A DNA stretch of 64,000 bases from the human T2T-CHM13v2.0 reference genome, Homo sapiens. The translations under genes were made by a program, and so were the position numbers. The notes beneath the pieces are model-generated. The model did no database searches. It was not told the DNA's origin and was given only the letters and a program-made list of their open reading frames with translations. Positions 1-64,000 of the stretch are shown piece by piece. The stretch lies in assembly GCF_009914755.1 (NCBI RefSeq), contig NC_060926.1; one strand, written 5' to 3'. How positions within the stretch are numbered: position 1 is the stretch's first letter; each line of letters begins with the position of its first letter.

Positions 1-517
1 TGTTTCATTTTTTTTTCCTTAGGATTGCTTTAGCTATTCAAGCTTTTTTTTGGTTCTATATGACATTTGAAATAGTTTATTCTAATTCTGTGAAAAATGT
101 AATTGGTAGTTTGATAGAAATAGCATTGAATCTGTGAAATTGCTTTGGGCAGTATGGCCATTTAAAAAATACTGATTCTTTCTATCGAAGAGCATGGAAT
201 GTTTTTCCATTTCTTTATGCCATCTCTGATTTCTTTCAGCAGAGTTTTATAATTCTTATTCTAGAGATGTTTCATCTCCCTGGTGAGCCATATTCCTAGG
301 TATTTTTTGTATGTGGCTATAGTGAATGGGATTTCATTTTTGATTTTGCTGTCAGCTTGGATGTTATTGGTGTATAGAAATGCTACTGATTTTTGTACAT
401 TGATTTTATATTTTGAAACTTTGCTGAAGTTATTAGGCCTAGGAGCCTTTTTGCAGAGACTATGAGGTTTTCTAGGTGTGAAATTATATCATTTGTGAAG
501 ATAAATAGTTTGATGTC
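1..517 (-). mobile_element. LINE-1 ORF2 fragment (older primate L1PA/L1PB type), runs off the window start
   Basis: Antisense L1 ORF2 sequence (ttgctttgggcagtatggccat, gagcatggaatgtttttccattt, tatagaaatgctactgatttttgtacattgatttt). Confidence 0.9.
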
Positions 518-697
518 TGTTATGGTTTGGCTGTGTCCCTAGTCCAATCTCATTTTGAACTGTAGCTCCCATAATCCCCATGTGTCATGGTAGGGACTTG
601 GTAGGAGGTAACTGAATCACGGGGATGGGTTTTTCTCATGCTGTTCTCTTGATAATGAATAAGTCTCATGAGATCTGATGGTTTTATGACGGGGTTG
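518..697 (+). mobile_element. THE1 (MaLR) LTR, 5' part only
   Basis: Starts tgttatggtttggctgtgtcc and includes tgtagctcccataatcccc and aataagtctcatgagatctgatggtttt, typical of a THE1 LTR; truncated. Confidence 0.85.
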
Positions 698-1268
698 TAT
701 CTAATGGTTGCATTCATGAACATCCATGGTATAGATGTACCATAATTTGAATAACTACTTTATCATGTTTGGGTATTTTTCTAATATCTAATGCAAGAAA
801 ATTATTTATTCATAGGTCTCTACTAGTAACCCTTTGGTTTCTATAACATACATTTCTAGATATAAAGTATTGCTTGATGAAAAAGTGTATGTACATTAAA
901 TTTTAATACCCTCTTTATCATGGCTTAAAAATTAAAGATATAACAATGCATATTCACTCTAGGAGTTTTTAGAGTACTATTTTCTCTGCATCCCCAACAA
1001 AAATAAGTATTGTCATTTTTGCATGTGTTTCTATTTTGATATATATCAGTGATATCTTTTAATTAGCTTAACTTGTGCTATACTACTACATAACTATACT
1101 TCCACCTGATATTGTTACATTTCTGAAAATCATCATTCTTTAGTGAATTTAGAATAAGACAAAACAATTTATAAAGAGGAAAATGAAAGCAACTCCTATG
1201 CAGTAGATGTACGCCTCTGGATGTGAGTGGGAGGGGCACTATTCTCCTTTGGTTTGGGGGAAGCCCAG

Positions 1269-1443
1269 TGTCTTTCTGAATCCAAAGGAGACCTATGCAA
1301 TATGGGAACAGGAATCATCTATGAGCTTTGTACTACCTAATCTTGGCAGTTCATTGTCTTTCTGAATCCAAAGGAGACCTATGCAATATGGGAACAGGAA
1401 TCATCTATGAGCTTTGTACTACCTAATCTTGGCAGTTCATTGT
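1269..1443. repeat. Perfect 86-bp tandem duplication
   Basis: 1269-1354 is identical to 1355-1440, followed by TGT (1441-1443), which matches the start of the unit. Confidence 0.97.
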
Positions 1444-3204
1444 TTATTCAATGTTTGCACATCCCTGGGAATTTGGAACTCATTTTATTTGAGTGAGTCC
1501 AGCTGGAGCAACTCTACTATTAGAAATCCATGTATCTGAAGAGTCTACTCCTTACTTCTACTTGTTGATCTTCAATTGTTTTCTTAACAAAATAGATGAA
1601 AAAAATCTAATCTCTCTTCAGTAGGAGTTCATTTAAACATAGTATTTGATGACACTTAGCACTTATTAAGAATTGTTTTCTTCTCTATGTATCTTCATGT
1701 ATTTCAACCATTCCTCAGAAAAAAAAATAAAGTCTCACCACTGGCACTTCCATTTTCTATTACAGCTCTCTTCCTTCAGCAAATATTTAACTTATTACAA
1801 GATACTAAGAGAAAAAAACAACAACAAAATGAAAACGTCATATGATTCCATTCAAAGAAATACTTAAAATAGTATTTTACCAATTGTGTTTCTAGATATG
1901 AGGAACTAGGAAACAGTTTCCATGCCTGTCACAAATGTGAATTCTCCCACTAGAGAAAGCAGAAATTGCAGAAACTGAGCCCAAGAATCTGAAAGCATTT
2001 GAAAACCGCTTCCCCAGGTAATTATTCACAATCTCAGCATAGAGCTAGTGCCTTTAAGGCCTTTATCTTGTTCTTACCACCTGGATTGATTTAGGATGTC
2101 AGTCAGTTGTCAGAAACAAAGGATAGGAAATGCGCTAATTACCTATTAAACACCTCCAATTGGCTCGTAAGAATAACTTTCTTTTCTTCAGTCTGAGAAG
2201 CATGCATTTGGCCTCCCTTGCAGGAACCTCAATCCCTTGAGTGCTTTATTCATGCTGTGAGACTGTAGTTGAAATAAAGGTTTCCCTGAGCCTTAATTGA
2301 CTTGCTCCCACTTTTCTCTTGTAACTGTCTTTCTTTCTACAAATTCGCTTCTTAAAGATGTCACATTTTTCTTTAAGAAAAGTTGACATTCAGTAACCAA
2401 ACTCTTTGGAGAGCAAACCAAATCATAATGGCTTTTTCATAAAAAGGAAAGCCAAGTTGTTTATTTAAAAGAGAATGGATGAATCTCAATTTGAATATGA
2501 AGACATGTAAAAATGTCTTCATATTCATGTTTTCATTACCTATAGGCTATGGTATTAGAAGAACTTGAGTAAAGATCTTGTTCAGTGTCCTTTCAGCTTT
2601 GATTCTTTGGAATATTAAGGGTTTAGATATCTTAAAGCCCCGTATTGACTTATCTATGCTCCCTAGGTGCCCCAACGATCATATCTTAGCTAACATTGGA
2701 AAGCTTCTCAGAAATTCAACATGATATTGAGGCTGTAGTGGAGGTCATGCAAAACAGACAAGGAAACCAGAGAATCAAGTGGTTTCAAGAAAAACATTTA
2801 CCTACAGCCTTGTCTGTACTTGGAGAGGACTTTGAGTTCAGAGCTGGAGAACTTGGGTTCCAGTGGTACAACCAAGTCCCCTAGGTATATAGACAAGTGA
2901 TGTGTCCTTTCCAAATTCCTACTTACTTGTCTAAAAAATGCAATAATAATTATTTCCCACCAAAAGTTATTGCTATGGTGAAAGAAGTATCATAAAGTAA
3001 AATGGTAACTTATTTTTCACTGAAATCTGGACCTCAAGGGCCAAAATCTACCCACCTACACTAACCCAGGTATGTAGACTGATGGTCTGTATAATCTCAT
3101 TATATAAACTTACCTAGGCAATATTTAAAACACTATGAGAAATAGTAAAAACTATAAATCTGGGTTGATCCTATATTTAGTTAACCTTTAACAACTGGTT
3201 AAGT

Positions 3205-3690
3205 GAGGTTGAAAGGGTTTTGCAGAAGCAGATCCTGAGATGAGGGTTTATGTGCAAGTGATTCTTAACGAAGTACTCCCTGGAGAATCACGTGAGGATG
3301 TGGGAGGAGGAGTGCAGGGAATGGGAGAAGTCCAGCCAGGTTGGGGCTTTAGGTGCAGTCGCAGCAACAACCTCAGAAACAGTAGAATATAACTTACACC
3401 TCTGGAATTTGTTCACCCTGAAGGTAAGGCAAATTATTTTTCATACCTCTGTATTAGCTTGTCCTTGGGTAAAGGCTAGGGGTGCCTAATGAAGATGTAT
3501 AAACCCTCTGGCACCTTGGCTGTCTGTGAATAAGGGTGAATGAAGCAGGAGGCTCAAGGGATCCAAAAATAGTCCCCTGAAGAAAGTCACTGGTACAAGC
3601 CAGTAGAGGCAAAGCACAGAGAAGGTGAGGGAACTGGCATACAGAAGAATAAAAGGTGCATGAAGGGATCTGGGGAGAGTACCAACAGTA
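3205..3690 (-). mobile_element. Old ERVL-type LTR remnant (LTR16/LTR33-like)
   Basis: gggttttgcagaagcagatcctgagatgagggtttatgtgcaagtgatt resembles the reverse 3' end of ancient ERVL LTRs; boundaries approximate. Confidence 0.4.
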
Positions 3691-4224
3691 ACACCTTCAT
3701 TTGCCAATGCCAGTGCTGAGGCTCAGCAATAGTAAGAAGCATGCCCAAGATCACACAGCATATCAACGGCAAACTTGATTTCCCAACCCAAAACTCCCGG
3801 CTCAGTATCCCTTTCACATCGCCAGAATGCTGGCAGGTCTTTTCTAAGTCCTGATATTATTGTGCACATTCTTTATCCTAAACTGATTTTTTATTCATGT
3901 CAGAGAAAATTCCCCACCCCCATACAAATTGATATGTACCCACCACAGCAAGAGTCAATTATTTGTCAGACTATAAATAACTTAGGAAGCAGTTGCTGAT
4001 AACAAATCCCTTGCAAACACTGCAGTGAGTGAAAATGCTGTCCTTATTTCCATAAGGAAATGATAAAGGGAATGAGGAGTGAGACACACTCCCTCAAATG
4101 TAAGAATTGTAGAGAAATCAGTTTTTCTGGGATGTTTGCAAGATTTCATATGTATTGGGCATTTCCATTAATACAGGACAAAACATTTAATGAAAAATAA
4201 GAATAAAAATAAGAAAGGACTTCC

Positions 4225-4685
4225 TGTCGTGCCAAACCCTGTTGACTCCAGTGGGGATGGCACCATGTTCAAGAGGCCAAGGAAGAGCCCTGGAGCCAGT
4301 GAATGTGACATGGGGTTTTATTGGGGGCTTACGTAGAGGGGAGAGAGTCCAGCAGTGGCAGGCTGGACAGGAGAACCATAACCCTTATAAAAGCCGTGCA
4401 GTTTATATAGCATCTTCACTTAACATCCTCCCCCTAAGAACCTCCACCTGACAACCTTCATTTAACCCACAACAAAGGGTCTTGATCCCCTTTACAGACC
4501 ACAGTCCATGGGAATGGCTAGGGGCTCAGATGTTCCTCATAGATAGGGAATAAATCTCTGGGTTGTCTACTCTTGGATTCTCTCGCTCGGAACTCTGAAC
4601 ACACATTCAAGGGCATCTGCCATACAGAGTAGTTCTCAAGGTGAGCTCAAGTCACGTTATCACTTTGAGATGTGTTTACCACACA
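4225..4685 (-). mobile_element. Solo ERVL LTR (LTR32-like)
   Basis: TG...CA termini; minus-strand TATA-like gctatataaactgc and poly(A) signal (plus-strand ttttattg); 5' sequence ctgtatggcagatgccc...tgaatgtgtgttc resembles LTR32. Confidence 0.7.
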
Positions 4686-5390
4686 ATCCCTACCATGATG
4701 AATGTGAACAAATTGCCTAATGATCTTGCTGCTTGGAGAAGGCAAATCTTGTTGCTTCATATTCAGAAAAGAATGCAACACACCCATCAACACAGAAGTG
4801 AAAAATACAGGGTTTCCTCTTTTATGATATCACCAAGAAATCAGTGACCAACACTGGTCTGAAACGAGGAAAAGCAAATTGTCAAAGGCTTACAGGATTT
4901 GTTAAGATGCCCATGAGAATCCACATGAAAGCGACCACTGCAACGTGGCTGTGGGAAAGCTGCCTTCTGCCGGATGCCTGCTTTAACAGCTGCTTCCTTC
5001 TGACATGGCCAGCAAATGTTTGGGCTCTTCTAGGTTCAACAAAATGGTAATTGGCTAACCAGAAATAAGAAATGATCATCATTTTATATTTTGGAATTTT
5101 ATCCCCAGATATTCACAGAAGAATCACAATTAAAAGAAACCCACTTGAAAAGCATGGGCCATTTTCCAGTAATGTGCTGGCACAACCATTTTATTCTACC
5201 CTTATTTTGCCTTCACTTTCCTTTGTCCAGTGATGTTCCAAAAATAGAAGAGAATGACAAATAGTCATCCTGAGAGATTCAAAAGGTTACTACATCAAAG
5301 AGAAATTTGTTACAGTTTATTTCACTCCAAAAGGCAGCAGAATCAATAATGTAGATATTAAAGGATTCTATGCTACATGGCTTATATATC

Positions 5391-5791
5391 TGATATGGTT
5401 TGGCTCTGTTTCTGCACCCCAATCTCATGTTGAACTGTCATCCCCCAGTGTTGGAGGTGGAGCCCGGTGGGAAGTGATTGTATCATGGGGGTTATGTCTA
5501 AGAGTTTAGCACCATCCTCCTAGTGATGTCTTGTGACAGAGTTCTCATGAGATCTGGTTGTTTAAAAATGTGTAGCACTTCCCCTTTGCTCTCTCTCTCT
5601 CTCTCCTGCTCCACCATGGTTAGACTTACCAGCTTCCCCTTTGCCTTCTGCCATGATTATACGTTTCCTGAGGCCTCCCAGCCATGCCTCCTGTACAGAT
5701 GGAGGAACTGTGAGTCAATTAAACCTCTTTTCTTCATGAATTACCTAGTGTCAGGTAGTTCTCTATAGCAATGTGAGGACTACCTAATACA
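5391..5791 (+). mobile_element. MST (MaLR) solo LTR
   Basis: tgatatggtttggctctg ... taataca termini; 5-bp TSD atatc/acatc. Confidence 0.92.
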
Positions 5792-8365
5792 ACATCGTTA
5801 CTCAATAATTCTGCAAATTTTGTGTCTATTTATATAACAGGTATAAAAAATACAACTTGTAGAGATTACAACCAAAATTTCTTACACATTACCAGCCCAA
5901 ATCCCAACATCCTAATAACCCCCACAACCCTTCACACACATACACACCCGGGTCAGGAGACCATGTACCTGCTGTGAGATGACCTTCCTAAAAAGAGACT
6001 GATAGAAAGAAGTACAAAAGGAGACTGCAGAAGAACAGAAAAAGTGTCTCCAAAACAGATTTCAGGTGAAAAATAGGGACATTATTGTCTGTTTCTGAGC
6101 AGGGAGGCTCCTTAAGGAGGAAATGGGGAGAGAAAGGAGGATGTAGCTATCAGGTAGGAAGCAACTAGGTAAGCATCCTCACAGCCTTCCCCTCAGAGGC
6201 TATCTGGTCATACCTTAGCATATATAAAATTGATAAAGTATTTTAAATGTGTTACATCACTGCTCTGAAACAAACAGGGCAAGGGAAACAAACAGGAGAG
6301 CAAGTTTTCCTGATTTTTCCTGACTATTCATTCAAAAATATTGTTGTACTGGGTGACATTCCTTTCTGATTCTACCTCAAATCAAGAGTTTGTTAGAAAA
6401 GCTAATCTAAGCTAAATTTCTCTAGCATAACACACGTCTTAATAGTAAAACACCCTAGGGATTTTAAGCAGGAAGAATAGCCCACGGTGGCACTGAATTC
6501 AAACATTAAAGCTTTCCTTAAATTTATGTGCTTTCTTATAGATTCTTGTGAACTCTCTTAGTCATTGCCTAAATTCAGCCTCAAAATATGTCTGTGGAGT
6601 AATGAAGATTATTACTTTGTTCCAAAAAAGGAAAAACTGGAGCTTAAAGATGTAAAAGGGGAAACTTGTAACATTCAAAGTTGAACAAAGGTGGGAACAG
6701 TGAATGCCTTATTTAAGAAAAAATGCAAATAGACTAAGGGGAGAGGGATGGCTCCTCCCAGTGCTCTGGTTGGTGACCATTTAGTCTAACATTTTAGTCA
6801 CAAGGTGAGAATTCATTTGGGTGTCATATGTATAACACCATAATTTGTCAACCCCTGAGTGCCTGTCTCTACTAAGTTACTTTATGTGTTATGATAATGA
6901 TGAGAAATAGCAGTGCTCTCTAATAATATTGCACTTATTTAACAAGTTCCAGATGGGCAATTTTGAGTAAAAACTCTTATATATCTTAGACTATTTATCA
7001 ATTGCTTCAAGAGAATGGCATATTTAAAGCTAGGGTGTTCACTTAGATTTCCTTTAAGAATTTCCAAGTTAATTATCCTTGTATAAGTGAGATTAGTGAA
7101 AATATTGGCTTTGCTCTTAATACTCATTGATGCTGTATAACAAATAAAATATATGAAATTATTGAAAAACGAATGAAAATTAGCATTAATGACAATTATA
7201 TTTAAAAAATATTTCATTAGAGCAAAATATATGAAGATATATAAAGATCTAACTTTTATTTAAATGTGCTTTCATCATTGCTTGAATAAATGAAGCAATA
7301 TCCTGCTTCATTTATTCCTGGGATTTTCCTCAACATAAAGAAGCATGATACTTTTGAACACATCTTGAATTTTATCATAGAATGAGGTATATTGCAAGAC
7401 AACCTCTGGAACATAGGTCAAGGAGCTTCCTAAGATGAACTAGTTACCAAAACCACTCTCCTATAATAACAATATTTTTAAATTCCTTCTTGTTCATTGT
7501 TTATATAGCTTCATTTTTATTACTGGCATATGTCAAGGGAAATGAAGTGGAAATTGATAGCAATAAGCACCTATATAAGCAGAGAAGAAAGTTCTACAAT
7601 GAATAAACTTAACTTCTGCTTTCAGAAACTGAATAAAGAAAAGCAAACTAAACACAAAGTAAGCAAGATAAGAAAAGAATAAAGATCAAAACAAAATTAA
7701 AGAAAAAATCAAAAACAGGAAAAAAAACAGAAAAATAAATAAAACCAAAAGCTGAATTTTTAAGACCAATAAATTGATAAACCTGTAACCAGATTGATCA
7801 GGAACAAAAGAGGGAAGAAAGACACAAGTTTCCAATAATTGATATAAGAAAGATGACATCATTATTGATTCTAAATATATGAAAAGAATAATAAAGTAAT
7901 ATTGTAAACAAAGTAATGCCAATGAATTTGATAATTAAGATAAAATGGAAAAATTCCTTGAAAGATACAAAGGATCAAAGCTCATTCGAGAAAAAACAGT
8001 TAACCCTAGTAGCTCTAGGCCTATTAAAGAAATTGAATTTGTAGCTTAAAACCTTTTAACAAAGGTAACTCTGGGCTCAAATGGTGTGACTGGTGAATTC
8101 TACCAAACAGGAAAAAGCACTATTGATTATAGATGTAAGAGACAAGGAAATAGTCTCTATGACTGTTACAAATGCACAAACTCTTCCAGGAAATAGAAGC
8201 AAAAGGAATACTTCACAATGAATTCTGAGGCCAGTGTTAACTTAATAACAAAAGCAGACAAATACATTGTAAGAAAATAAAACTACACATCAATATCCCT
8301 TGTAATCATAAATATAAAATCTTTAAAAAAATTTAGAATTAAAACAAAATTATTTTTAAGGTATA

Positions 8366-8948
8366 TGATATGGTTTGGGTCTGTGTTCCCACCCAAATCT
8401 TATGTGGAATTGTAATCTCCAATGCTGGAGGAGGGGCCTGGTGGGAGATGATTGAATCATGGGGACAGATTTCCCCCTTGCTACTCCTATGGTAGAATTC
8501 TCACAAGATCTGGTATTTTAAAACCATGTAGCAACTCCTGCTTCACTCTTTTCCTCCTGCTCTGACCATGTAGGATGTGCCAGCTTCCCCTTTGCCTTCC
8601 ACCATAATTGTAAGTTTCCTGAGGCTTCCTCAGTCATACGTCCTGTACAGCCTATGGAACCATGAGCCAACTGAATCTCTTTTTTTTTTTATTTTTTTTA
8701 AATTTTATTATTATTATACTTTAAGTTTTAGGTTACATGTGCACAACTTGCAGGTTTCTTACATATGTATACATGTGCCATGTTGGTGTGCTGTACCCAT
8801 TAACTTGTCATTTAGCATTAGGTATATCTCCAGTGCTATCCCTCTCCCCTCGGACACACGAAGGGGAACATCACACACCATAAATCTCTTTTCTTTATAA
8901 ATTTCCCAGTCTTAGTTCTTTATAGCAATGTGAGAACGGACTAATCCA
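8366..8948 (+). mobile_element. MST (MaLR) solo LTR, itself interrupted by a short L1PA
   Basis: tgatatggtttgggtctgtg ... gaacggactaatcca; TSD gtata/gcata. Confidence 0.9.
8680..8879 (-). mobile_element. Short L1PA 3' end with a 5' inversion
   Basis: Poly-T plus antisense L1PA 3' UTR (8680-8850), then sense-orientation ggacacacgaaggggaacatcacacacc (8852-8879); flanked by an aatctcttt repeat. Confidence 0.88.
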
Positions 8949-10181
8949 GCATATCATAACCAATTTGGGTTTATCTCAGGGATGCAGACTTGATTTAACG
9001 TAGTCAACCAATGTATTCACCAAATCAATAAACAAAAAGTAGAAAAATATAAATATGATCTTCTCAATAGGTACAGATAAAGCAATTGTCAAAACTGAAT
9101 ATCCATTCCTTATAAAAAAAGCTCAGAAAACTAGAAAACTAGGAAGGACATGAAAAAAATCTATAGCTAAACACCATACTAATGTTGAATGGCTGAATGC
9201 TTTTCCTCTAAGGGCAGGTATGAGACAAACATGTTTGCTCTCACTGTTTCGAAGCCAATGAAACAGGGCAAAATAATAATAATAATAATAATAATAACAA
9301 TAAATAAATAAAACATCCAAGCTGAAAAGAAATAAAACTGCTTTTATTCACTGTTTCTTAAAAATTGAAGCATACACCTATCATATATTCCACCCATCTC
9401 GCTACTAGGAATTTACTCAAGACAAATGAAAGCGTATGTTTATACAAAAGCTTGTATACAAGTGTCACATAGCACTTTAATTTGTAGTAGCCCCAAACTG
9501 GAAAAGACTCAAATTTCTATCAACAGATGAATGGTTTAAAATATCACGTGATGCACATAAAAACATAGGTGAATCTCAAAATAATTATGCTGAGTGAAAG
9601 AACATAGACCATAAACATTGCATAAAATATGATTCCATTTTTATAAAATTCTAGAAAATAAAAGCTGATCTATAGTGCCAGAAGGTAGATTAACTGTTAC
9701 TAAAAAGTACCAGGTACTGGTGAGGGGGAGGAGTTCAAAGGGACAAGAGGAAATTTTGGGGGCGTCATTTATATGCTCACTATCTTGATTGTGGTGATAA
9801 TTTCACAGACTTATATATTTGTCAAAACTAATCAAATTGTACACTAAATGTATGTAGTTCATTGTATGTCAGTTATACCGCAGTAAAGCTACTCATATTT
9901 GTTTCTGCTAATCAAAAAGTTGAAATCAAGGGAGAGGGAAAGATGAACCATAGGCATAAACAGAGGAATATAACAGCACATGCCTTGACAATTCATGATT
10001 ATTCTCTCCTCCAGATCAAAATAAGAGGTCTTTTTAGGTAAATGAACCTATTTTTTATATTTTAAGGAAAGTTATATATTAGCTTGCAATGTTATATACT
10101 AGCTTAATATAATATTACAAATAATGAATATCCCTGTGATTGGACTCTTAGAACATTAGTTCATTTAGAAAACAGCACTCA

Positions 10182-10528
<347 letters not shown>

Positions 10529-11149
10529 TTAATTTTGCAATACACTGAAGCGCAAATAGGCTTTTTAAAGAATACAAAGAAGTTAAAATTCACTGACTAG
10601 ATGTCTTTAAGTTACGACATTTTTCACAATATTCTAGCAGGAAAAATTATATTACCCTCTGGCATGAAAACGTGGTTTCTTAAGAATTTTAGACCTGACC
10701 TGAAATGTCAAGGTTACTCTCCAGATCAAATGATTTTCTGAATGATGGTCTCAAATGAGAGTGGCAATGGCCAAAACATCCTTTTATTTGTTTAAAATGC
10801 AAGCTAAGCATTCCAGAACCCGCTGCAATCTCTCCACCAGTTCTCTCACCTTAGTACATACATTGCACTGATTCTTACTCTCAACTCTTCACCACTGTGT
10901 ATAGTCACAGGACTTTGGAATTGAAAGGGATCACGGGAATCAACTTGCTCATATCTTTTATTATTTTTTTAAGAAAAGAGATCAGATAGTCAGAAAAGAA
11001 AAGCGAGTGCCTCAAGGTAAATGGTTCAGTTGGAAGCAGGTTAAAATATATAATTTAGATCTCTTTATTCTCAGTCCAAAACTTTTCTTGCACCACTGGA
11101 TTTCTTAAAATCCTCAACCCCTATCACACCTACACATGTGTGCATGCGT

Positions 11150-11152
<3 letters not shown>

Positions 11153-11187
<35 letters not shown>
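11153..11187. repeat. (CA)n microsatellite
   Basis: Uninterrupted CA run. Confidence 0.97.
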
Positions 11188-11189
<2 letters not shown>

Positions 11190-12086
11190 AGATACTAACA
11201 TTTTCAGGATAGAAATCTTGATCTGAAAATATCATTATTTCATACCCAGTAATTTCATTTGACAGAACCCCCACTATTTTGTTTTTCTTCTGCAATTGAT
11301 TCCAAGATACATTAAGCTCAGGTCTTGAATAGAGCCAGCTTAATTTGAGAATTAATGTTCCTGTCATCACCAATATGCTTCTTTGCAGTTTTGTTCTCTA
11401 TATGGGAATACATATCTGACAATTATCATGTCTGATATCTTACTTTAGGTATATGTGGCCCAGCCTGAAGTGGAAACACCTGTGAAAGCATGGACAATGT
11501 TGGCAAGTCCTGGTGCATCTCCTCTATTTGATTTAGCTGAACTGAGACATATATGCAAGGTGATTAGAGTCTTACGATTACTCTCAGTGTGACAACAATT
11601 TTTAAAAATCACACCTTCATAAGATCTGTGAAATTTCACTGAAGACCACAGCCAAGATACCATCTCATCAATAAAATTCTATTTCTGAAATTTAATTTAT
11701 TTTTTAAACCCTCTTTTATACGAGACATGAAACAAATATGAGAAAGTTGTCATTGGCTTTAACCTAATACCTTTACACCAAGCTAAATTGCCTATAGTCT
11801 CTGGTGGTTGCTGCCCAAGAGATCCAGCCTTTTCCAGTCTGGCTCCTTTAAGCAATTTTCTTGACCTTTTGGATTTCCTCTGACTTTGTTATCACAGTTT
11901 GTCTTATTTAAGGGTTTACATGGAAAAAGAATCTTGGTGTTTTTTCTTTAGTCCCCATATCTACAGATATAACAGGTTCGATTTCCTTAGATTTATTGCC
12001 ATGTGTTCCCAAGCACAGGCATGTGTATATCTGCTCCTCAACTTTGACAATTTGGGGAAATATGATCCAACATCAGCCTTTAGAGC

Positions 12087-12138
12087 CTAAAACTCGAAGT
12101 ATAATAATAATAAAATAAAAATAAAATAAAATAAAAAT
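12087..12138 (+). mobile_element. Extreme 3' tip of an L1PA plus A-rich tail
   Basis: cctaaaactcgaagtataataataataaaataaaa resembles the L1PA terminus (cctaaaacttaaagtataataa); no clear TSD. Confidence 0.5.
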
Positions 12139-14269
12139 ATTTTTATTACACTATAAAATGGACAAAAATTTACAATATTGGTATTTGTTGTAGAGTAAAA
12201 TAAGAAAACTGATGGTTTCAGGATTTGATTTTTTTTAAAGTAGTAGGTGACCTGTACAGAAGTCCTATATGAGCTCATCATACGAGACTTACAAAAGACA
12301 TTAGGATGAAAAAATAAGTGTTTTATCCTTTATTGGCCACCAACTTTTACCTTCTAAAGAAGTTAGAGAAGCTGAGAATAGAACAGAAGAAGAGGATATG
12401 AGGGCCCACAGCACCCCAAGCCTAGGGAAAGTGGCTTTCAGTAAACAACATGGATAATAATAACATGCTTGTTTCCTGAAGTTTGGAAGGCAGAGGGGAT
12501 GAGTATTAGATCCACAGGCAGAGACAGAGAAATCTACATGGAGAGAATACATCTTGCTAGTTAGGCTTATAACAAAGCAAGTCACTGAAGTGGGATTGTC
12601 CAGAGCTCTGAGTTTGTCAAAGAAAAAAAAAGTGAGAATGTCTGTCATGAATCAGTTGTGCTCTGTACAAAGGGCAGAAGATTCCATCCAAACAAGGCAC
12701 TTGGTGGGCTGAAGGACCTAAGCACACAGAATGTGCCCTGCTGAATGTTTAGAAGCTACAGAAGGAGTAGTCCGTGGCCATACAGAAGGAAATATATTTG
12801 CCAGCATTAAGAGAACACTACATGTGTTCCCTGGTGGGGAAAGGTTTAAGAAGATCAACAAACATGCTCCTGTGTGAGAAAGAGTAACCAAACACCTGCT
12901 AAGCCCAGGGAGACTGAAACCAACTCACACCACCAATCAATTGGAACTTTCTGACACCGTTTGTTGCCTCCCATCACCATTTTCCCATCAGAACCATTAG
13001 ATAAGCCCACCTTTAAAACAAGTTCAATTTTTAAATTTACACCAGAAATGGATTGTTTATTATATTTAGGCTTTTCCTTTGGGGGTTGTTGGATTTAAGT
13101 CATCAGGCTTGTTGGTAGATATGTATCTACTTGTAACTTTATTTTTTACCATAATCATGTACCATTTTGTTTTCAAATATAGCTTTTAAAATATTGTAAA
13201 CATTGCCTGGAAAAAATGTGTAGCACTGCTTTACTATGTATGAGTTGGTTAGTCACACCATTCAAACACCCCTATGTCTTGTCTCTCAGTCAAATATTAA
13301 AAAAACAGTACACACACAGTTACTACTGGTGAAATATGTACATATGTTGAACACAATCTAATCATATTTATTAGAATCAGGCTAAATGTAATAGTTTTTA
13401 ATTTTTTGAATTAAATTTGTCAATTATTAAGTATTATCATTTAAATTATCTTATTTGATAGTAGCAACAGCCCTGTGGAAAACTGTATCCCTTTCTAGGC
13501 TTATAATTTGTTTGTTTCTATTCAGGGACCTAAAACTCAGAGATATTAGGGACTGTACAATGTTTGCTATTGTACTGTGTCCTTTTGATACGCAATGCAG
13601 ATTTCTATCTTCAAAAATTTTGCAATATTGCATTAACTGTATTAATGTGAAGTAAAACAATACTAAGGAAATGTATTGATTTTATTGTCATATTAAAAAT
13701 TAAGTGGTTATTATTATACATACCCACTCAGTTTTTGTGCATGTGTATACATATAGAGTATATTTATAGCAAAGACAATTCTTTAGGTTTTTAAAAATTG
13801 GTTTTGCTTTTTTCGTGTTGTCTTAACTTTGTATCATCATTTCAGTGCTCTTTTCATAAGATAACATCAGCTCTCCACAGAGGAATCCTAATGTAAGTTG
13901 TTCGTACAACAAAAATTTTATTTGGAGCAATCTGAAACTTGCATAGCAAAAGTGTGAATTCAGAAATAAGAAAATAGTTATCTTAAAGCTTGTATAAATT
14001 TGATATATTAAAGGGATCCTCATTCAGAAATTACTGATTCTTTGTTACTACAAATTATAATAACTGGTTTCCAGATTTTCTAAGCCATATTACATTTAAA
14101 GCACAAAATATAAATACTATTTGATAATTGTTTTATTAACTGAGTACTTATTGCTTAGTTGATACAGTTGAAGCCCTGTAGTAAGCTTCAAGTCTACAAA
14201 AACTTAGAACAGATGGCCCATGTCTTCAAATATCTTATATGTTTATAATTTCACATACACAAAATCTGT

Positions 14270-15056
14270 CAATCAGCATGCAGTTCCTCCATTCTGAACA
14301 CATAAAAACCACAGACTCAGCCAGACTCACTCACTCGATGGAATGACCTGCCTGCGGATAGGAGCTATACATTTCAGATCTTCTGAGAGCTGTTCTGTCA
14401 CTCAACAAATGTCCTCTCCACTTTGCTCACCCTCAAATTGTCTGCATACTTCATTCTTCCTTGATGTGAGACAGGAACTTGGGACTCTGAATGGCAGGAC
14501 TGAGAGAGTTGTGACAAAAACAGGCTGACACATATCCCCCACCACTTGCTACATTGCAGGTGACCAGAAGCAGAGAAGATCTACAGCCCTCCTGGGAGCC
14601 CAAACCTAGGGGTTCCCTGAGCCAGGGTTGTGACATGCTGTAACTATCTCTTTGGGGCTCTGTGGTTGTGGGTGTCTCTGAGCTTTTGGACACCACTATG
14701 TTCCACTCATCCAGATGTGGGTGCCTGCAGTGGAAGCCACTTGTGGTACAGCTGGTCCGACTGCAGCCTTGCACAGAGCCAGCACCTGTGCCAGTGCCTA
14801 GAGCTGCCCACCCCACAGCAGCAGCCAGCATGATAGACTGCGCACAGTGTCCAGACCCCATGCTGGCATGCTTAAACATGCCTCACCACTCTGTGCCTGG
14901 CTTGCCGTTGGCAGGTGTGGAATCCATGTCAGTAGTATGGGCTGAGCACAGCCTGCCAGGTCAAGTGGGAAGAACAAACCCACCAGCCCAAGTAAAGTCT
15001 TCCCCAGCTACAGAGGTTTCCAGCTGGTGAAGTAGCAGAGAACAAATGCTGTGTCA
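14270..15056 (+). mobile_element. MER52-like ERV1 LTR, 3' part
   Basis: caatcagcatgc...ctcagccagactc...gagagctgttctgtcactcaa...cagaggtttccagctgg...tgtgtca terminus, followed by cttc. Confidence 0.85.
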
Positions 15057-15214
15057 CTTCTATTACATTAGTCAAAGCCAGTCATGTGGAGAAACCTAGA
15101 TTCAAGGAGTGAAGACTCCACCTCCTGAAGAAAGAAGATGCAACATCAATTGCAAAAGGGCAGGCATACTGGCATAGGAAGAATTTGTGGTCACTTTTAT
15201 AATTTGCCTCAACA
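15057..15214 (-). mobile_element. MLT1 (F/G/H-like) LTR, 5' half
   Basis: Reverse complement reads ...gaccacaaattcttcc...gaggtggagtc...ccttgaatctagg...gctttgactaat, the MLT1 5' region. Confidence 0.75.
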
Positions 15215-16662
15215 GACTGTAGATGGAATAGAGTATTCCTTGGTCAGTTGGACTAGGTGACATGGAATGTCTTCTGCACCCTCCTGATTTGTCTTTTCAC
15301 TGAGTGTTCTGTTCTTTAATGGCAGAATCTTTCTCTTACTTTACTGTATCCTCATATTACTTAGTGCAGGGCTAGTCTTACCTCTTCTACACACACAGTG
15401 ATTGCTGACTTACCATAAATATTTCCCACAGTTTCAATTGAGCTATTTCTAAGAGAATGTGGTCAGAAAGATTTATAAAAGTTTACAGAAGTCCATAATA
15501 AAAAGTTTGATAATTTTTATATGAATCTCTGTTAGACTATTAGAATATAATAAAGGTAGAATATTATAGACCATCAATAAACTAGAACTTATGTGTAAAC
15601 TATTCACATTTAGACCTTATATGATGAAGGGACGCAGCAGAATGAAAGGGAGAAGTAGCTTCCTTCAAAAAAGAAAACAAAATATTTAAAAATACAAAAT
15701 TCTTTAGAGTTGATCAGAATTGAGAGATAAAGCTCTAATTCTCAGTAATAAGAGTTTCTTTCTTTTTGTTGACAGAGGATAAAGAGATGAGTGTACTTAG
15801 ATGGAACTCATATTGTCTGGGGACTTTCTGCAAAAGCCAGATGTGGCATGGAACCTCTCTGAATTACCACTTATGCAATATTACAACATATTGTCAGGGA
15901 ATGCTGTGCTACAAAATTAAAACAGTTTAAAAAATTCAGTAAGGAAAGATGCCAAGCATGCTTATGCTGAAGCCAAGGGTCACAAGGAAAAAAGATCAAA
16001 ACATAATGGCAGGTCAATCACTTATTTTTTTATTTAATCATTTGTTTATTGTTAATTCATATATTCCCTAATTCATCCAACCAATATTTATTGATAATCC
16101 ACAATATATGAGATATTAGAGATAAGGAGATCATAAAAGAACAAATAGCAAAAGCAAATAGACAATCATTCAACAAAACTACCGCTGACCTATGCTTTCA
16201 AGGAGGCAAACAAGAAAACAGATAAAAAATGTATCCATAGCAAAGACACATACTTAATTATATATTTTTGGACACGGATAATGCATGTAAGCTGTAGAAC
16301 AATACCTTTGTTTGTTGATTTGAAATGCATTTTTCTACTACAAGAGATGTCACTTTTTCTACATAATTTTTTTTAATTAATTTTTTTCAAATGCTTAGTT
16401 ATATGTTTTTAATACATCTCAAAGGAAAACAGAAATACCACAAGAAAAAAGCATTATGAACAGTGATCCTCAAGAATTTATAATCATTAGACATAACTCT
16501 AATGGGCAAAATTTTTACCCACATGGAAGTAACTTTAAGCAAGTCATTTGTTCTTGTTATGAAAAATCTGTTCTGGGTGATCTGAAAGAATCTTGGGTTT
16601 TGTGGTTAGGCTGCCTATTTAGAATTTAAATAAATGTTTTCACTCAACAGTATTGAATTTTA

Positions 16663-18493
16663 AGATAACAGACAGAGAGCCAAATCATGAGTGAACTTCA
16701 TTCACAATTGCTACCAAGAGAACAAAATACCTAGGAATACAACTTACGAGGGATGTGAAGGACCTCTTCAAGAAGAACTGCAAACCATTGCTCAAGGAAG
16801 TAAGAGAGAACACAAATAAATGGAAAAACATCCCATGCTTACGGATAGGAGGAATCAATATGAAAATGGCCATACTGCCGAAACAAATTTGTAGATTCAA
16901 TGCTATCCCCATTAAGCTACCATTGAATTTCCTCACAGAATTGAAAAAAAAAAAAAAAAAAAAAACTACTTTAAACTTCATTTGGAACCAAACAAGAGCC
17001 CACATAGCCAAGACAATCCTAAGCAAAAATAACAAAGCTGGAGACATCAAACTACCTGACTTCAAACTATACTACAAGGCTACAGTAACCAAAACAACAT
17101 GGTACTGCTACCAAAACAGATATGTAGACAAATGGAACAGAACAGAGGTCTCAGAAATAACACCATACATCTATAACCATGTGATCTTTGACAAACCTAA
17201 CAAAAACAAGCAATGGGGAAAGGATTCCCTATTTGATAACTGGTGTTAGGAAAACTGGCTAGCCATATGCAGAAAACTAAAACTGAACCCCTTCCTTACA
17301 TCTTATACAAAAATTAAGTCAACATGGATTAAAGACTTACATGTAAGACCTCAAACGACAAAAATCCTAGAGGAAAACCTAGGCAATACCATTCAGGACA
17401 TAGGCATGGGCAAAGACTTCACGTCTAAAACACCAAAAGCAATGGCAAAAAAAAGCCAAAATTGGCAAATAGGATCTAATTAAACTAACGCGCTTCTGCA
17501 CAGCAAAAGAAACTGTCATCAGAGTGAACAGGCAACCTACAGAATGGGAGAACATTTTTGCAATCTATCCATCTGACAAAGGGCTAATATCCAGAATCTA
17601 CAAAGAACTTAAACAAATTTACAAGAAAAAAAATAAACAACCCCATAAAAAGTGGGCAAAGGATATGAACAGACACTTCTCAAAAGAAGACATTTATGCA
17701 GCCAATAAACATGAAAAAAAGCCCATCATCACTGGTCATTATAGAAATGCAAATCAAAACCACAATGAGATACCATCTCATGCCAGTTAGAATGGCGATC
17801 ATTAAAATGTCAGGAAACAACTGATGCTGGAGAGGATGTGGAGAAATAGGAACGCTTTTACACTGTTGGTGAGAGTGTTAATTAGTTCAACCATTGTGGA
17901 AGACAGTGTGGCGATTCCTCACGGATCTAGAACTAGAAATACCATTTGACCCAGCAATCCCATTACTGGGTATATACCCAAAGGATTATAAATCATTCTA
18001 CTATAAAGACACATGCACACGTATGTTTATTGCAGCACTGTTCACAATAGCAAAGACTTGGAATGAACCCCAATGCCCATCAATGTTAGACTGGATAAAG
18101 AAAATGTGGCACATATACACCATGGAATACTATGCAGCTGTAAAAAAAGATGAGTTCATGTCCTTTGCAGGGACATGGATGAAGCTGGAAACCATCATTC
18201 TCAGCAAACTAACATAAGAACAGAAAACCAAAACCATATGTTCTCACTCATAAGTGGGAGTTTAACAATGAGAACACATGGACACAGTGAGGGGAACATC
18301 ACACACCGGGGCCTGTCAGGGACTGGGGGGCTAGGGAAGGGATAGCATTAGGAGAAATACCTAATGTAGATGATGAGTTGATGGGTGCAGCAAACCACCA
18401 TGGCACGTGTATATGTATGTAACAAAACTGCACGTTCTGCACATGTACCCTATAACTTAAAGTATAGTAAAAAATAAAATAACAAAATAAAAT
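16663..18493 (+). mobile_element. 5'-truncated L1PA (about PA7/PA8), ORF2 C-terminus plus 3' UTR
   Basis: ORFs 16755-17249, 17524-17790 and 17894-18217 are frameshifted L1 ORF2p pieces (e.g. [26 protein letters not shown]); 3' UTR and A-rich tail are present. Confidence 0.96.
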
Positions 18494-18930
18494 ATACACA
18501 CAAAAGAAGCAATTTAGGTAAACTTTTCAATGTTGTTTATACATTGTGTAACTATTACAAATTTAAGATTAAGATAATTAAGAGGATATTAAGAAGGTAA
18601 TTTCCATCACTCTGTACATACTCTTTGTGTGACTTCACAGTCTCTAGAAATTACATTTGCCTTTTCTAGAGTTTCATATAAATGGGTTCACAAAATATAC
18701 ACTCTGGTCTATGGCTCCTTCACTCAGCATGTTTCAGAAATTCATCCATGTTGTTGTTATCATTCACTACCTCCATTATTCAGCACATTCAGTTGCTTAT
18801 AGTTTTGGGATATTAATCCTCCTATGGACTTTTATGTATTATTCTTTGTTTAGACATATGTTTTCACTTCTCTTGCATAAATATTTTAATAGATTTTCTC
18901 TGTGTGTGTAGTTGTATCTCATTGTGACTG

Positions 18931-19056
18931 TAAGTTGTATTTCTGTGATGACTAATGACAAGGAATTTTTTAATAAATTGTATAAAAAATTGTTGTATTT
19001 CTGTGATGTATAAGTTGTATTTCTGTGATGACTAATGACAAGGAATTTTTTTAATA
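18931..19056. repeat. Local ~45-bp duplication with a partial third copy
   Basis: taagttgtatttctgtgatgactaatgacaaggaattttt at 18931 and 19011; gttgtatttctgtgatg at 18992. Confidence 0.9.
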
Positions 19057-19753
19057 TGCTTATTTGCTGTATCTTTTGTAAAGTGTCTTTTCAAATATTT
19101 TTTCACAGTTTTAAATGGGATTGATTGTCCCATAATTGAGTTGTAATTTTTTAAATTAAAATCTTTTATTATATGCACATATGCACACACACTTATGTAG
19201 CAAATATCAAAATATGCAAACTATTGCAACTACTTTTTCCAGATTGTGGTTTTTCTTTTTATATTTTTTTGGTGTTATACAAAGAGAAAATGTTCTTAAT
19301 TCTAATACAGTCCTATTCATCAATCTATTTATTTTATGATTTGCACATTTTATGTCCTGAGCATATATGACTACCTCCAAGATCATAAACATCATTTCCT
19401 ATATATTCTTCTAGAAGTTTTATAGTTTTAGATTTAGGTATGAGTATATTATCCATGTTGAATTGATATGTATGGCATTATTTAAGGATTGAGTTTTATT
19501 TTCAGGTGGATATTCAGTTGTTCCAGTAACATTTGATAGAAAGGCTTATGATTTCCAATTGAGTAACTTTGGCATCTTTTTGGAAAATCAATTGCACATA
19601 CATATATACATCTATTCCGGGAATCTTTTTCTGTGCCCTTGTCAATGCTTGTTTCAATAAACACTTTTTTGCTTGGTGTAGTTTTATAATAAGTCTTAAA
19701 GTTAAGTAGTGTGACTCTTATTTTGTTTTTCTTATTTAAAATCACTTTGACTA

Positions 19754-19920
19754 ACCAGTCTTGGTGGCATACACATGTAGTCCCAGCTGCTCAAGAGTCT
19801 GAGGCAAGGGAATCCCTTGAGCCCAGGAGTCTGAGGTGGCAGTGCACTATGATTCCACCTGTGAATAGCCAGTGCACCCCAGACAGGGCAATATAATGTG
19901 GGACTGTCTCTTAGAAACAA
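19754..19920 (+). mobile_element. FAM (fossil Alu monomer)
   Basis: Monomer retaining the 7SL-derived segment gtgcactatgat...cctgtgaatagccagtgcac; flanked by a tttgacta repeat. Confidence 0.85.
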
Positions 19921-20351
19921 ATGATTTGACTATTACAAGTCCTTTGCATTTCTACATTTATTTTATAATAGCTTGTCAATGTCTCAAAATAGACTGCTGA
20001 AGTATTTTCTGAGTTTGTATGAATTGATAGGTCAAACTGAGGAAGTGTGCCATTTTAGAAATATTGAGTTTTCTAAGCTTGGTACATGATATTTCTCTTA
20101 ATTTACTTATATCTTAATTTCTCTCAGCAATGTTTTCAAGTTTTATTATAAAGGTTTTACACAAGTAGTGTTAATTTATCTATATGCATTTAATTTTTAA
20201 TTGTATGTTTCATTAATGTTTTAATTTGAATTTCCATTTTTAAAAATTATTGAAAATAGACATACAATTGATATTTTGTGACCTGGTATCCTAAAACCCT
20301 ACTAAATGCAGTTTTGAATTCTATTAGAATTGTTTTGTAGATTTCTTAGTG

Positions 20352-20573
20352 TTTTTTTTCTTTCTTTCTTTCTTTTTCTTTTGTTTTTGATGGAGTTTCG
20401 CTCTTGTTCCCCAGGCTGGAGTGGTGCAGGGGCATGGTCTTGGCTCACTGCACTCACTGCAACCTCCACCTCCCAAGTTCAAGCAATTCTCCTGCCTCAG
20501 CCTCCTGAGTAGCTGGGAGTACAGATACGCCACCACACCTGGCTAATTTTTGTATTTTTAGTAGAGACAGGGC
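20352..20573 (-). mobile_element. AluS, 5'-truncated
   Basis: Antisense right arm plus the middle A-rich linker. Confidence 0.9.
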
Positions 20574-20790
20574 TTTGTCTGCAAATAATGTCAGTTTTGT
20601 TTCTTTCTTTACAACTTGTTTGATGTTGATTCATTTCTCTTATTTTATTATGCTGATTAGGATCTCAAATATGGCATTTGATAGAAAAGGTAAAAATGAG
20701 CATCCTTTCCTTTTTTCTGACCTTAGAAAGTATTTGGACTTTCACAATAAATACAATATTAACTGTAGTTTTTTGTTTATTTGTGTTTTT

Positions 20791-21092
20791 GCTTTTATTT
20801 TTTGTTTTTTGAGACAGAGTCTTGCTCTGTCTCCCAGGCTGGAGTGCGGTGGTGTGATCTTGGCTCACAGCAACCTCCTCTTCCTAGGTTCAAGCGATTC
20901 TCCTGCCTCAGCCTCCTGAGCAGCTGGGACTACAGGTGCCCGCCATCATGCCCAGCTAATTTTTGTATTTTTAGTAGAGACGGGATTTCGCCATGTTGGC
21001 CAGGCTAGTCTTGAACTCCTGACCTCAGGTGATCCTCCCGCCTCGGCATCCCAAAGTGCTGGGATTAAATGCGTGAGCCACCACGCCCAGCC
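20791..21092 (-). mobile_element. AluSx-like
   Basis: Full dimer; flanked by a tatttgtgt repeat. Confidence 0.93.
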
Positions 21093-21685
21093 TATTTGTG
21101 TGTTTTTGTTTTGTTTTTGTAGTTGCCTTTTACCAGGTTAAGGCAGCTCCCTTTCATCCTTTCTTTCCTGTTTTCTCAGAGGTTTGTTTGCTTTTTTATG
21201 AATGGGCGTCGAATTTTGTCAATTTTTTTTTTTGCATCTTTTGGGATCCTACAGTCTTTTATTAGTCTGTTATAAGTGATATTTCATTGATTGTTTTTTC
21301 AATGTTGACTCGGCCTTGCATTCCTGAAGTATATACCATTCGGTCATGGTGAATCTTTTTACATAATGCTGGATTCAGTCTGCTTATATTTTAGGGATCG
21401 TTGCCTCTATGTTCACAGTATGTGTTTCTGTAGTTTTCTTGTGATGTCTTTGTTGGGTTTTAATATCGGGTTTTAGCTTTGTGAAAAGTTGGGAATTATT
21501 CCTCTTGCTCTATTTTCTGAAGGTTTAGTAGATTCAGTATTCAAAAAATATTTGATTGAATTCATCTGTGAAACAATCTAGGCTTAATATTCATTGGTTG
21601 GTTTTGTTCTTCTGTCTATGTCAGGGGACATGGTTAATTACTATTTCAATTTTAAAAATATATGCAGAGTTGTTAAGATTTTAAT

Positions 21686-21984
21686 TTTTCTTTCTTTTAT
21701 TTTGAGACAGGGTCTCACTCTGTGGCCCAGGCTGGAGTGCATTGGTGTAATCTTGGCTCACTGTAACCTCAAATTCCTGGGCTCAAGCGATCTTCCCACC
21801 TCAGCCTCCGGAGTAGTGGGGACTGCAGGCGCACACCACCGTGCCAGGGTAATTTTTGTATATTTTGTAGAGACGGGGTTTTGCCATGTTGCCCAGCCTA
21901 GTCTCGAATTCCTGGGCTCAAGCAACCCATCTGCCTCAGCCTCCCAAAGTGCTGGAGTACAGGAGTGAGCTACTCCACCTGGTC
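21686..21984 (-). mobile_element. AluJ
   Basis: Full dimer with J diagnostics (cctgggctcaagcgatc); aatttttctt flanking repeat. Confidence 0.9.
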
Positions 21985-22261
21985 AATTTTTCTTAATTCA
22001 GTTTTGTTAAACCATGCTCTTCACTGAATTTGCCTACTCTAAGTTGTCAGATGTATTGAGATAAATATTTTCATAAAATCCTCTTATTGTGATATCAGTG
22101 TGTAAAATCTCAGTGAGGTTTTTTCATTCCTAATGTTGCTACATTTTATCTTCTGCCTTTTCATTTTGTTTCAATTCATTGAAGTTTTATTGTTATTCTT
22201 GCTTTTGTGTGCCGTTTTTAGTTTCTATTGCTTACGTTTTCTAGTTCATTGATTCCTGTTA

Positions 22262-22279
22262 ACACACACACACACACAA

Positions 22280-22318
<39 letters not shown>
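22262..22318. repeat. (CA)n microsatellite
   Basis: Interrupted CA run. Confidence 0.95.
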
Positions 22319-22320
<2 letters not shown>

Positions 22321-22325
22321 GCACA

Positions 22326-22755
22326 CAGAGTTGATCTTGAACAACATGGGTTTGAACTGCATGAGTTCACTTACATACCAATATTGTTCAGCCTCTGCCA
22401 CTCCTGAGACAGCAAGACCAACCCTTCCTCTTACTCCTCCTCCTTAGCCTACTCAATGTGTAGATGAGAATGAAGAACTTCATGATGGTCCATGCTTCAA
22501 TTTAATTAATATGTTGTCTTATGATTTTCTTTATAATACTTTCTTTTCTCTGGTTTACTTTATTATAAGAATACAATATATAATGCATATAATGTACAAA
22601 TAATGTGTAATCAGCTGTTGATGTTATTGGTAAGGTTTCTGGTAAACAGTAGATTATTAGTAGTTAAATTTCTGGGGAGTCAAAAGTTACACACAGATTT
22701 TCACTTGAGGGAGGGAGCCTGGCTCCTCTAATACCTGAATTGTTCAAAGGTCAAA

Positions 22756-22759
<4 letters not shown>
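22326..22759 (+). mobile_element. Tigger2a-like (TcMar-Tigger) MITE
   Basis: Terminal inverted repeats (gttgatcttgaacaa ... ttgttcaaaggtcaa) and internal cctgagacagcaagaccaaccc. Confidence 0.88.

Positions 22760-22796
<37 letters not shown>
22758..22796. repeat. (TG)n microsatellite
   Basis: Uninterrupted TG run. Confidence 0.97.
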
Positions 22797-22798
<2 letters not shown>

Positions 22799-24679
22799 TT
22801 ATAATTTTATTTTTTAAACTTTTTTAAATTTGCTTTTCTGTTTCTAATTTGTTAAAATGGAAGTTTAAATCATTTAATTTAGAATTTTATTTTTTTCTAA
22901 TGTAACTTTTTGAAGTTACAATTTCCCACTAAGCACTAATTTAACAGCTAAATTATGTTATGCTATGTTATGTTTTCATTATCATTCAGTCAAAATATTT
23001 TCTAATTTCCCTCATGATTTTTTCCTTTGGTCCATGGTTTATTTAGTAGTGAACTGTATAATTTCCAAAGACCTTTGGCTTTTCCATGTGCCTTATTGTT
23101 GTTGCTTTCTGATTCAATTCTTACATAATTAGAGAACATATTCTATGTTATTTTAATCTTTTTAAATTTATGGAGAATGGTATTTTTCTATTTCTCCTTT
23201 TAGGTATGCTAATTTTAGCTACATGCAATTAAAAACTCTTTTATAGCATATTCAGAACCTAGAATTGTGTATCCATCTAGTCTATATCTCCTTTTGTCAG
23301 TAAGAAATTTCCCACTCTGTGGTTAGTAATAATTCTTTTTCTAAAGTCTACTTTGTGTTATACTAGTATAGGCATTTCAGCTATACTATTGGTTAGTGTT
23401 TGCACCATCTTGTTCTATTTGTTTACCTTTAGATTATGTGTAATTTTATATTCAAACCACCTTTTATGTAGTCAGCTGGTTGGGTCTTGCTTTTTTATTT
23501 AGTTTGTTAATATATGTCTTTTAACTAGAATGCTTAGATGATTTTATTTAGTGCAATTATTGATATGATTTGATTTATAACTAACATCAGATTATTTGCT
23601 TTCTCTTCATCCCATCTGTTCTTTGTTTCTTTTATTTTCTTGACCAAAGGATTAATTTAATATCTTTAAGATTGTATTTGATCTCTACCATTAACTTATT
23701 ACTTGTAGCTTTCTTTTCTTCTGGTTGCTCTGATTTTAAAGAAATCCACCTTTAACTTTTAACATTTGCCTTCGAATGACATTATACTACTTTCCCTGTA
23801 ATGGACTTTCAAATCCTCCTCTGATTTTTAGACTATTGACTTTTCAATACGTTATAAGCTGCATAATACACTGTTATTATAATTGCTTCTAAAACTGAGT
23901 GATCTTTTAAAATAATTTTAATATGAGAAACGTATTATATACTTACCAGCGCATTTATTGTATCCCACACTGTAATTCTTTTGTATAGACCCAGGTTTCC
24001 AACTGATAACACATTCCCTTTTATTTAAAGAACTTCATTTGATGTATTTTTTTGTGGCTTAGATTTGTTGTCAATGGCCTCTTGCCTTTTGTTTGTCTGA
24101 TTCACCCTCATTTTTACAAGAGATGTTGACAAGCTATAGAATTATAGTTTAATTTTATTATTTCAGCACTTTAAAAATATCATTCCATGTCTTCTTATTT
24201 AATAGTTTTCAGTCATTCTTATTTTTATTTCTCTGTACAGAAACAAAGCCGTTTTTAAGATTTTTGTCTTTATTATTGGTTTTCACCAATTTGAATGTAA
24301 ATGCGCTTTGGTGTGGTTTTCTTTATGTTTCATCTTAGACTTCATCAAACTTCTTGGATCTATAGTTTCACAGTTTTCACCAAATATTTCAGCCATTGTT
24401 TCTTTAAGTATTTCTCTGCTCCTTCTTCCTTTCTGAAACTCAATTACACATTCCGAATGGCTTCACATATTCTTATATCCTACTTCCACAAATTATGTTT
24501 ACTTTTGTTGTTGTGTGGTCTTTTTTTTCCTAGCATTTCATTGTCAATAATTATTATTGCCCCATCTTCAACTTTGCTGAACTTTTCTTTTGAACTATTT
24601 AATCTGCTGTTAATACAACTTTTTAATTTTTAATTTTTGAAATTTCAGATATTGTATTTTTATTTCAATAAAATAAAAT

Positions 24680-25468
24680 GAGTGGGTAGCTCCTATCTGC
24701 AGGCAAGTCGTCTCGTTGAGTGAGTGACTCTGGCTGAGGCTGGGGTCTTATGTGCTCAGAGTGGAAGTGCATACTGATTAGTCCATGGGTGGCCAACAGT
24801 GGGCCTGGAAAAACCACCATTCAATTGGCCGAAATGTCATCAATGAAGTTCTCACTCTGGGCGTGGACTTCACTGGAACTGGCGGCCTGGCCCCCAGGCT
24901 TCAGGAGGTTGCTGGCTTAAAGGAGGAGTTTCACCAGGGTCCCACCCCTTTCCATCAAGGAGCCTGTCTGCTTCCCGCAGCGGCCATCAGTATGCTGTCC
25001 ACAGCGCCCCGCCCCTGCTGATGGGCGCCTGCAGGCCTGCCCTGCCTCTCTCCAATGCTTGTCAGTGCCGGGGCCAAGGCAGCAGGGGGCTGGTGTGTCA
25101 GTGCCGCCTCAAGCACACGCACACCCAGCTGGGTGACAGCAGCACTCGCGCTCAGCCACAGCTTTGCTTCCTAATGGAGCTGGTGCTGTGAGCAGAGAGA
25201 GACCAGGGAGCAGGAGCCAGCACTTCTGAACCTATGGGGGCAGGGGACTTCCTGGGTCCCCGAGAGCACAGGGATGCCCGGGTCCAGAGCTGTAGCTGGG
25301 TGAGTGCAGCTGTGCCCAGGCTGCCTCCAGCCCTACCAACTCAATAGGGGGCAAGGCTTCTGCTGGGATTACTTGTTCTTGGCCCCCAACCAGCTCCGTG
25401 GTGGCGCCTCCCCCACAGCAGCCGGCATCTTTGCAGCGGCTGCTCCAGACGGGCTGAAGCTGTCACCA
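24680..25468 (-). mobile_element. MER52-like ERV1 LTR, 5' part (GC-rich)
   Basis: Minus strand begins tggtgacagc...ccgtctggagcagccgctgc; the 5' flank in element orientation is cttc. Confidence 0.85.
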
Positions 25469-26159
<691 letters not shown>

Positions 26160-26659
26160 AATAGAAAAGAGTCAAAAATCTCGATTGTCTATGCATTTCC
26201 AGTTAAATATTTAAGAAACATTTATAGAGCCTAAATTCTTATAAGCTCACCTCAATTTAATAAATATGTATCAAGTGCTTATTTTTACCTAGAAAATAAA
26301 GTCATAAAGGCAGATAAGTACCAAGCATTCTATTTACATTAATATAACATGAACAATCCATCATTTTATGAACTATGTTTCCAAATATATTCTAATATGA
26401 TTTTCAAAGTCACTATCCGTGTTAAAGATCTGCATGAGACCCCAGTGAAAATGTTTAAGTAGCTCATGGCTTTGGAAGAGAGGAGGTAGAACACATGATG
26501 TATTGAAGATATTCTTCCAGTAGGACAGAATTTCCATTTCATGTTTGCATTGTTTAAACATAGTGTGCACTAAATACAGAGTGCATTATTACTATTGTTT
26601 TCCCCTCATTAATAAGCAAAATTATCTTGTAAGAAATTGGAAAAGCTGTAAAGAATGCA

Positions 26660-27490
26660 AGTGTGCCAGATTGTGCTCAGTGAAGCCCCACCATCACCTC
26701 TTTCTGGGTTCTTCTTGGTATCACAGGAGAGAAGCCAGGAATGTTAATTCTCAAAATCCCTTGTACTTTAGATTCAGCTAATGAGTCGCTAGAATGCTAT
26801 TTAGAAACAAGTGAGAAAGAAACGCTCTTCCCCCACAGAAGCTGCAGGCCGCTTGTAATAGTCACGTTGGATTCCTTGACTTACTGGAGTCCTCTCTGTT
26901 GGCAAGCAACAGAAATCATACCTATTGCTTGTAGGAAACTAAAAACATAGACGGTGGCTTCTCTTGGCTTCCAGGGACCTCCTGAAGAACATCCACTTTA
27001 GTCCTGGGAGCAGATGGTATCACCAACTACCTCTGATCCCTGTACTTCTACATTTCTTAAAGGCAGATTCCTAACCTTTACATCCCCAGCCCTCCAAATG
27101 ACTGTATGAATTTCTAGTTCCATATATTAAATCTCTATCCAATAAAATTACCTATTATGCTTTTATTCCTGAAATACTTCAACTGATAATTTTTGTAACT
27201 GCAAATGATTCCAGGAAAATAGAGCCCCTCCACAATGACTGTGGGACTAGATTCTCAAATTCAGTTTGAAATGAAGGCAGAAATGACCACAACACCCGCA
27301 GAGAATGGGGCATATAACTACTTATAATATCACGGAATATAGTTACTTATAATTTCCCCTGTATTTACTTAGAAAGGAGAATCTATTGAAGGCAAGGTAT
27401 AGAAAGAGCACATGTTGTTAAAACAGAATGTTATAAAGTATATATTAAGTGAGCTGCTTCTTACTGCTCTGAAGAGCTTGGAGAAGAAAG
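26660..27490 (+). mobile_element. Old ERVL LTR (LTR33-like) plus the start of internal sequence
   Basis: LTR 3' end-like region around 27100-27190 followed by ERVL-internal-like sequence; highly decayed. Confidence 0.4.
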
Positions 27491-27841
27491 AAATGACATG
27501 GAGTTCTGTAACTTCTTGACCACATGTAGATCTACCGAGTCTCATGACTAATGTTAGAACTTGCAGGTAAGAAATATGAAAATTTTGGGAACATGAGAAT
27601 TCAGAAGTTTAAGTAAGTGATAAAAATTACAACTTTTTTAAAAAACAGAGGATTGACCAGTCTTGCCTGAAATAGAGACAGCAAATTCTGATTCATGTTT
27701 TGCCTCTGTTACTAATAGTTGCTGTATGCCCTTGAACAAATTACTCAATCATCCTGTGCCTATTCAAAGGAAGTACAGAGATGAAGCTGGAGAAGTCCTC
27801 CTTTGAGCTCATAACAGAGAGCTTAAAATGAGTGAAAGCTT

Positions 27842-27903
27842 CACTCTAGTCTGGGTCACAGTGAGACCCATGTCTCAATCAATAAATACATAAATTAATT
27901 AAT
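27842..27903 (+). mobile_element. Alu 3' tip (severely truncated)
   Basis: cactctagtctgggtcacagtgagacccatgtctc plus a decayed A tail. Confidence 0.75.
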
Positions 27904-28244
27904 TAAATGGAATGAAAAAAGTAGCCTCTGTCATGTGTTTGAACTTAAGTGATACTATAAAGGTTTTCCACAGAAGGTCAGTTCTGTTTCTCATACACTC
28001 ATAATTGGTTGTCTGCCCCTTTGTTCTAACTTGCCAAACCTGACAGATTAATCCTCTAGAAAGGCAGAACCTTTAAACCATTCCTCTCCTCAATACATGT
28101 CATGCTTTCCTGCTGCATACTAAATTAACCTAAACTCATCATCTTGGCATTCAAGGCTTCTAAGATGGGAATTATTGAATTAAAGTGCTATTATCTAACC
28201 CATTTTTTTTTACATTGGAAAACAGCTGTTTTATTAATTGGTTC

Positions 28245-30060
28245 ATTCAGTAATTCATTCAATCATTCAACAAACCTTTATTGAATGCTTTCAGTGTGCT
28301 AGTCACTGTGTGAAATACTAGAGAACAATGTAAATAAAGCACAGTTCCTACTCTCAAAGAGTTTATATGTTAGTAGAGAAGATATAAATATTGACAAAGT
28401 AGTATCACATGGTGTGATAGATGCTAGGATGTAGGCTTCTGCAGACAGGTATGAAAACCAAATGGAAAGCTAAGCAAACTAAAAAGACATGCAAAATGAA
28501 ATTTTCATAAGGTCCGTAAGTTTTAGGTAAAGGAAAAGGGGACTAAAGATTTTTTAGTAACTAGGATATGACATATGTAAAACACAAAGACCAGAAGATC
28601 CTGGAATGTTTGCAATCTACCTCCATATGGCTAGAATTCAAAATGCTAAAAGGGACATAGTAAGATAAACTCATTAGGACATAAAACATAAAGATTGTAG
28701 CATATCATGTTAAGGTGTTGGAACATTATTGTGAAGATAATAAACAACCATCCAAGGGCTGTAAGAAGGGGAGAGAATCATGAAGACAGTAATTTCAAAA
28801 TACTTGATAGCAATATGAGTAAACACAATTAGAAATGACAAACATTGCAATTGATCCCACAAAATTACAAAACATCCTCAGAGACTATTATGAGCACCTC
28901 CATGCACACAAACTAGAAAATCTAGAAGAAATGGATAAACTCCTGGAAACAAACAATGTCCCAAGATTGACTCAGGAAGAAATTGAAACCCTGAACAGAT
29001 GAATAATGAGTTCCAAAATTGAATCAGTAATAAAAATAAACCTACCAATTAAAAAAAAAATCCCTGGACCAAATGGATTCACAGCCAAATTCTACCAGAT
29101 ATACAAAGAAGAGATGGTACCAATCCTACTGAAATTATTCCTAAAAAATCAAGGAGGAGGGATTCCTCCCTACTCCTTTTATGAAACCAATATTATCCCG
29201 ATACCAAAATCTGGCAAAGATACAACAAAAAAAGAAAACCACAGGCCAATATTCCTGATGAACATAGACACAAAAGTCCTCAACAGGATACTAGCAAACT
29301 GAATCCAGCAGCATATCATAAAGTCAATTCACCATGATCAAGTAGACTTTATTCCTGGGAGGCAAATTTGTTTCAACATACACAAATCAATAAATGTGAT
29401 TCACCATGTAAACAGAATTACGAACAAAAACCATATGATAATTTCAATAGAGGCAGAAAAATCTTCAGATAAAATTCAGCATCTCTTCATGTTAAAAACT
29501 CTTAACAAACTAAGAACCAAAGGAACATACCTCAAGAAAAAGAGACATCTATGACAAACCCACAGCCAACATCATACTGAATGGGCAAAAGCTGGAAGCA
29601 TTCCCCCTAAGAACTAGAACAAGACAAAGTGCCCACTCTCACCACTCAACACGGTACCAGATGTGATAGCCAGAGCAAGTAGGCAAGAAAAGGAATTAGA
29701 AGGCATCCAGACAGGAAAAGGGAAAATCAAATTGTTCACTGATGATATGATTCTATACCTAGACAACCCTAAAGACTGCCAAAAGGCTCCCAGACCTGAT
29801 AAATAACTTTAGTAAAGTTCAGAACACAAAATTAACATTCAAAGTATTTGATAGCAATATGGAAGGTAAGTGGGGGAGAGGGATAATGAAGACAGTAGGA
29901 GAAATTGGGACGTTTTACAACCTAGAAAATAAATGAAAAGCCTTGAATGAAGAAAATGAGAGTGAAGATGGAATGAAGAGGTCAAATTCCGTGACACTTC
30001 CCTGTACACATGGTTTTCAGTAGTCACTGGGCTACACTGCTGATGACATGGAATATCAAG
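28245..30060 (-). mobile_element. L2 remnant split by an L1 fragment
   Basis: L2 3' end signature cattcaatcattcaacaaac...ttattgaatgc, with L2-like sequence continuing after 29861. Confidence 0.65.
28818..29837 (+). mobile_element. Internal L1 ORF2 fragment (RT-region N-terminus), no 3' UTR or poly(A)
   Basis: ORF 29006-29302 ([12 protein letters not shown]...[13 protein letters not shown]) is L1 ORF2p; flanked by a 24-bp direct repeat. Confidence 0.93.
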
Positions 30061-32273
30061 GTAGATTTTCATTTCACTCTAATGTTAGATAAGACAAGCA
30101 CTTCTTTTTTGGATCTCCAGAACTTTCACTGGAGAAGGCCCTGTGCCTTAAAATATATCATTCTGTTCCTCATTCCTGCCAAGGTATAATAAGTAATAAA
30201 GGAGGACCTGTACAATTTAGAGGCCTCAGCTTAGAGTGTTCAGGCTCCCAGATTGTAAACCTTAAATCATCTGATTTTTCCTTCTGCTTGCTAAATTGTG
30301 TATGAACATGTTGTGGGTGCAGGATTTCAGAACACTAATCTCTATCCCCACTCCAATTGTGAAAATAGCAGCTTGAGGAAAGGGATGAGGGGGAGTCAAG
30401 TAGCAGAAATTCCTCAGTTAGAAAGAAGAAAGTATTTGAAGGAATAAAAAACTTTACATTGTTTAATTCCATAAAAGGAATAAAAGAATCACTTGCAATT
30501 TTTTAAAATAAAACGTTATGTATTAAGCACCAAGCAAAGTCACTAATTACCATGTCACATAATATATTAACTTTAGAAATGGTCAATTAAAAAAAGCATT
30601 ACTGTTGAGAGGTGATATTGAAATAATACTGCCATTTATTTATTCTTCTAAAGGAAATTGGGAATCTTAAGCAAACTTATACTCTTATTTTTATACGCAT
30701 ACTATTATATTTAGTACTTAATCTGTGCAAATCCCAGAATGAGTTTTAAGCCTGGAATTTGAAAGCTTCATGGCCAAGAGCAAGGAACTGAAGAATGGGC
30801 TCTTGGGTCCTCAACTGAAACGTGGATATTTGAAGTAGGTAATGAACTCCAAGAGCCAACTTGCGGCCTACCCAGGTCTCATGTGTAATTTCACTGTCGT
30901 AAAAAGATGTCCTTCCTCCATATTTTCTTGAAACTGAAGGTGCTGTATGTCCAACTGCATTATAACCAAAATAATGTCCAGAAGATCAAATGTCTGGCCA
31001 GAGCTTTCTGTGATTGAGGGCCAGACAGTTGGATAAGTCCCTGAGTGCTTTAGTAGACTAAGCTAGAATATTCATACACTTCTGGGATAAAGATAGGATT
31101 CTTATTTCCAGAGAGACCTATGAAGAAAGTATAGGTCTCTGAGAGGCCACCTCCCATATCTTGCCGAAACCCCAGAGTCTTTTTCCTCCCATTTACACCC
31201 CGAGAATCCTACTCAGACCTTTACATTTTGTCGATAATTGTGACGTTTTTCACCCTTTTTGCATTTTCCTTGTCTAAAAAAACGTTCAGAATCAGATATG
31301 AGTCTGTTAAATTCCCTGGGAAGCTATCAAGATTCTTCCCAGTCTCCCTTTCCACCTGTACTAACTATATGGTCATATACATTACAGAATATCACAGAAC
31401 GACATTTATAACTATGTTCTGAATGAATGTATAAATAAATACATCAATTCATTAAAGCATTAATTTTAAAGGTTGGTGGAGAAGTACTAAAAAATGAAAA
31501 TAAAGTAAAATAGAAAGATACTTATTTCACTCCAATAAGACCCCTCAGAGGTTTATGAGCTCATTTCCTCATAGCAGTCATGGGGTCTAGAGTATCTCAA
31601 CCTCATGTTAAGTTACAAATGCAGCATGCAATATCTTTTCTTTTTATTATCTTTGGCTGGTCTCATTGGGGGAATGCCTCTTTTAGAAAATATTTTTTGA
31701 AATTTTTCTACAAAATGTCACTATTTGGACATCAAACAGCCACATTCCAAAGCTAGTTTGTCACCTCAGAGGTGCAGCTATTTACGGTAAAGAAACTTCT
31801 CAATGGGAAAAATGCTTTTGAGTTGTCTAGGTCTTTTTGAGTTAGTTTATAATTGATCTTACTAATGAAGTATTGTGAACTTTGTAGGTACAGAAGAGGG
31901 TACACTGGACTTTGTGTCTTTGTAACACTGTAAACCTACCTTTTCTGTAGCACTTCTCATTTCCTACTATGATTATACATTTTTCTTTCTATCACCATAC
32001 ACTGTGAGTATGTGAGAAACATCTGCATGTCTTACTCCTCTCTTCCCAGCTCTGTAACCGAGAGAGTCAATGCTCAGTAACTGTTGAAGGAATGAACAAA
32101 CTTGCTTATTTAGAAGAATACACATTATGGGATATTGTGATAGCACCAAGTATAAAAAGCAACATGTTCTCAGGTTCTCAGAGAAATGCCCTTTTTCTGA
32201 AGATGATTTAATCTATGTCTGCTTTGAGGGGGAAGTAGTTAAGGGAGAGGATGGAGTTAGTTTTGATGGAAAG

Positions 32274-32682
32274 TGTATTAGTCCATTCTCACCATTGCTA
32301 TAAAGAAACACCTGAGAAAGAGTAATCTATAAAAAACAAAAAAAGAGGTTTAATTGGCTCACGTTCCACCGGCTGTACAGGAAGCATGACAGCATCTGCT
32401 TTGGGGGAGGTCTCAGGGAGTTTTACTCACGGCAGAAGGCAAACAGGGAGAAGGCAGCTTATGTGGCAGGAGCAGGACCGAGGTTTAAAAGTGTTTACAT
32501 ACTTTTGAACAACGAGATCTCATGAGAACTCCATCATGAGATAGCACCGAGGGGATGGTGCTAACCATTCATGAAGGATCCACCCCCATGATCCAGTCAC
32601 CTCCCGCCAAGCCCCACCTCCAACACCGGAGATTCCAATTCTCCATGAGATTTCAGTGGGGACACAGCTCCAAACCATTTGA
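32274..32682 (-). mobile_element. MST (MaLR) solo LTR
   Basis: tgtattagtccattctc ... caaaccatttga; 5-bp TSD gaaag on both sides. Confidence 0.93.
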
Positions 32683-33345
32683 GAAAGATTCTGTTTTCTG
32701 ACTTCAAACAGGAAAGTGATGATTAAGATGGTGACTCTGAGGCAGACCATCCACCTTCAAACCCTGGCTCTGCTGCTGATGACTCTGGTCCTCCAGCAAG
32801 GTTTTTAGCTTTTCTGTGGATTAATTGTCTTATTTATAAAATGAGATACTAATAGTAACTGCCTCATAGTATTGCTATATCAGTTAAGGAGATAATATAT
32901 GTAAAGCACTTAAAATAGTGTCTGGTACATAATTCAGTACTATATGAAGGTAGTTGTTACAGTGGTGGTGTTTGTGGTTATGGTCAGGGTGGTTTTTATT
33001 ATTATTTCACAGGTTAAAACTTGTGACATCCAAGAATACATGAGTTGAAAGGGCCTCAAAATTTATCTCATCTGAAACCCATGTAATAGGTTTGTTTAGT
33101 CCTTAAGATCTGAAAAATGTTTTGCATCCTCAAATTCTGTGGGTCCTTCAGGCCCCAACATCCAGTTTATTTTTTATCTGGGAATAGTTGGTCAGAATCA
33201 CTTCCAGAGACTGAACAGTGAATGCTTATTTCAGTGTCTGTCTTTCCTGGAAGGATCATGACACATCAGTCCATGTGCTTTCTCTGTGGCCATGCTCTAG
33301 GGCTGGTGTAGGATAATTTGAATAGAAAACTAACAACTTCCCTTT

Positions 33346-33413
33346 ACACTCTGCCCCCGATCTTGAAGAAGATCCTGCAAGTTGGATCTTCTTCAAGATC
33401 GGGGGCAGAGTGT
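33346..33413. repeat. Perfect inverted repeat, 30-bp arms, 8-nt spacer
   Basis: acactctgcccccgatcttgaagaagatcc-tgcaagtt-ggatcttcttcaagatcgggggcagagtgt. Confidence 0.97.
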
Positions 33414-33428
33414 GATGAGAAGTTGTTA

Positions 33429-33499
33429 TTATTACAGTAAGTAGCACAGTAAATTTTACCCATTCTATACTGAGCACCCTCTGCTACTTACTGTAATAA
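33429..33499. repeat. Inverted repeat, 18-bp arms, 35-nt spacer
   Basis: ttattacagtaagtagca (33429-33446) and tgctacttactgtaataa (33482-33499). Confidence 0.93.
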
Positions 33500-35305
33500 C
33501 AGTTAACAGTGTTAACAATCATCAATAGCTTTCAAAGTTATACAAAACTTCACTACTTTCAAAGTGCATTTATATAATGATCATATTTTGTATTCAAAGC
33601 CTTTCTGCAAACCTATGATTGGATTCCTAGTTTTGCAGAAGAAGGAATGAAGCTCTGAAAGAGTAAAGATTGAAGACAAAATGGCAGAGCCATACCTACC
33701 TGCTCCCTATCCAGTGCTCTCTCACTATAGCATATTTATTTTTTGATAACCCGAGAAAGAAAAGGAACCCATTGCCTGAATATTTCTTGGGCATCTGGGA
33801 TTTGGAAAGCACTAATGAAAGCCTGTGATATGCACAGTGTATGCTCCGACTAAAGATAGAATACAGCCTCATGTCCACAGCAGGGAAGATCCATTGCAAA
33901 TCCTCTAACTGATCATTTGTGCACATTTTCTTCAAGGACAATTCGTTGCATATATGAAGGCCTCCTGCCAGGGTCAGAGGTGATCCAAAATTAACATATT
34001 TGATGAGTCTGATGCCCTGGTGGGGAATGCCAGACAGGAAGGAAAAAGACCAGGAAAATAGCAGGAATCGTTCTAAACACTTTACATATGGGAACTCCTT
34101 TATTTCTCAGAGCACCCCTGTATGGTACTATTGTAGTCTCATTTTACAGATGAGAAAACTGAAGCACAAAAGTTAAGCACTTGCTCAAGATAATATTCTA
34201 TGTAATTGGCAGAGTCTTACAGAATCCTTTAACTGTGGCTATTTCTATAACAGAACTCTAAATAGAAGCACAGCTGGAATACGCTGTCTTTTGGGCTTCT
34301 GTGATTCAGACATGGCCATCACATGCCATGTGTCCAGCCTGTTTTCTTTGGTATTTTAATTTTTGTGGGTTTTTTTAAACATTATGGGTAGCCTACTGAT
34401 GGAGGTATCAAAAAAAAAAAAGAAACTTCCCAGAGCATTTCATTATCATATTCAATCGGTATTATAATTAAGTAATTAAATGTTAACATTTTAAATGTAT
34501 TCTAATTAGAATATCTACTTATATAACAAAATAAAATATTACATAAGAAAGCCTTTTCAGTTTGAGTTCCTTAATTGCTCTTAAGTGTCTTGTCATCGGT
34601 CATTGACAACATCAACTCTCTATGACTTGCTTTCCACTCACTAAGCCCCCAAAACCCTAGGATGCTCATGCCAGTCCTGAGAGCTTCACCTTAATTAGAG
34701 ATGCGAGATGCATGTGCTGAACTGGTGAGATTTTGGCATATGAACTTAGATTCCCTCATCTGAGCTGAGACAGTGCCTTGCAGGGTATGAGTTCATTCAT
34801 GCTGCAGCTGCGAGTGAGGCAACAGGGAACTCACCCCAAGATATTGGACAGTCAGGGAGGCCAGGCTCCAAAGAAGGCAGGGCACAGGAATGGTGTTGAA
34901 GAGAAAAGCTTAAAGGGTAGCTCTGGTTATGTCCCCCTTAGAATTCTGAATATGTAGAATAAACACGTAAAAAGCAAACAAAATGTTACTTGGAAGGTAA
35001 GAAATGAATTGATGAGAGCTCCAAGTGCCTTAGGTCGGAGGATCCAGATTGCAGCAGGCAACAAGCACAGGTTGATGTTGTTATTCATCAACAGAGGAGC
35101 AGTCGGGTAACAGACAGCCAAGGTAGCTAAGCAATGTGGGAACTGCTGAAAGCCAGTTGAGCCCACAAACCTTGAAGTCAGAGTCATCAAGAAGAAGACC
35201 TAAAGAAGGGCTGAAATATTGACAAATGAACAGGTAAATAGACAGTCCTTTTTATTTACAAGGACTACCTGCCTAGTCAGGTGTCTGTATGTGTATCTGC
35301 AAACT

Positions 35306-35620
35306 CATATATATATCATATATTTTATTATATACATATTATATATGTTACATATATTATATTATATATTATATCTATCTTAATTATATACAATATACAT
35401 AGTATATTGTATATTACATATACATATAAAAGTAATGTGCATATTATACATATTGTATACTATATATACATGTTTTATAATCATATAATATACATATAAT
35501 ATACATATTATGTATACTTGTAAATCTTAATATATACAGATACACATATTATATATCTTGATATGTACTGATACACGTATTATATATTAATATAATATAT
35601 TATATATAAATACTATATTG
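35306..35620. repeat. Degenerate (TA)n / AT-rich low-complexity tract
   Basis: About 300 bp of TA/TACA-type alternation. Confidence 0.9.
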
Positions 35621-35629
35621 TCAAGCATA

Positions 35630-36300
35630 TGATGAAAAGTAAACATACCTATGGCTACTGAACTATTGAAGTAAAATGGTCTGTTGGCAGAGACAGAATA
35701 ATTAGATAATTACACCATAAACTTAAGGTAAAACTGCAATGCTGATAAGTGCTATACAGGAGAGGTCAACGTGCTGTGAGAATACTTGATTGATAGAAGA
35801 TTTGACCTAGGCAGAAAGGTCATGAAAGTGTTTCTAGAGAGAATAAGATTTGTGCTGAATCAGAAGCATGATTAGAGCTTACCTAAAAGGGGGAAAGAGG
35901 ACCCTTGGATAGAGAGACATTTAAGTGCAAAGCCCGAGTGACAAGAAAGGGAGCAGGTGGACGGCTTAGACTGCTGGAGCAGAGAGATAAGAGGGCTGCA
36001 TGGTTAAAACTGAAGCTGGAATCATATCTAGGGCCCTAGTGGGCACAGTAAGTTTTTCATACTGAGGAGTTTGTTCTTTATTTGAAGTGCCATGGAAGGC
36101 ATTTAAGTGTAAGCAGAAACATGGGAGGAGGGGAAAGACAACTAATAAGATATGTGATTTGAGCAGAGCTCTCTGAACTGTGCATGCTGGACTAAAAGAA
36201 ACCAGAGTATGTGTCCAAATGCAAGTTGAAAGGCAATCGATCTCGATGACAGGAGCTTCGCTAGGAAGACGAAAAGAATTGGACAGATTGAAAGCAACAG
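35630..36300 (-). mobile_element. L2 remnant
   Basis: Purine-rich antisense L2-like motifs (gataagtgctat, gacctaggc...ggtcatgaaag, ggaaggcatttaagt). Confidence 0.55.
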
Positions 36301-36789
36301 AAATTCTGTCATCTCTCAATTTCTGATGTCAAACCACCACAATTTAAACTAGCTGATACAATTTGATCTTATTGAACTTCCCTTCCCTGTAGTTTAGAAA
36401 AAATGTCATGGCAAAAACATGGAATTATGACAAGAATTTATGAGAATAATACTTCAGGAGCTGCATGGGTCATCCCAGACCTAGAAGGAAACTGAGAAAG
36501 AACAGCTAATACTTACGTAGCCCCAAGAATGACAGAGTGAGTGCTGTGAATAGTTTGAGAAAGGAAAAAGAAAAAGGAAATTGCTTTGAAACACTTGAGA
36601 CCTTTGGCATTACTTGAGGGTTGAAGAGATTAGATTACAAGGAATTGAGAAGAGAGAAATTAATAAAACTATAGAGACAACATGGATAAACCACCCTCGG
36701 GAGATAATACTTTAGGGAAAGGGAGAGCTTAGTGAAAGGGCATCAGGTCAAGGGAAAGTAATAGGAAGGAATATTATCTTTAAGTCTAA

Positions 36790-37910
36790 ACAGAATCTTT
36801 ATTAAGTATGATGTTAGCCATAAGCTTTTTCATAGATGTTCTTTATTAGACTGAGGAATTTCCCCTTTATTCCTATTTTGCTAAGAAGTTTTATCAGGAA
36901 TGAATGTTGAGCTTTTTTAAATAGTTTTTTCTGCATCTATTGAGATACTCATACTGGCTTTCCTTCTATTCTGCTAATATTATGAACTAAACTCATTTAT
37001 CTCTCCAAATTTAAATCAGGCCGTATTTCTGTAATAAACCCTTTCTGATCTTAATTTATCTGCTTTATATATATTCATTACTTTGATTTACTATTTTCTT
37101 GGATTTTTAAATATGTGTTCATGAGAAGTGTTTGCCTTTTATTTGTTTTCTTTTACTTCCTTTTGTTTTATAATGTCTGTGTCAGGTTTTATTATCAGAG
37201 TGAGGTTGGCCTCTTAAAATGAGTTGAAGAGTGTTTTTCTTTCTTTCTCTTTCTTTTTCTTTTCTTCTTTCTTTTTCATTTCTTCTTTCTTTTTCATTTC
37301 ATTTCCTTTTTTCTTTTCTTTTCTTTTCTTTTCTTTTCAATGGTGGAGGGGTGGGAGTGCAGTGGCACCATCAAAGAGTGCTAAACCTCAAACTCCTGGG
37401 CTCAAGTGATTCTCCTGCCTCAGCTTCCTAAGTAGCTGGGACAATACATGGATGGCACTGCATCCCACCCCTCCATTTCCTGAAAAGTTTTCTGCAGACA
37501 AAGAATGCCGATTCTTTCTTCCTAAGATGTTTTATAAAATCCACCCATTAAAACTTCTAGGCCTTGAGTTTTCTTTATGTAAGTGTTTTCTCTGTAGAAT
37601 ATTAATCTATTTGATATGGTTGAACTTAAGTATTTCAGTTTATTATTAGTCATTTGTGATTTTCTTCCTCTATTCTTTTTTCTACCATCATTGAGATTTG
37701 AATATTTTTATAACTGCATTTTATTTTATTGATTTGACTTTTATCTATACCTTTTATTTTGGCATTTTTTGGTAGTTGCAAGATGTGAAATATATTGAGT
37801 TTTCAGTGTCAGCTTACAGCTAATTTTGTATCACTTAAAGGAAAAATAGAAACTTCCAATCACATACATTAAACAGGTCCATGTATCCCAACCCTCTTCT
37901 TTATGCTGTA
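36790..37910 (-). mobile_element. Old L1M fragment containing a partial Alu with an expanded CT-rich tail (37235-37470)
   Basis: attaagtatgatgttagc...ttttttctgcatctattgagat; Alu J-type right-arm piece aactcctgggctcaagtgattctcctgcctcagc. Confidence 0.8.
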
Positions 37911-39067
37911 TTTGAAGATTATCTGGAGGTTTCTGGTAGGCATCAGCTTAGGAAATAAAGAAGAATACTTTTTATAAAATATAACTGTAACAGTCATCAG
38001 AGAATTACATATAATTCTCCCATGTCACGATTCAGAGATGTAGATTGATTTTTCCAACACAAAACAATTAGCTGCTTGCCAGTGATGATTTTGAATCCAA
38101 CCTTTATCAAGCTCCAACATTTGATAAAATTCTGTGGTGGCAGTACCTCCTCTGCCATAAGAGGAAGTAAAGGGTAAATAAAGATTTGGAAATATCCTGA
38201 GGTGGAGCAGAAAGGGAAAGGAGACTTCATCTACCTGCCCTGATGCAAGGTGACAAAAGAATCATTCCAAACTCACACCTTAGGGAAGAGTACAGGCTCT
38301 GGAGACTGACAGGTTTTGGTGAATTTGTTGATGTAATGATATTTTTACTTCTCTTTTGTCCTCAACAGCATCAAGAACAATTCTTTATACAGGTCCACAA
38401 AAAGTAAATGTTCTTGGTTAGCTGACTGTGACAGATTCTCATGGGACAAACTGAAATGATTGAATATATGTATTTTATTGTTCTCAGAAGGTCAAATTTT
38501 GCTTGTTTCCAGCTACTTTGAATGAATGAAACAGACACTCTTCAGAGCATATTTTTTCTTTTTTTTCCTCTTTTTTCAAATTATTCACAATTCACAAAAT
38601 CATTCAAAATGAAACAAGAAGAAATATGAATAGGACCAGCCCTCTTTGACTCCTACAGAGGGTATCGTTAAGAACCAGGGCTATAAAGAAGCATGATGCA
38701 TTACAGGAAACAAACTGTCCAGTAACAACTTTTTTCATTAAGTTTAAGTGGCTCCCCATGTGGAGGTTTTCAGTGAGCCTTGCAGGCACCCCAGCAGTTA
38801 GATCCCAAGGAGGGATGTTTCCTGCCTTAATATTGACTATTGATCAGCTTTGGCCCAGAGTAATTCAGGGAATTTCTGAACTATGCAAGGAGCTAAAACT
38901 ATGCTTTGTCCAATTACATCTGAATCCTAGTTTTGGAGAGGAACTGCTCACTCCTTTCCAAGTTTGTTCTTTCCATGTTCTTCCCATCAAGTGTAAAATA
39001 TTTTAAAGTTCTCTTTAATTCTGTGAAGTTATTCTTGTTATAGTCATCAATAGTAATCCTTTATCTT

Positions 39068-39274
<207 letters not shown>

Positions 39275-39740
39275 AATGATCCTTTATCTTAAAATTATCT
39301 CTTTCAATTGCTTTGTAGTTTCTTTATCTTTATTGGACCCTGACTGATACAGAGCCATAGAACTGAGATTAACAGAAAAAGTCTTGATTAAAACTAGTGA
39401 CTGCCAAGCTATTTACAGAGAAGCATTATGGGGAAAAATCAGAATATAAAATTAATTCAAGATTGGGGAAAAAGAATCAGATGAAATCAGAGGCTCTTGG
39501 GATACAGCCCAAGACTGTAGCATGAGCAAGAAAAATCCAATCAAGCCTGGGAGAATTGCAATTGATAGATATGTCTCAGCAAACTGATGATGTATTTCCA
39601 AATCTCAAGGTTTTTCAAACTGGCAATAATAAGATTTCCTATATTTGCCTAGGACAGGTATAAATAGCATAAAAATTAACAATCAGATTAAAATTGTCTG
39701 GCGTAAAAAAATAAAAATGGAATTAATCTCTACTAGAGTG

Positions 39741-40198
39741 TGTAACAGTTAAAGAAAGAGAAAAGAAACATGAAAAGCAGCTCAACAGTGAAAGATAGAT
39801 TTATTTTGGAGAATAAACCTGAGAGGGGCTTCTGGCCGATTTCGGTTGGGACCATTCTCTCTTACAGACTAAGAGTATTTATTGGTGAGAGAGCTTATCA
39901 CAAGCTTGGAATGTTTCTATTTGGGGGAGAAGTTTATGGCAGGATTGGAATGTCTCCGGTCAGAGGGAGGTTATCTTGGAGCTGACATCTCTCTGGCCGG
40001 TGGGGGCGGTTATCTCAGGGCTGGCATGTCTTGGGTCAAGGAGGTTGGAATGTATCTGGTTGGAGATGTCATTTTTGGTTTACGGTCATGATGACCTTAG
40101 CCATTAGGCTGATGCCCTTTGGATTTAGGCAGTTTTTGATCAAGGAGGACTTTGGAATGGCAGTGCTTGTCCAAGATGGCAATGTTCCTGCTCTGTCA
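39741..40198 (-). mobile_element. Solo ERV1 LTR (MER61-like)
   Basis: Minus strand starts tgacagagcaggaacattgccatcttggacaagc; TG...CA termini; gagtg direct repeat on both flanks. Confidence 0.8.
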
Positions 40199-40586
40199 GA
40201 GTGCAAAGGAAAGCATACAATGCTATAGAAATCACTAGCAATAGGGAAGATTCAAACCAACTCAGGAAGGAAACATATAAGCAAGTAAGTCATGAAACTC
40301 AGCAATACAAAGCCTGTGTTTTATATTTTTGTTAGTTATCTGATTATTTAATTCTAGAAGAGAGAGCACTCATAGCATATTGTAACCATGACAGAAATCT
40401 GACTTAGGTGATACGGAAACACTGTGGTGATTTCAGAAAGGGTAAGGAAAGATAATACAGTCCAAGATGGGGCCCCTTCCTATCACACAGAGGAAAATCT
40501 TAGAATGCATAGCTGCAAATTCAGAAAGGTGGCCTCTGAAGATTGGGGAACTTAAGAACATTTATATTCACAAATAACACATCTAC

Positions 40587-40695
40587 CTCCTGGAGAAACT
40601 CCCACTGCTGGTTTGAATATCACCTGAAGAACAGAAGGCTAAAGATTCCAATGTGTGGATTTGTAAAGTGACAACTTCCAGAGCTTCATCAGAAA
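40587..40695 (-). other. Candidate spliced exon (109 nt)
   Basis: Minus-strand ttcattcattcag acceptor and GAG|gtagat donor around non-repeat sequence; motif evidence only. Confidence 0.25.
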
Positions 40696-40753
40696 CTGAA
40701 TGAATGAACACTAGCATAATAGGCATGCTGAGAAAATTCTTAAAAACATTTTT

Positions 40754-41005
40754 AGGCGGGTGGTCACCTGAGGTCAGGAGTTTGAGACCAGCCTGACCAA
40801 TATGGTGAAACCCCATCTCTACTAAAAATACCAAAAAAATTATCTGGGCATGGTGACACAGGCCTGTAGTCCCAGCTACTAAGGAGTCTGGGACAGAAGA
40901 ATTTCTTGGACCCAGGAGGTGGAGGTTGCAGTGAGCCAAGATCGTGCCACTGCAATCTAGCCTGGGCTATGAAGTGGGACTCTGTCTCAAAGGAAAAAAA
41001 AAAAT
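40754..41005 (+). mobile_element. AluS, 5'-truncated
   Basis: cacctgaggtcaggagtttgagacc... with A tail. Confidence 0.92.
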
Positions 41006-42281
41006 AAGATTTTTAATGGATTCTTATTACCTTGAGTAAAATGCACTTCCAACTCCTTTTCAGCATTATTTTTTTAATTTGAAAAGCACTGTCCTTTAGT
41101 GTCATCAAGTTTTACAAATATTCAGATAGGGGCTTTAAAAATACCAGCTTTCATATATGACTTCTTGGAGTCTTTCAAGTGCGTGCCTGATGTAGGTAAA
41201 TGCTGGAAATGTTCAAAGTTGTGATTTGTGTCAGAAGAGATACTGTTCCCCTAGCCAATTTCATTCTGAGCTGCTCAAACCCTTGTCCCTGGAGCCATCA
41301 GGTGATCAAAAATAACCCAGATGCTGAACCTCCACTTAATAACTCCACAGGGTATACAACTTGTCAAAAAATCAACCAGAATGATCCTTTTTACTATTTC
41401 TTTGCTTTTTATTCTTTTGCTTTTTAAAAACATTGACAGATATGTGATGAAATAAACATTAACCCAAATGTCAAGAGACCTAGGATTACATCTTGGCTTT
41501 GTGGCTATAGTATCTGAGACTTTGGGGTTCACCTTACTTCTCTGGGCCTTAGTTTTCTTAACCAGAAATATGGACAGTGATGACATTTTCACGTAGCTAC
41601 AGGTAGAAAGTCCCTTTAAAACACATGGTAGTGTGGAGAGAAAAGATAGTACTCAATTTTCCCGACAGCAAAAGAGAGTACAAAATAAGTCATTTAAGAA
41701 GACCTCTATTCTTCAGCCAATCCAAATTCAGTTGCTGAAGGCTCATTATGCAAGAAGAAATAAATAGTTTGCAGAGACAGAGACTTCACAAGTTTACAGG
41801 CTGAAGAGTTACCACTCTCTCCTTACATTCAGGTCATGGAAGGATGGCTAACTATGATTAGTGGAAAGAATTGGAGGCTGCTTTTTTCACCAACCAATAG
41901 AACAATGCCCGTGTTCACAGAGCTTTGCTTCTCACATGAACGTCGTGATAACTGACAGGTGGTTTGCCCTGTGTGGTAGCTCCAGACACAGCCCCACCTG
42001 TCCAGTGCCTGTTTCCATTCAGATTTAGGCTGAAATGTACAGGTCCTCCCCTTGAATCTGCTCAATGCCATCACAGGTCCAATCTTTGTGTTGGTTGGTC
42101 AATACAGCGGCAGATCTCTGTCCACTCAGAATATCATGGTAACCTTTACTTCCTCTCTGATACTATCCCACTGCATTCCTCAAGGTGAATTTCACCTGCG
42201 ATCCCCTTCCACACTCATATGTATGGTAAAATCTTTAGAAAAGTACCTAGGAAGTATCATTAGCAAAAGAGGAAAATGGTG

Positions 42282-42286
<5 letters not shown>

Positions 42287-42325
<39 letters not shown>
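42287..42325. repeat. (CA)n microsatellite
   Basis: CA run. Confidence 0.95.
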
Positions 42326-42327
<2 letters not shown>

Positions 42328-45220
42328 CAAAATAGAGGAAAACAGCAATCCAGAGACCACATCCAGAAAGTACAAAGCCCAGGCACAAAAGTAAAGAAAC
42401 TCTTACTCAAAATGTCCTGTGTTGTCACATGGTAAAAAGAGCAGAGGCTTTAACTCAGAAAAGATTTAGTTTCTACCCTTACCAGCTGTATCCCCTCAGA
42501 TAAGTTAATTAACTTACAGAGCTGGTTAACTCGTCTATAAAATAAAGATGATAATACATGCTATAGGGTCATTTTGAAGATTACATGTTTTGTAAAGCAA
42601 CTGGAATAGTTCCTGACCCATAGGGAGTGCTTGTAAACATTTAACCTTTCTCCATGTTTTAGTACTCAAAGCAAACAGCAGTCTATGAAAAAAAGCAAAT
42701 AGACCCTGTTATAACGCAAAGCGATAAGTGACTATATCATAAGTAAGAACAAGGTATTATGAGAATCAAAAATTTAGTCTTGAAGAATAAAGTCTCACCA
42801 GTGAGAGAAAATACATCTAATAAAGGCCATAGCAAGAGCCAAAAGTCTTTGGCAAGGCTAAGAGCACCGAGTTGCAGGGTAGTTGAAATGAAGGTTTTGT
42901 TTGAGTTTTCTCATAATGGGGTAGGGGTTGGCTTGGGGGTGGGATTGGAAAGGAGATTGGCTTGCCAAGAGATGACATTGCAATGTGGCATCCTCTACCG
43001 GGGCTACCCTGTAAAGGATCTAAAACATACCTCAGAGGCATGGTAAAAAGAGGCTAAAAATGTGGATGTCCTAAGTTTATGAAACAAGATGGGCTAGAAG
43101 ATAAATACCTTCAAATTCTCCATTATTCTCAGTGTTCTAATCACTGAATTTTTGGTTTGTGACCTCTGTGATTAATCTTTAATACAGTCTTGGTGAGTTG
43201 TACATGAATTATGTATTTCCTTTTTATTTAAACATAACCACTTGAAAAAAATTTAGGTCTCAAATTTTACCATCGCATTATACCTCTAGGAATTTGTCAT
43301 CTTTTCTTCAATTTTTCCCCAGTTTCAAAGAAACCCCACTGAGTGTCATAATCAAAAATCTTTGTATTTTTAGGACCTTGAAAAAGTGGGATTGATAAAA
43401 TACAATACAAATACAACTGTATTTTATTTCTCTTTTTTCTTATAACAATATATTCAGCAAGGAAATTCTTCAATTGCCCTGTATAAAAATCTCAGGAAGT
43501 TCCACAAATTTTCTGATTACTCACAGATAATATATAGATTCCAGGGTCATTTTTAACTGTCAGCACAACTCCAATTCTATTAAAAAGTTATTCTCTTCCA
43601 GGTATTTATTATAATTAACTACTCAGCAGTTTTAGGCCTCTTTCCTTAGCTTAAACTGAACAAAAAAAGAAAGGAATTTCATCTTTTTCTTTTCTCCCTT
43701 ACTTGCCCCTCAACTTGCTAGGGGCTACAACAGACACTTCCGGGGCTAAAAAGTGAGAAACAAAGAGGTAAAGGAAATTCAAGTTTTTCCTGCCATAATA
43801 TAACCTCATGAACTCCAGGTGTGATAGTCATTTATAGCCTACTATTTCTCTGGTTGATTCTCAAGTGAGTTCTTTGGAGGATCTCTTCCTGAGCCCCTCA
43901 ACTTGCTACTGTCAAAATGTGAGTGAAGCAAACTTCTTCCAGCCTCTGCTTCTTCTTCAGCCTCTGCTGTTGTGAAAATATACTAGGAGTTCACTAGGCA
44001 AATTATGCAAATGAAAGAACTTCAGGAAAGAGATACATATGTGGAAAAATACTCCAAGTATGTTGAAGTCCAAGACAAGGGCAGCGAGAGATGAGGTTGA
44101 AGGCTAGCCAGAGGACAGCCCATGAAATAGTAAGCAAAAAAATAATGGCCACTCTCTGTTGAAGACTTACTGTATCTCAGATACTCTATTTAGATTTTTC
44201 ATATATAAAATCCATTCAGTTCTTATAAACACATAAAAATATGAGGAGGAACAACACATTTTAAATAAGAAAGTTACTTGTCAAACTTATACTTACACAA
44301 AACATAGTGATCTTTCTAAACTGTGAATCTGATCATATTATCTCCTTGTTTGGAATACTCTATGCTGAAGAAAAAAACTCAAAGTTCTTGTAATGGTATG
44401 GAAATTCATGATCTAGTCACTCCAGCACCTAGAACAACCTCATTTATGATGGCTGAGGCTACTTACGGTTTCTTTAAAGGATTAAAAGAATAAATCACTT
44501 CAAGTGATCAAAAAATATTCACAATAGTTTCTATTGTGGTTAATTTGCCTTGCTGCTCTTGCCTCCAGCCCCTTGAAGATATTATTTATCCCCTCTGCCT
44601 GAAATGCCTTGCACCCACTCCATTCCATTCTACCTGCCTAATTCCTGTTTGTCCTTTAAGTCTTAAATTAGACTACTCCAGGATGCTTACACTGAACTCT
44701 GAAGAACGTGATGATTGTTTCTTATGAACTTAGTGGGCTGGCCTAACAAACATCCAAGAAAAGTCTGTTAAATGAAAGTATCATAGATACAGATGTGTTT
44801 TGAAAATCTTGTCTCTGCAAATTATTTGAAATGTTATCATGTAAAAGTCTCAAATTTTTGGAGCCTTTATTTCTTTACTATCAAATTAGAATAAATAATA
44901 TCATTAGATTGAAGGCAAGCTATGAACAGTGTCTTGTATGTTTTCAGTATTCAGTTGACCCTTGAACAATGCAAGTTTAAACTGCAGAGGTCCACTTATA
45001 TGTGGATTTTTTAAAATAAAACTTACACCAAGGGTGCCTGCCTCTCCTGCCTCTCCTTCCACCTCCTCCTTCTCTTCTGGCTCTGCCACTCCTGAGACAG
45101 CAAGACCAACCCCTCCTTTTCCTTCTCCTCAGCCTACTCAGTGTGAAGATACGAGGATGAAGACCTTTATGATGATTCAGTTCCACTTAATGAACACTAA
45201 ATATATTTTCTCTTCCTTTT

Positions 45221-45295
45221 TAATTTTTTTAAGTTTTATATGCACATATAATAGATGTGCTTAGTGATCCATGTGATATTTTGATGCAGGCATAC
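45221..45295 (-). mobile_element. L1MA-type extreme 3' end plus tail (3' part of the U6-L1 chimera)
   Basis: T tract followed by ...catgtgatattttgatgcaggcatac, matching an antisense L1MA terminus. Confidence 0.7.
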
Positions 45296-45399
45296 AAAAC
45301 TATAGAATGTTTCAAGAATGTGTCTGTCATCCTTGTGCAAGAACCATGCTAATCTCTGTATCATACTCATTTTAGTGTATGTGTTGCTGAAGTGATGAC
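45296..45399 (-). pseudogene. U6 snRNA pseudogene (near full length)
   Basis: Plus strand matches the reverse complement of U6 (tgtcatccttgtgcaagaaccatgctaatc...tctgtatc...attttagtgtatgtgttgctgaagtga), with CpG decay and a 3-nt deletion. Confidence 0.93.
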
Positions 45400-45566
45400 A
45401 TAATTTTCTTAATAACATTTTTTCTCTAACTTATATAATTGTAAGAATATAGTATGTAACACATATGACATAAAAATATGTTAGTTGACTGTATATTGAT
45501 AACGCTTCCAATCAACAGTAGGCTATTTTTTTGTTAAATTCAGGGAGAGTCAAAGTTATTCTTGGA

Positions 45567-45724
45567 TTTTCTTTGTTTAAGTTTAGGGGTACAAGTGTAG
45601 GTTTCTTACATAGGTAAACTTCTGCCATGAGAGTCTGTTGTACAGATTATGTCATCACCCAGATATGAAGCCTCATACCTATTGGTTATTTTTCCTAATC
45701 GTCTCCCTCCACCCACCTTCTACC
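45567..45724 (-). mobile_element. Short L1 3' end (old L1PA type)
   Basis: ggggtacaagtgtaggtttcttacataggtaaact...gtacagattatgtcatcaccca. Confidence 0.85.
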
Positions 45725-46446
45725 GTTCTGTGCATGGGTCAGTACTCTTCACTCTCCACATTGTTCAAGGGTCAACTATATATTAATTCTCTCTCTTTTC
45801 TACTCGTTCCCCTTTATAAAGTGCTGGAGGCAAGAAATCATCGATATTAACTGTCAAACAAGTTGTCTGGACATTGTTGATCCTCATTAAATGCTGGTTT
45901 CAATTCCCATAAATGAGGGGGGATTTACGATCCCAGAGTGTTCTTTAACAGCTACTAAGTCTTTACTGAAGAGTATTAAAGGTAAATTGGCCCAAACACT
46001 TGTATCAAACTTATCTAAATAAATGTTGGGCGACAGATTTTACAGCTAAACCTCAGATGTTCTATAAAACTACTCGTATGTGTGTGTGTGTATATACACA
46101 TATTTTAATAAGAAAGAGAGAGCAGCTATTTGCTTTTTAACAAAGCTCATTTAAACAACTATAAGCTTTGGCCAATGTATTTTCATTGCATTGAGAATAT
46201 GCAAAATCTGCTTTATGCTATATTCTAGCTGGTAAAGTATGTATTGAATATAATTACAATACTAAGCCTGAACACACAATGTTTCCCTTGGTTACCTTTT
46301 AATTATCTTGCCAATTACCTTTAATTATAAATCTGCACGAGCATTCAAAGCCCTGATCATCCCCCTTGACCCTGTTTATATAGAAGATGGGATTTCCTTA
46401 ATGCCACAGCTACTTCTTGACTCTGACTTTAAGTAGCACCTAGAAG

Positions 46447-47161
<715 letters not shown>

Positions 47162-47724
47162 AAAGCCTACAATTGTGACCTGGACATTGTAGGTACACAG
47201 TAAATACTTACAAATGGTTTGTTGAGAGTACTAAATAAAAATATTTAGCAAGTTGGCTCTATTCTCTTTCCTAGGGTATGTAATATAGATCAAATAAAAC
47301 AAAGTCAAATGACTGAAGACCGTATAGAAGGTGAACCTCAAACTTCTACAAACGAAAAGAGACTGCAAATGCTCTGTAATTTGTCCAATTTTTTGACACC
47401 TAATTTAAAAAAAACACATCAATTTGACATGGAACAACTAGGTATACAGAAAGCATGATGCATAGAAGAGACTCAGAGCTTAATAAATAGAAGACTATGA
47501 GAGAAGTCCTGAACAGGACTCAGATAGGCCTGTCCTTTAGCTATACCTGAAAGTGAACATCTACAAATGCTTAAGATAGATATAAAAGTTATCAACAAAA
47601 TCACACTATACATTATAGTTTATATTTAAATGTAAAAGAATATATGTTCTATTAATAAATTAGAATTTAATCAATTGCATATAACTTAAAAACCTTCTGG
47701 TACATATAGCAGATATATATATAT

Positions 47725-49582
47725 ATTTTCTAACTTTTAGTTTAGGTTCAGGCGGTACATGTGCAGGTTTGTTACGTGGGTAGATTGTGTGTCACAGATT
47801 TTTGTGTCCGATTATGTAGTCACTCAGTTAATAAGCACAGTAACAGATAGGTAGTTTTCTGATCCTCACCATTCACCCTCAAGTAGGTCCTGGTGTCTAT
47901 TGTTCCCTTCCTGGTATCCATGTGTACTCAATGTTTAATTCCCACTTATAAGTGGAATATGTGGTATTTGGTTTTCTGTTCCTGCATTAATTTACATAGG
48001 ATAATAGCTTCCAGCTCCATCCATCTCACTGCAAGAAACATGATCTTATTCTTTTTTATGACTGCATAGTGTTCCCTGGTGTATATGTACAACATTTTCT
48101 TTATCCAGTCTATGATTGATGGGCATTTAGAGTGATTCCATGTCTTTGCCATTGAGAATTGCGCTGCAATGAACATGTGCATACATGTGTCCTTATGGCA
48201 GAATGATTTATTTTCCTTTTGGCATATACTCAATAATGGGATTGCTGGGTCAAATGGTAGTTATATTTTCTTTGAGAAATCTTCAAACTACTTTATACAG
48301 TGCTGTACTAATTTATACTTCCACCAGCAGTGTATAAGCATTCCCCTTTCTTTGCAATCTTGCCAACATCTTTTTTTTTTAAATAGTACCCAATCTGACT
48401 GGTGTTAGATGATATCTCATTGTGGTTTGAATTTGCGTTTCTCTAATGATGTATGATGTTGAGCTTTTTTTTCTATCCTTGTCTGCCTGTGTTTCTTCTT
48501 TAAGAAATGTCTGTTCACATCTTTTGCCCATTTTAAAATAGGGTTGTTTGTTTTTGTTAATTTGTTGAAGTTCCTTACACATTCTGCATATTACACCACT
48601 GTTGGATGCATAGTTTGCAAATATTTTCTCCTATTCTGTAGGTTGTCTGTTTACTCTGTTGATAGTTTATTTTGTTGTGCAAAAGCATTTTAGTTTAATT
48701 AGGTCCCACTTGTCAATTTTTGTTGTTGTTGCAATTGCTTTTGGAGTTTTTGTCATAAAATATTTGTCAAGGCCTATGTCTAGAATGGTATTTCCTAGGT
48801 TTTCTTCGATGGTTTTTATAGATTGAGGTTTTGCATTTAAGTTTTTAATTCATCTTGAATTGATTTTTAATTAAAGGAGGGGGCCCAGTTTTAATCTTCT
48901 GCATATGGTTAGCCAGTTATCCTGGCACCATTATTGAATAGGGTGTCATTTCCTCATTGCTTGTTTTTGTTGACTCTGTTGAAGATCAGATGGTTGTTAA
49001 GTGTGTGGCTTTATTTCTTGGTTCTTTAACTTATTCTATTGGTCTGTGTGTCTGTTTTTGTACCAATACTGTGCTGTTTTGGTTAAAGTAGCCTTATAAC
49101 ATAGTTTGAAGTTGGGTAATGTGATGGCTCTGGCTTTGTTCTTTTTACTTAGGAATACTTTGTCTATCTGGGCTCTTTTGGTTCCATATGAATTTTATAA
49201 TAGTTTTTTTTCTAATTCTGTGGATAATCATTGGTAGTTTGATAGGAAGCGTATTGAATCTATAAACAAATTGCTTTGGGCAGTACGGCCATTTTAACAA
49301 TATTAACTCTTTCTATCCTTGAGCATGGAATGTTTTTTCATTTGTTTATGTCATCTCTGAATTCTTTCAGCAGTGTTTTGTCATTATCATTGTGGAGATA
49401 TTTCACCTCCCTGATTAGGTGTACTCATAGATATTTTATTTTTTGTGGCTATTGTGAATGGAATTGCACTCTTGATTTGGCTCTCAGCTTGGACAGTGTC
49501 AGTGTATAGAAATTCTACTGATTTGTGTGCATTGATTTTGTATTCAGCAACTTTGCTGAAGTTGTTTATCAGATCTAGGAGC
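47725..49582 (-). mobile_element. 5'-truncated L1 (L1PA15-16/L1PB type)
   Basis: Antisense 3' UTR and ORF2; ORF 47946-48233 resembles the ORF2p C-terminus. Confidence 0.94.
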
Positions 49583-49754
49583 TCTTAATTTTATGTTTAA
49601 AAAAAACTTCAGAGCTAAAAAGAACTTAAGAGGTCATCTAGTTAAACCTCTTCTTTTTTATATAAAAATCAATGATTAGAAAAGTGAAATGATTTGTCTA
49701 AACACACTCAGAATTGAGCTAAGCTCAGAAGTGGAGCTGTACTAACTATGATAA

Positions 49755-50136
<382 letters not shown>

Positions 50137-50513
50137 CAGGTAGCTTATTTAAGATGGCATAGTGGATTATAGCTTGAGTCAATGTTAAGGGCCAAAAATC
50201 TATATTATACTTTTCTGATTTCTTGTTATCACGAAGTCATTATATATGTCATCTTTCCCCTCAGTGAGAGTTAGTGTTGCTATGTTGCATATGCATGTAT
50301 TTATCCATTGAGTACACATCATTGTCCACCTATCAAGAACCAGGGAATAGAAGTTGGACAGGAGCAGAACCTGCCCCTGTCCTTCATTGCCATGCAAGCC
50401 TGTAATGGGGTTTAAATGTACATTGTCAGTAAGGGCTGGCAAGACTCCCATCCATCCTCCTCTTTGAGACCCCCAATCTGCAAACAAACAAACCTGGTCC
50501 TTGAAACACTCAC

Positions 50514-50594
50514 TGGTAGTATCTCTCCTCCTAACCAGGCTCTAAATTTCATTGTATAGTCATTGTAACTAGAGCTTGTCAACAGGTCTTGGGA
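50514..50594 (-). other. Candidate spliced exon (81 nt)
   Basis: Strong acceptor tctttccttttcag and donor CCA|gtgagt; phase-0 frame is open (SQDLLTSSSYNDYTMKFRAWLGGEILP); no recognised homology. Confidence 0.4.
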
Positions 50595-51330
50595 CTGAAA
50601 AGGAAAGACACATTGCAATATTCTTCTCATAGCTAAGGCTCTAGCTTCACCATCCAAGTACATAGGCCATTGTTAACTGCTAGGCTTTGTCTCCCCTATA
50701 GGAGTCTCCTGGAAACATAGCAGAAGGTAGGGATGTTTAATCTCCCATGTTTATAAAAAGTGTATTCTAGACACAGGGAGAAAAAAATATGAGACTATAT
50801 TAAATCAGGGAATGAACACGTTTCACCCCACTATCCACACCCTCTCTGCCTCTTGCTCCAAGATTTTTGTCAGCCTGAGATACTCAAGTAGAAGAATAAT
50901 TTATTCAAGCTATAGCACAAGATATAACAAATTTGTTTCTTTAATAAAAATCAAAGCATCCATCAAAAGCAATGAATGAAGTTCTATATATGTAGAAGCA
51001 GACTACTTCATGTCAAATGTTAACCTTAGAAGTAGGTAAAATCTATTGATGAGGGGATAACAAGTGTGAAAAAAATTCATACTGTAAATAGTTTCCATTC
51101 CTATTTACTGCTCATATTCCATGTTTCAGGAAGTGTGCTAGATTAGGGAAACTTTCTTTACTTGACTACAGTTATACCCTATACATTGCCATCCTTTGAA
51201 ACTTATCCACCTAAGAAATCACAAATTCAGACTTTCATGCTCAGAAAACAATTGCTATACTGCAGACTTATTTTCTCAGTCAGGTCCACTGCACCCGAAC
51301 TAGGCTAAGCCACCCTGACATATCTCTTTG

Positions 51331-51410
51331 CATACCCTTAATCTATTTGTAACGCTCACCAGAATTATGTCATACCCTTAATCTATTTGTAACACTCACC
51401 AGAATTATGT
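51331..51410. repeat. 40-bp tandem duplication
   Basis: Two copies, 39/40 identical (aacgctc vs aacactc). Confidence 0.96.
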
Positions 51411-52802
51411 TCCTACTGCATTTTCTAGTAGACTATAAAGCATGATGAAGTGGAGGAATGTGTTTGTTTTGCCCTCATTGTAATTTAGCACTTAGCACAG
51501 TGCCTGGCACACACTAAGTGTTCAAATATACACATATGTATAAGTAAATAAGTAATGTATATGTATATGTATAAGTATGTATATGTATATGTATGATAAG
51601 TATATGTATGATAAGTAAATGTATACATGTATATTACATAGTCCTTCCCTCAAGATCCTTATGGCCTTATAGTAGGATACAGATAGATAAATGTAGGTTC
51701 TCCAATATGTAAGAGATACAAAGTAGAACTTCATAAATCTGTAACATGAGCATATAATTCACATAGAATGCAGAGAGAACTAATTTGACCTCAGTTAGTG
51801 AAAGGATCAGCAAAAGTGTTAAAAAGAAACTGATGCTGGAATCTAGAAGGAGTATTTGATGTGCTTTAGAGGAATAAAGAGTGGAGATAGATTCTTCCAG
51901 ACAGAAGCAGAATCATGAACTTAGATATCAAAATATGAGAGCACTGTTATATCAAGGGAAATGCAAGCGAGTTAGCAGAAGCCACTAAAATTCATTAGGC
52001 AGCAGAGAAGCACGAACGGTGTGGATAATAGAAAAGAGCTAATAATTATAACAAGAATTATTAGAGAAAGTTTTATATGCAGATAATCTTTGAGATGAGT
52101 CTTAAAGGAGAAATCTCTGGAGAAAATGGGTAAAGGCATTCTAGAGAACAAGATATCATGTATACAGAAAGGAGGGATATGGAAATTTATGATGCAATTG
52201 GTATGAACCAATCAGGAAATGGTAAATAGATTGATGGGTAATTTAGGGTAGACTCTGTTTGGGTCAGGAGGTATGAATGAAAATTGAGCCTAAACTTGCA
52301 GAAGTATACAAATTGTGAAGACCTAATATAATGTTAAATTGTCTGTGTTCTAACCTACAGGTACTAAAAATGATCAGATAATTATGAGCCTAATGGGATA
52401 TACTATATTTAGATTCTCTTATGGACTATGTTTGAGGTGAGAACTATATAAATCTGGAGAAGAGAGAAAGGGAAAAGACAATTAAGAGGAGAGTAAAGTT
52501 GAAGGAGAAGTGTACCCTATCCAACAAGATAACCCTGGGGGTAAGTTGAAGCAGAAAGAAAACTGTAGAAGGGGAGATAGGGGAATATGGAGAAGTACAC
52601 TAAAAAGCACATAAGGGAATATGGAGAAGTCAATAGGAAAAGTATGTAAAGGAACAAGGAGAAGTGCAGAGCAACACGGAGAAGAGGAGAGAAGGCTGAG
52701 TTTTGGAGGTGGATACGTTTGAGTTTTACACAGAAACAAGGTCATATTTGTTTTTGGAAATATAATTTATCCAATACCGATTCTTTTGTTGTTTACTATT
52801 TT

Positions 52803-53110
<308 letters not shown>

Positions 53111-53697
53111 TGTTGTTTACTATTTTTGAACCTAGTGTCTTACCGTCATGTGTACTGAAAAAATACTATTTTCAATAAATACTGTTTCTTTTGTTCCTTC
53201 AATTTATTTTTCTCTTTACATTTCCATAGTAACAGTTATCTCAACATCTGGGGTCCGTGACTAAGACAGTGACTTTCTTATCCACTAGTGTATTCTCAGT
53301 ACCTCAAGGAAGTATCTTTCATGTGGTAGCTGATCAATAAACATTTAGTTTATTAATGAATGAAAAGATGTGAGCAGTTGATGGAACTGGTCCTAAATCC
53401 ATATTTTGTATAGAAAACTCTGCAGAAATGTCTCATTTGAATTTATTTGTTGATGCATACTGTGTTAAGTAGAGCATTATCCCAAAGAAATGACAGTGTC
53501 AAAATGGGATAAAAACCCCAAAGCAAAAGTCCCTACCAGTTTAAGGCTAGATGATGATGATGGTAAATACACCAGAAAAGAGCTCAGAGAAAGAGAAATT
53601 GAGGCACAGTCTATCATTCTCAAGTCACTGGATGGACAGGGATCTTCCTGGTTCTGTTTGCCTGAGTGAATTGGCTGCAACCCAGAAAGAACACTCA

Positions 53698-54102
<405 letters not shown>

Positions 54103-56912
54103 TTAAGATCCAAATTCATTTTATACCTACCTGTAGAGAACTTCTGAAGATTTGTTAAATCTACTAAACAGTAGATTTAACTGCAATCACTAGACAGTCA
54201 GAAAATTAGCTTCTTCAATAGGTACCATTTTTATCTTCGCTCAAAAAAATGAAATGTTCTTCTTGTTCACTTTATAGATTCCTGACTGCAAATTCAGCAG
54301 GTTAGTGTGCCAAGTTCCAAAATACAGCGATCATAATCATTCTCTATATTTGTATAACACCTTTGTTTGGATGGAAACACATATATGAATTTTACATTTA
54401 TTATTACTTCCCCCTGTGGTAAGGCAATATTTTATTATTAATCACACTACATCACTTAGAAGTAAAGGAGAAAAAGAGTTACCAAAAATGGAAAGAAAGA
54501 GAAAAAAAAGACACTTGAAAAGGAAGCTCACCAGTGATTTTTGATAGCAAGGGCATTTGATCCCAAGAACACTCAATTTAATAAGCAATAATGTGATTAA
54601 TCAGAAGCTCTGCATTTTAATTTTCAGGACACCACCAAATTCACTGTAATGTTAAATTATTATTTAACCAGGACATGTTGCATAGGTTAAATATGTAAGA
54701 TCCTAAAGTCTTTAGGAAGATTAACTAAAATTTTGAACTTAAAATACCTCCTGTTATAGAATCATACGTCTTTTGATGGAAATTTTTCTCAAATTATTTA
54801 AATACGAGTAACATGTGGAGATTTTCAGGATTCCCAAAACAGCTAGTCATACATGTTCTCTTCATCTATAAACTGTTCTCATTAGTTATTTATATAGCCC
54901 ATTCATGTTTTTATGGAAAAATAAATTCTCTAAGATTAATAATTTATAAATGCATTCAGGATATAAGAAAGAGATGAGCAGAATCTGGTAGTTTCCTTTT
55001 AGGTTCTACTAAAATAATAATCTTTCCATTACTGCATCTATGATTTCCCCTGTGTCCTTGGATTAAGCACCTATGCCATCCATCCCATTAAATCTCCCCC
55101 ATATATCACTTCTTGACCCTTTCACTAACTCTGCTTGACTATTATAACTGCTAATTTATAACCTTGCCTTGCCCTTCTAATTTAAGATGTGATGAGTCAC
55201 TGACATTAATTTCCCTCCAAAAGATTTTATTTATCTCTTCATTGATTGATTGACTGGTTGATTCAATAAAAGTGAGTAAATGCCTTTATGTTCATCAATA
55301 AGAAGGGAAGAAGATAAATGGGATACTATCCCTCTCCTCAAAAATTTCTTACTGTAGATTGAAGTCCTGCATATAAACATTGCCAGCAGAATTAAGTTAA
55401 CTTCAATATACTGAATTTCTAGAAAGTATTCCTCCCTCAAAGGAAGGACAGTAGAATGTCTTCATCTGAGAAATGGCATTTGAGCTGAACCTTGAAGAAC
55501 TAGTATGAATTTTCCAGGGGCAAAAGAATTTAACTAGAATATTCTGCTTAGACAAAAGCATGAACTAAGGCATCAAAGCTCAAATTTCACCTTGTCTGGG
55601 GATATCTGAAGTTTCTTCTCTGGTTGTTGGGACAAAAAGTGGGGTAATGAACACTATCTCTGATGAAGTTGCAAAGGTTTTTGCAAAAAATAATTCCAAT
55701 GAATGTGTGATATAAAACATATACGCCAGCCTTCTAAGCCCCCTCACCCCAAACTACATGTTTACTTGCAATTTCCATTGTCTTCCTATGCACATTGCAT
55801 AAAAATTATATTAATTAGGAGAAAGAGTTATCTTTTTGAAATCAATGTCCAAAATTTTACCCCAGACTAATATGCTTGTTTATGTGACACAGGAATCCCT
55901 GTCAAATTTCACATTTGGTTGTACAGTCTAAGAGTCAATATTTTAAGTACCACAGCAAAGTTACACATAGGAAGTTCCATATGTGGAAATGTGATGTGGT
56001 AAACTTCTTAACTGTGTTTCTTAAAAGTTTGTTGGGAAAAAAACACATGGATAGCCAAAATAACAACTGCAGCTACCATTTGTTGAGGTCCACATTAGGC
56101 ATCATATGACTTAACAGTAAAACCTCAAATCCTCAAATCCTTTCTGAGATAGATATCATTAATTCCATATTTTTTAATTAAAAATAACTGAGGTTCTAAA
56201 GGTTGGAATTGACCTACATGACACAGCTCGCAAGAGACTAAGGCAAGATTTGGAGGATGTTCTGACTCCTTCTACTATGCACCAAGAGCTCACTGACTTT
56301 ACTAGACACGTTTTTATGTGTTTGTAAGAATTACAAGCTGAGTTAAAGGCTTGTCAATACACATTTACTTTAATATATTATTCTCAGTCAGTTGACCAAC
56401 ATTTTTGGAGGATACTAACATTCATTCCAAATTTAGTATGTGCCTGGTTCTGTGATAGATAATGTTACCTCTTGGATACCATTTTATCTTTATGCCAGCC
56501 CTGTTTAAATAATACTGTCTTATTTCATTCTTAGGAAAGAAATCAAGCTCAGTGAATTTAAATATGACTACATACACCTGAAGCTGAAATTTGAAAATAT
56601 GTAATTGAATGGATCTAGCTTCTGAAGCTAGATGACTCATGGCTAATGAGTAGGGAATCACCTGCATTGTTGGCCATTGAAACTCTTATATAAAGAAAGT
56701 ACTTGTTTTTCAAGGATTGTATTTACATTCTCTATTTGAGAAAGTACTGACCTTTGATAATGAAAGACTGCAATTGTTATATTCTATTAAGGAACTTTAG
56801 TCAACAGTCTGGCTTACAACGGACTGGTAATATTTTATGAAGGAAATGTACCTGATTGCTCTTCTTTCTGTACTGAAAGTGGCACAGGACTTATAGTCAA
56901 AAACCCAGGACT

Positions 56913-57287
<375 letters not shown>

Positions 57288-58284
57288 TTAACCTCTTCAG
57301 GGTACTATTCACAACGTTACATGCTTTTATACTTTTTGTCATTTAATCTTCAAATTCAGGTTCCTTTGTATTGTGTCTTTCCATCCCCATTTTCCAAATA
57401 CAGAACTGAAGAAGAGACGTGTTAGTAGCTTGTCTTAGGTAAGTTACCCATTGACAGGCCAAAAAATTTATTTCAAGCCTGTCCTTGGAGACCCCATTGC
57501 TGCATCTCAAAATATTCACGGTTACCTTGAGCAAGCCACTTAACTACTCCAACCTTTTGTTTCTCAACTTATAAATTGGTAATAATAATATCTGATCTGA
57601 AGCTAGAATGAAATGAGGTCATTCAAGAAAGAATGAAATCATGAAGGAAACAGTTAATATTATTATCAGATACAGAAGTTGTTAACAACAAATCTTGTCA
57701 TCTCATCTTGTATGAGAGAGAGAAGGCAACAAGATGTGCCTCCGAAAACTTGAGAGTATCCTTCAGATTCTCCTACAAGAAAACTGCTGATGATGGAAGA
57801 ACTCCACCTTCCATGAATCTGCTGCTGATTTAGGCATTAACGATGTGACTCAGGCCTATGAAAGAGGAGCAAGAAGCACTAAGACAGAGAGGCATGGAAA
57901 TTCTCCCCTGGGCCCAGCACAATTGTATGGGATTTCCATGTGGATTTTAAGTCTCCTTTTATCTTCCATGACACATAAAGCATCTCCTGGACCTATCTCC
58001 TCTAAGACATGTAACCTGACCCACTAGATCACTATTTACCAAATTCCTAAAATCTGTGGTTAATTTGAAAAGAAAGTTATCTCGTGGTGGCACAATGGGA
58101 CACAATGCTAAAAAGTCTACATATAGCATTTATATATAGCTCAAAGCCAGAAATTGAGCTATATTGTATCAGCACAATTAAGTGGTTATTATAACTTTTT
58201 TTAATAAAAGAAAGGCAGGGAATATCACAGAAGTGTGTCTAGAAGACAGGAAGGGGTGTTGTGGGACGTCCCAGTGTTGGTAAT

Positions 58285-58706
<422 letters not shown>

Positions 58707-61370
58707 AACTTACTTTTCCTTGAAGAAATCTAAAAAGGTATTTATCCAATATTCACTGCTGCTTCTCTGCTTTCACCACCCCCAGGCACTAGGGAGAGCT
58801 CTGCATCTTCTTCTAAGGTCTCAGTAAGATCACCAAACAGGTTCCCTCTGTGTGTGCACAGTGAAATCCAGTGCCTTTGCCTGGACATGCACAACTGACA
58901 AAGAATAGCCCAGTCATGCCTCAGACGGTCCTGTCTCCAGGGAGCGAATGAAGGCAAACCTGTCTAGCCACTCCAGAAGACTTGCAAAACCCTGGGATCC
59001 TCCTGTAGCAGCGTCTAGAGGACTTGCCACTGGGGGCTGAAGGCTTCATTGGTCTTTTGCACCTCCCAGTTATCACTCTCCCATGGGAATCCTTCAGGTC
59101 CTGCTGCGGCAGGTGGGGTTTTGAGAAAGACGTTCATCTGGAGATTAGCCAGTACCCCAAGCATGTGCATACAGGTCAGGTGCTGTCTTCCAGCAATGGG
59201 TGGCTGGGAGACCAGATTATGTCAGCCTTCAGTGCCACATGCTGGGCCAGGTCCCGTGAAGCTCATCAGAACCATGTTTATCCACGCGATGTGGGGAAAA
59301 GGAAACTCAGTCTCACTTTCACAGCTTCTCCCACAGGTTTTGACAACACAGGAAATGGGAACATACGACATAACCGAAGTTACTTTTTCACTCAAAATAT
59401 CAAGGGTTGGTGGGGTAATCCTGATGAAATGTCTTCTTTCAGGCCCCATATCCTTCCTGGTCTTCAAAGTGCCAGTCATTTTTCAGTGATTCTTGTCCTC
59501 TGCCATCCTTTCCCTGCCCCACTGTCCCCAGAATCACAGGAAACTCAGCACAGCAAATTCCACTTGTATCCTCTTTTTTCATTCATCCTCAGCTCAAATT
59601 TCACCCCTATTATCTATACACAATCTGGACACAATCTTTGCTTCTAGTCTCACCACATATGAAATACAGCAATGCTTTCATCCCTGCAGAAATCTTGCCA
59701 TCTCCTTCTCATACTTCCATGTCATTGCCCACCCAGGCATGGCTCTCAGCTTGGAGTTCTATTCACCCTTATCTCCATGTTACAAATCTGGACCATCCTT
59801 CACACACATGTCAAATGCCAGCTTCTCTAAGATGACCTCTCAGATCCCCCAGATAAAAGTGGTCTTTCCTCCTTCTGCCCTCCAAGACTATAGTGTCTGT
59901 CTCCCTCATGCCACTTCCTTCTAGAAGAATGTGTTATAGTTGGTAGTTTAATTATTTTTATCTTCTATATTATAATATGCATTTCTGTTGGATAGGGAGC
60001 AAATCTGAACTTTGTGAAATGTTACATTGAACAGGTTGTTAGAAATCATCCTCTTATGTCCTGTCCACTAATAGATGAGAAGGCTGAGCTCTAAAGAGAG
60101 TATAGAGAGAGAACAAAAGCACAAGTGCTCCCTTCCCATTACTCATCAGTCTTCCTCTCCAGATCTCTGCATAGAAGACAAAGCATTGAACACATCATTT
60201 TGAACTTGTACGAGAACCCCGAGTGATTAACAAATTTCTATATGGGGTTTAGAATAAATGTCCTCTGTTCTGTACATATCACCCATTCCCCCATCAACAC
60301 ATATAGCACAAACACAAACAAGGCCAATTTCATTGCACCATCTAGGGTAATATTTTTGAATTTTAAATATCATTAAATCATCAATTGAGCACCTAGTTGT
60401 GCTAGTCACAGTATCTGTTGACTTTGGTTTATTAACCCATTCCCTCTTCCTGACAATTCAGCAATTAGAAGAATTATTTCTGTTTTATAGCTGAATAATC
60501 TGAAGTTTAGAAATACTAAACAAATAAGCAAAAATCAACTTACACATTCCATGAAACCCATCAATGTTTCAACTACTCCATTCATGAAAGCCGGTTTATT
60601 TTTACAGAATTAGGTGTATAAGAGATGCTAAATAATCGCAGCAAGGAAAATTTCAATATTTGTTGAAAAAGTAAATCAGATCAGCCTTCTCTGTGGTCTA
60701 CATGCACAACAACATCTGGATAAAGTTAACAACCATTTTCCCCTCAAGTCTTGGAAGGGGGACATGCAAATCTGCGAGAGGATCACTCTGACAAGCTAGA
60801 GAGTATGGTATCCTATCTATAAATGCAAATGTGACTCTTCTGGAGATGCTGAATCAGATCAGCAGTTAATGAAATGAAGGACATTTGGAAATGCAGAAAT
60901 GATGAGCATTACTTTGCTCAGAATATCATCATTAAGATCAATTTTTGGTTATTTATGCCTCTCTATTTCCTTCTTGGACTTCTCTGGAGTAATTCTCATT
61001 AACTATGTAATTGGTTGCTACGTCTCTTCTTAAGGTAGACAAGCAGACTGCTTCCTGGAAAGGCCATGATCCACTCATTCTTTCTATTCTTCAAGTTTTT
61101 GCCGATTTGGGGAGGTTGCGTCATTCCTATTTTAACTCAGATGGACACTCCATTGAAGAGAGAAAGCATTTGCTGCAAAGGGGAGGCTACTGCGTTGGAA
61201 AGAAAACTCATTTGACTTAGAATCAAAACACAAAGGAGACTGCATAGACTCTGGGTGACGGGCAAGTTGCTCGACATCTCTGAGCCTCGGCTTATTTGAC
61301 TTTAAAATAGATGTTATGACGCTGACCTCCAAGGATATTTTGAAGGAAATGCTGTGAACATTACGTAAAG

Positions 61371-61531
61371 CAGTGCTATCTAATATAAATATACAAGCCA
61401 CGAATGAAATCTTACATTTTCTAGTGGCTGAATTAATTTAAAACCAGCTAACTTGATTTTAATAATATACTTTATTTATTCTAATATATAGCCAAAATAT
61501 GATCACTTCAGTGTACAATCATGAAAATATT
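61371..61531 (+). mobile_element. MER3/MER33-like hAT fragment
   Basis: cagtgctatctaatataaat...aagccac...attttctagtggc...ccaaaatat. Confidence 0.55.
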
Positions 61532-62599
61532 AAGTTCCATTTCCAAGATCCTTCCAGAGGTGTCTGTTGTAATTGGTGGTGATCTGAATTTAGTGCTTTC
61601 TACAATCTTAGTGGCATTGTCACACAGAGGTTTGAGATTGAACTTCGACCAAGTCAACACAAAAAATGGATGCCCTCAATCTTCTGCCTTTTCCAGTGCG
61701 GCTGATCCCTTTCATGTTGACTCCAAATGTAATTGTGTTTCTCTCTTTTTCATCTGAAGGCCTCCCTGTGGTGGTTTTGACATTTTTTTCAGTTATGATT
61801 TCACTTAAAAGTAAAAACAAAACAAGTATACAACAAGAGAAAAACATCTAGGAAGAGCTGGAATTAGGCAACACCTTCTGAAGCACAGCAGCATGTGTGA
61901 CGGGAAAGGAAGGTAGACACTGGCAGGGAAATTATTCTGCAAACTTTACCTTGTGAGAAAAGTCCCCAAAACTTTTTTTTTCTTTTTTCTTTTTTTTGCC
62001 ACCCAGAAACAGCCTTGCAGGCAACAGGAATTCTTCTACATTTAGGCAAGAGATTAACCAGGTTTTTCTAATTAACGCTTCGCTATTGAAAAAATGTATT
62101 AACCTTTACAAGATTTTCTTCCAAAATATACAAAGAGAACCTGGTGGCTTTGGGGGAGGGTGACATAGTGATGGGGCATAAAGCACTTCCCACCAAGCTA
62201 GCAAATCACTGTTTCAGTCAGGAAGACAAGAGAGTTCCACGGCAGGCAGAAAACACTAACACAGTCCCAACATGGAGGTCAGACACACTGAAAAATCTCA
62301 AATTTTTTCTCAGATTTTAAAAAGTTGAGCTGCTTGATTTGGCGAATCCAAATTGCATTTGCTGTCTCTGTAAGGGTCATATGAAATGTTCAGCTCACTT
62401 TATTTTAAATTATGAATAGAGGACATAATGCTTTCTTCAAGAAATGAAGTAAATTTTAAATGAAAGACAACTTTCAAATCCAAATTATAGTCAAATTGAG
62501 ATGGGCAGTGGGGGAGGGCATGGGGGCAGATAGTAGAGAAAAGGAATGACCCAGGGACAGACAGACAGTAAGAAAGAGATAGCAGAAGGTGTTTTCGTA

Positions 62600-62875
62600 C
62601 ACATAGGTTTATATTTAATTATGTTTATTATTATTTGAATGCAGTATTTGCATTATGTGTTTCATACATGTTTATATTTATTATTTGTATGTATGTTTAC
62701 ATTTATATTTACACATGTATGTATATATTACATGTATATACATATGTGCATGTGTTTATATATGCATACATGCATGGGTATGCATGTATATACATGCATA
62801 CATATATGCATAAATATAAATATAAACATACATGCAAATAATAAACATGATTAAATATAAATATACACACATACC
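62600..62875. repeat. Degenerate (TA/TG/CA)n alternating purine-pyrimidine tract
   Basis: tatatgcatacatgcatg-type low complexity. Confidence 0.88.
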
Positions 62876-64000
62876 AACTTTTTTCAGCCTTCTAGAGGGA
62901 TAGAGGGATGGGTCTGTAAGGTAATAGGAGAGATTCAGGTTCAAAAACAGAGAATGCTGTTCTCACCTTCTCGCTGCCCAGAAGGCCCACGTTAATGCCC
63001 CTCTTTGCAAATTTCCACTCCCTTCAGGTCTCAGCAAAAGTTTCTTTCTGCATAAAATTTGCCTGATTTGCCCCCACTCCAAAATGGCTCCCTTGTCTAT
63101 CACCCTTATTATCTCATACACGAAAGTGGTTTCTTAACAGTTACCACATTCCATGGAAACAGACACTCTTCATAGCAAATTGCACTATTATTTTTTGTAA
63201 CCCTGAGAAAGAAAATCCCCACCAATTAAACTATGAAATAATGCTTTCTTATCTTTTAAAAGTAGTATTTTAAACTTACTGAAAGAGGCTTTAGACTTAT
63301 TTAGAGCTAGAAGAAATGACAAAAGGAATGGCTGTGGGTGACCATGTCCGTGATGGTGCAGGTCACCATAGCCACCTGACTGCTTGCATTTTTAAAAACA
63401 GCATTAATTGTAAGATTTTAATTTTAGACATATTAAAATGTAGATCAATATTGTCTCAAAATTGACAAAACGTGGTATTTTTCTGCTGTAATAAAATAGA
63501 TTCTGAGCTTCCTGAGAGTATGGTTAGCGTGTTTGTCATACATACTACAAATTTATCCCTACAGTTCCTTAAAAATGCTGCTTACAAGGCATCATGATGT
63601 AGTGGAAATCTAGGCTTTGGAGCCACTCACTATCTGAGTCCTTTAAGCAAAGTCTACTTAATAGTGCTAATATGTAGTTAGCTGAAACAATGTACCTACA
63701 TAATTTAATTCAACGCCTGTCACATGGTAGTCACTCAAAAATTATTAGCTTGTTGAAAAAACTGAATTGACAATAGAACTCAGCTGGGAGGGGGGAAATC
63801 ATCTTTCTTTTCACCCTTCTCCTGTCACCATGTCTTGATATTTCTGAGGCTGAGCTGCTGAAGAGCTTGTTCCCAAGGGCATGTAGAAGGATAATGGGGT
63901 AAATTAGTCAGGCTCGAGCAATCCCTAGATAAACTTTAAACCCAAGGCCACAGGTGCCTTGTGGCTCTTTTGATCTCATGGAAAGGAAGAACAGAATATG

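What the first reader, a model, noticed from the sequence alone, without database searches (positions are those of the whole stretch)
14270..25472. ~10.4-kb inversion recorded by a split MER52-like LTR and its split MLT1 host
Seen: the 3' part of a MER52-like LTR lies on + (14270-15056) and the 5' part on - (24680-25468). In element orientation both outer flanks read CTTC (15057-15060 cttc; 25469-25472 gaag). The flanking sequences are the 5' half (minus strand, 15057-15214) and the 3' half (plus strand, 25469-26159) of an MLT1 LTR, which join colinearly across that TSD. Established: ERV1 insertions typically leave 4-bp TSDs. Inference: flipping 14270-24679 restores one ERV1 insertion inside one MLT1, so this segment was inverted after the ERV1 insertion.
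Basis: partly seen in the sequence, partly recalled or inferred. Interest (0 to 1): 0.8.

Follow-up and report, generated by a model that had tools for sequence, protein, structure and literature searches.

The report
Old 10-kb inversion splitting a retroviral LTR
A 10.4-kb stretch of human chromosome 2 was flipped tens of millions of years ago, cutting an old retroviral LTR in two and leaving about 100 bases of it copied at both ends of the flipped piece; it is a clean example of a known kind of event, not a new one.

Summary
14270-15056 (+) and 24680-25468 (-) are the 3' and 5' parts of one ~1.5-kb TG...CA LTR of a dispersed family. Both outer ends carry CTTC. The sequences beyond them are two halves of one older LTR-like repeat: in 6 of 6 genomic copies that match both halves, the halves abut within 2 nt at that CTTC. 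An inversion of 14270-24679 after the LTR insertion is the best reading (about 0.9).

The pieces overlap by about 100 bp (14270-14375 versus 24780-24680, inverted, 84% identical). This stretch occurs once in intact copies, and the two copies here are sisters in a tree. That is the footprint of a staggered break filled in before rejoining (Ranz 2007 model). Loss of a provirus interior by a three-break event is not excluded.

Arm divergence (K2P 0.19) suggests roughly 25-60 Myr under the staggered-break reading.

Not testable here: the names MER52 and MLT1, the outer junction, and the state in other primates. The outer junction has unique DNA on one side and an old repeat ending at the break on the other.

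It is an ordinary, fixed-looking event inside a lncRNA intron: a new member of a known kind, of low to moderate interest.

The parts
14270..15056 (+). 3' part of the split LTR (about family position 690 to the end), now at the left end of the inverted segment
   Evidence: Ends ...tgtgtca|cttc. 53 genome matches. Maps to 1501-2292 of the intact copy L002. LTR homology starts exactly at 14270.
14270..14375 (+). Left arm of the ~100-bp inverted duplication. It holds conserved CCAAT-like and ATAAAA-like motifs; the motif names are my reading, not tested.
   Evidence: Over 14271-14367 versus the reverse complement of 24687-24779: 78 matches, 15 mismatches, 4 gap columns. The limits come from the family alignment.
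15057..15060 (.). Target-site duplication copy (cttc) at the LTR 3' end
15057..15214 (-).
   Evidence: Aligns to L013 and L014. nhmmer hits 29 of 30 loci.
15215..24679 (.). Remainder of the inverted segment: unique DNA, L1-like pieces, three Alu-like blocks and a small DNA-transposon-like element
   Evidence: Repeat families, masked stretches in the hub table, sequence
24100..24679 (-). Old interspersed repeat (L1 ORF1-like from memory only) whose detectable homology reaches within about 16-29 nt of the junction at 24679
   Evidence: nhmmer matches q16-578 in 6 or more loci. Genome search found 40 matches to 24248-24451. Pfam gave no relevant family; one sub-threshold chance match (SID-1_RNA_chan) among 16 ORF fragments.
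24680..24780 (-). Right arm of the ~100-bp inverted duplication, outside the inverted segment
   Evidence: (pair I2)
24680..25468 (-). 5' part of the split LTR (family positions 1 to about 789). It lies within the two RefSeq enhancer features 24542-25156 and 25157-25770.
   Evidence: The reverse complement starts cttc|tggtgacagc. Maps to 780-1604 of L002. 22 CpG, observed/expected 0.30. Enhancer features are from the hub table.
25469..25472 (.). Target-site duplication copy (gaag, the reverse complement of cttc) at the LTR 5' end
25469..25801 (+). 3' half of the older LTR-like host repeat, first block
   Evidence: nhmmer hits in 6 loci, colinear with the 5' half
25802..26105 (-). Alu-like insertion inside the host repeat, with an exact 12-nt TSD aataaatgctta at 25790-25801 and 26106-26117
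   Evidence: Sequence; Alu-like repeat families D1-D5
26118..26165 (+). Tail of the host repeat after the Alu; its end is approximate
   Evidence: Weak local alignments to L046 and L062

Best explanation
One solo LTR of a class-I-type endogenous retrovirus family (TG...CA ends, 4-bp TSD, about 1.5 kb) inserted in minus orientation into an older MaLR-like LTR. Later, a two-break inversion flipped what is now 14270-24679.

One break lay in or beside an old L1-like repeat. The other lay inside the LTR and was staggered by about 100 nt. Both overhangs were filled in before non-homologous end joining, so the same ~100 bp of LTR now sits at both ends of the inverted segment in opposite orientation (14270-14375 and 24680-24780).

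Shown: the split, the shared TSD, the colinear host halves, the overlap, and the fact that the overlap is single-copy in the family. Inferred: the order of events, the staggered-break mechanism, an age of roughly 25-60 Myr, and fixation.
For: (1) The two pieces map to 780-1604 and 1501-2292 of the intact copy L002, and likewise in L003 and L010. In 8 of 9 copies both pieces cover the same ~100-bp place.

(2) The first ~57 nt of the overlap occurs once in 9 of 9 copies. Only its last ~40 nt is a tandem unit, in 5 of 9. An internal repeat of the family therefore cannot explain the overlap.

(3) The arms are 84% identical over 93 ungapped sites, K2P 0.187. They are sisters in an ML tree of 25 sequences, with local support 0.89 and stem 0.035.

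(4) CTTC lies at both outer ends. Of the 4 other copies whose two ends could be placed, one has an exact 4-bp TSD (L004), two match 3 of 4, and one has none.

(5) The host-repeat halves abut within 2 nt at the TSD in 6 of 6 loci that match both halves.

(6) None of the top 40 genomic hits of the LTR form a pair within proviral distance (one search list, my reading). The family today is therefore essentially solo LTRs.

(7) The staggered-break model predicts exactly this pattern. [quoted passage not shown] The model has also been applied to human sex-chromosome inversions (PMC2817401, passages).

(8) One RefSeq enhancer feature (24542-25156) spans the 24679|24680 junction without a break (hub table). 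I infer that the same arrangement is in the GRCh reference.
Against: The outer junction is unsupported. The left flank 13700-14269 matches nothing and shows no significant similarity to the upstream extension of the repeat that ends at 24679. In that test 0 of 6 loci were clearly above shuffles, and the best had 14 of 300 shuffles as good.

Arm L is closer to another copy, L042 (K2P 0.135), than to arm R (0.187). Only 1 position is shared exclusively by the arms (2 if one other copy is allowed), which ranks 7th of 300 pairs. The evidence for a shared history beyond family membership is therefore thin over about 95 sites.

The overlap alone does not separate a staggered break from two LTRs of one provirus or from a replication template switch. 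No orthologue from another species was available.
Confidence: 0.6

Rival explanations
1. The site once held a full provirus (LTR-interior-LTR). The left arm comes from the 3' LTR and the right arm from the 5' LTR. One complex event with three breaks, or an inversion followed by a deletion, removed the interior and the inner parts of both LTRs.
For: Two LTRs of one provirus would also give overlapping, sister-like pieces sharing one TSD. The arm distance (K2P 0.187) lies within the range of between-copy distances: 12.6% of 253 other pairs are closer. So it does not prove that the duplication is younger than the insertion.
Against: It needs one more break or one more event. No interior sequence is left at either junction; LTR homology stops exactly at 14270 and 24680. 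None of the top 40 hits of the family are paired.
Confidence: 0.15
2. The inversion with its inverted duplication arose by replication template switching (a FoSTeS/MMBIR-like event), not by breakage, fill-in and end joining.
For: Template switching can give inversions flanked by inverted duplicated stretches. The present structure is compatible with that.
Against: No microhomology or templated filler can be read at either junction, although decay since the event could have erased it. No extra copied segments were found: the two LTR pieces hit the window only at themselves and at each other's arm.
Confidence: 0.12
3. Not a simple inversion. A smaller block (the LTR 3' part plus the host 5' half plus some flank) was cut out and re-inserted upside down about 9 kb away, a three-break event, while most of 15215-24679 kept its orientation.
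For: Only the LTR-side breakpoint has independent support. The adjacency of 14269 to the reverse complement of 24679 could not be confirmed.
Against: It needs a third novel junction inside 15215-24679, and none was seen. Simple inversion needs fewer breaks.
Confidence: 0.07
4. A 100-bp inverted copy of the LTR segment already lay 10 kb away, and homologous recombination between the two copies flipped the interval.
For: Inverted repeats do mediate inversions. The arms are inverted repeats at the ends of the segment (pair I2).
Against: It needs an unexplained earlier copying of just 100 bp, and 100 bp is a short substrate. It is two events where one suffices, the same parsimony argument made in PMC2817401.
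Confidence: 0.03
5. There was no rearrangement: two independent truncated LTR insertions, and a chance resemblance of the flanks.
For: None beyond the fact that truncated LTR fragments are common.
Against: There is the shared CTTC, the host halves are colinear to the base in 6 of 6 copies, and the arms are sisters.
Confidence: 0.01

Closest known systems
Staggered-break (isochromatid or chromatid) inversions with inverted duplications at the breakpoints (Ranz et al. 2007, PLoS Biol, PMC1885836)
   Same: A unique-in-place sequence is present in inverted orientation at both ends of the inverted segment. Only one of the two breakpoints is duplicated, as in 12 of the Drosophila inversions with duplications. 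The duplication length of about 100 bp is inside the reported 46 bp to 1.9 kb range (passages).
   Different: The lineage is human or primate, not Drosophila. The duplicated piece is part of a transposable element, not a gene. The ancestral state is inferred from split repeats, not seen in a sister species.
Inversion footprints with inverted duplicates on the human sex chromosomes (Lemaitre et al. 2009, PMC2817401)
   Same: Old human inversions are inferred from inverted duplicates at their ends, and divergence between the duplicates is used for dating (passages).
   Different: Those duplicates are tens of kb and the inversions span megabases. Here the duplicate is about 100 bp and the inversion is 10.4 kb, on an autosome and inside a lncRNA intron.
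Inversions by recombination between inverted repeats (NAHR; L1- or Alu-mediated human-chimpanzee inversions, PMC2603318, search listing only)
   Same: Transposable-element sequence lies at both ends in inverted orientation.
   Different: NAHR leaves two full-length chimeric repeats. Here each copy is truncated exactly at the shared 100 bp, and together they make one LTR with one TSD.

Membership tests
   The element starts TGGTGACAGC and ends GCTGTGTCA. Other copies start TGATGGCAG and end ...TGTGACA.
   CTTC at both ends here. Of the 4 other copies whose two ends could be placed (9 copies examined), L004 has exact TCAT, L002 and L010 match 3 of 4, and L003 has none.
   53 matches, 1540 first-look candidates. 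Unit length is 1457-1598 bp in 7 copies.
No repeat library is held. No paired LTRs occur among the top 40 hits, so no interior could be examined.
   29 of 30 loci are hit by the 5' half. 6 are hit by both halves, and in 6 of 6 they are colinear and abut within 2 nt.
   No library is held. The 3' end of the element is uncertain (about 26155-26165), so a TSD could not be read reliably. The MLT1-like tail motif is recalled from memory only.
Staggered-break inversion | The same sequence lies in inverted orientation at both ends of the inverted segment, one copy inside and one outside | tested here: met
   14270-14375 (inside) and 24680-24780 (outside).
Staggered-break inversion | The duplicated sequence was single-copy before the event | tested here: met
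   It occurs at one place in intact family copies; the first ~57 nt occurs once in 9 of 9. This is shown for the family, not for the ancestral locus itself.
Staggered-break inversion | The ancestral, uninverted arrangement is seen in an outgroup | not testable with these tools
   No primate or other mammalian genome is held besides the window's own.

The most novel reading that the evidence does not exclude
The ~100-bp overlap is a true staggered-break footprint. It gives both the mechanism and an outgroup-free date for the inversion, from arm divergence. Split transposable elements whose two pieces overlap in inverted orientation would then be a minable class. Such a class could yield the stagger-length spectrum and the timing of non-homologous inversions along the human lineage from a single genome.

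A side effect here is that each LTR half kept its own copy of the LTR's CCAAT/ATAAAA-like core. The half that kept the upstream part is the one annotated as an enhancer, and it retains 22 CpGs against 5 in the other half.
Probability: 0.5. Interest if true: 0.35.

Novelty: new member of a known kind. Interest (0 to 1): 0.25.

Why it matters
The case shows that a small ancient inversion can be proved from one genome alone by nested split repeats: an LTR inside an older LTR, sharing one TSD. The breakpoints can also still carry a readable mechanistic signature, a ~100-bp inverted duplication, after tens of millions of years.

For this locus the consequence is modest. The event lies in an intron of LINC00276. 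It separated the upstream part of an LTR from its downstream part, and the upstream part now overlaps two RefSeq enhancer features. Nothing here suggests a phenotype or a polymorphism.

Tried and rejected
(1) Own-genome DNA searches with the host 3' half and with the left flank 13770-14269 found only themselves. The word-based first look is too insensitive for old repeats, so I fetched copies with a better-preserved copy as query and used nhmmer locally.

(2) A DNA alignment as a genome query was not accepted.

(3) I tried to confirm the outer junction with a split repeat. The repeat at 24100-24679 ends at the junction. The left flank showed no significant match to the upstream extension seen in other copies. 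The result is inconclusive.

(4) Pfam naming of the L1-like pieces failed. Of 16 stop-free fragments, 15 matched no family and one gave only a sub-threshold chance match (E 0.007, 15.4 bits against a cut-off of 28.7). 'L1-like' therefore rests on memory.

(5) I tried to separate a staggered break from a provirus origin by shared derived states and by distances. The roughly 95 sites are too few to decide.

(6) A TSD for the host repeat was read by eye only. Its 3' end is uncertain, so I dropped it.

(7) Earlier findings of this scan were not open.

(8) Literature. No paper on an inversion here appeared in the listings for MER52 plus inversion (5 papers, neither term in any title or abstract), for microinversions or for LINC00276 (27 papers, 10 listed). 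These are listings only. Inversion catalogues and their supplements were not read.

I mapped each piece separately onto intact copies instead, which answers the same question.
Full report
THE OBSERVATION

The window is human chr2 (T2T-CHM13), inside an intron of LINC00276 (hub table).

- 14270-15056 on the plus strand ends ...gctgtgtca and is followed by cttc.
- The reverse complement of 24680-25468 starts tggtgacagc and is preceded by cttc.
- A search of the window's own genome with 14270-15056 gave 53 matches, from 1540 first-look candidates of which 40 were scored. Full-length matches were 70-75% identical; short upstream partial matches reached 89%.
- In local BLAST against 9 fetched copies, both pieces hit the same unit. 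In L002 the 5' piece maps to 780-1604 and the 3' piece to 1501-2292, with the same pattern in L003 and L010.
- The unit starts with TG, ends with CA, and is 1457-1598 bp long in 7 copies. Of the 4 other copies whose two ends could be placed, one has an exact 4-bp TSD (L004, TCAT), two match 3 of 4 (L002, L010) and one has none (L003).
- Alignment with family copies shows that LTR homology begins exactly at 14270 and ends exactly at 24680.

THE HOST REPEAT

Direct genome searches with the two flanks were nearly blind: one search found only itself, and one search found two copies. I therefore used one of those copies as the query and fetched 30 loci.

With nhmmer, 29 of 30 loci were hit by the 5' half (reverse complement of 15057-15214) and 6 by both halves. 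In all 6 the halves are on the same strand and meet within 2 nt once the 4-nt TSD is counted in both. L045, L046 and L056 are exact. L062 is off by 2 and L067 by 1. L065 fits by extrapolation. L065 and L067 are weak, with E about 0.01.

The other 23 loci matched only the 5' half. They may be truncated, or they may belong to related subfamilies. They say nothing for or against colinearity.

The host's 3' half is interrupted by an Alu-like insertion at 25802-26105 with an exact 12-nt TSD.

The LTR pieces overlap. 14271-14367 aligns with the reverse complement of 24687-24779 with 78 matches, 15 mismatches (12 transitions, 3 transversions) and 4 gap columns. With the family alignment the shared stretch is 14270-14375 versus 24780-24680. 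The repeat finder had flagged its core as the second-longest inverted pair in 13000-27500 (pair I2).

In 8 of 9 intact copies both pieces cover one and the same place. The ninth, L009, has a small deletion there.

The family does have a variable tandem array of a ~70-bp unit in this region, seen in 5 of 9 copies. That array involves only the last ~40 nt of the overlap. The first ~57 nt occurs once in 9 of 9 copies. The overlap is therefore a real duplication at this locus, not an internal repeat of the LTR.

In an ML tree of the two arms plus 23 other copies, the arms are sisters, with local support 0.89 and stem length 0.035. Against that, arm L is nearer by distance to L042 (0.135) than to arm R (0.187). 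Only 1 position is exclusive to the pair, or 2 if one other copy is allowed, which ranks 7th of 300 pairs. With about 95 sites this evidence is weak.

MECHANISM

The pattern is one sequence in inverted orientation at both ends of an inverted segment, with one copy inside and one outside. That is what the staggered-break model predicts. Two nicks about 100 nt apart give overhangs, these are filled in, and the segment is rejoined upside down.

Ranz et al. 2007 found such duplications for 17 of 29 Drosophila inversions. [quoted passage not shown] Lemaitre et al. 2009 used the same model and the same parsimony argument for human Y inversions (PMC2817401, passages read).

The second breakpoint here shows no duplication. 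I saw no inverted similarity between 14170-14269 and 24580-24679 (one search list; my reading).

RIVALS

- Provirus. A full provirus whose two LTRs each lost their inner part together with the interior would give the same picture. It needs a third break or a second event. No interior sequence is left at either junction, and none of the top 40 family hits are paired. The arm distance cannot exclude it, because 12.6% of 253 pairs of unrelated copies are closer than the arms.
- Template switching cannot be told apart from breakage at this age.
- Inverted transposition of a smaller block stays possible, because the outer junction has no independent support.
- NAHR between pre-existing inverted copies needs an unexplained earlier 100-bp copy.
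- Independent insertions are excluded.

THE OUTER JUNCTION

13770-14269 is unique in the genome search, and 13700-14269 matched nothing among 235 kb of fetched DNA.

The inner side, 24100-24679 on the minus strand, is an old interspersed repeat whose homology reaches within about 16-29 nt of the junction. From memory it looks like the start of L1 ORF1. Pfam did not confirm this: of 16 fragments, 15 had no hit and one gave only a sub-threshold chance match.

Some copies of that repeat extend at least about 95 nt further. The left flank has no significant similarity to that extension. The repeat is therefore either naturally truncated next to the break, or sequence was lost there. I cannot tell which.

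AGE

The K2P distance between the arms is 0.187 over 92 sites, or about 0.09 per arm. The standard error on the total is about 0.05 by my own calculation.

Using substitution levels for dated primate repeats that I recall from memory, this suggests roughly 25-60 Myr. That is long after the LTR family's activity: terminal branches of family copies are 0.13-0.26 under GTR+gamma, and 0.24-0.25 for this copy. This dating holds only under the staggered-break reading. Under the provirus rival the arms date the integration, and the inversion could be younger.

One RefSeq enhancer feature spans the 24679|24680 junction (hub table). I take that as a hint that the GRCh reference has the same arrangement.

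COMPARISON AND VERDICT

This is a real, well-recorded, small ancient inversion with a readable breakpoint footprint. It is a new example of a known kind. No paper naming it appeared in the search listings, but inversion catalogues and their supplements were not read. The names MER52 and MLT1, the orthologous state in other species, and polymorphism remain untested here.

Noticed in passing
window 24680-25468 versus 14270-15056: The two halves of the split LTR have decayed differently at CpG sites. The 5' piece has 22 CpGs (observed/expected 0.30) and the 3' piece has 5 (0.09). In 7 intact copies the two parts are much more alike. The CpG-rich half lies within the two RefSeq enhancer features 24542-25156 and 25157-25770.
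   Followed up: partly
window 14270-14375 and 24680-24780; loci L002-L044: The duplicated ~100 bp carries a CCAATCAG motif and, about 35 nt later, a CATAAAAACC motif. Both are conserved in most of the 23 other copies (alignment). They look like the LTR's CCAAT and TATA boxes, so each half may have kept a copy of the core promoter. This is my reading and was not tested.
   Followed up: no
loci L004-L008, e.g. L005:1075-1528: This LTR family has a variable tandem array of a ~70-bp unit just downstream of the putative promoter, with up to about 6 units in L005 and one in L002, L003 and L010. The inversion break in the LTR fell at the edge of this array region.
   Followed up: partly
window 22259-22817: An (AC)n run at 22262-22318 and a (TG)n run at 22758-22796 flank a ~440-bp element in mirror fashion. 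The ends of that element look like terminal inverted repeats of a small DNA transposon; the family is recalled from memory and was not tested. The two microsatellites seem to have grown out of the CACA/TGTG ends.
   Followed up: no
window 17716-17773 and 18914-18971; 18931-19051: Two L1-like fragments in opposite orientation carry the same ORF2-like stretch (58 nt, 72% complementary). Next to it is a perfect 41-nt direct repeat 80 nt apart (I4 and D14). This is probably a younger L1 beside an older one, but a second small rearrangement was not excluded.
   Followed up: no
window 25790-26117: An Alu-like insertion (25802-26105, minus strand) sits inside the host repeat with an exact 12-nt target-site duplication, aataaatgctta, on the host's polyadenylation-signal-like motif.
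   Followed up: no

What the first reader, a model, noticed from the sequence alone, without database searches (positions are those of the whole stretch)
33331..33428. Perfect 30-bp-arm palindrome: candidate de novo pre-miRNA or template-switch product
Seen: zero mismatches over 30 bp, an 8-nt loop and an intact CpG in both arms. After a 5-nt internal mismatch the stem extends with taacaacttc/gaagttgtta, giving a ~98-nt hairpin that I do not recognise as a MITE. Established: template switching between short inverted repeats can create perfect palindromes, and hairpins of this size can be Drosha/Dicer substrates. Inference: a young, lineage-restricted hairpin that may yield small RNA from either strand or extrude a cruciform.
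Basis: partly seen in the sequence, partly recalled or inferred. Interest (0 to 1): 0.7.

Follow-up and report, generated by a model that had tools for sequence, protein, structure and literature searches.

The report
Single-copy hairpin in a human intron
This is a real, apparently single-copy 98-base DNA hairpin in an intron of a human non-coding gene, likely left by a one-off copying error during DNA replication like thousands of others in our genome, and probably not a microRNA gene.

Summary
The hairpin is real: perfect 30-bp arms (33346-33375 / 33384-33413), an 8-nt loop, 42 of 45 arm positions complementary overall, far beyond chance. It lies in an intron of LINC00276. No second copy turned up in the genome by DNA, pattern or terminal-repeat searches, which argues against a MITE, and no Rfam family reaches its threshold. 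A second, unreported hairpin (21-bp arms) abuts it directly. The best explanation is a replication template switch, probably in primate ancestry; 6,054 such 30-55-bp stems were inferred in human gene regions and 0.9% are miRBase entries (PMC10710096). As a Drosha substrate it fits poorly: stem 45 bp (optimum 33-39), no basal UG, apical UGU or CNNC, and the neighbouring hairpin removes one single-stranded flank. Orthologous sequences, Dfam and small-RNA reads were not available, so the origin is inferred and the miRNA idea is disfavoured, not excluded. Verdict: a new member of a known, common class; low interest.

The parts
33331..33340 (.). outer stem, left side (10 bp, fully complementary to 33419-33428)
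33341..33345 (.). 5-nt segment holding all 3 arm mismatches (partner 33414-33418); a 3x3 internal loop in the minus-strand RNA fold
33346..33375 (.). left perfect arm, 30 bp, with CpG at 33358-33359
33359..33374 (.). small inverted repeat nested inside the arm (6 bp + 4-nt loop), mirrored at 33385-33400; weak (about -2.8 kcal/mol as DNA)
33376..33383 (.). 8-nt loop
33384..33413 (.). right perfect arm, 30 bp, with CpG at 33400-33401
33414..33428 (.). right mismatch segment (33414-33418) and right outer stem (33419-33428)
33429..33499 (.). second hairpin abutting the first: arms 33429-33449 and 33479-33499, 20 of 21 complementary, 29-nt spacer; no second copy found
5691..64000 (-). host: intron of lncRNA LINC00276 (minus strand), continuing beyond the window
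   Evidence: RefSeq table supplied with the finding; not re-derived here

Best explanation
This is a single-copy inverted repeat, likely made by a short-range template switch during DNA replication in a primate ancestor, and likely a functionless passenger in a LINC00276 intron. Mechanism (inferred): a stalled nascent strand folded back, or jumped to the opposite strand, copied about 30-45 nt backwards and rejoined the proper template, writing the reverse complement of one arm in one step. Either the whole 45-bp arm was copied once and three substitutions followed, or an older imperfect repeat was re-perfected over its inner 30 bp by a later switch; the data here cannot separate these. The abutting second hairpin may have promoted the stall, or be a product of the same process (inferred, untested). 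Shown: the repeat, its arm identity, its folding potential on both strands, and the absence of a detectable second copy. Inferred: origin, age and lack of function. When the intron is transcribed the stem would fold in the pre-RNA but is predicted to be a poor Microprocessor substrate.
For: Chance is excluded. No second copy: DNA searches of the whole genome gave only the locus itself; a 26-nt arm pattern with up to 3 mismatches gave 2 matches, both arms of this locus, control 0; a terminal-repeat pattern gave 1 other site against 2 for the control. The 26-nt test would detect with 95% chance a family of 57 copies at 70% identity or 7 copies at 80%, ignoring indels. No target-site duplication at the hairpin's edges. 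The arms are much more alike than old repeats nearby, whose matches to other copies are mostly 60-70%: P(42 or more of 45) is 1.4e-4 at 70% identity. Published work shows template switches create such stems in one step (PMC5453318; PMC8794818) and inferred 6,054 new 30-55-bp stems in human gene regions since the primate ancestor, of which 57 (0.9%) are miRBase loci (PMC10710096); event lengths in the 41 or so rows of its Dataset S1 that I read run from 20 to 88 nt.
Against: No orthologue could be read, so the one-step appearance of an arm, the defining evidence, is not shown. The locus is not in the Walker 2021 great-ape list at GRCh38 chr2:14.22-14.32 Mb (the GRCh38 position is from a recalled offset of about 30 kb, and that study filtered out many quasi-palindrome conversions), nor was it found in 11 of 22 supplementary files of PMC9435742. 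All 3 mismatches fall within 5 nt (P about 0.02 under random placement, post hoc), which a single event plus neutral decay does not predict. Two long hairpins with no base between them are not explained by one simple switch. My background sample was small: 0 perfect arms over 18 bp in 200 kb, so I could not confirm the published frequency myself.
Confidence: 0.75

Rival explanations
1. Relic of an old, low-copy, hairpin-shaped non-autonomous DNA transposon (Eulor/UCON/MER-type), possibly spanning both hairpins, whose arms were kept matched by selection or later homogenised.
For: Two abutting hairpins, each ending in TA; they sit in about 1 kb (33000-34060) with no match to common repeats, between old repeats; such ancient unclassified low-frequency families exist in the human genome (PMC5753468, passages). 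Dfam/Repbase could not be searched.
Against: No second copy by any search. The 21-nt pattern of hairpin 2 gave 9 other sites against 4 for the control, and none of the 9 extended or carried a partner arm. A covariance model of the hairpin found nothing else in 294 kb of held sequence. TA is its own complement, so it is no evidence of a target-site duplication here. A family below about 200 copies at 65% identity could still have been missed.
Confidence: 0.13
2. An unannotated intronic microRNA or proto-microRNA: the minus-strand LINC00276 pre-RNA folds here, DROSHA-DGCR8 crops it and DICER releases a 22-nt RNA, perhaps only in tissues such as retinal pigment epithelium.
For: Very stable stem on the host-sense strand; sense-intronic position is the commonest setting of template-switch miRNAs (81 of 99 intragenic cases, PMC10710096); LINC00276 RNA is detected in ARPE-19 cells (PMC11006464, passages); an 8-nt loop is inside the enriched 8-16 nt range and MIR579 is a real miRNA with a 44-nt stem and no CNNC (PMC5340965); clustered mismatches leave an internal loop near the base.
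Against: No miRNA in the RefSeq table supplied; best Rfam scores 47.3 bits (mir-2329, threshold 90) and 36.3 (mir-5928, threshold 59) come from pairing, not sequence. Stem is 45 bp (or 30 for the perfect part) against an optimum of 33-39. No basal UG or CNNC in 6 of 6 cut registers tried, no apical UGU/GUG on either strand. In both 251-nt folds the second hairpin occupies one basal flank. Base rate 0.9% even for miRBase-level annotation. Three 15-nt arm motifs occur in 0 papers of the full-text library (main texts only).
Confidence: 0.05
3. A DNA-level structure that matters: the repeat extrudes a cruciform or lagging-strand hairpin and acts as a local mutation or breakage hot spot or protein-binding site.
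For: DNA hairpin energy -37.8 kcal/mol for the core and about -45 for the full stem; longer, more identical arms with short spacers are more recombinogenic (PMC7999016, passages); a second hairpin next door is what a hot spot might leave.
Against: Extrusion from duplex DNA is thermodynamically unfavourable without supercoiling and spacers reduce risk; the core is 51% G+C, unlike the several-hundred-bp AT-rich PATRRs; no RefSeq functional element overlaps it (supplied table). A weak outward extension of hairpin 2 that would suggest serial switches was only nominally significant (1.0-1.9% of 20,000 control draws, post hoc).
Confidence: 0.05
4. Chance or an assembly artefact.
For: None positive; only one assembly was seen.
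Against: Expected count 1e-6 per genome; a fold-back read artefact would not carry three mismatches followed by a further 10-bp match (inference).
Confidence: 0.01

Closest known systems
Template-switch-generated hairpins of the primate lineage (Monttinen, Frilander and Loytynoja 2023, PMC10710096; four-point model, Loytynoja and Goldman 2017, PMC5453318)
   Same: Single-copy, near-perfect stem of 30-55 bp with a short central loop, inside an intron, a few later mismatches.
   Different: Their cases rest on ancestral reconstruction, which could not be done here; a second hairpin abuts this one; the list of 6,054 loci was not available, so it may already be counted there.
Template-switch-derived miRNAs such as hsa-mir-576, hsa-mir-3926-1, hsa-mir-3122 (PMC10710096 Dataset S1)
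   Same: Similar copied length (42, 45 and 47 nt); sense-intronic position.
   Different: Those have read stacks and database entries; this locus has no annotation, and no read evidence was seen.
Made1 MITE and the hsa-mir-548 family (PMC1784062, search listing only)
   Same: Short palindromic unit with hairpin potential; ends in TA.
   Different: Made1 is a multi-copy family; this has no detectable second copy.
Eulor/UCON ancient low-frequency repeats (PMC5753468, passages)
   Same: Unclassified short elements in old non-coding DNA; many are hairpin-shaped (recalled, not from a call).
   Different: No second copy and no evidence of deep conservation here; the libraries could not be searched.

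Membership tests
Template-switch-generated hairpin | New stem of 30-55 bases with a central loop | tested here: met
   45-bp arms (30 perfect), central 8-nt loop; criterion
Template-switch-generated hairpin | Inverted fragment of 15 nt or more at 80% identity or more | tested here: met
   42 of 45; criterion
Template-switch-generated hairpin | Not simple-repeat DNA | tested here: met
   Dinucleotide entropy 3.51 bits, the highest among the 11 repeats listed; dustmasker itself not run
Template-switch-generated hairpin | No equal hairpin in the ancestral sequence; one arm appears on a single branch | not testable with these tools
   No other mammalian genome held
Template-switch-generated hairpin | Listed in a published event catalogue | tested here: inconclusive
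   Absent at chr2:14.22-14.32 Mb in Walker 2021 S2 Data; absent from 11 of 22 files of PMC9435742; the primate-wide list was not available
MITE / non-autonomous DNA transposon | Multiple dispersed copies | tested here: not met
   power limits
MITE / non-autonomous DNA transposon | Target-site duplication | tested here: inconclusive
   None at 5 of 7 boundaries tried; only TA at the 2 boundaries set inside the terminal TA, which any palindrome ending in TA shows
MITE / non-autonomous DNA transposon | Match to a Dfam/Repbase consensus | not testable with these tools
   No repeat library on hand
Canonical pri-miRNA | Stem of 33-39 nt | tested here: not met
   45 bp full, 30 bp perfect core; range from PMC5340965; exceptions such as MIR579 exist
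Canonical pri-miRNA | Apical loop 8-16 nt | tested here: met
   8 nt; range
Canonical pri-miRNA | Basal UG, apical UGU/GUG or CNNC motif (enhancing, not obligatory) | tested here: not met
   None in 6 of 6 registers over both strands
Canonical pri-miRNA | Single-stranded flanks at the basal junction | tested here: inconclusive
   Predicted folds pair one flank into the abutting hairpin on both strands; prediction only
Canonical pri-miRNA | Lies in a transcribed unit | tested here: inconclusive
   Annotated LINC00276 intron (supplied table); gene detected in ARPE-19; no reads over this site seen
Canonical pri-miRNA | Homogeneous 22-nt reads from both arms with 2-nt 3' overhangs | not testable with these tools
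   No small-RNA data
Known Rfam miRNA family | Score at or above the gathering threshold | tested here: not met
   0 of 19 listed matches reach it; only U6 does in the whole window

The most novel reading that the evidence does not exclude
The two abutting hairpins were built by successive template switches, the first hairpin provoking the next, and the longer one is now cropped from the LINC00276 intron into an unannotated, tissue-restricted small RNA (for example in retinal pigment epithelium): a microRNA caught being born at a self-propagating hairpin hot spot.
Probability: 0.04. Interest if true: 0.5.

Novelty: new member of a known kind. Interest (0 to 1): 0.17.

Why it matters
If the best reading holds it matters little: it is one of several thousand hairpins that replication errors are inferred to have written into human introns, raw material from which about 1% became annotated microRNAs. 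The one unusual touch is a second hairpin with no base in between, which makes the site a handy test case for whether an existing hairpin triggers the next template switch. If it did yield a small RNA, it would add one more example of de novo microRNA birth, a process already described.

Tried and rejected
Rfam family: sub-threshold miRNA hits reflect generic pairing. MITE family by sequence, by arm pattern and by terminal repeats: no excess over control; the one other terminal-repeat site (L017) shares only the 9-nt ends. Hairpin 2 as a tiny Tc1/mariner-like element: 9 pattern hits outside the locus, none with a partner arm or flanking homology; paired-end pattern found only this site. Outward extension of hairpin 2 into the right arm of hairpin 1 (12 matches with a 4-nt gap): reached by 205-374 of 20,000 control draws, post hoc, so not relied on. 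Covariance model over the window and 30 held loci: only the site itself; it could not be run over the whole genome. Plasmid collection, blastn: no match. Literature: 27 papers name LINC00276, none of whose titles or abstract openings concerns a hairpin or intronic miRNA (listing only for 25 of them); arm motifs in 0 main texts; search for novel miRNAs at 2p24.3 listed 15 of 970 loosely matching papers, none about this locus by title. The microinversion paper's supplement was an unreadable scan. A larger background sample for a base rate could not be obtained, so only 200 kb was scanned.

Full report
Observation. The described structure is there. The arms 33346-33375 and 33384-33413 are complementary at 30 of 30 positions around an 8-nt loop. 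Outside them lies a 5-nt segment with 3 mismatches and then a 10-bp perfect stem (33331-33340 / 33419-33428), so the whole repeat has 45-bp arms with 42 matches. Each arm keeps a CpG. As RNA it folds at about -77 kcal/mol on either strand, with 0 of 200 shuffles as stable. About 1e-6 such arms are expected by chance in the genome; 30 Markov resamples of the window reached 10-14 bp, and 20 background stretches of 10 kb reached 18 bp.

Surroundings. The supplied RefSeq table places the site in an intron of LINC00276 (minus strand) and lists no miRNA or enhancer over it. A second hairpin begins on the next base (arms 33429-33449 and 33479-33499, 20 of 21 complementary). Each arm of the main hairpin also holds a weak nested 6-bp inverted repeat. 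Against about 290 kb of held human sequence, 32234-32689, 32727-32958 and 34062-34208 match other loci at mostly 60-70% identity (I recall these as a MaLR LTR and two MIRs; the names come from no call), whereas 33000-34060 matches nothing.

Is it a transposon? Whole-genome DNA searches returned only the locus itself; the tool warns that this search skips common words and scored 1 candidate each time, so I added pattern searches. A 26-nt arm pattern with up to 3 mismatches matched only the two arms, control 0. A pattern for the terminal 9-mers 60-90 nt apart found 1 other site, against 2 for the control. For hairpin 2, a 21-nt pattern with 2 mismatches found 9 other sites against 4 for the control; none of the 9 extended or had a partner arm, and a paired-end pattern found only this site. 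The 26-nt test has 95% power for 7 copies at 80% identity, 57 at 70% and 212 at 65%, ignoring indels, so a small, very old family is not excluded. No target-site duplication was found at 5 of 7 boundaries; the TA at the other 2 is uninformative. Dfam and Repbase could not be searched.

Origin and age. Three mismatches in 45 give 6.7% arm-to-arm divergence (1.4-18%). With lineage rates that I supplied from memory, this fits best at roughly 30-45 million years and poorly at 90 million years or more (P(3 of 45) 0.23, 0.12 and 0.004), if the arms evolved neutrally. Arms as diverged as the neighbouring old repeats would reach 42 of 45 with probability 1.4e-4. Template switching makes such stems in one step (PMC5453318, passages; PMC8794818, passages). 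PMC10710096 (parts 1-4 of 6 of the text; part 1 of 3 of Dataset S1; term search of 3 supplementary files; Dataset S2 too large to read) inferred 6,054 new stems of 30-55 bases in human gene regions, 57 of them (0.9%) miRBase loci. The term '1426' occurred once in those files, on chr7, so no listed miRNA sits at the expected GRCh38 place. The great-ape catalogue of 4,017 events (PMC7954356, passages; S2 Data searched; S1 Data too large) lists none at chr2:14.22-14.32 Mb; the nearest found was at 14.407 Mb. This suits an origin before the ape splits but is weak: the GRCh38 position rests on a recalled offset of about 30 kb, and the authors filtered out many quasi-palindrome conversions. In PMC9435742, 11 of 22 supplementary files were searched without a hit; the other 11 may bear on it. 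The supplement of PMC8755829 was unreadable.

Results against this reading. The three mismatches sit within 5 nt (P about 0.02, post hoc). This could mean a second, inner homogenisation, a multi-nucleotide mutation or selection for an internal loop. Two long hairpins with no gap are not the product of one simple four-point event. I tested whether hairpin 2 once extended into the right arm of hairpin 1, which would point to serial switches: the match was reached by 205-374 of 20,000 control draws, too weak to use. The defining test, one arm appearing on a single branch, could not be run.

Is it a microRNA? No Rfam family reaches its threshold; the best are mir-2329 (47.3 of 90 bits) and mir-5928 (36.3 of 59), whose alignments match by pairing; in the whole window only U6 passes. 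PMC5340965 (passages) gives an optimal stem of 33-39 nt and an enriched loop of 8-16 nt. Here the stem is 45 bp (30 if only the perfect part counts), the loop 8 nt. No basal UG or CNNC appeared in 6 of 6 cut registers and no apical UGU/GUG on either strand; in both 251-nt folds hairpin 2 takes up one basal flank. In favour: sense-intronic position (81 of 99 intragenic template-switch miRNAs), host RNA detected in ARPE-19 cells (PMC11006464, passages) and the precedent of MIR579 with a 44-nt stem. Three arm motifs occur in 0 main texts of the library; supplements were not covered. Of 27 papers naming LINC00276, I saw the listing for all and passages of two; none mentions this hairpin in what I saw.

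Cruciform. The DNA stem is stable as a single strand (-37.8 kcal/mol core), but extrusion from duplex needs supercoiling and is discouraged by spacers; the fragile PATRRs are far longer and over 90% A+T (PMC7999016, passages). Short inverted repeats are abundant, 5.2 million with arms of 6-25 nt (PMC12562434, passages). Untested.

Verdict. Real, apparently single-copy, most likely a template-switch hairpin without function (0.75); old transposon relic 0.13; small-RNA source 0.05; DNA-level role 0.05; artefact 0.01. A new member of a known and common kind. Interest 0.17.

Noticed in passing
window 33429-33499: Second hairpin (21-bp arms, 18 perfect, 29-nt spacer) starting on the base after the main one; about 1.6e-4 perfect 18-bp arms expected in the window by chance; no second copy found.
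   Followed up: yes
window 33497-33524: Short repeated 6-7-nt motif right after hairpin 2, forming a 6-bp mini-stem and a weak inverted match to 33413-33428; only nominally significant.
   Followed up: partly
window 2492-2527 and 7284-7317: Two more perfect inverted repeats in complex sequence with 6-nt loops (15-bp and 14-bp arms). The first lies in a RefSeq enhancer (2125-2760). The 14-bp one is at the level reached by 3 of 30 resamples.
   Followed up: no
window 33603-33640: Imperfect inverted repeat, 16-nt arms, 88% complementary, 6-nt loop.
   Followed up: no
window 32234-32689, 32727-32958, 34062-34208: Old interspersed repeats not in the supplied mask list; recalled as a MaLR LTR and two MIRs, the latter in opposite orientation around the hairpins (pair I2).
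   Followed up: partly
window 45296-45399 (-): U6 pseudogene confirmed by Rfam at 65.9 bits.
   Followed up: no
L037:4940-5006: Perfect 18-bp inverted repeat with a 31-nt spacer in the background sample; looks like a small mariner-type MITE (recalled, not tested).
   Followed up: no
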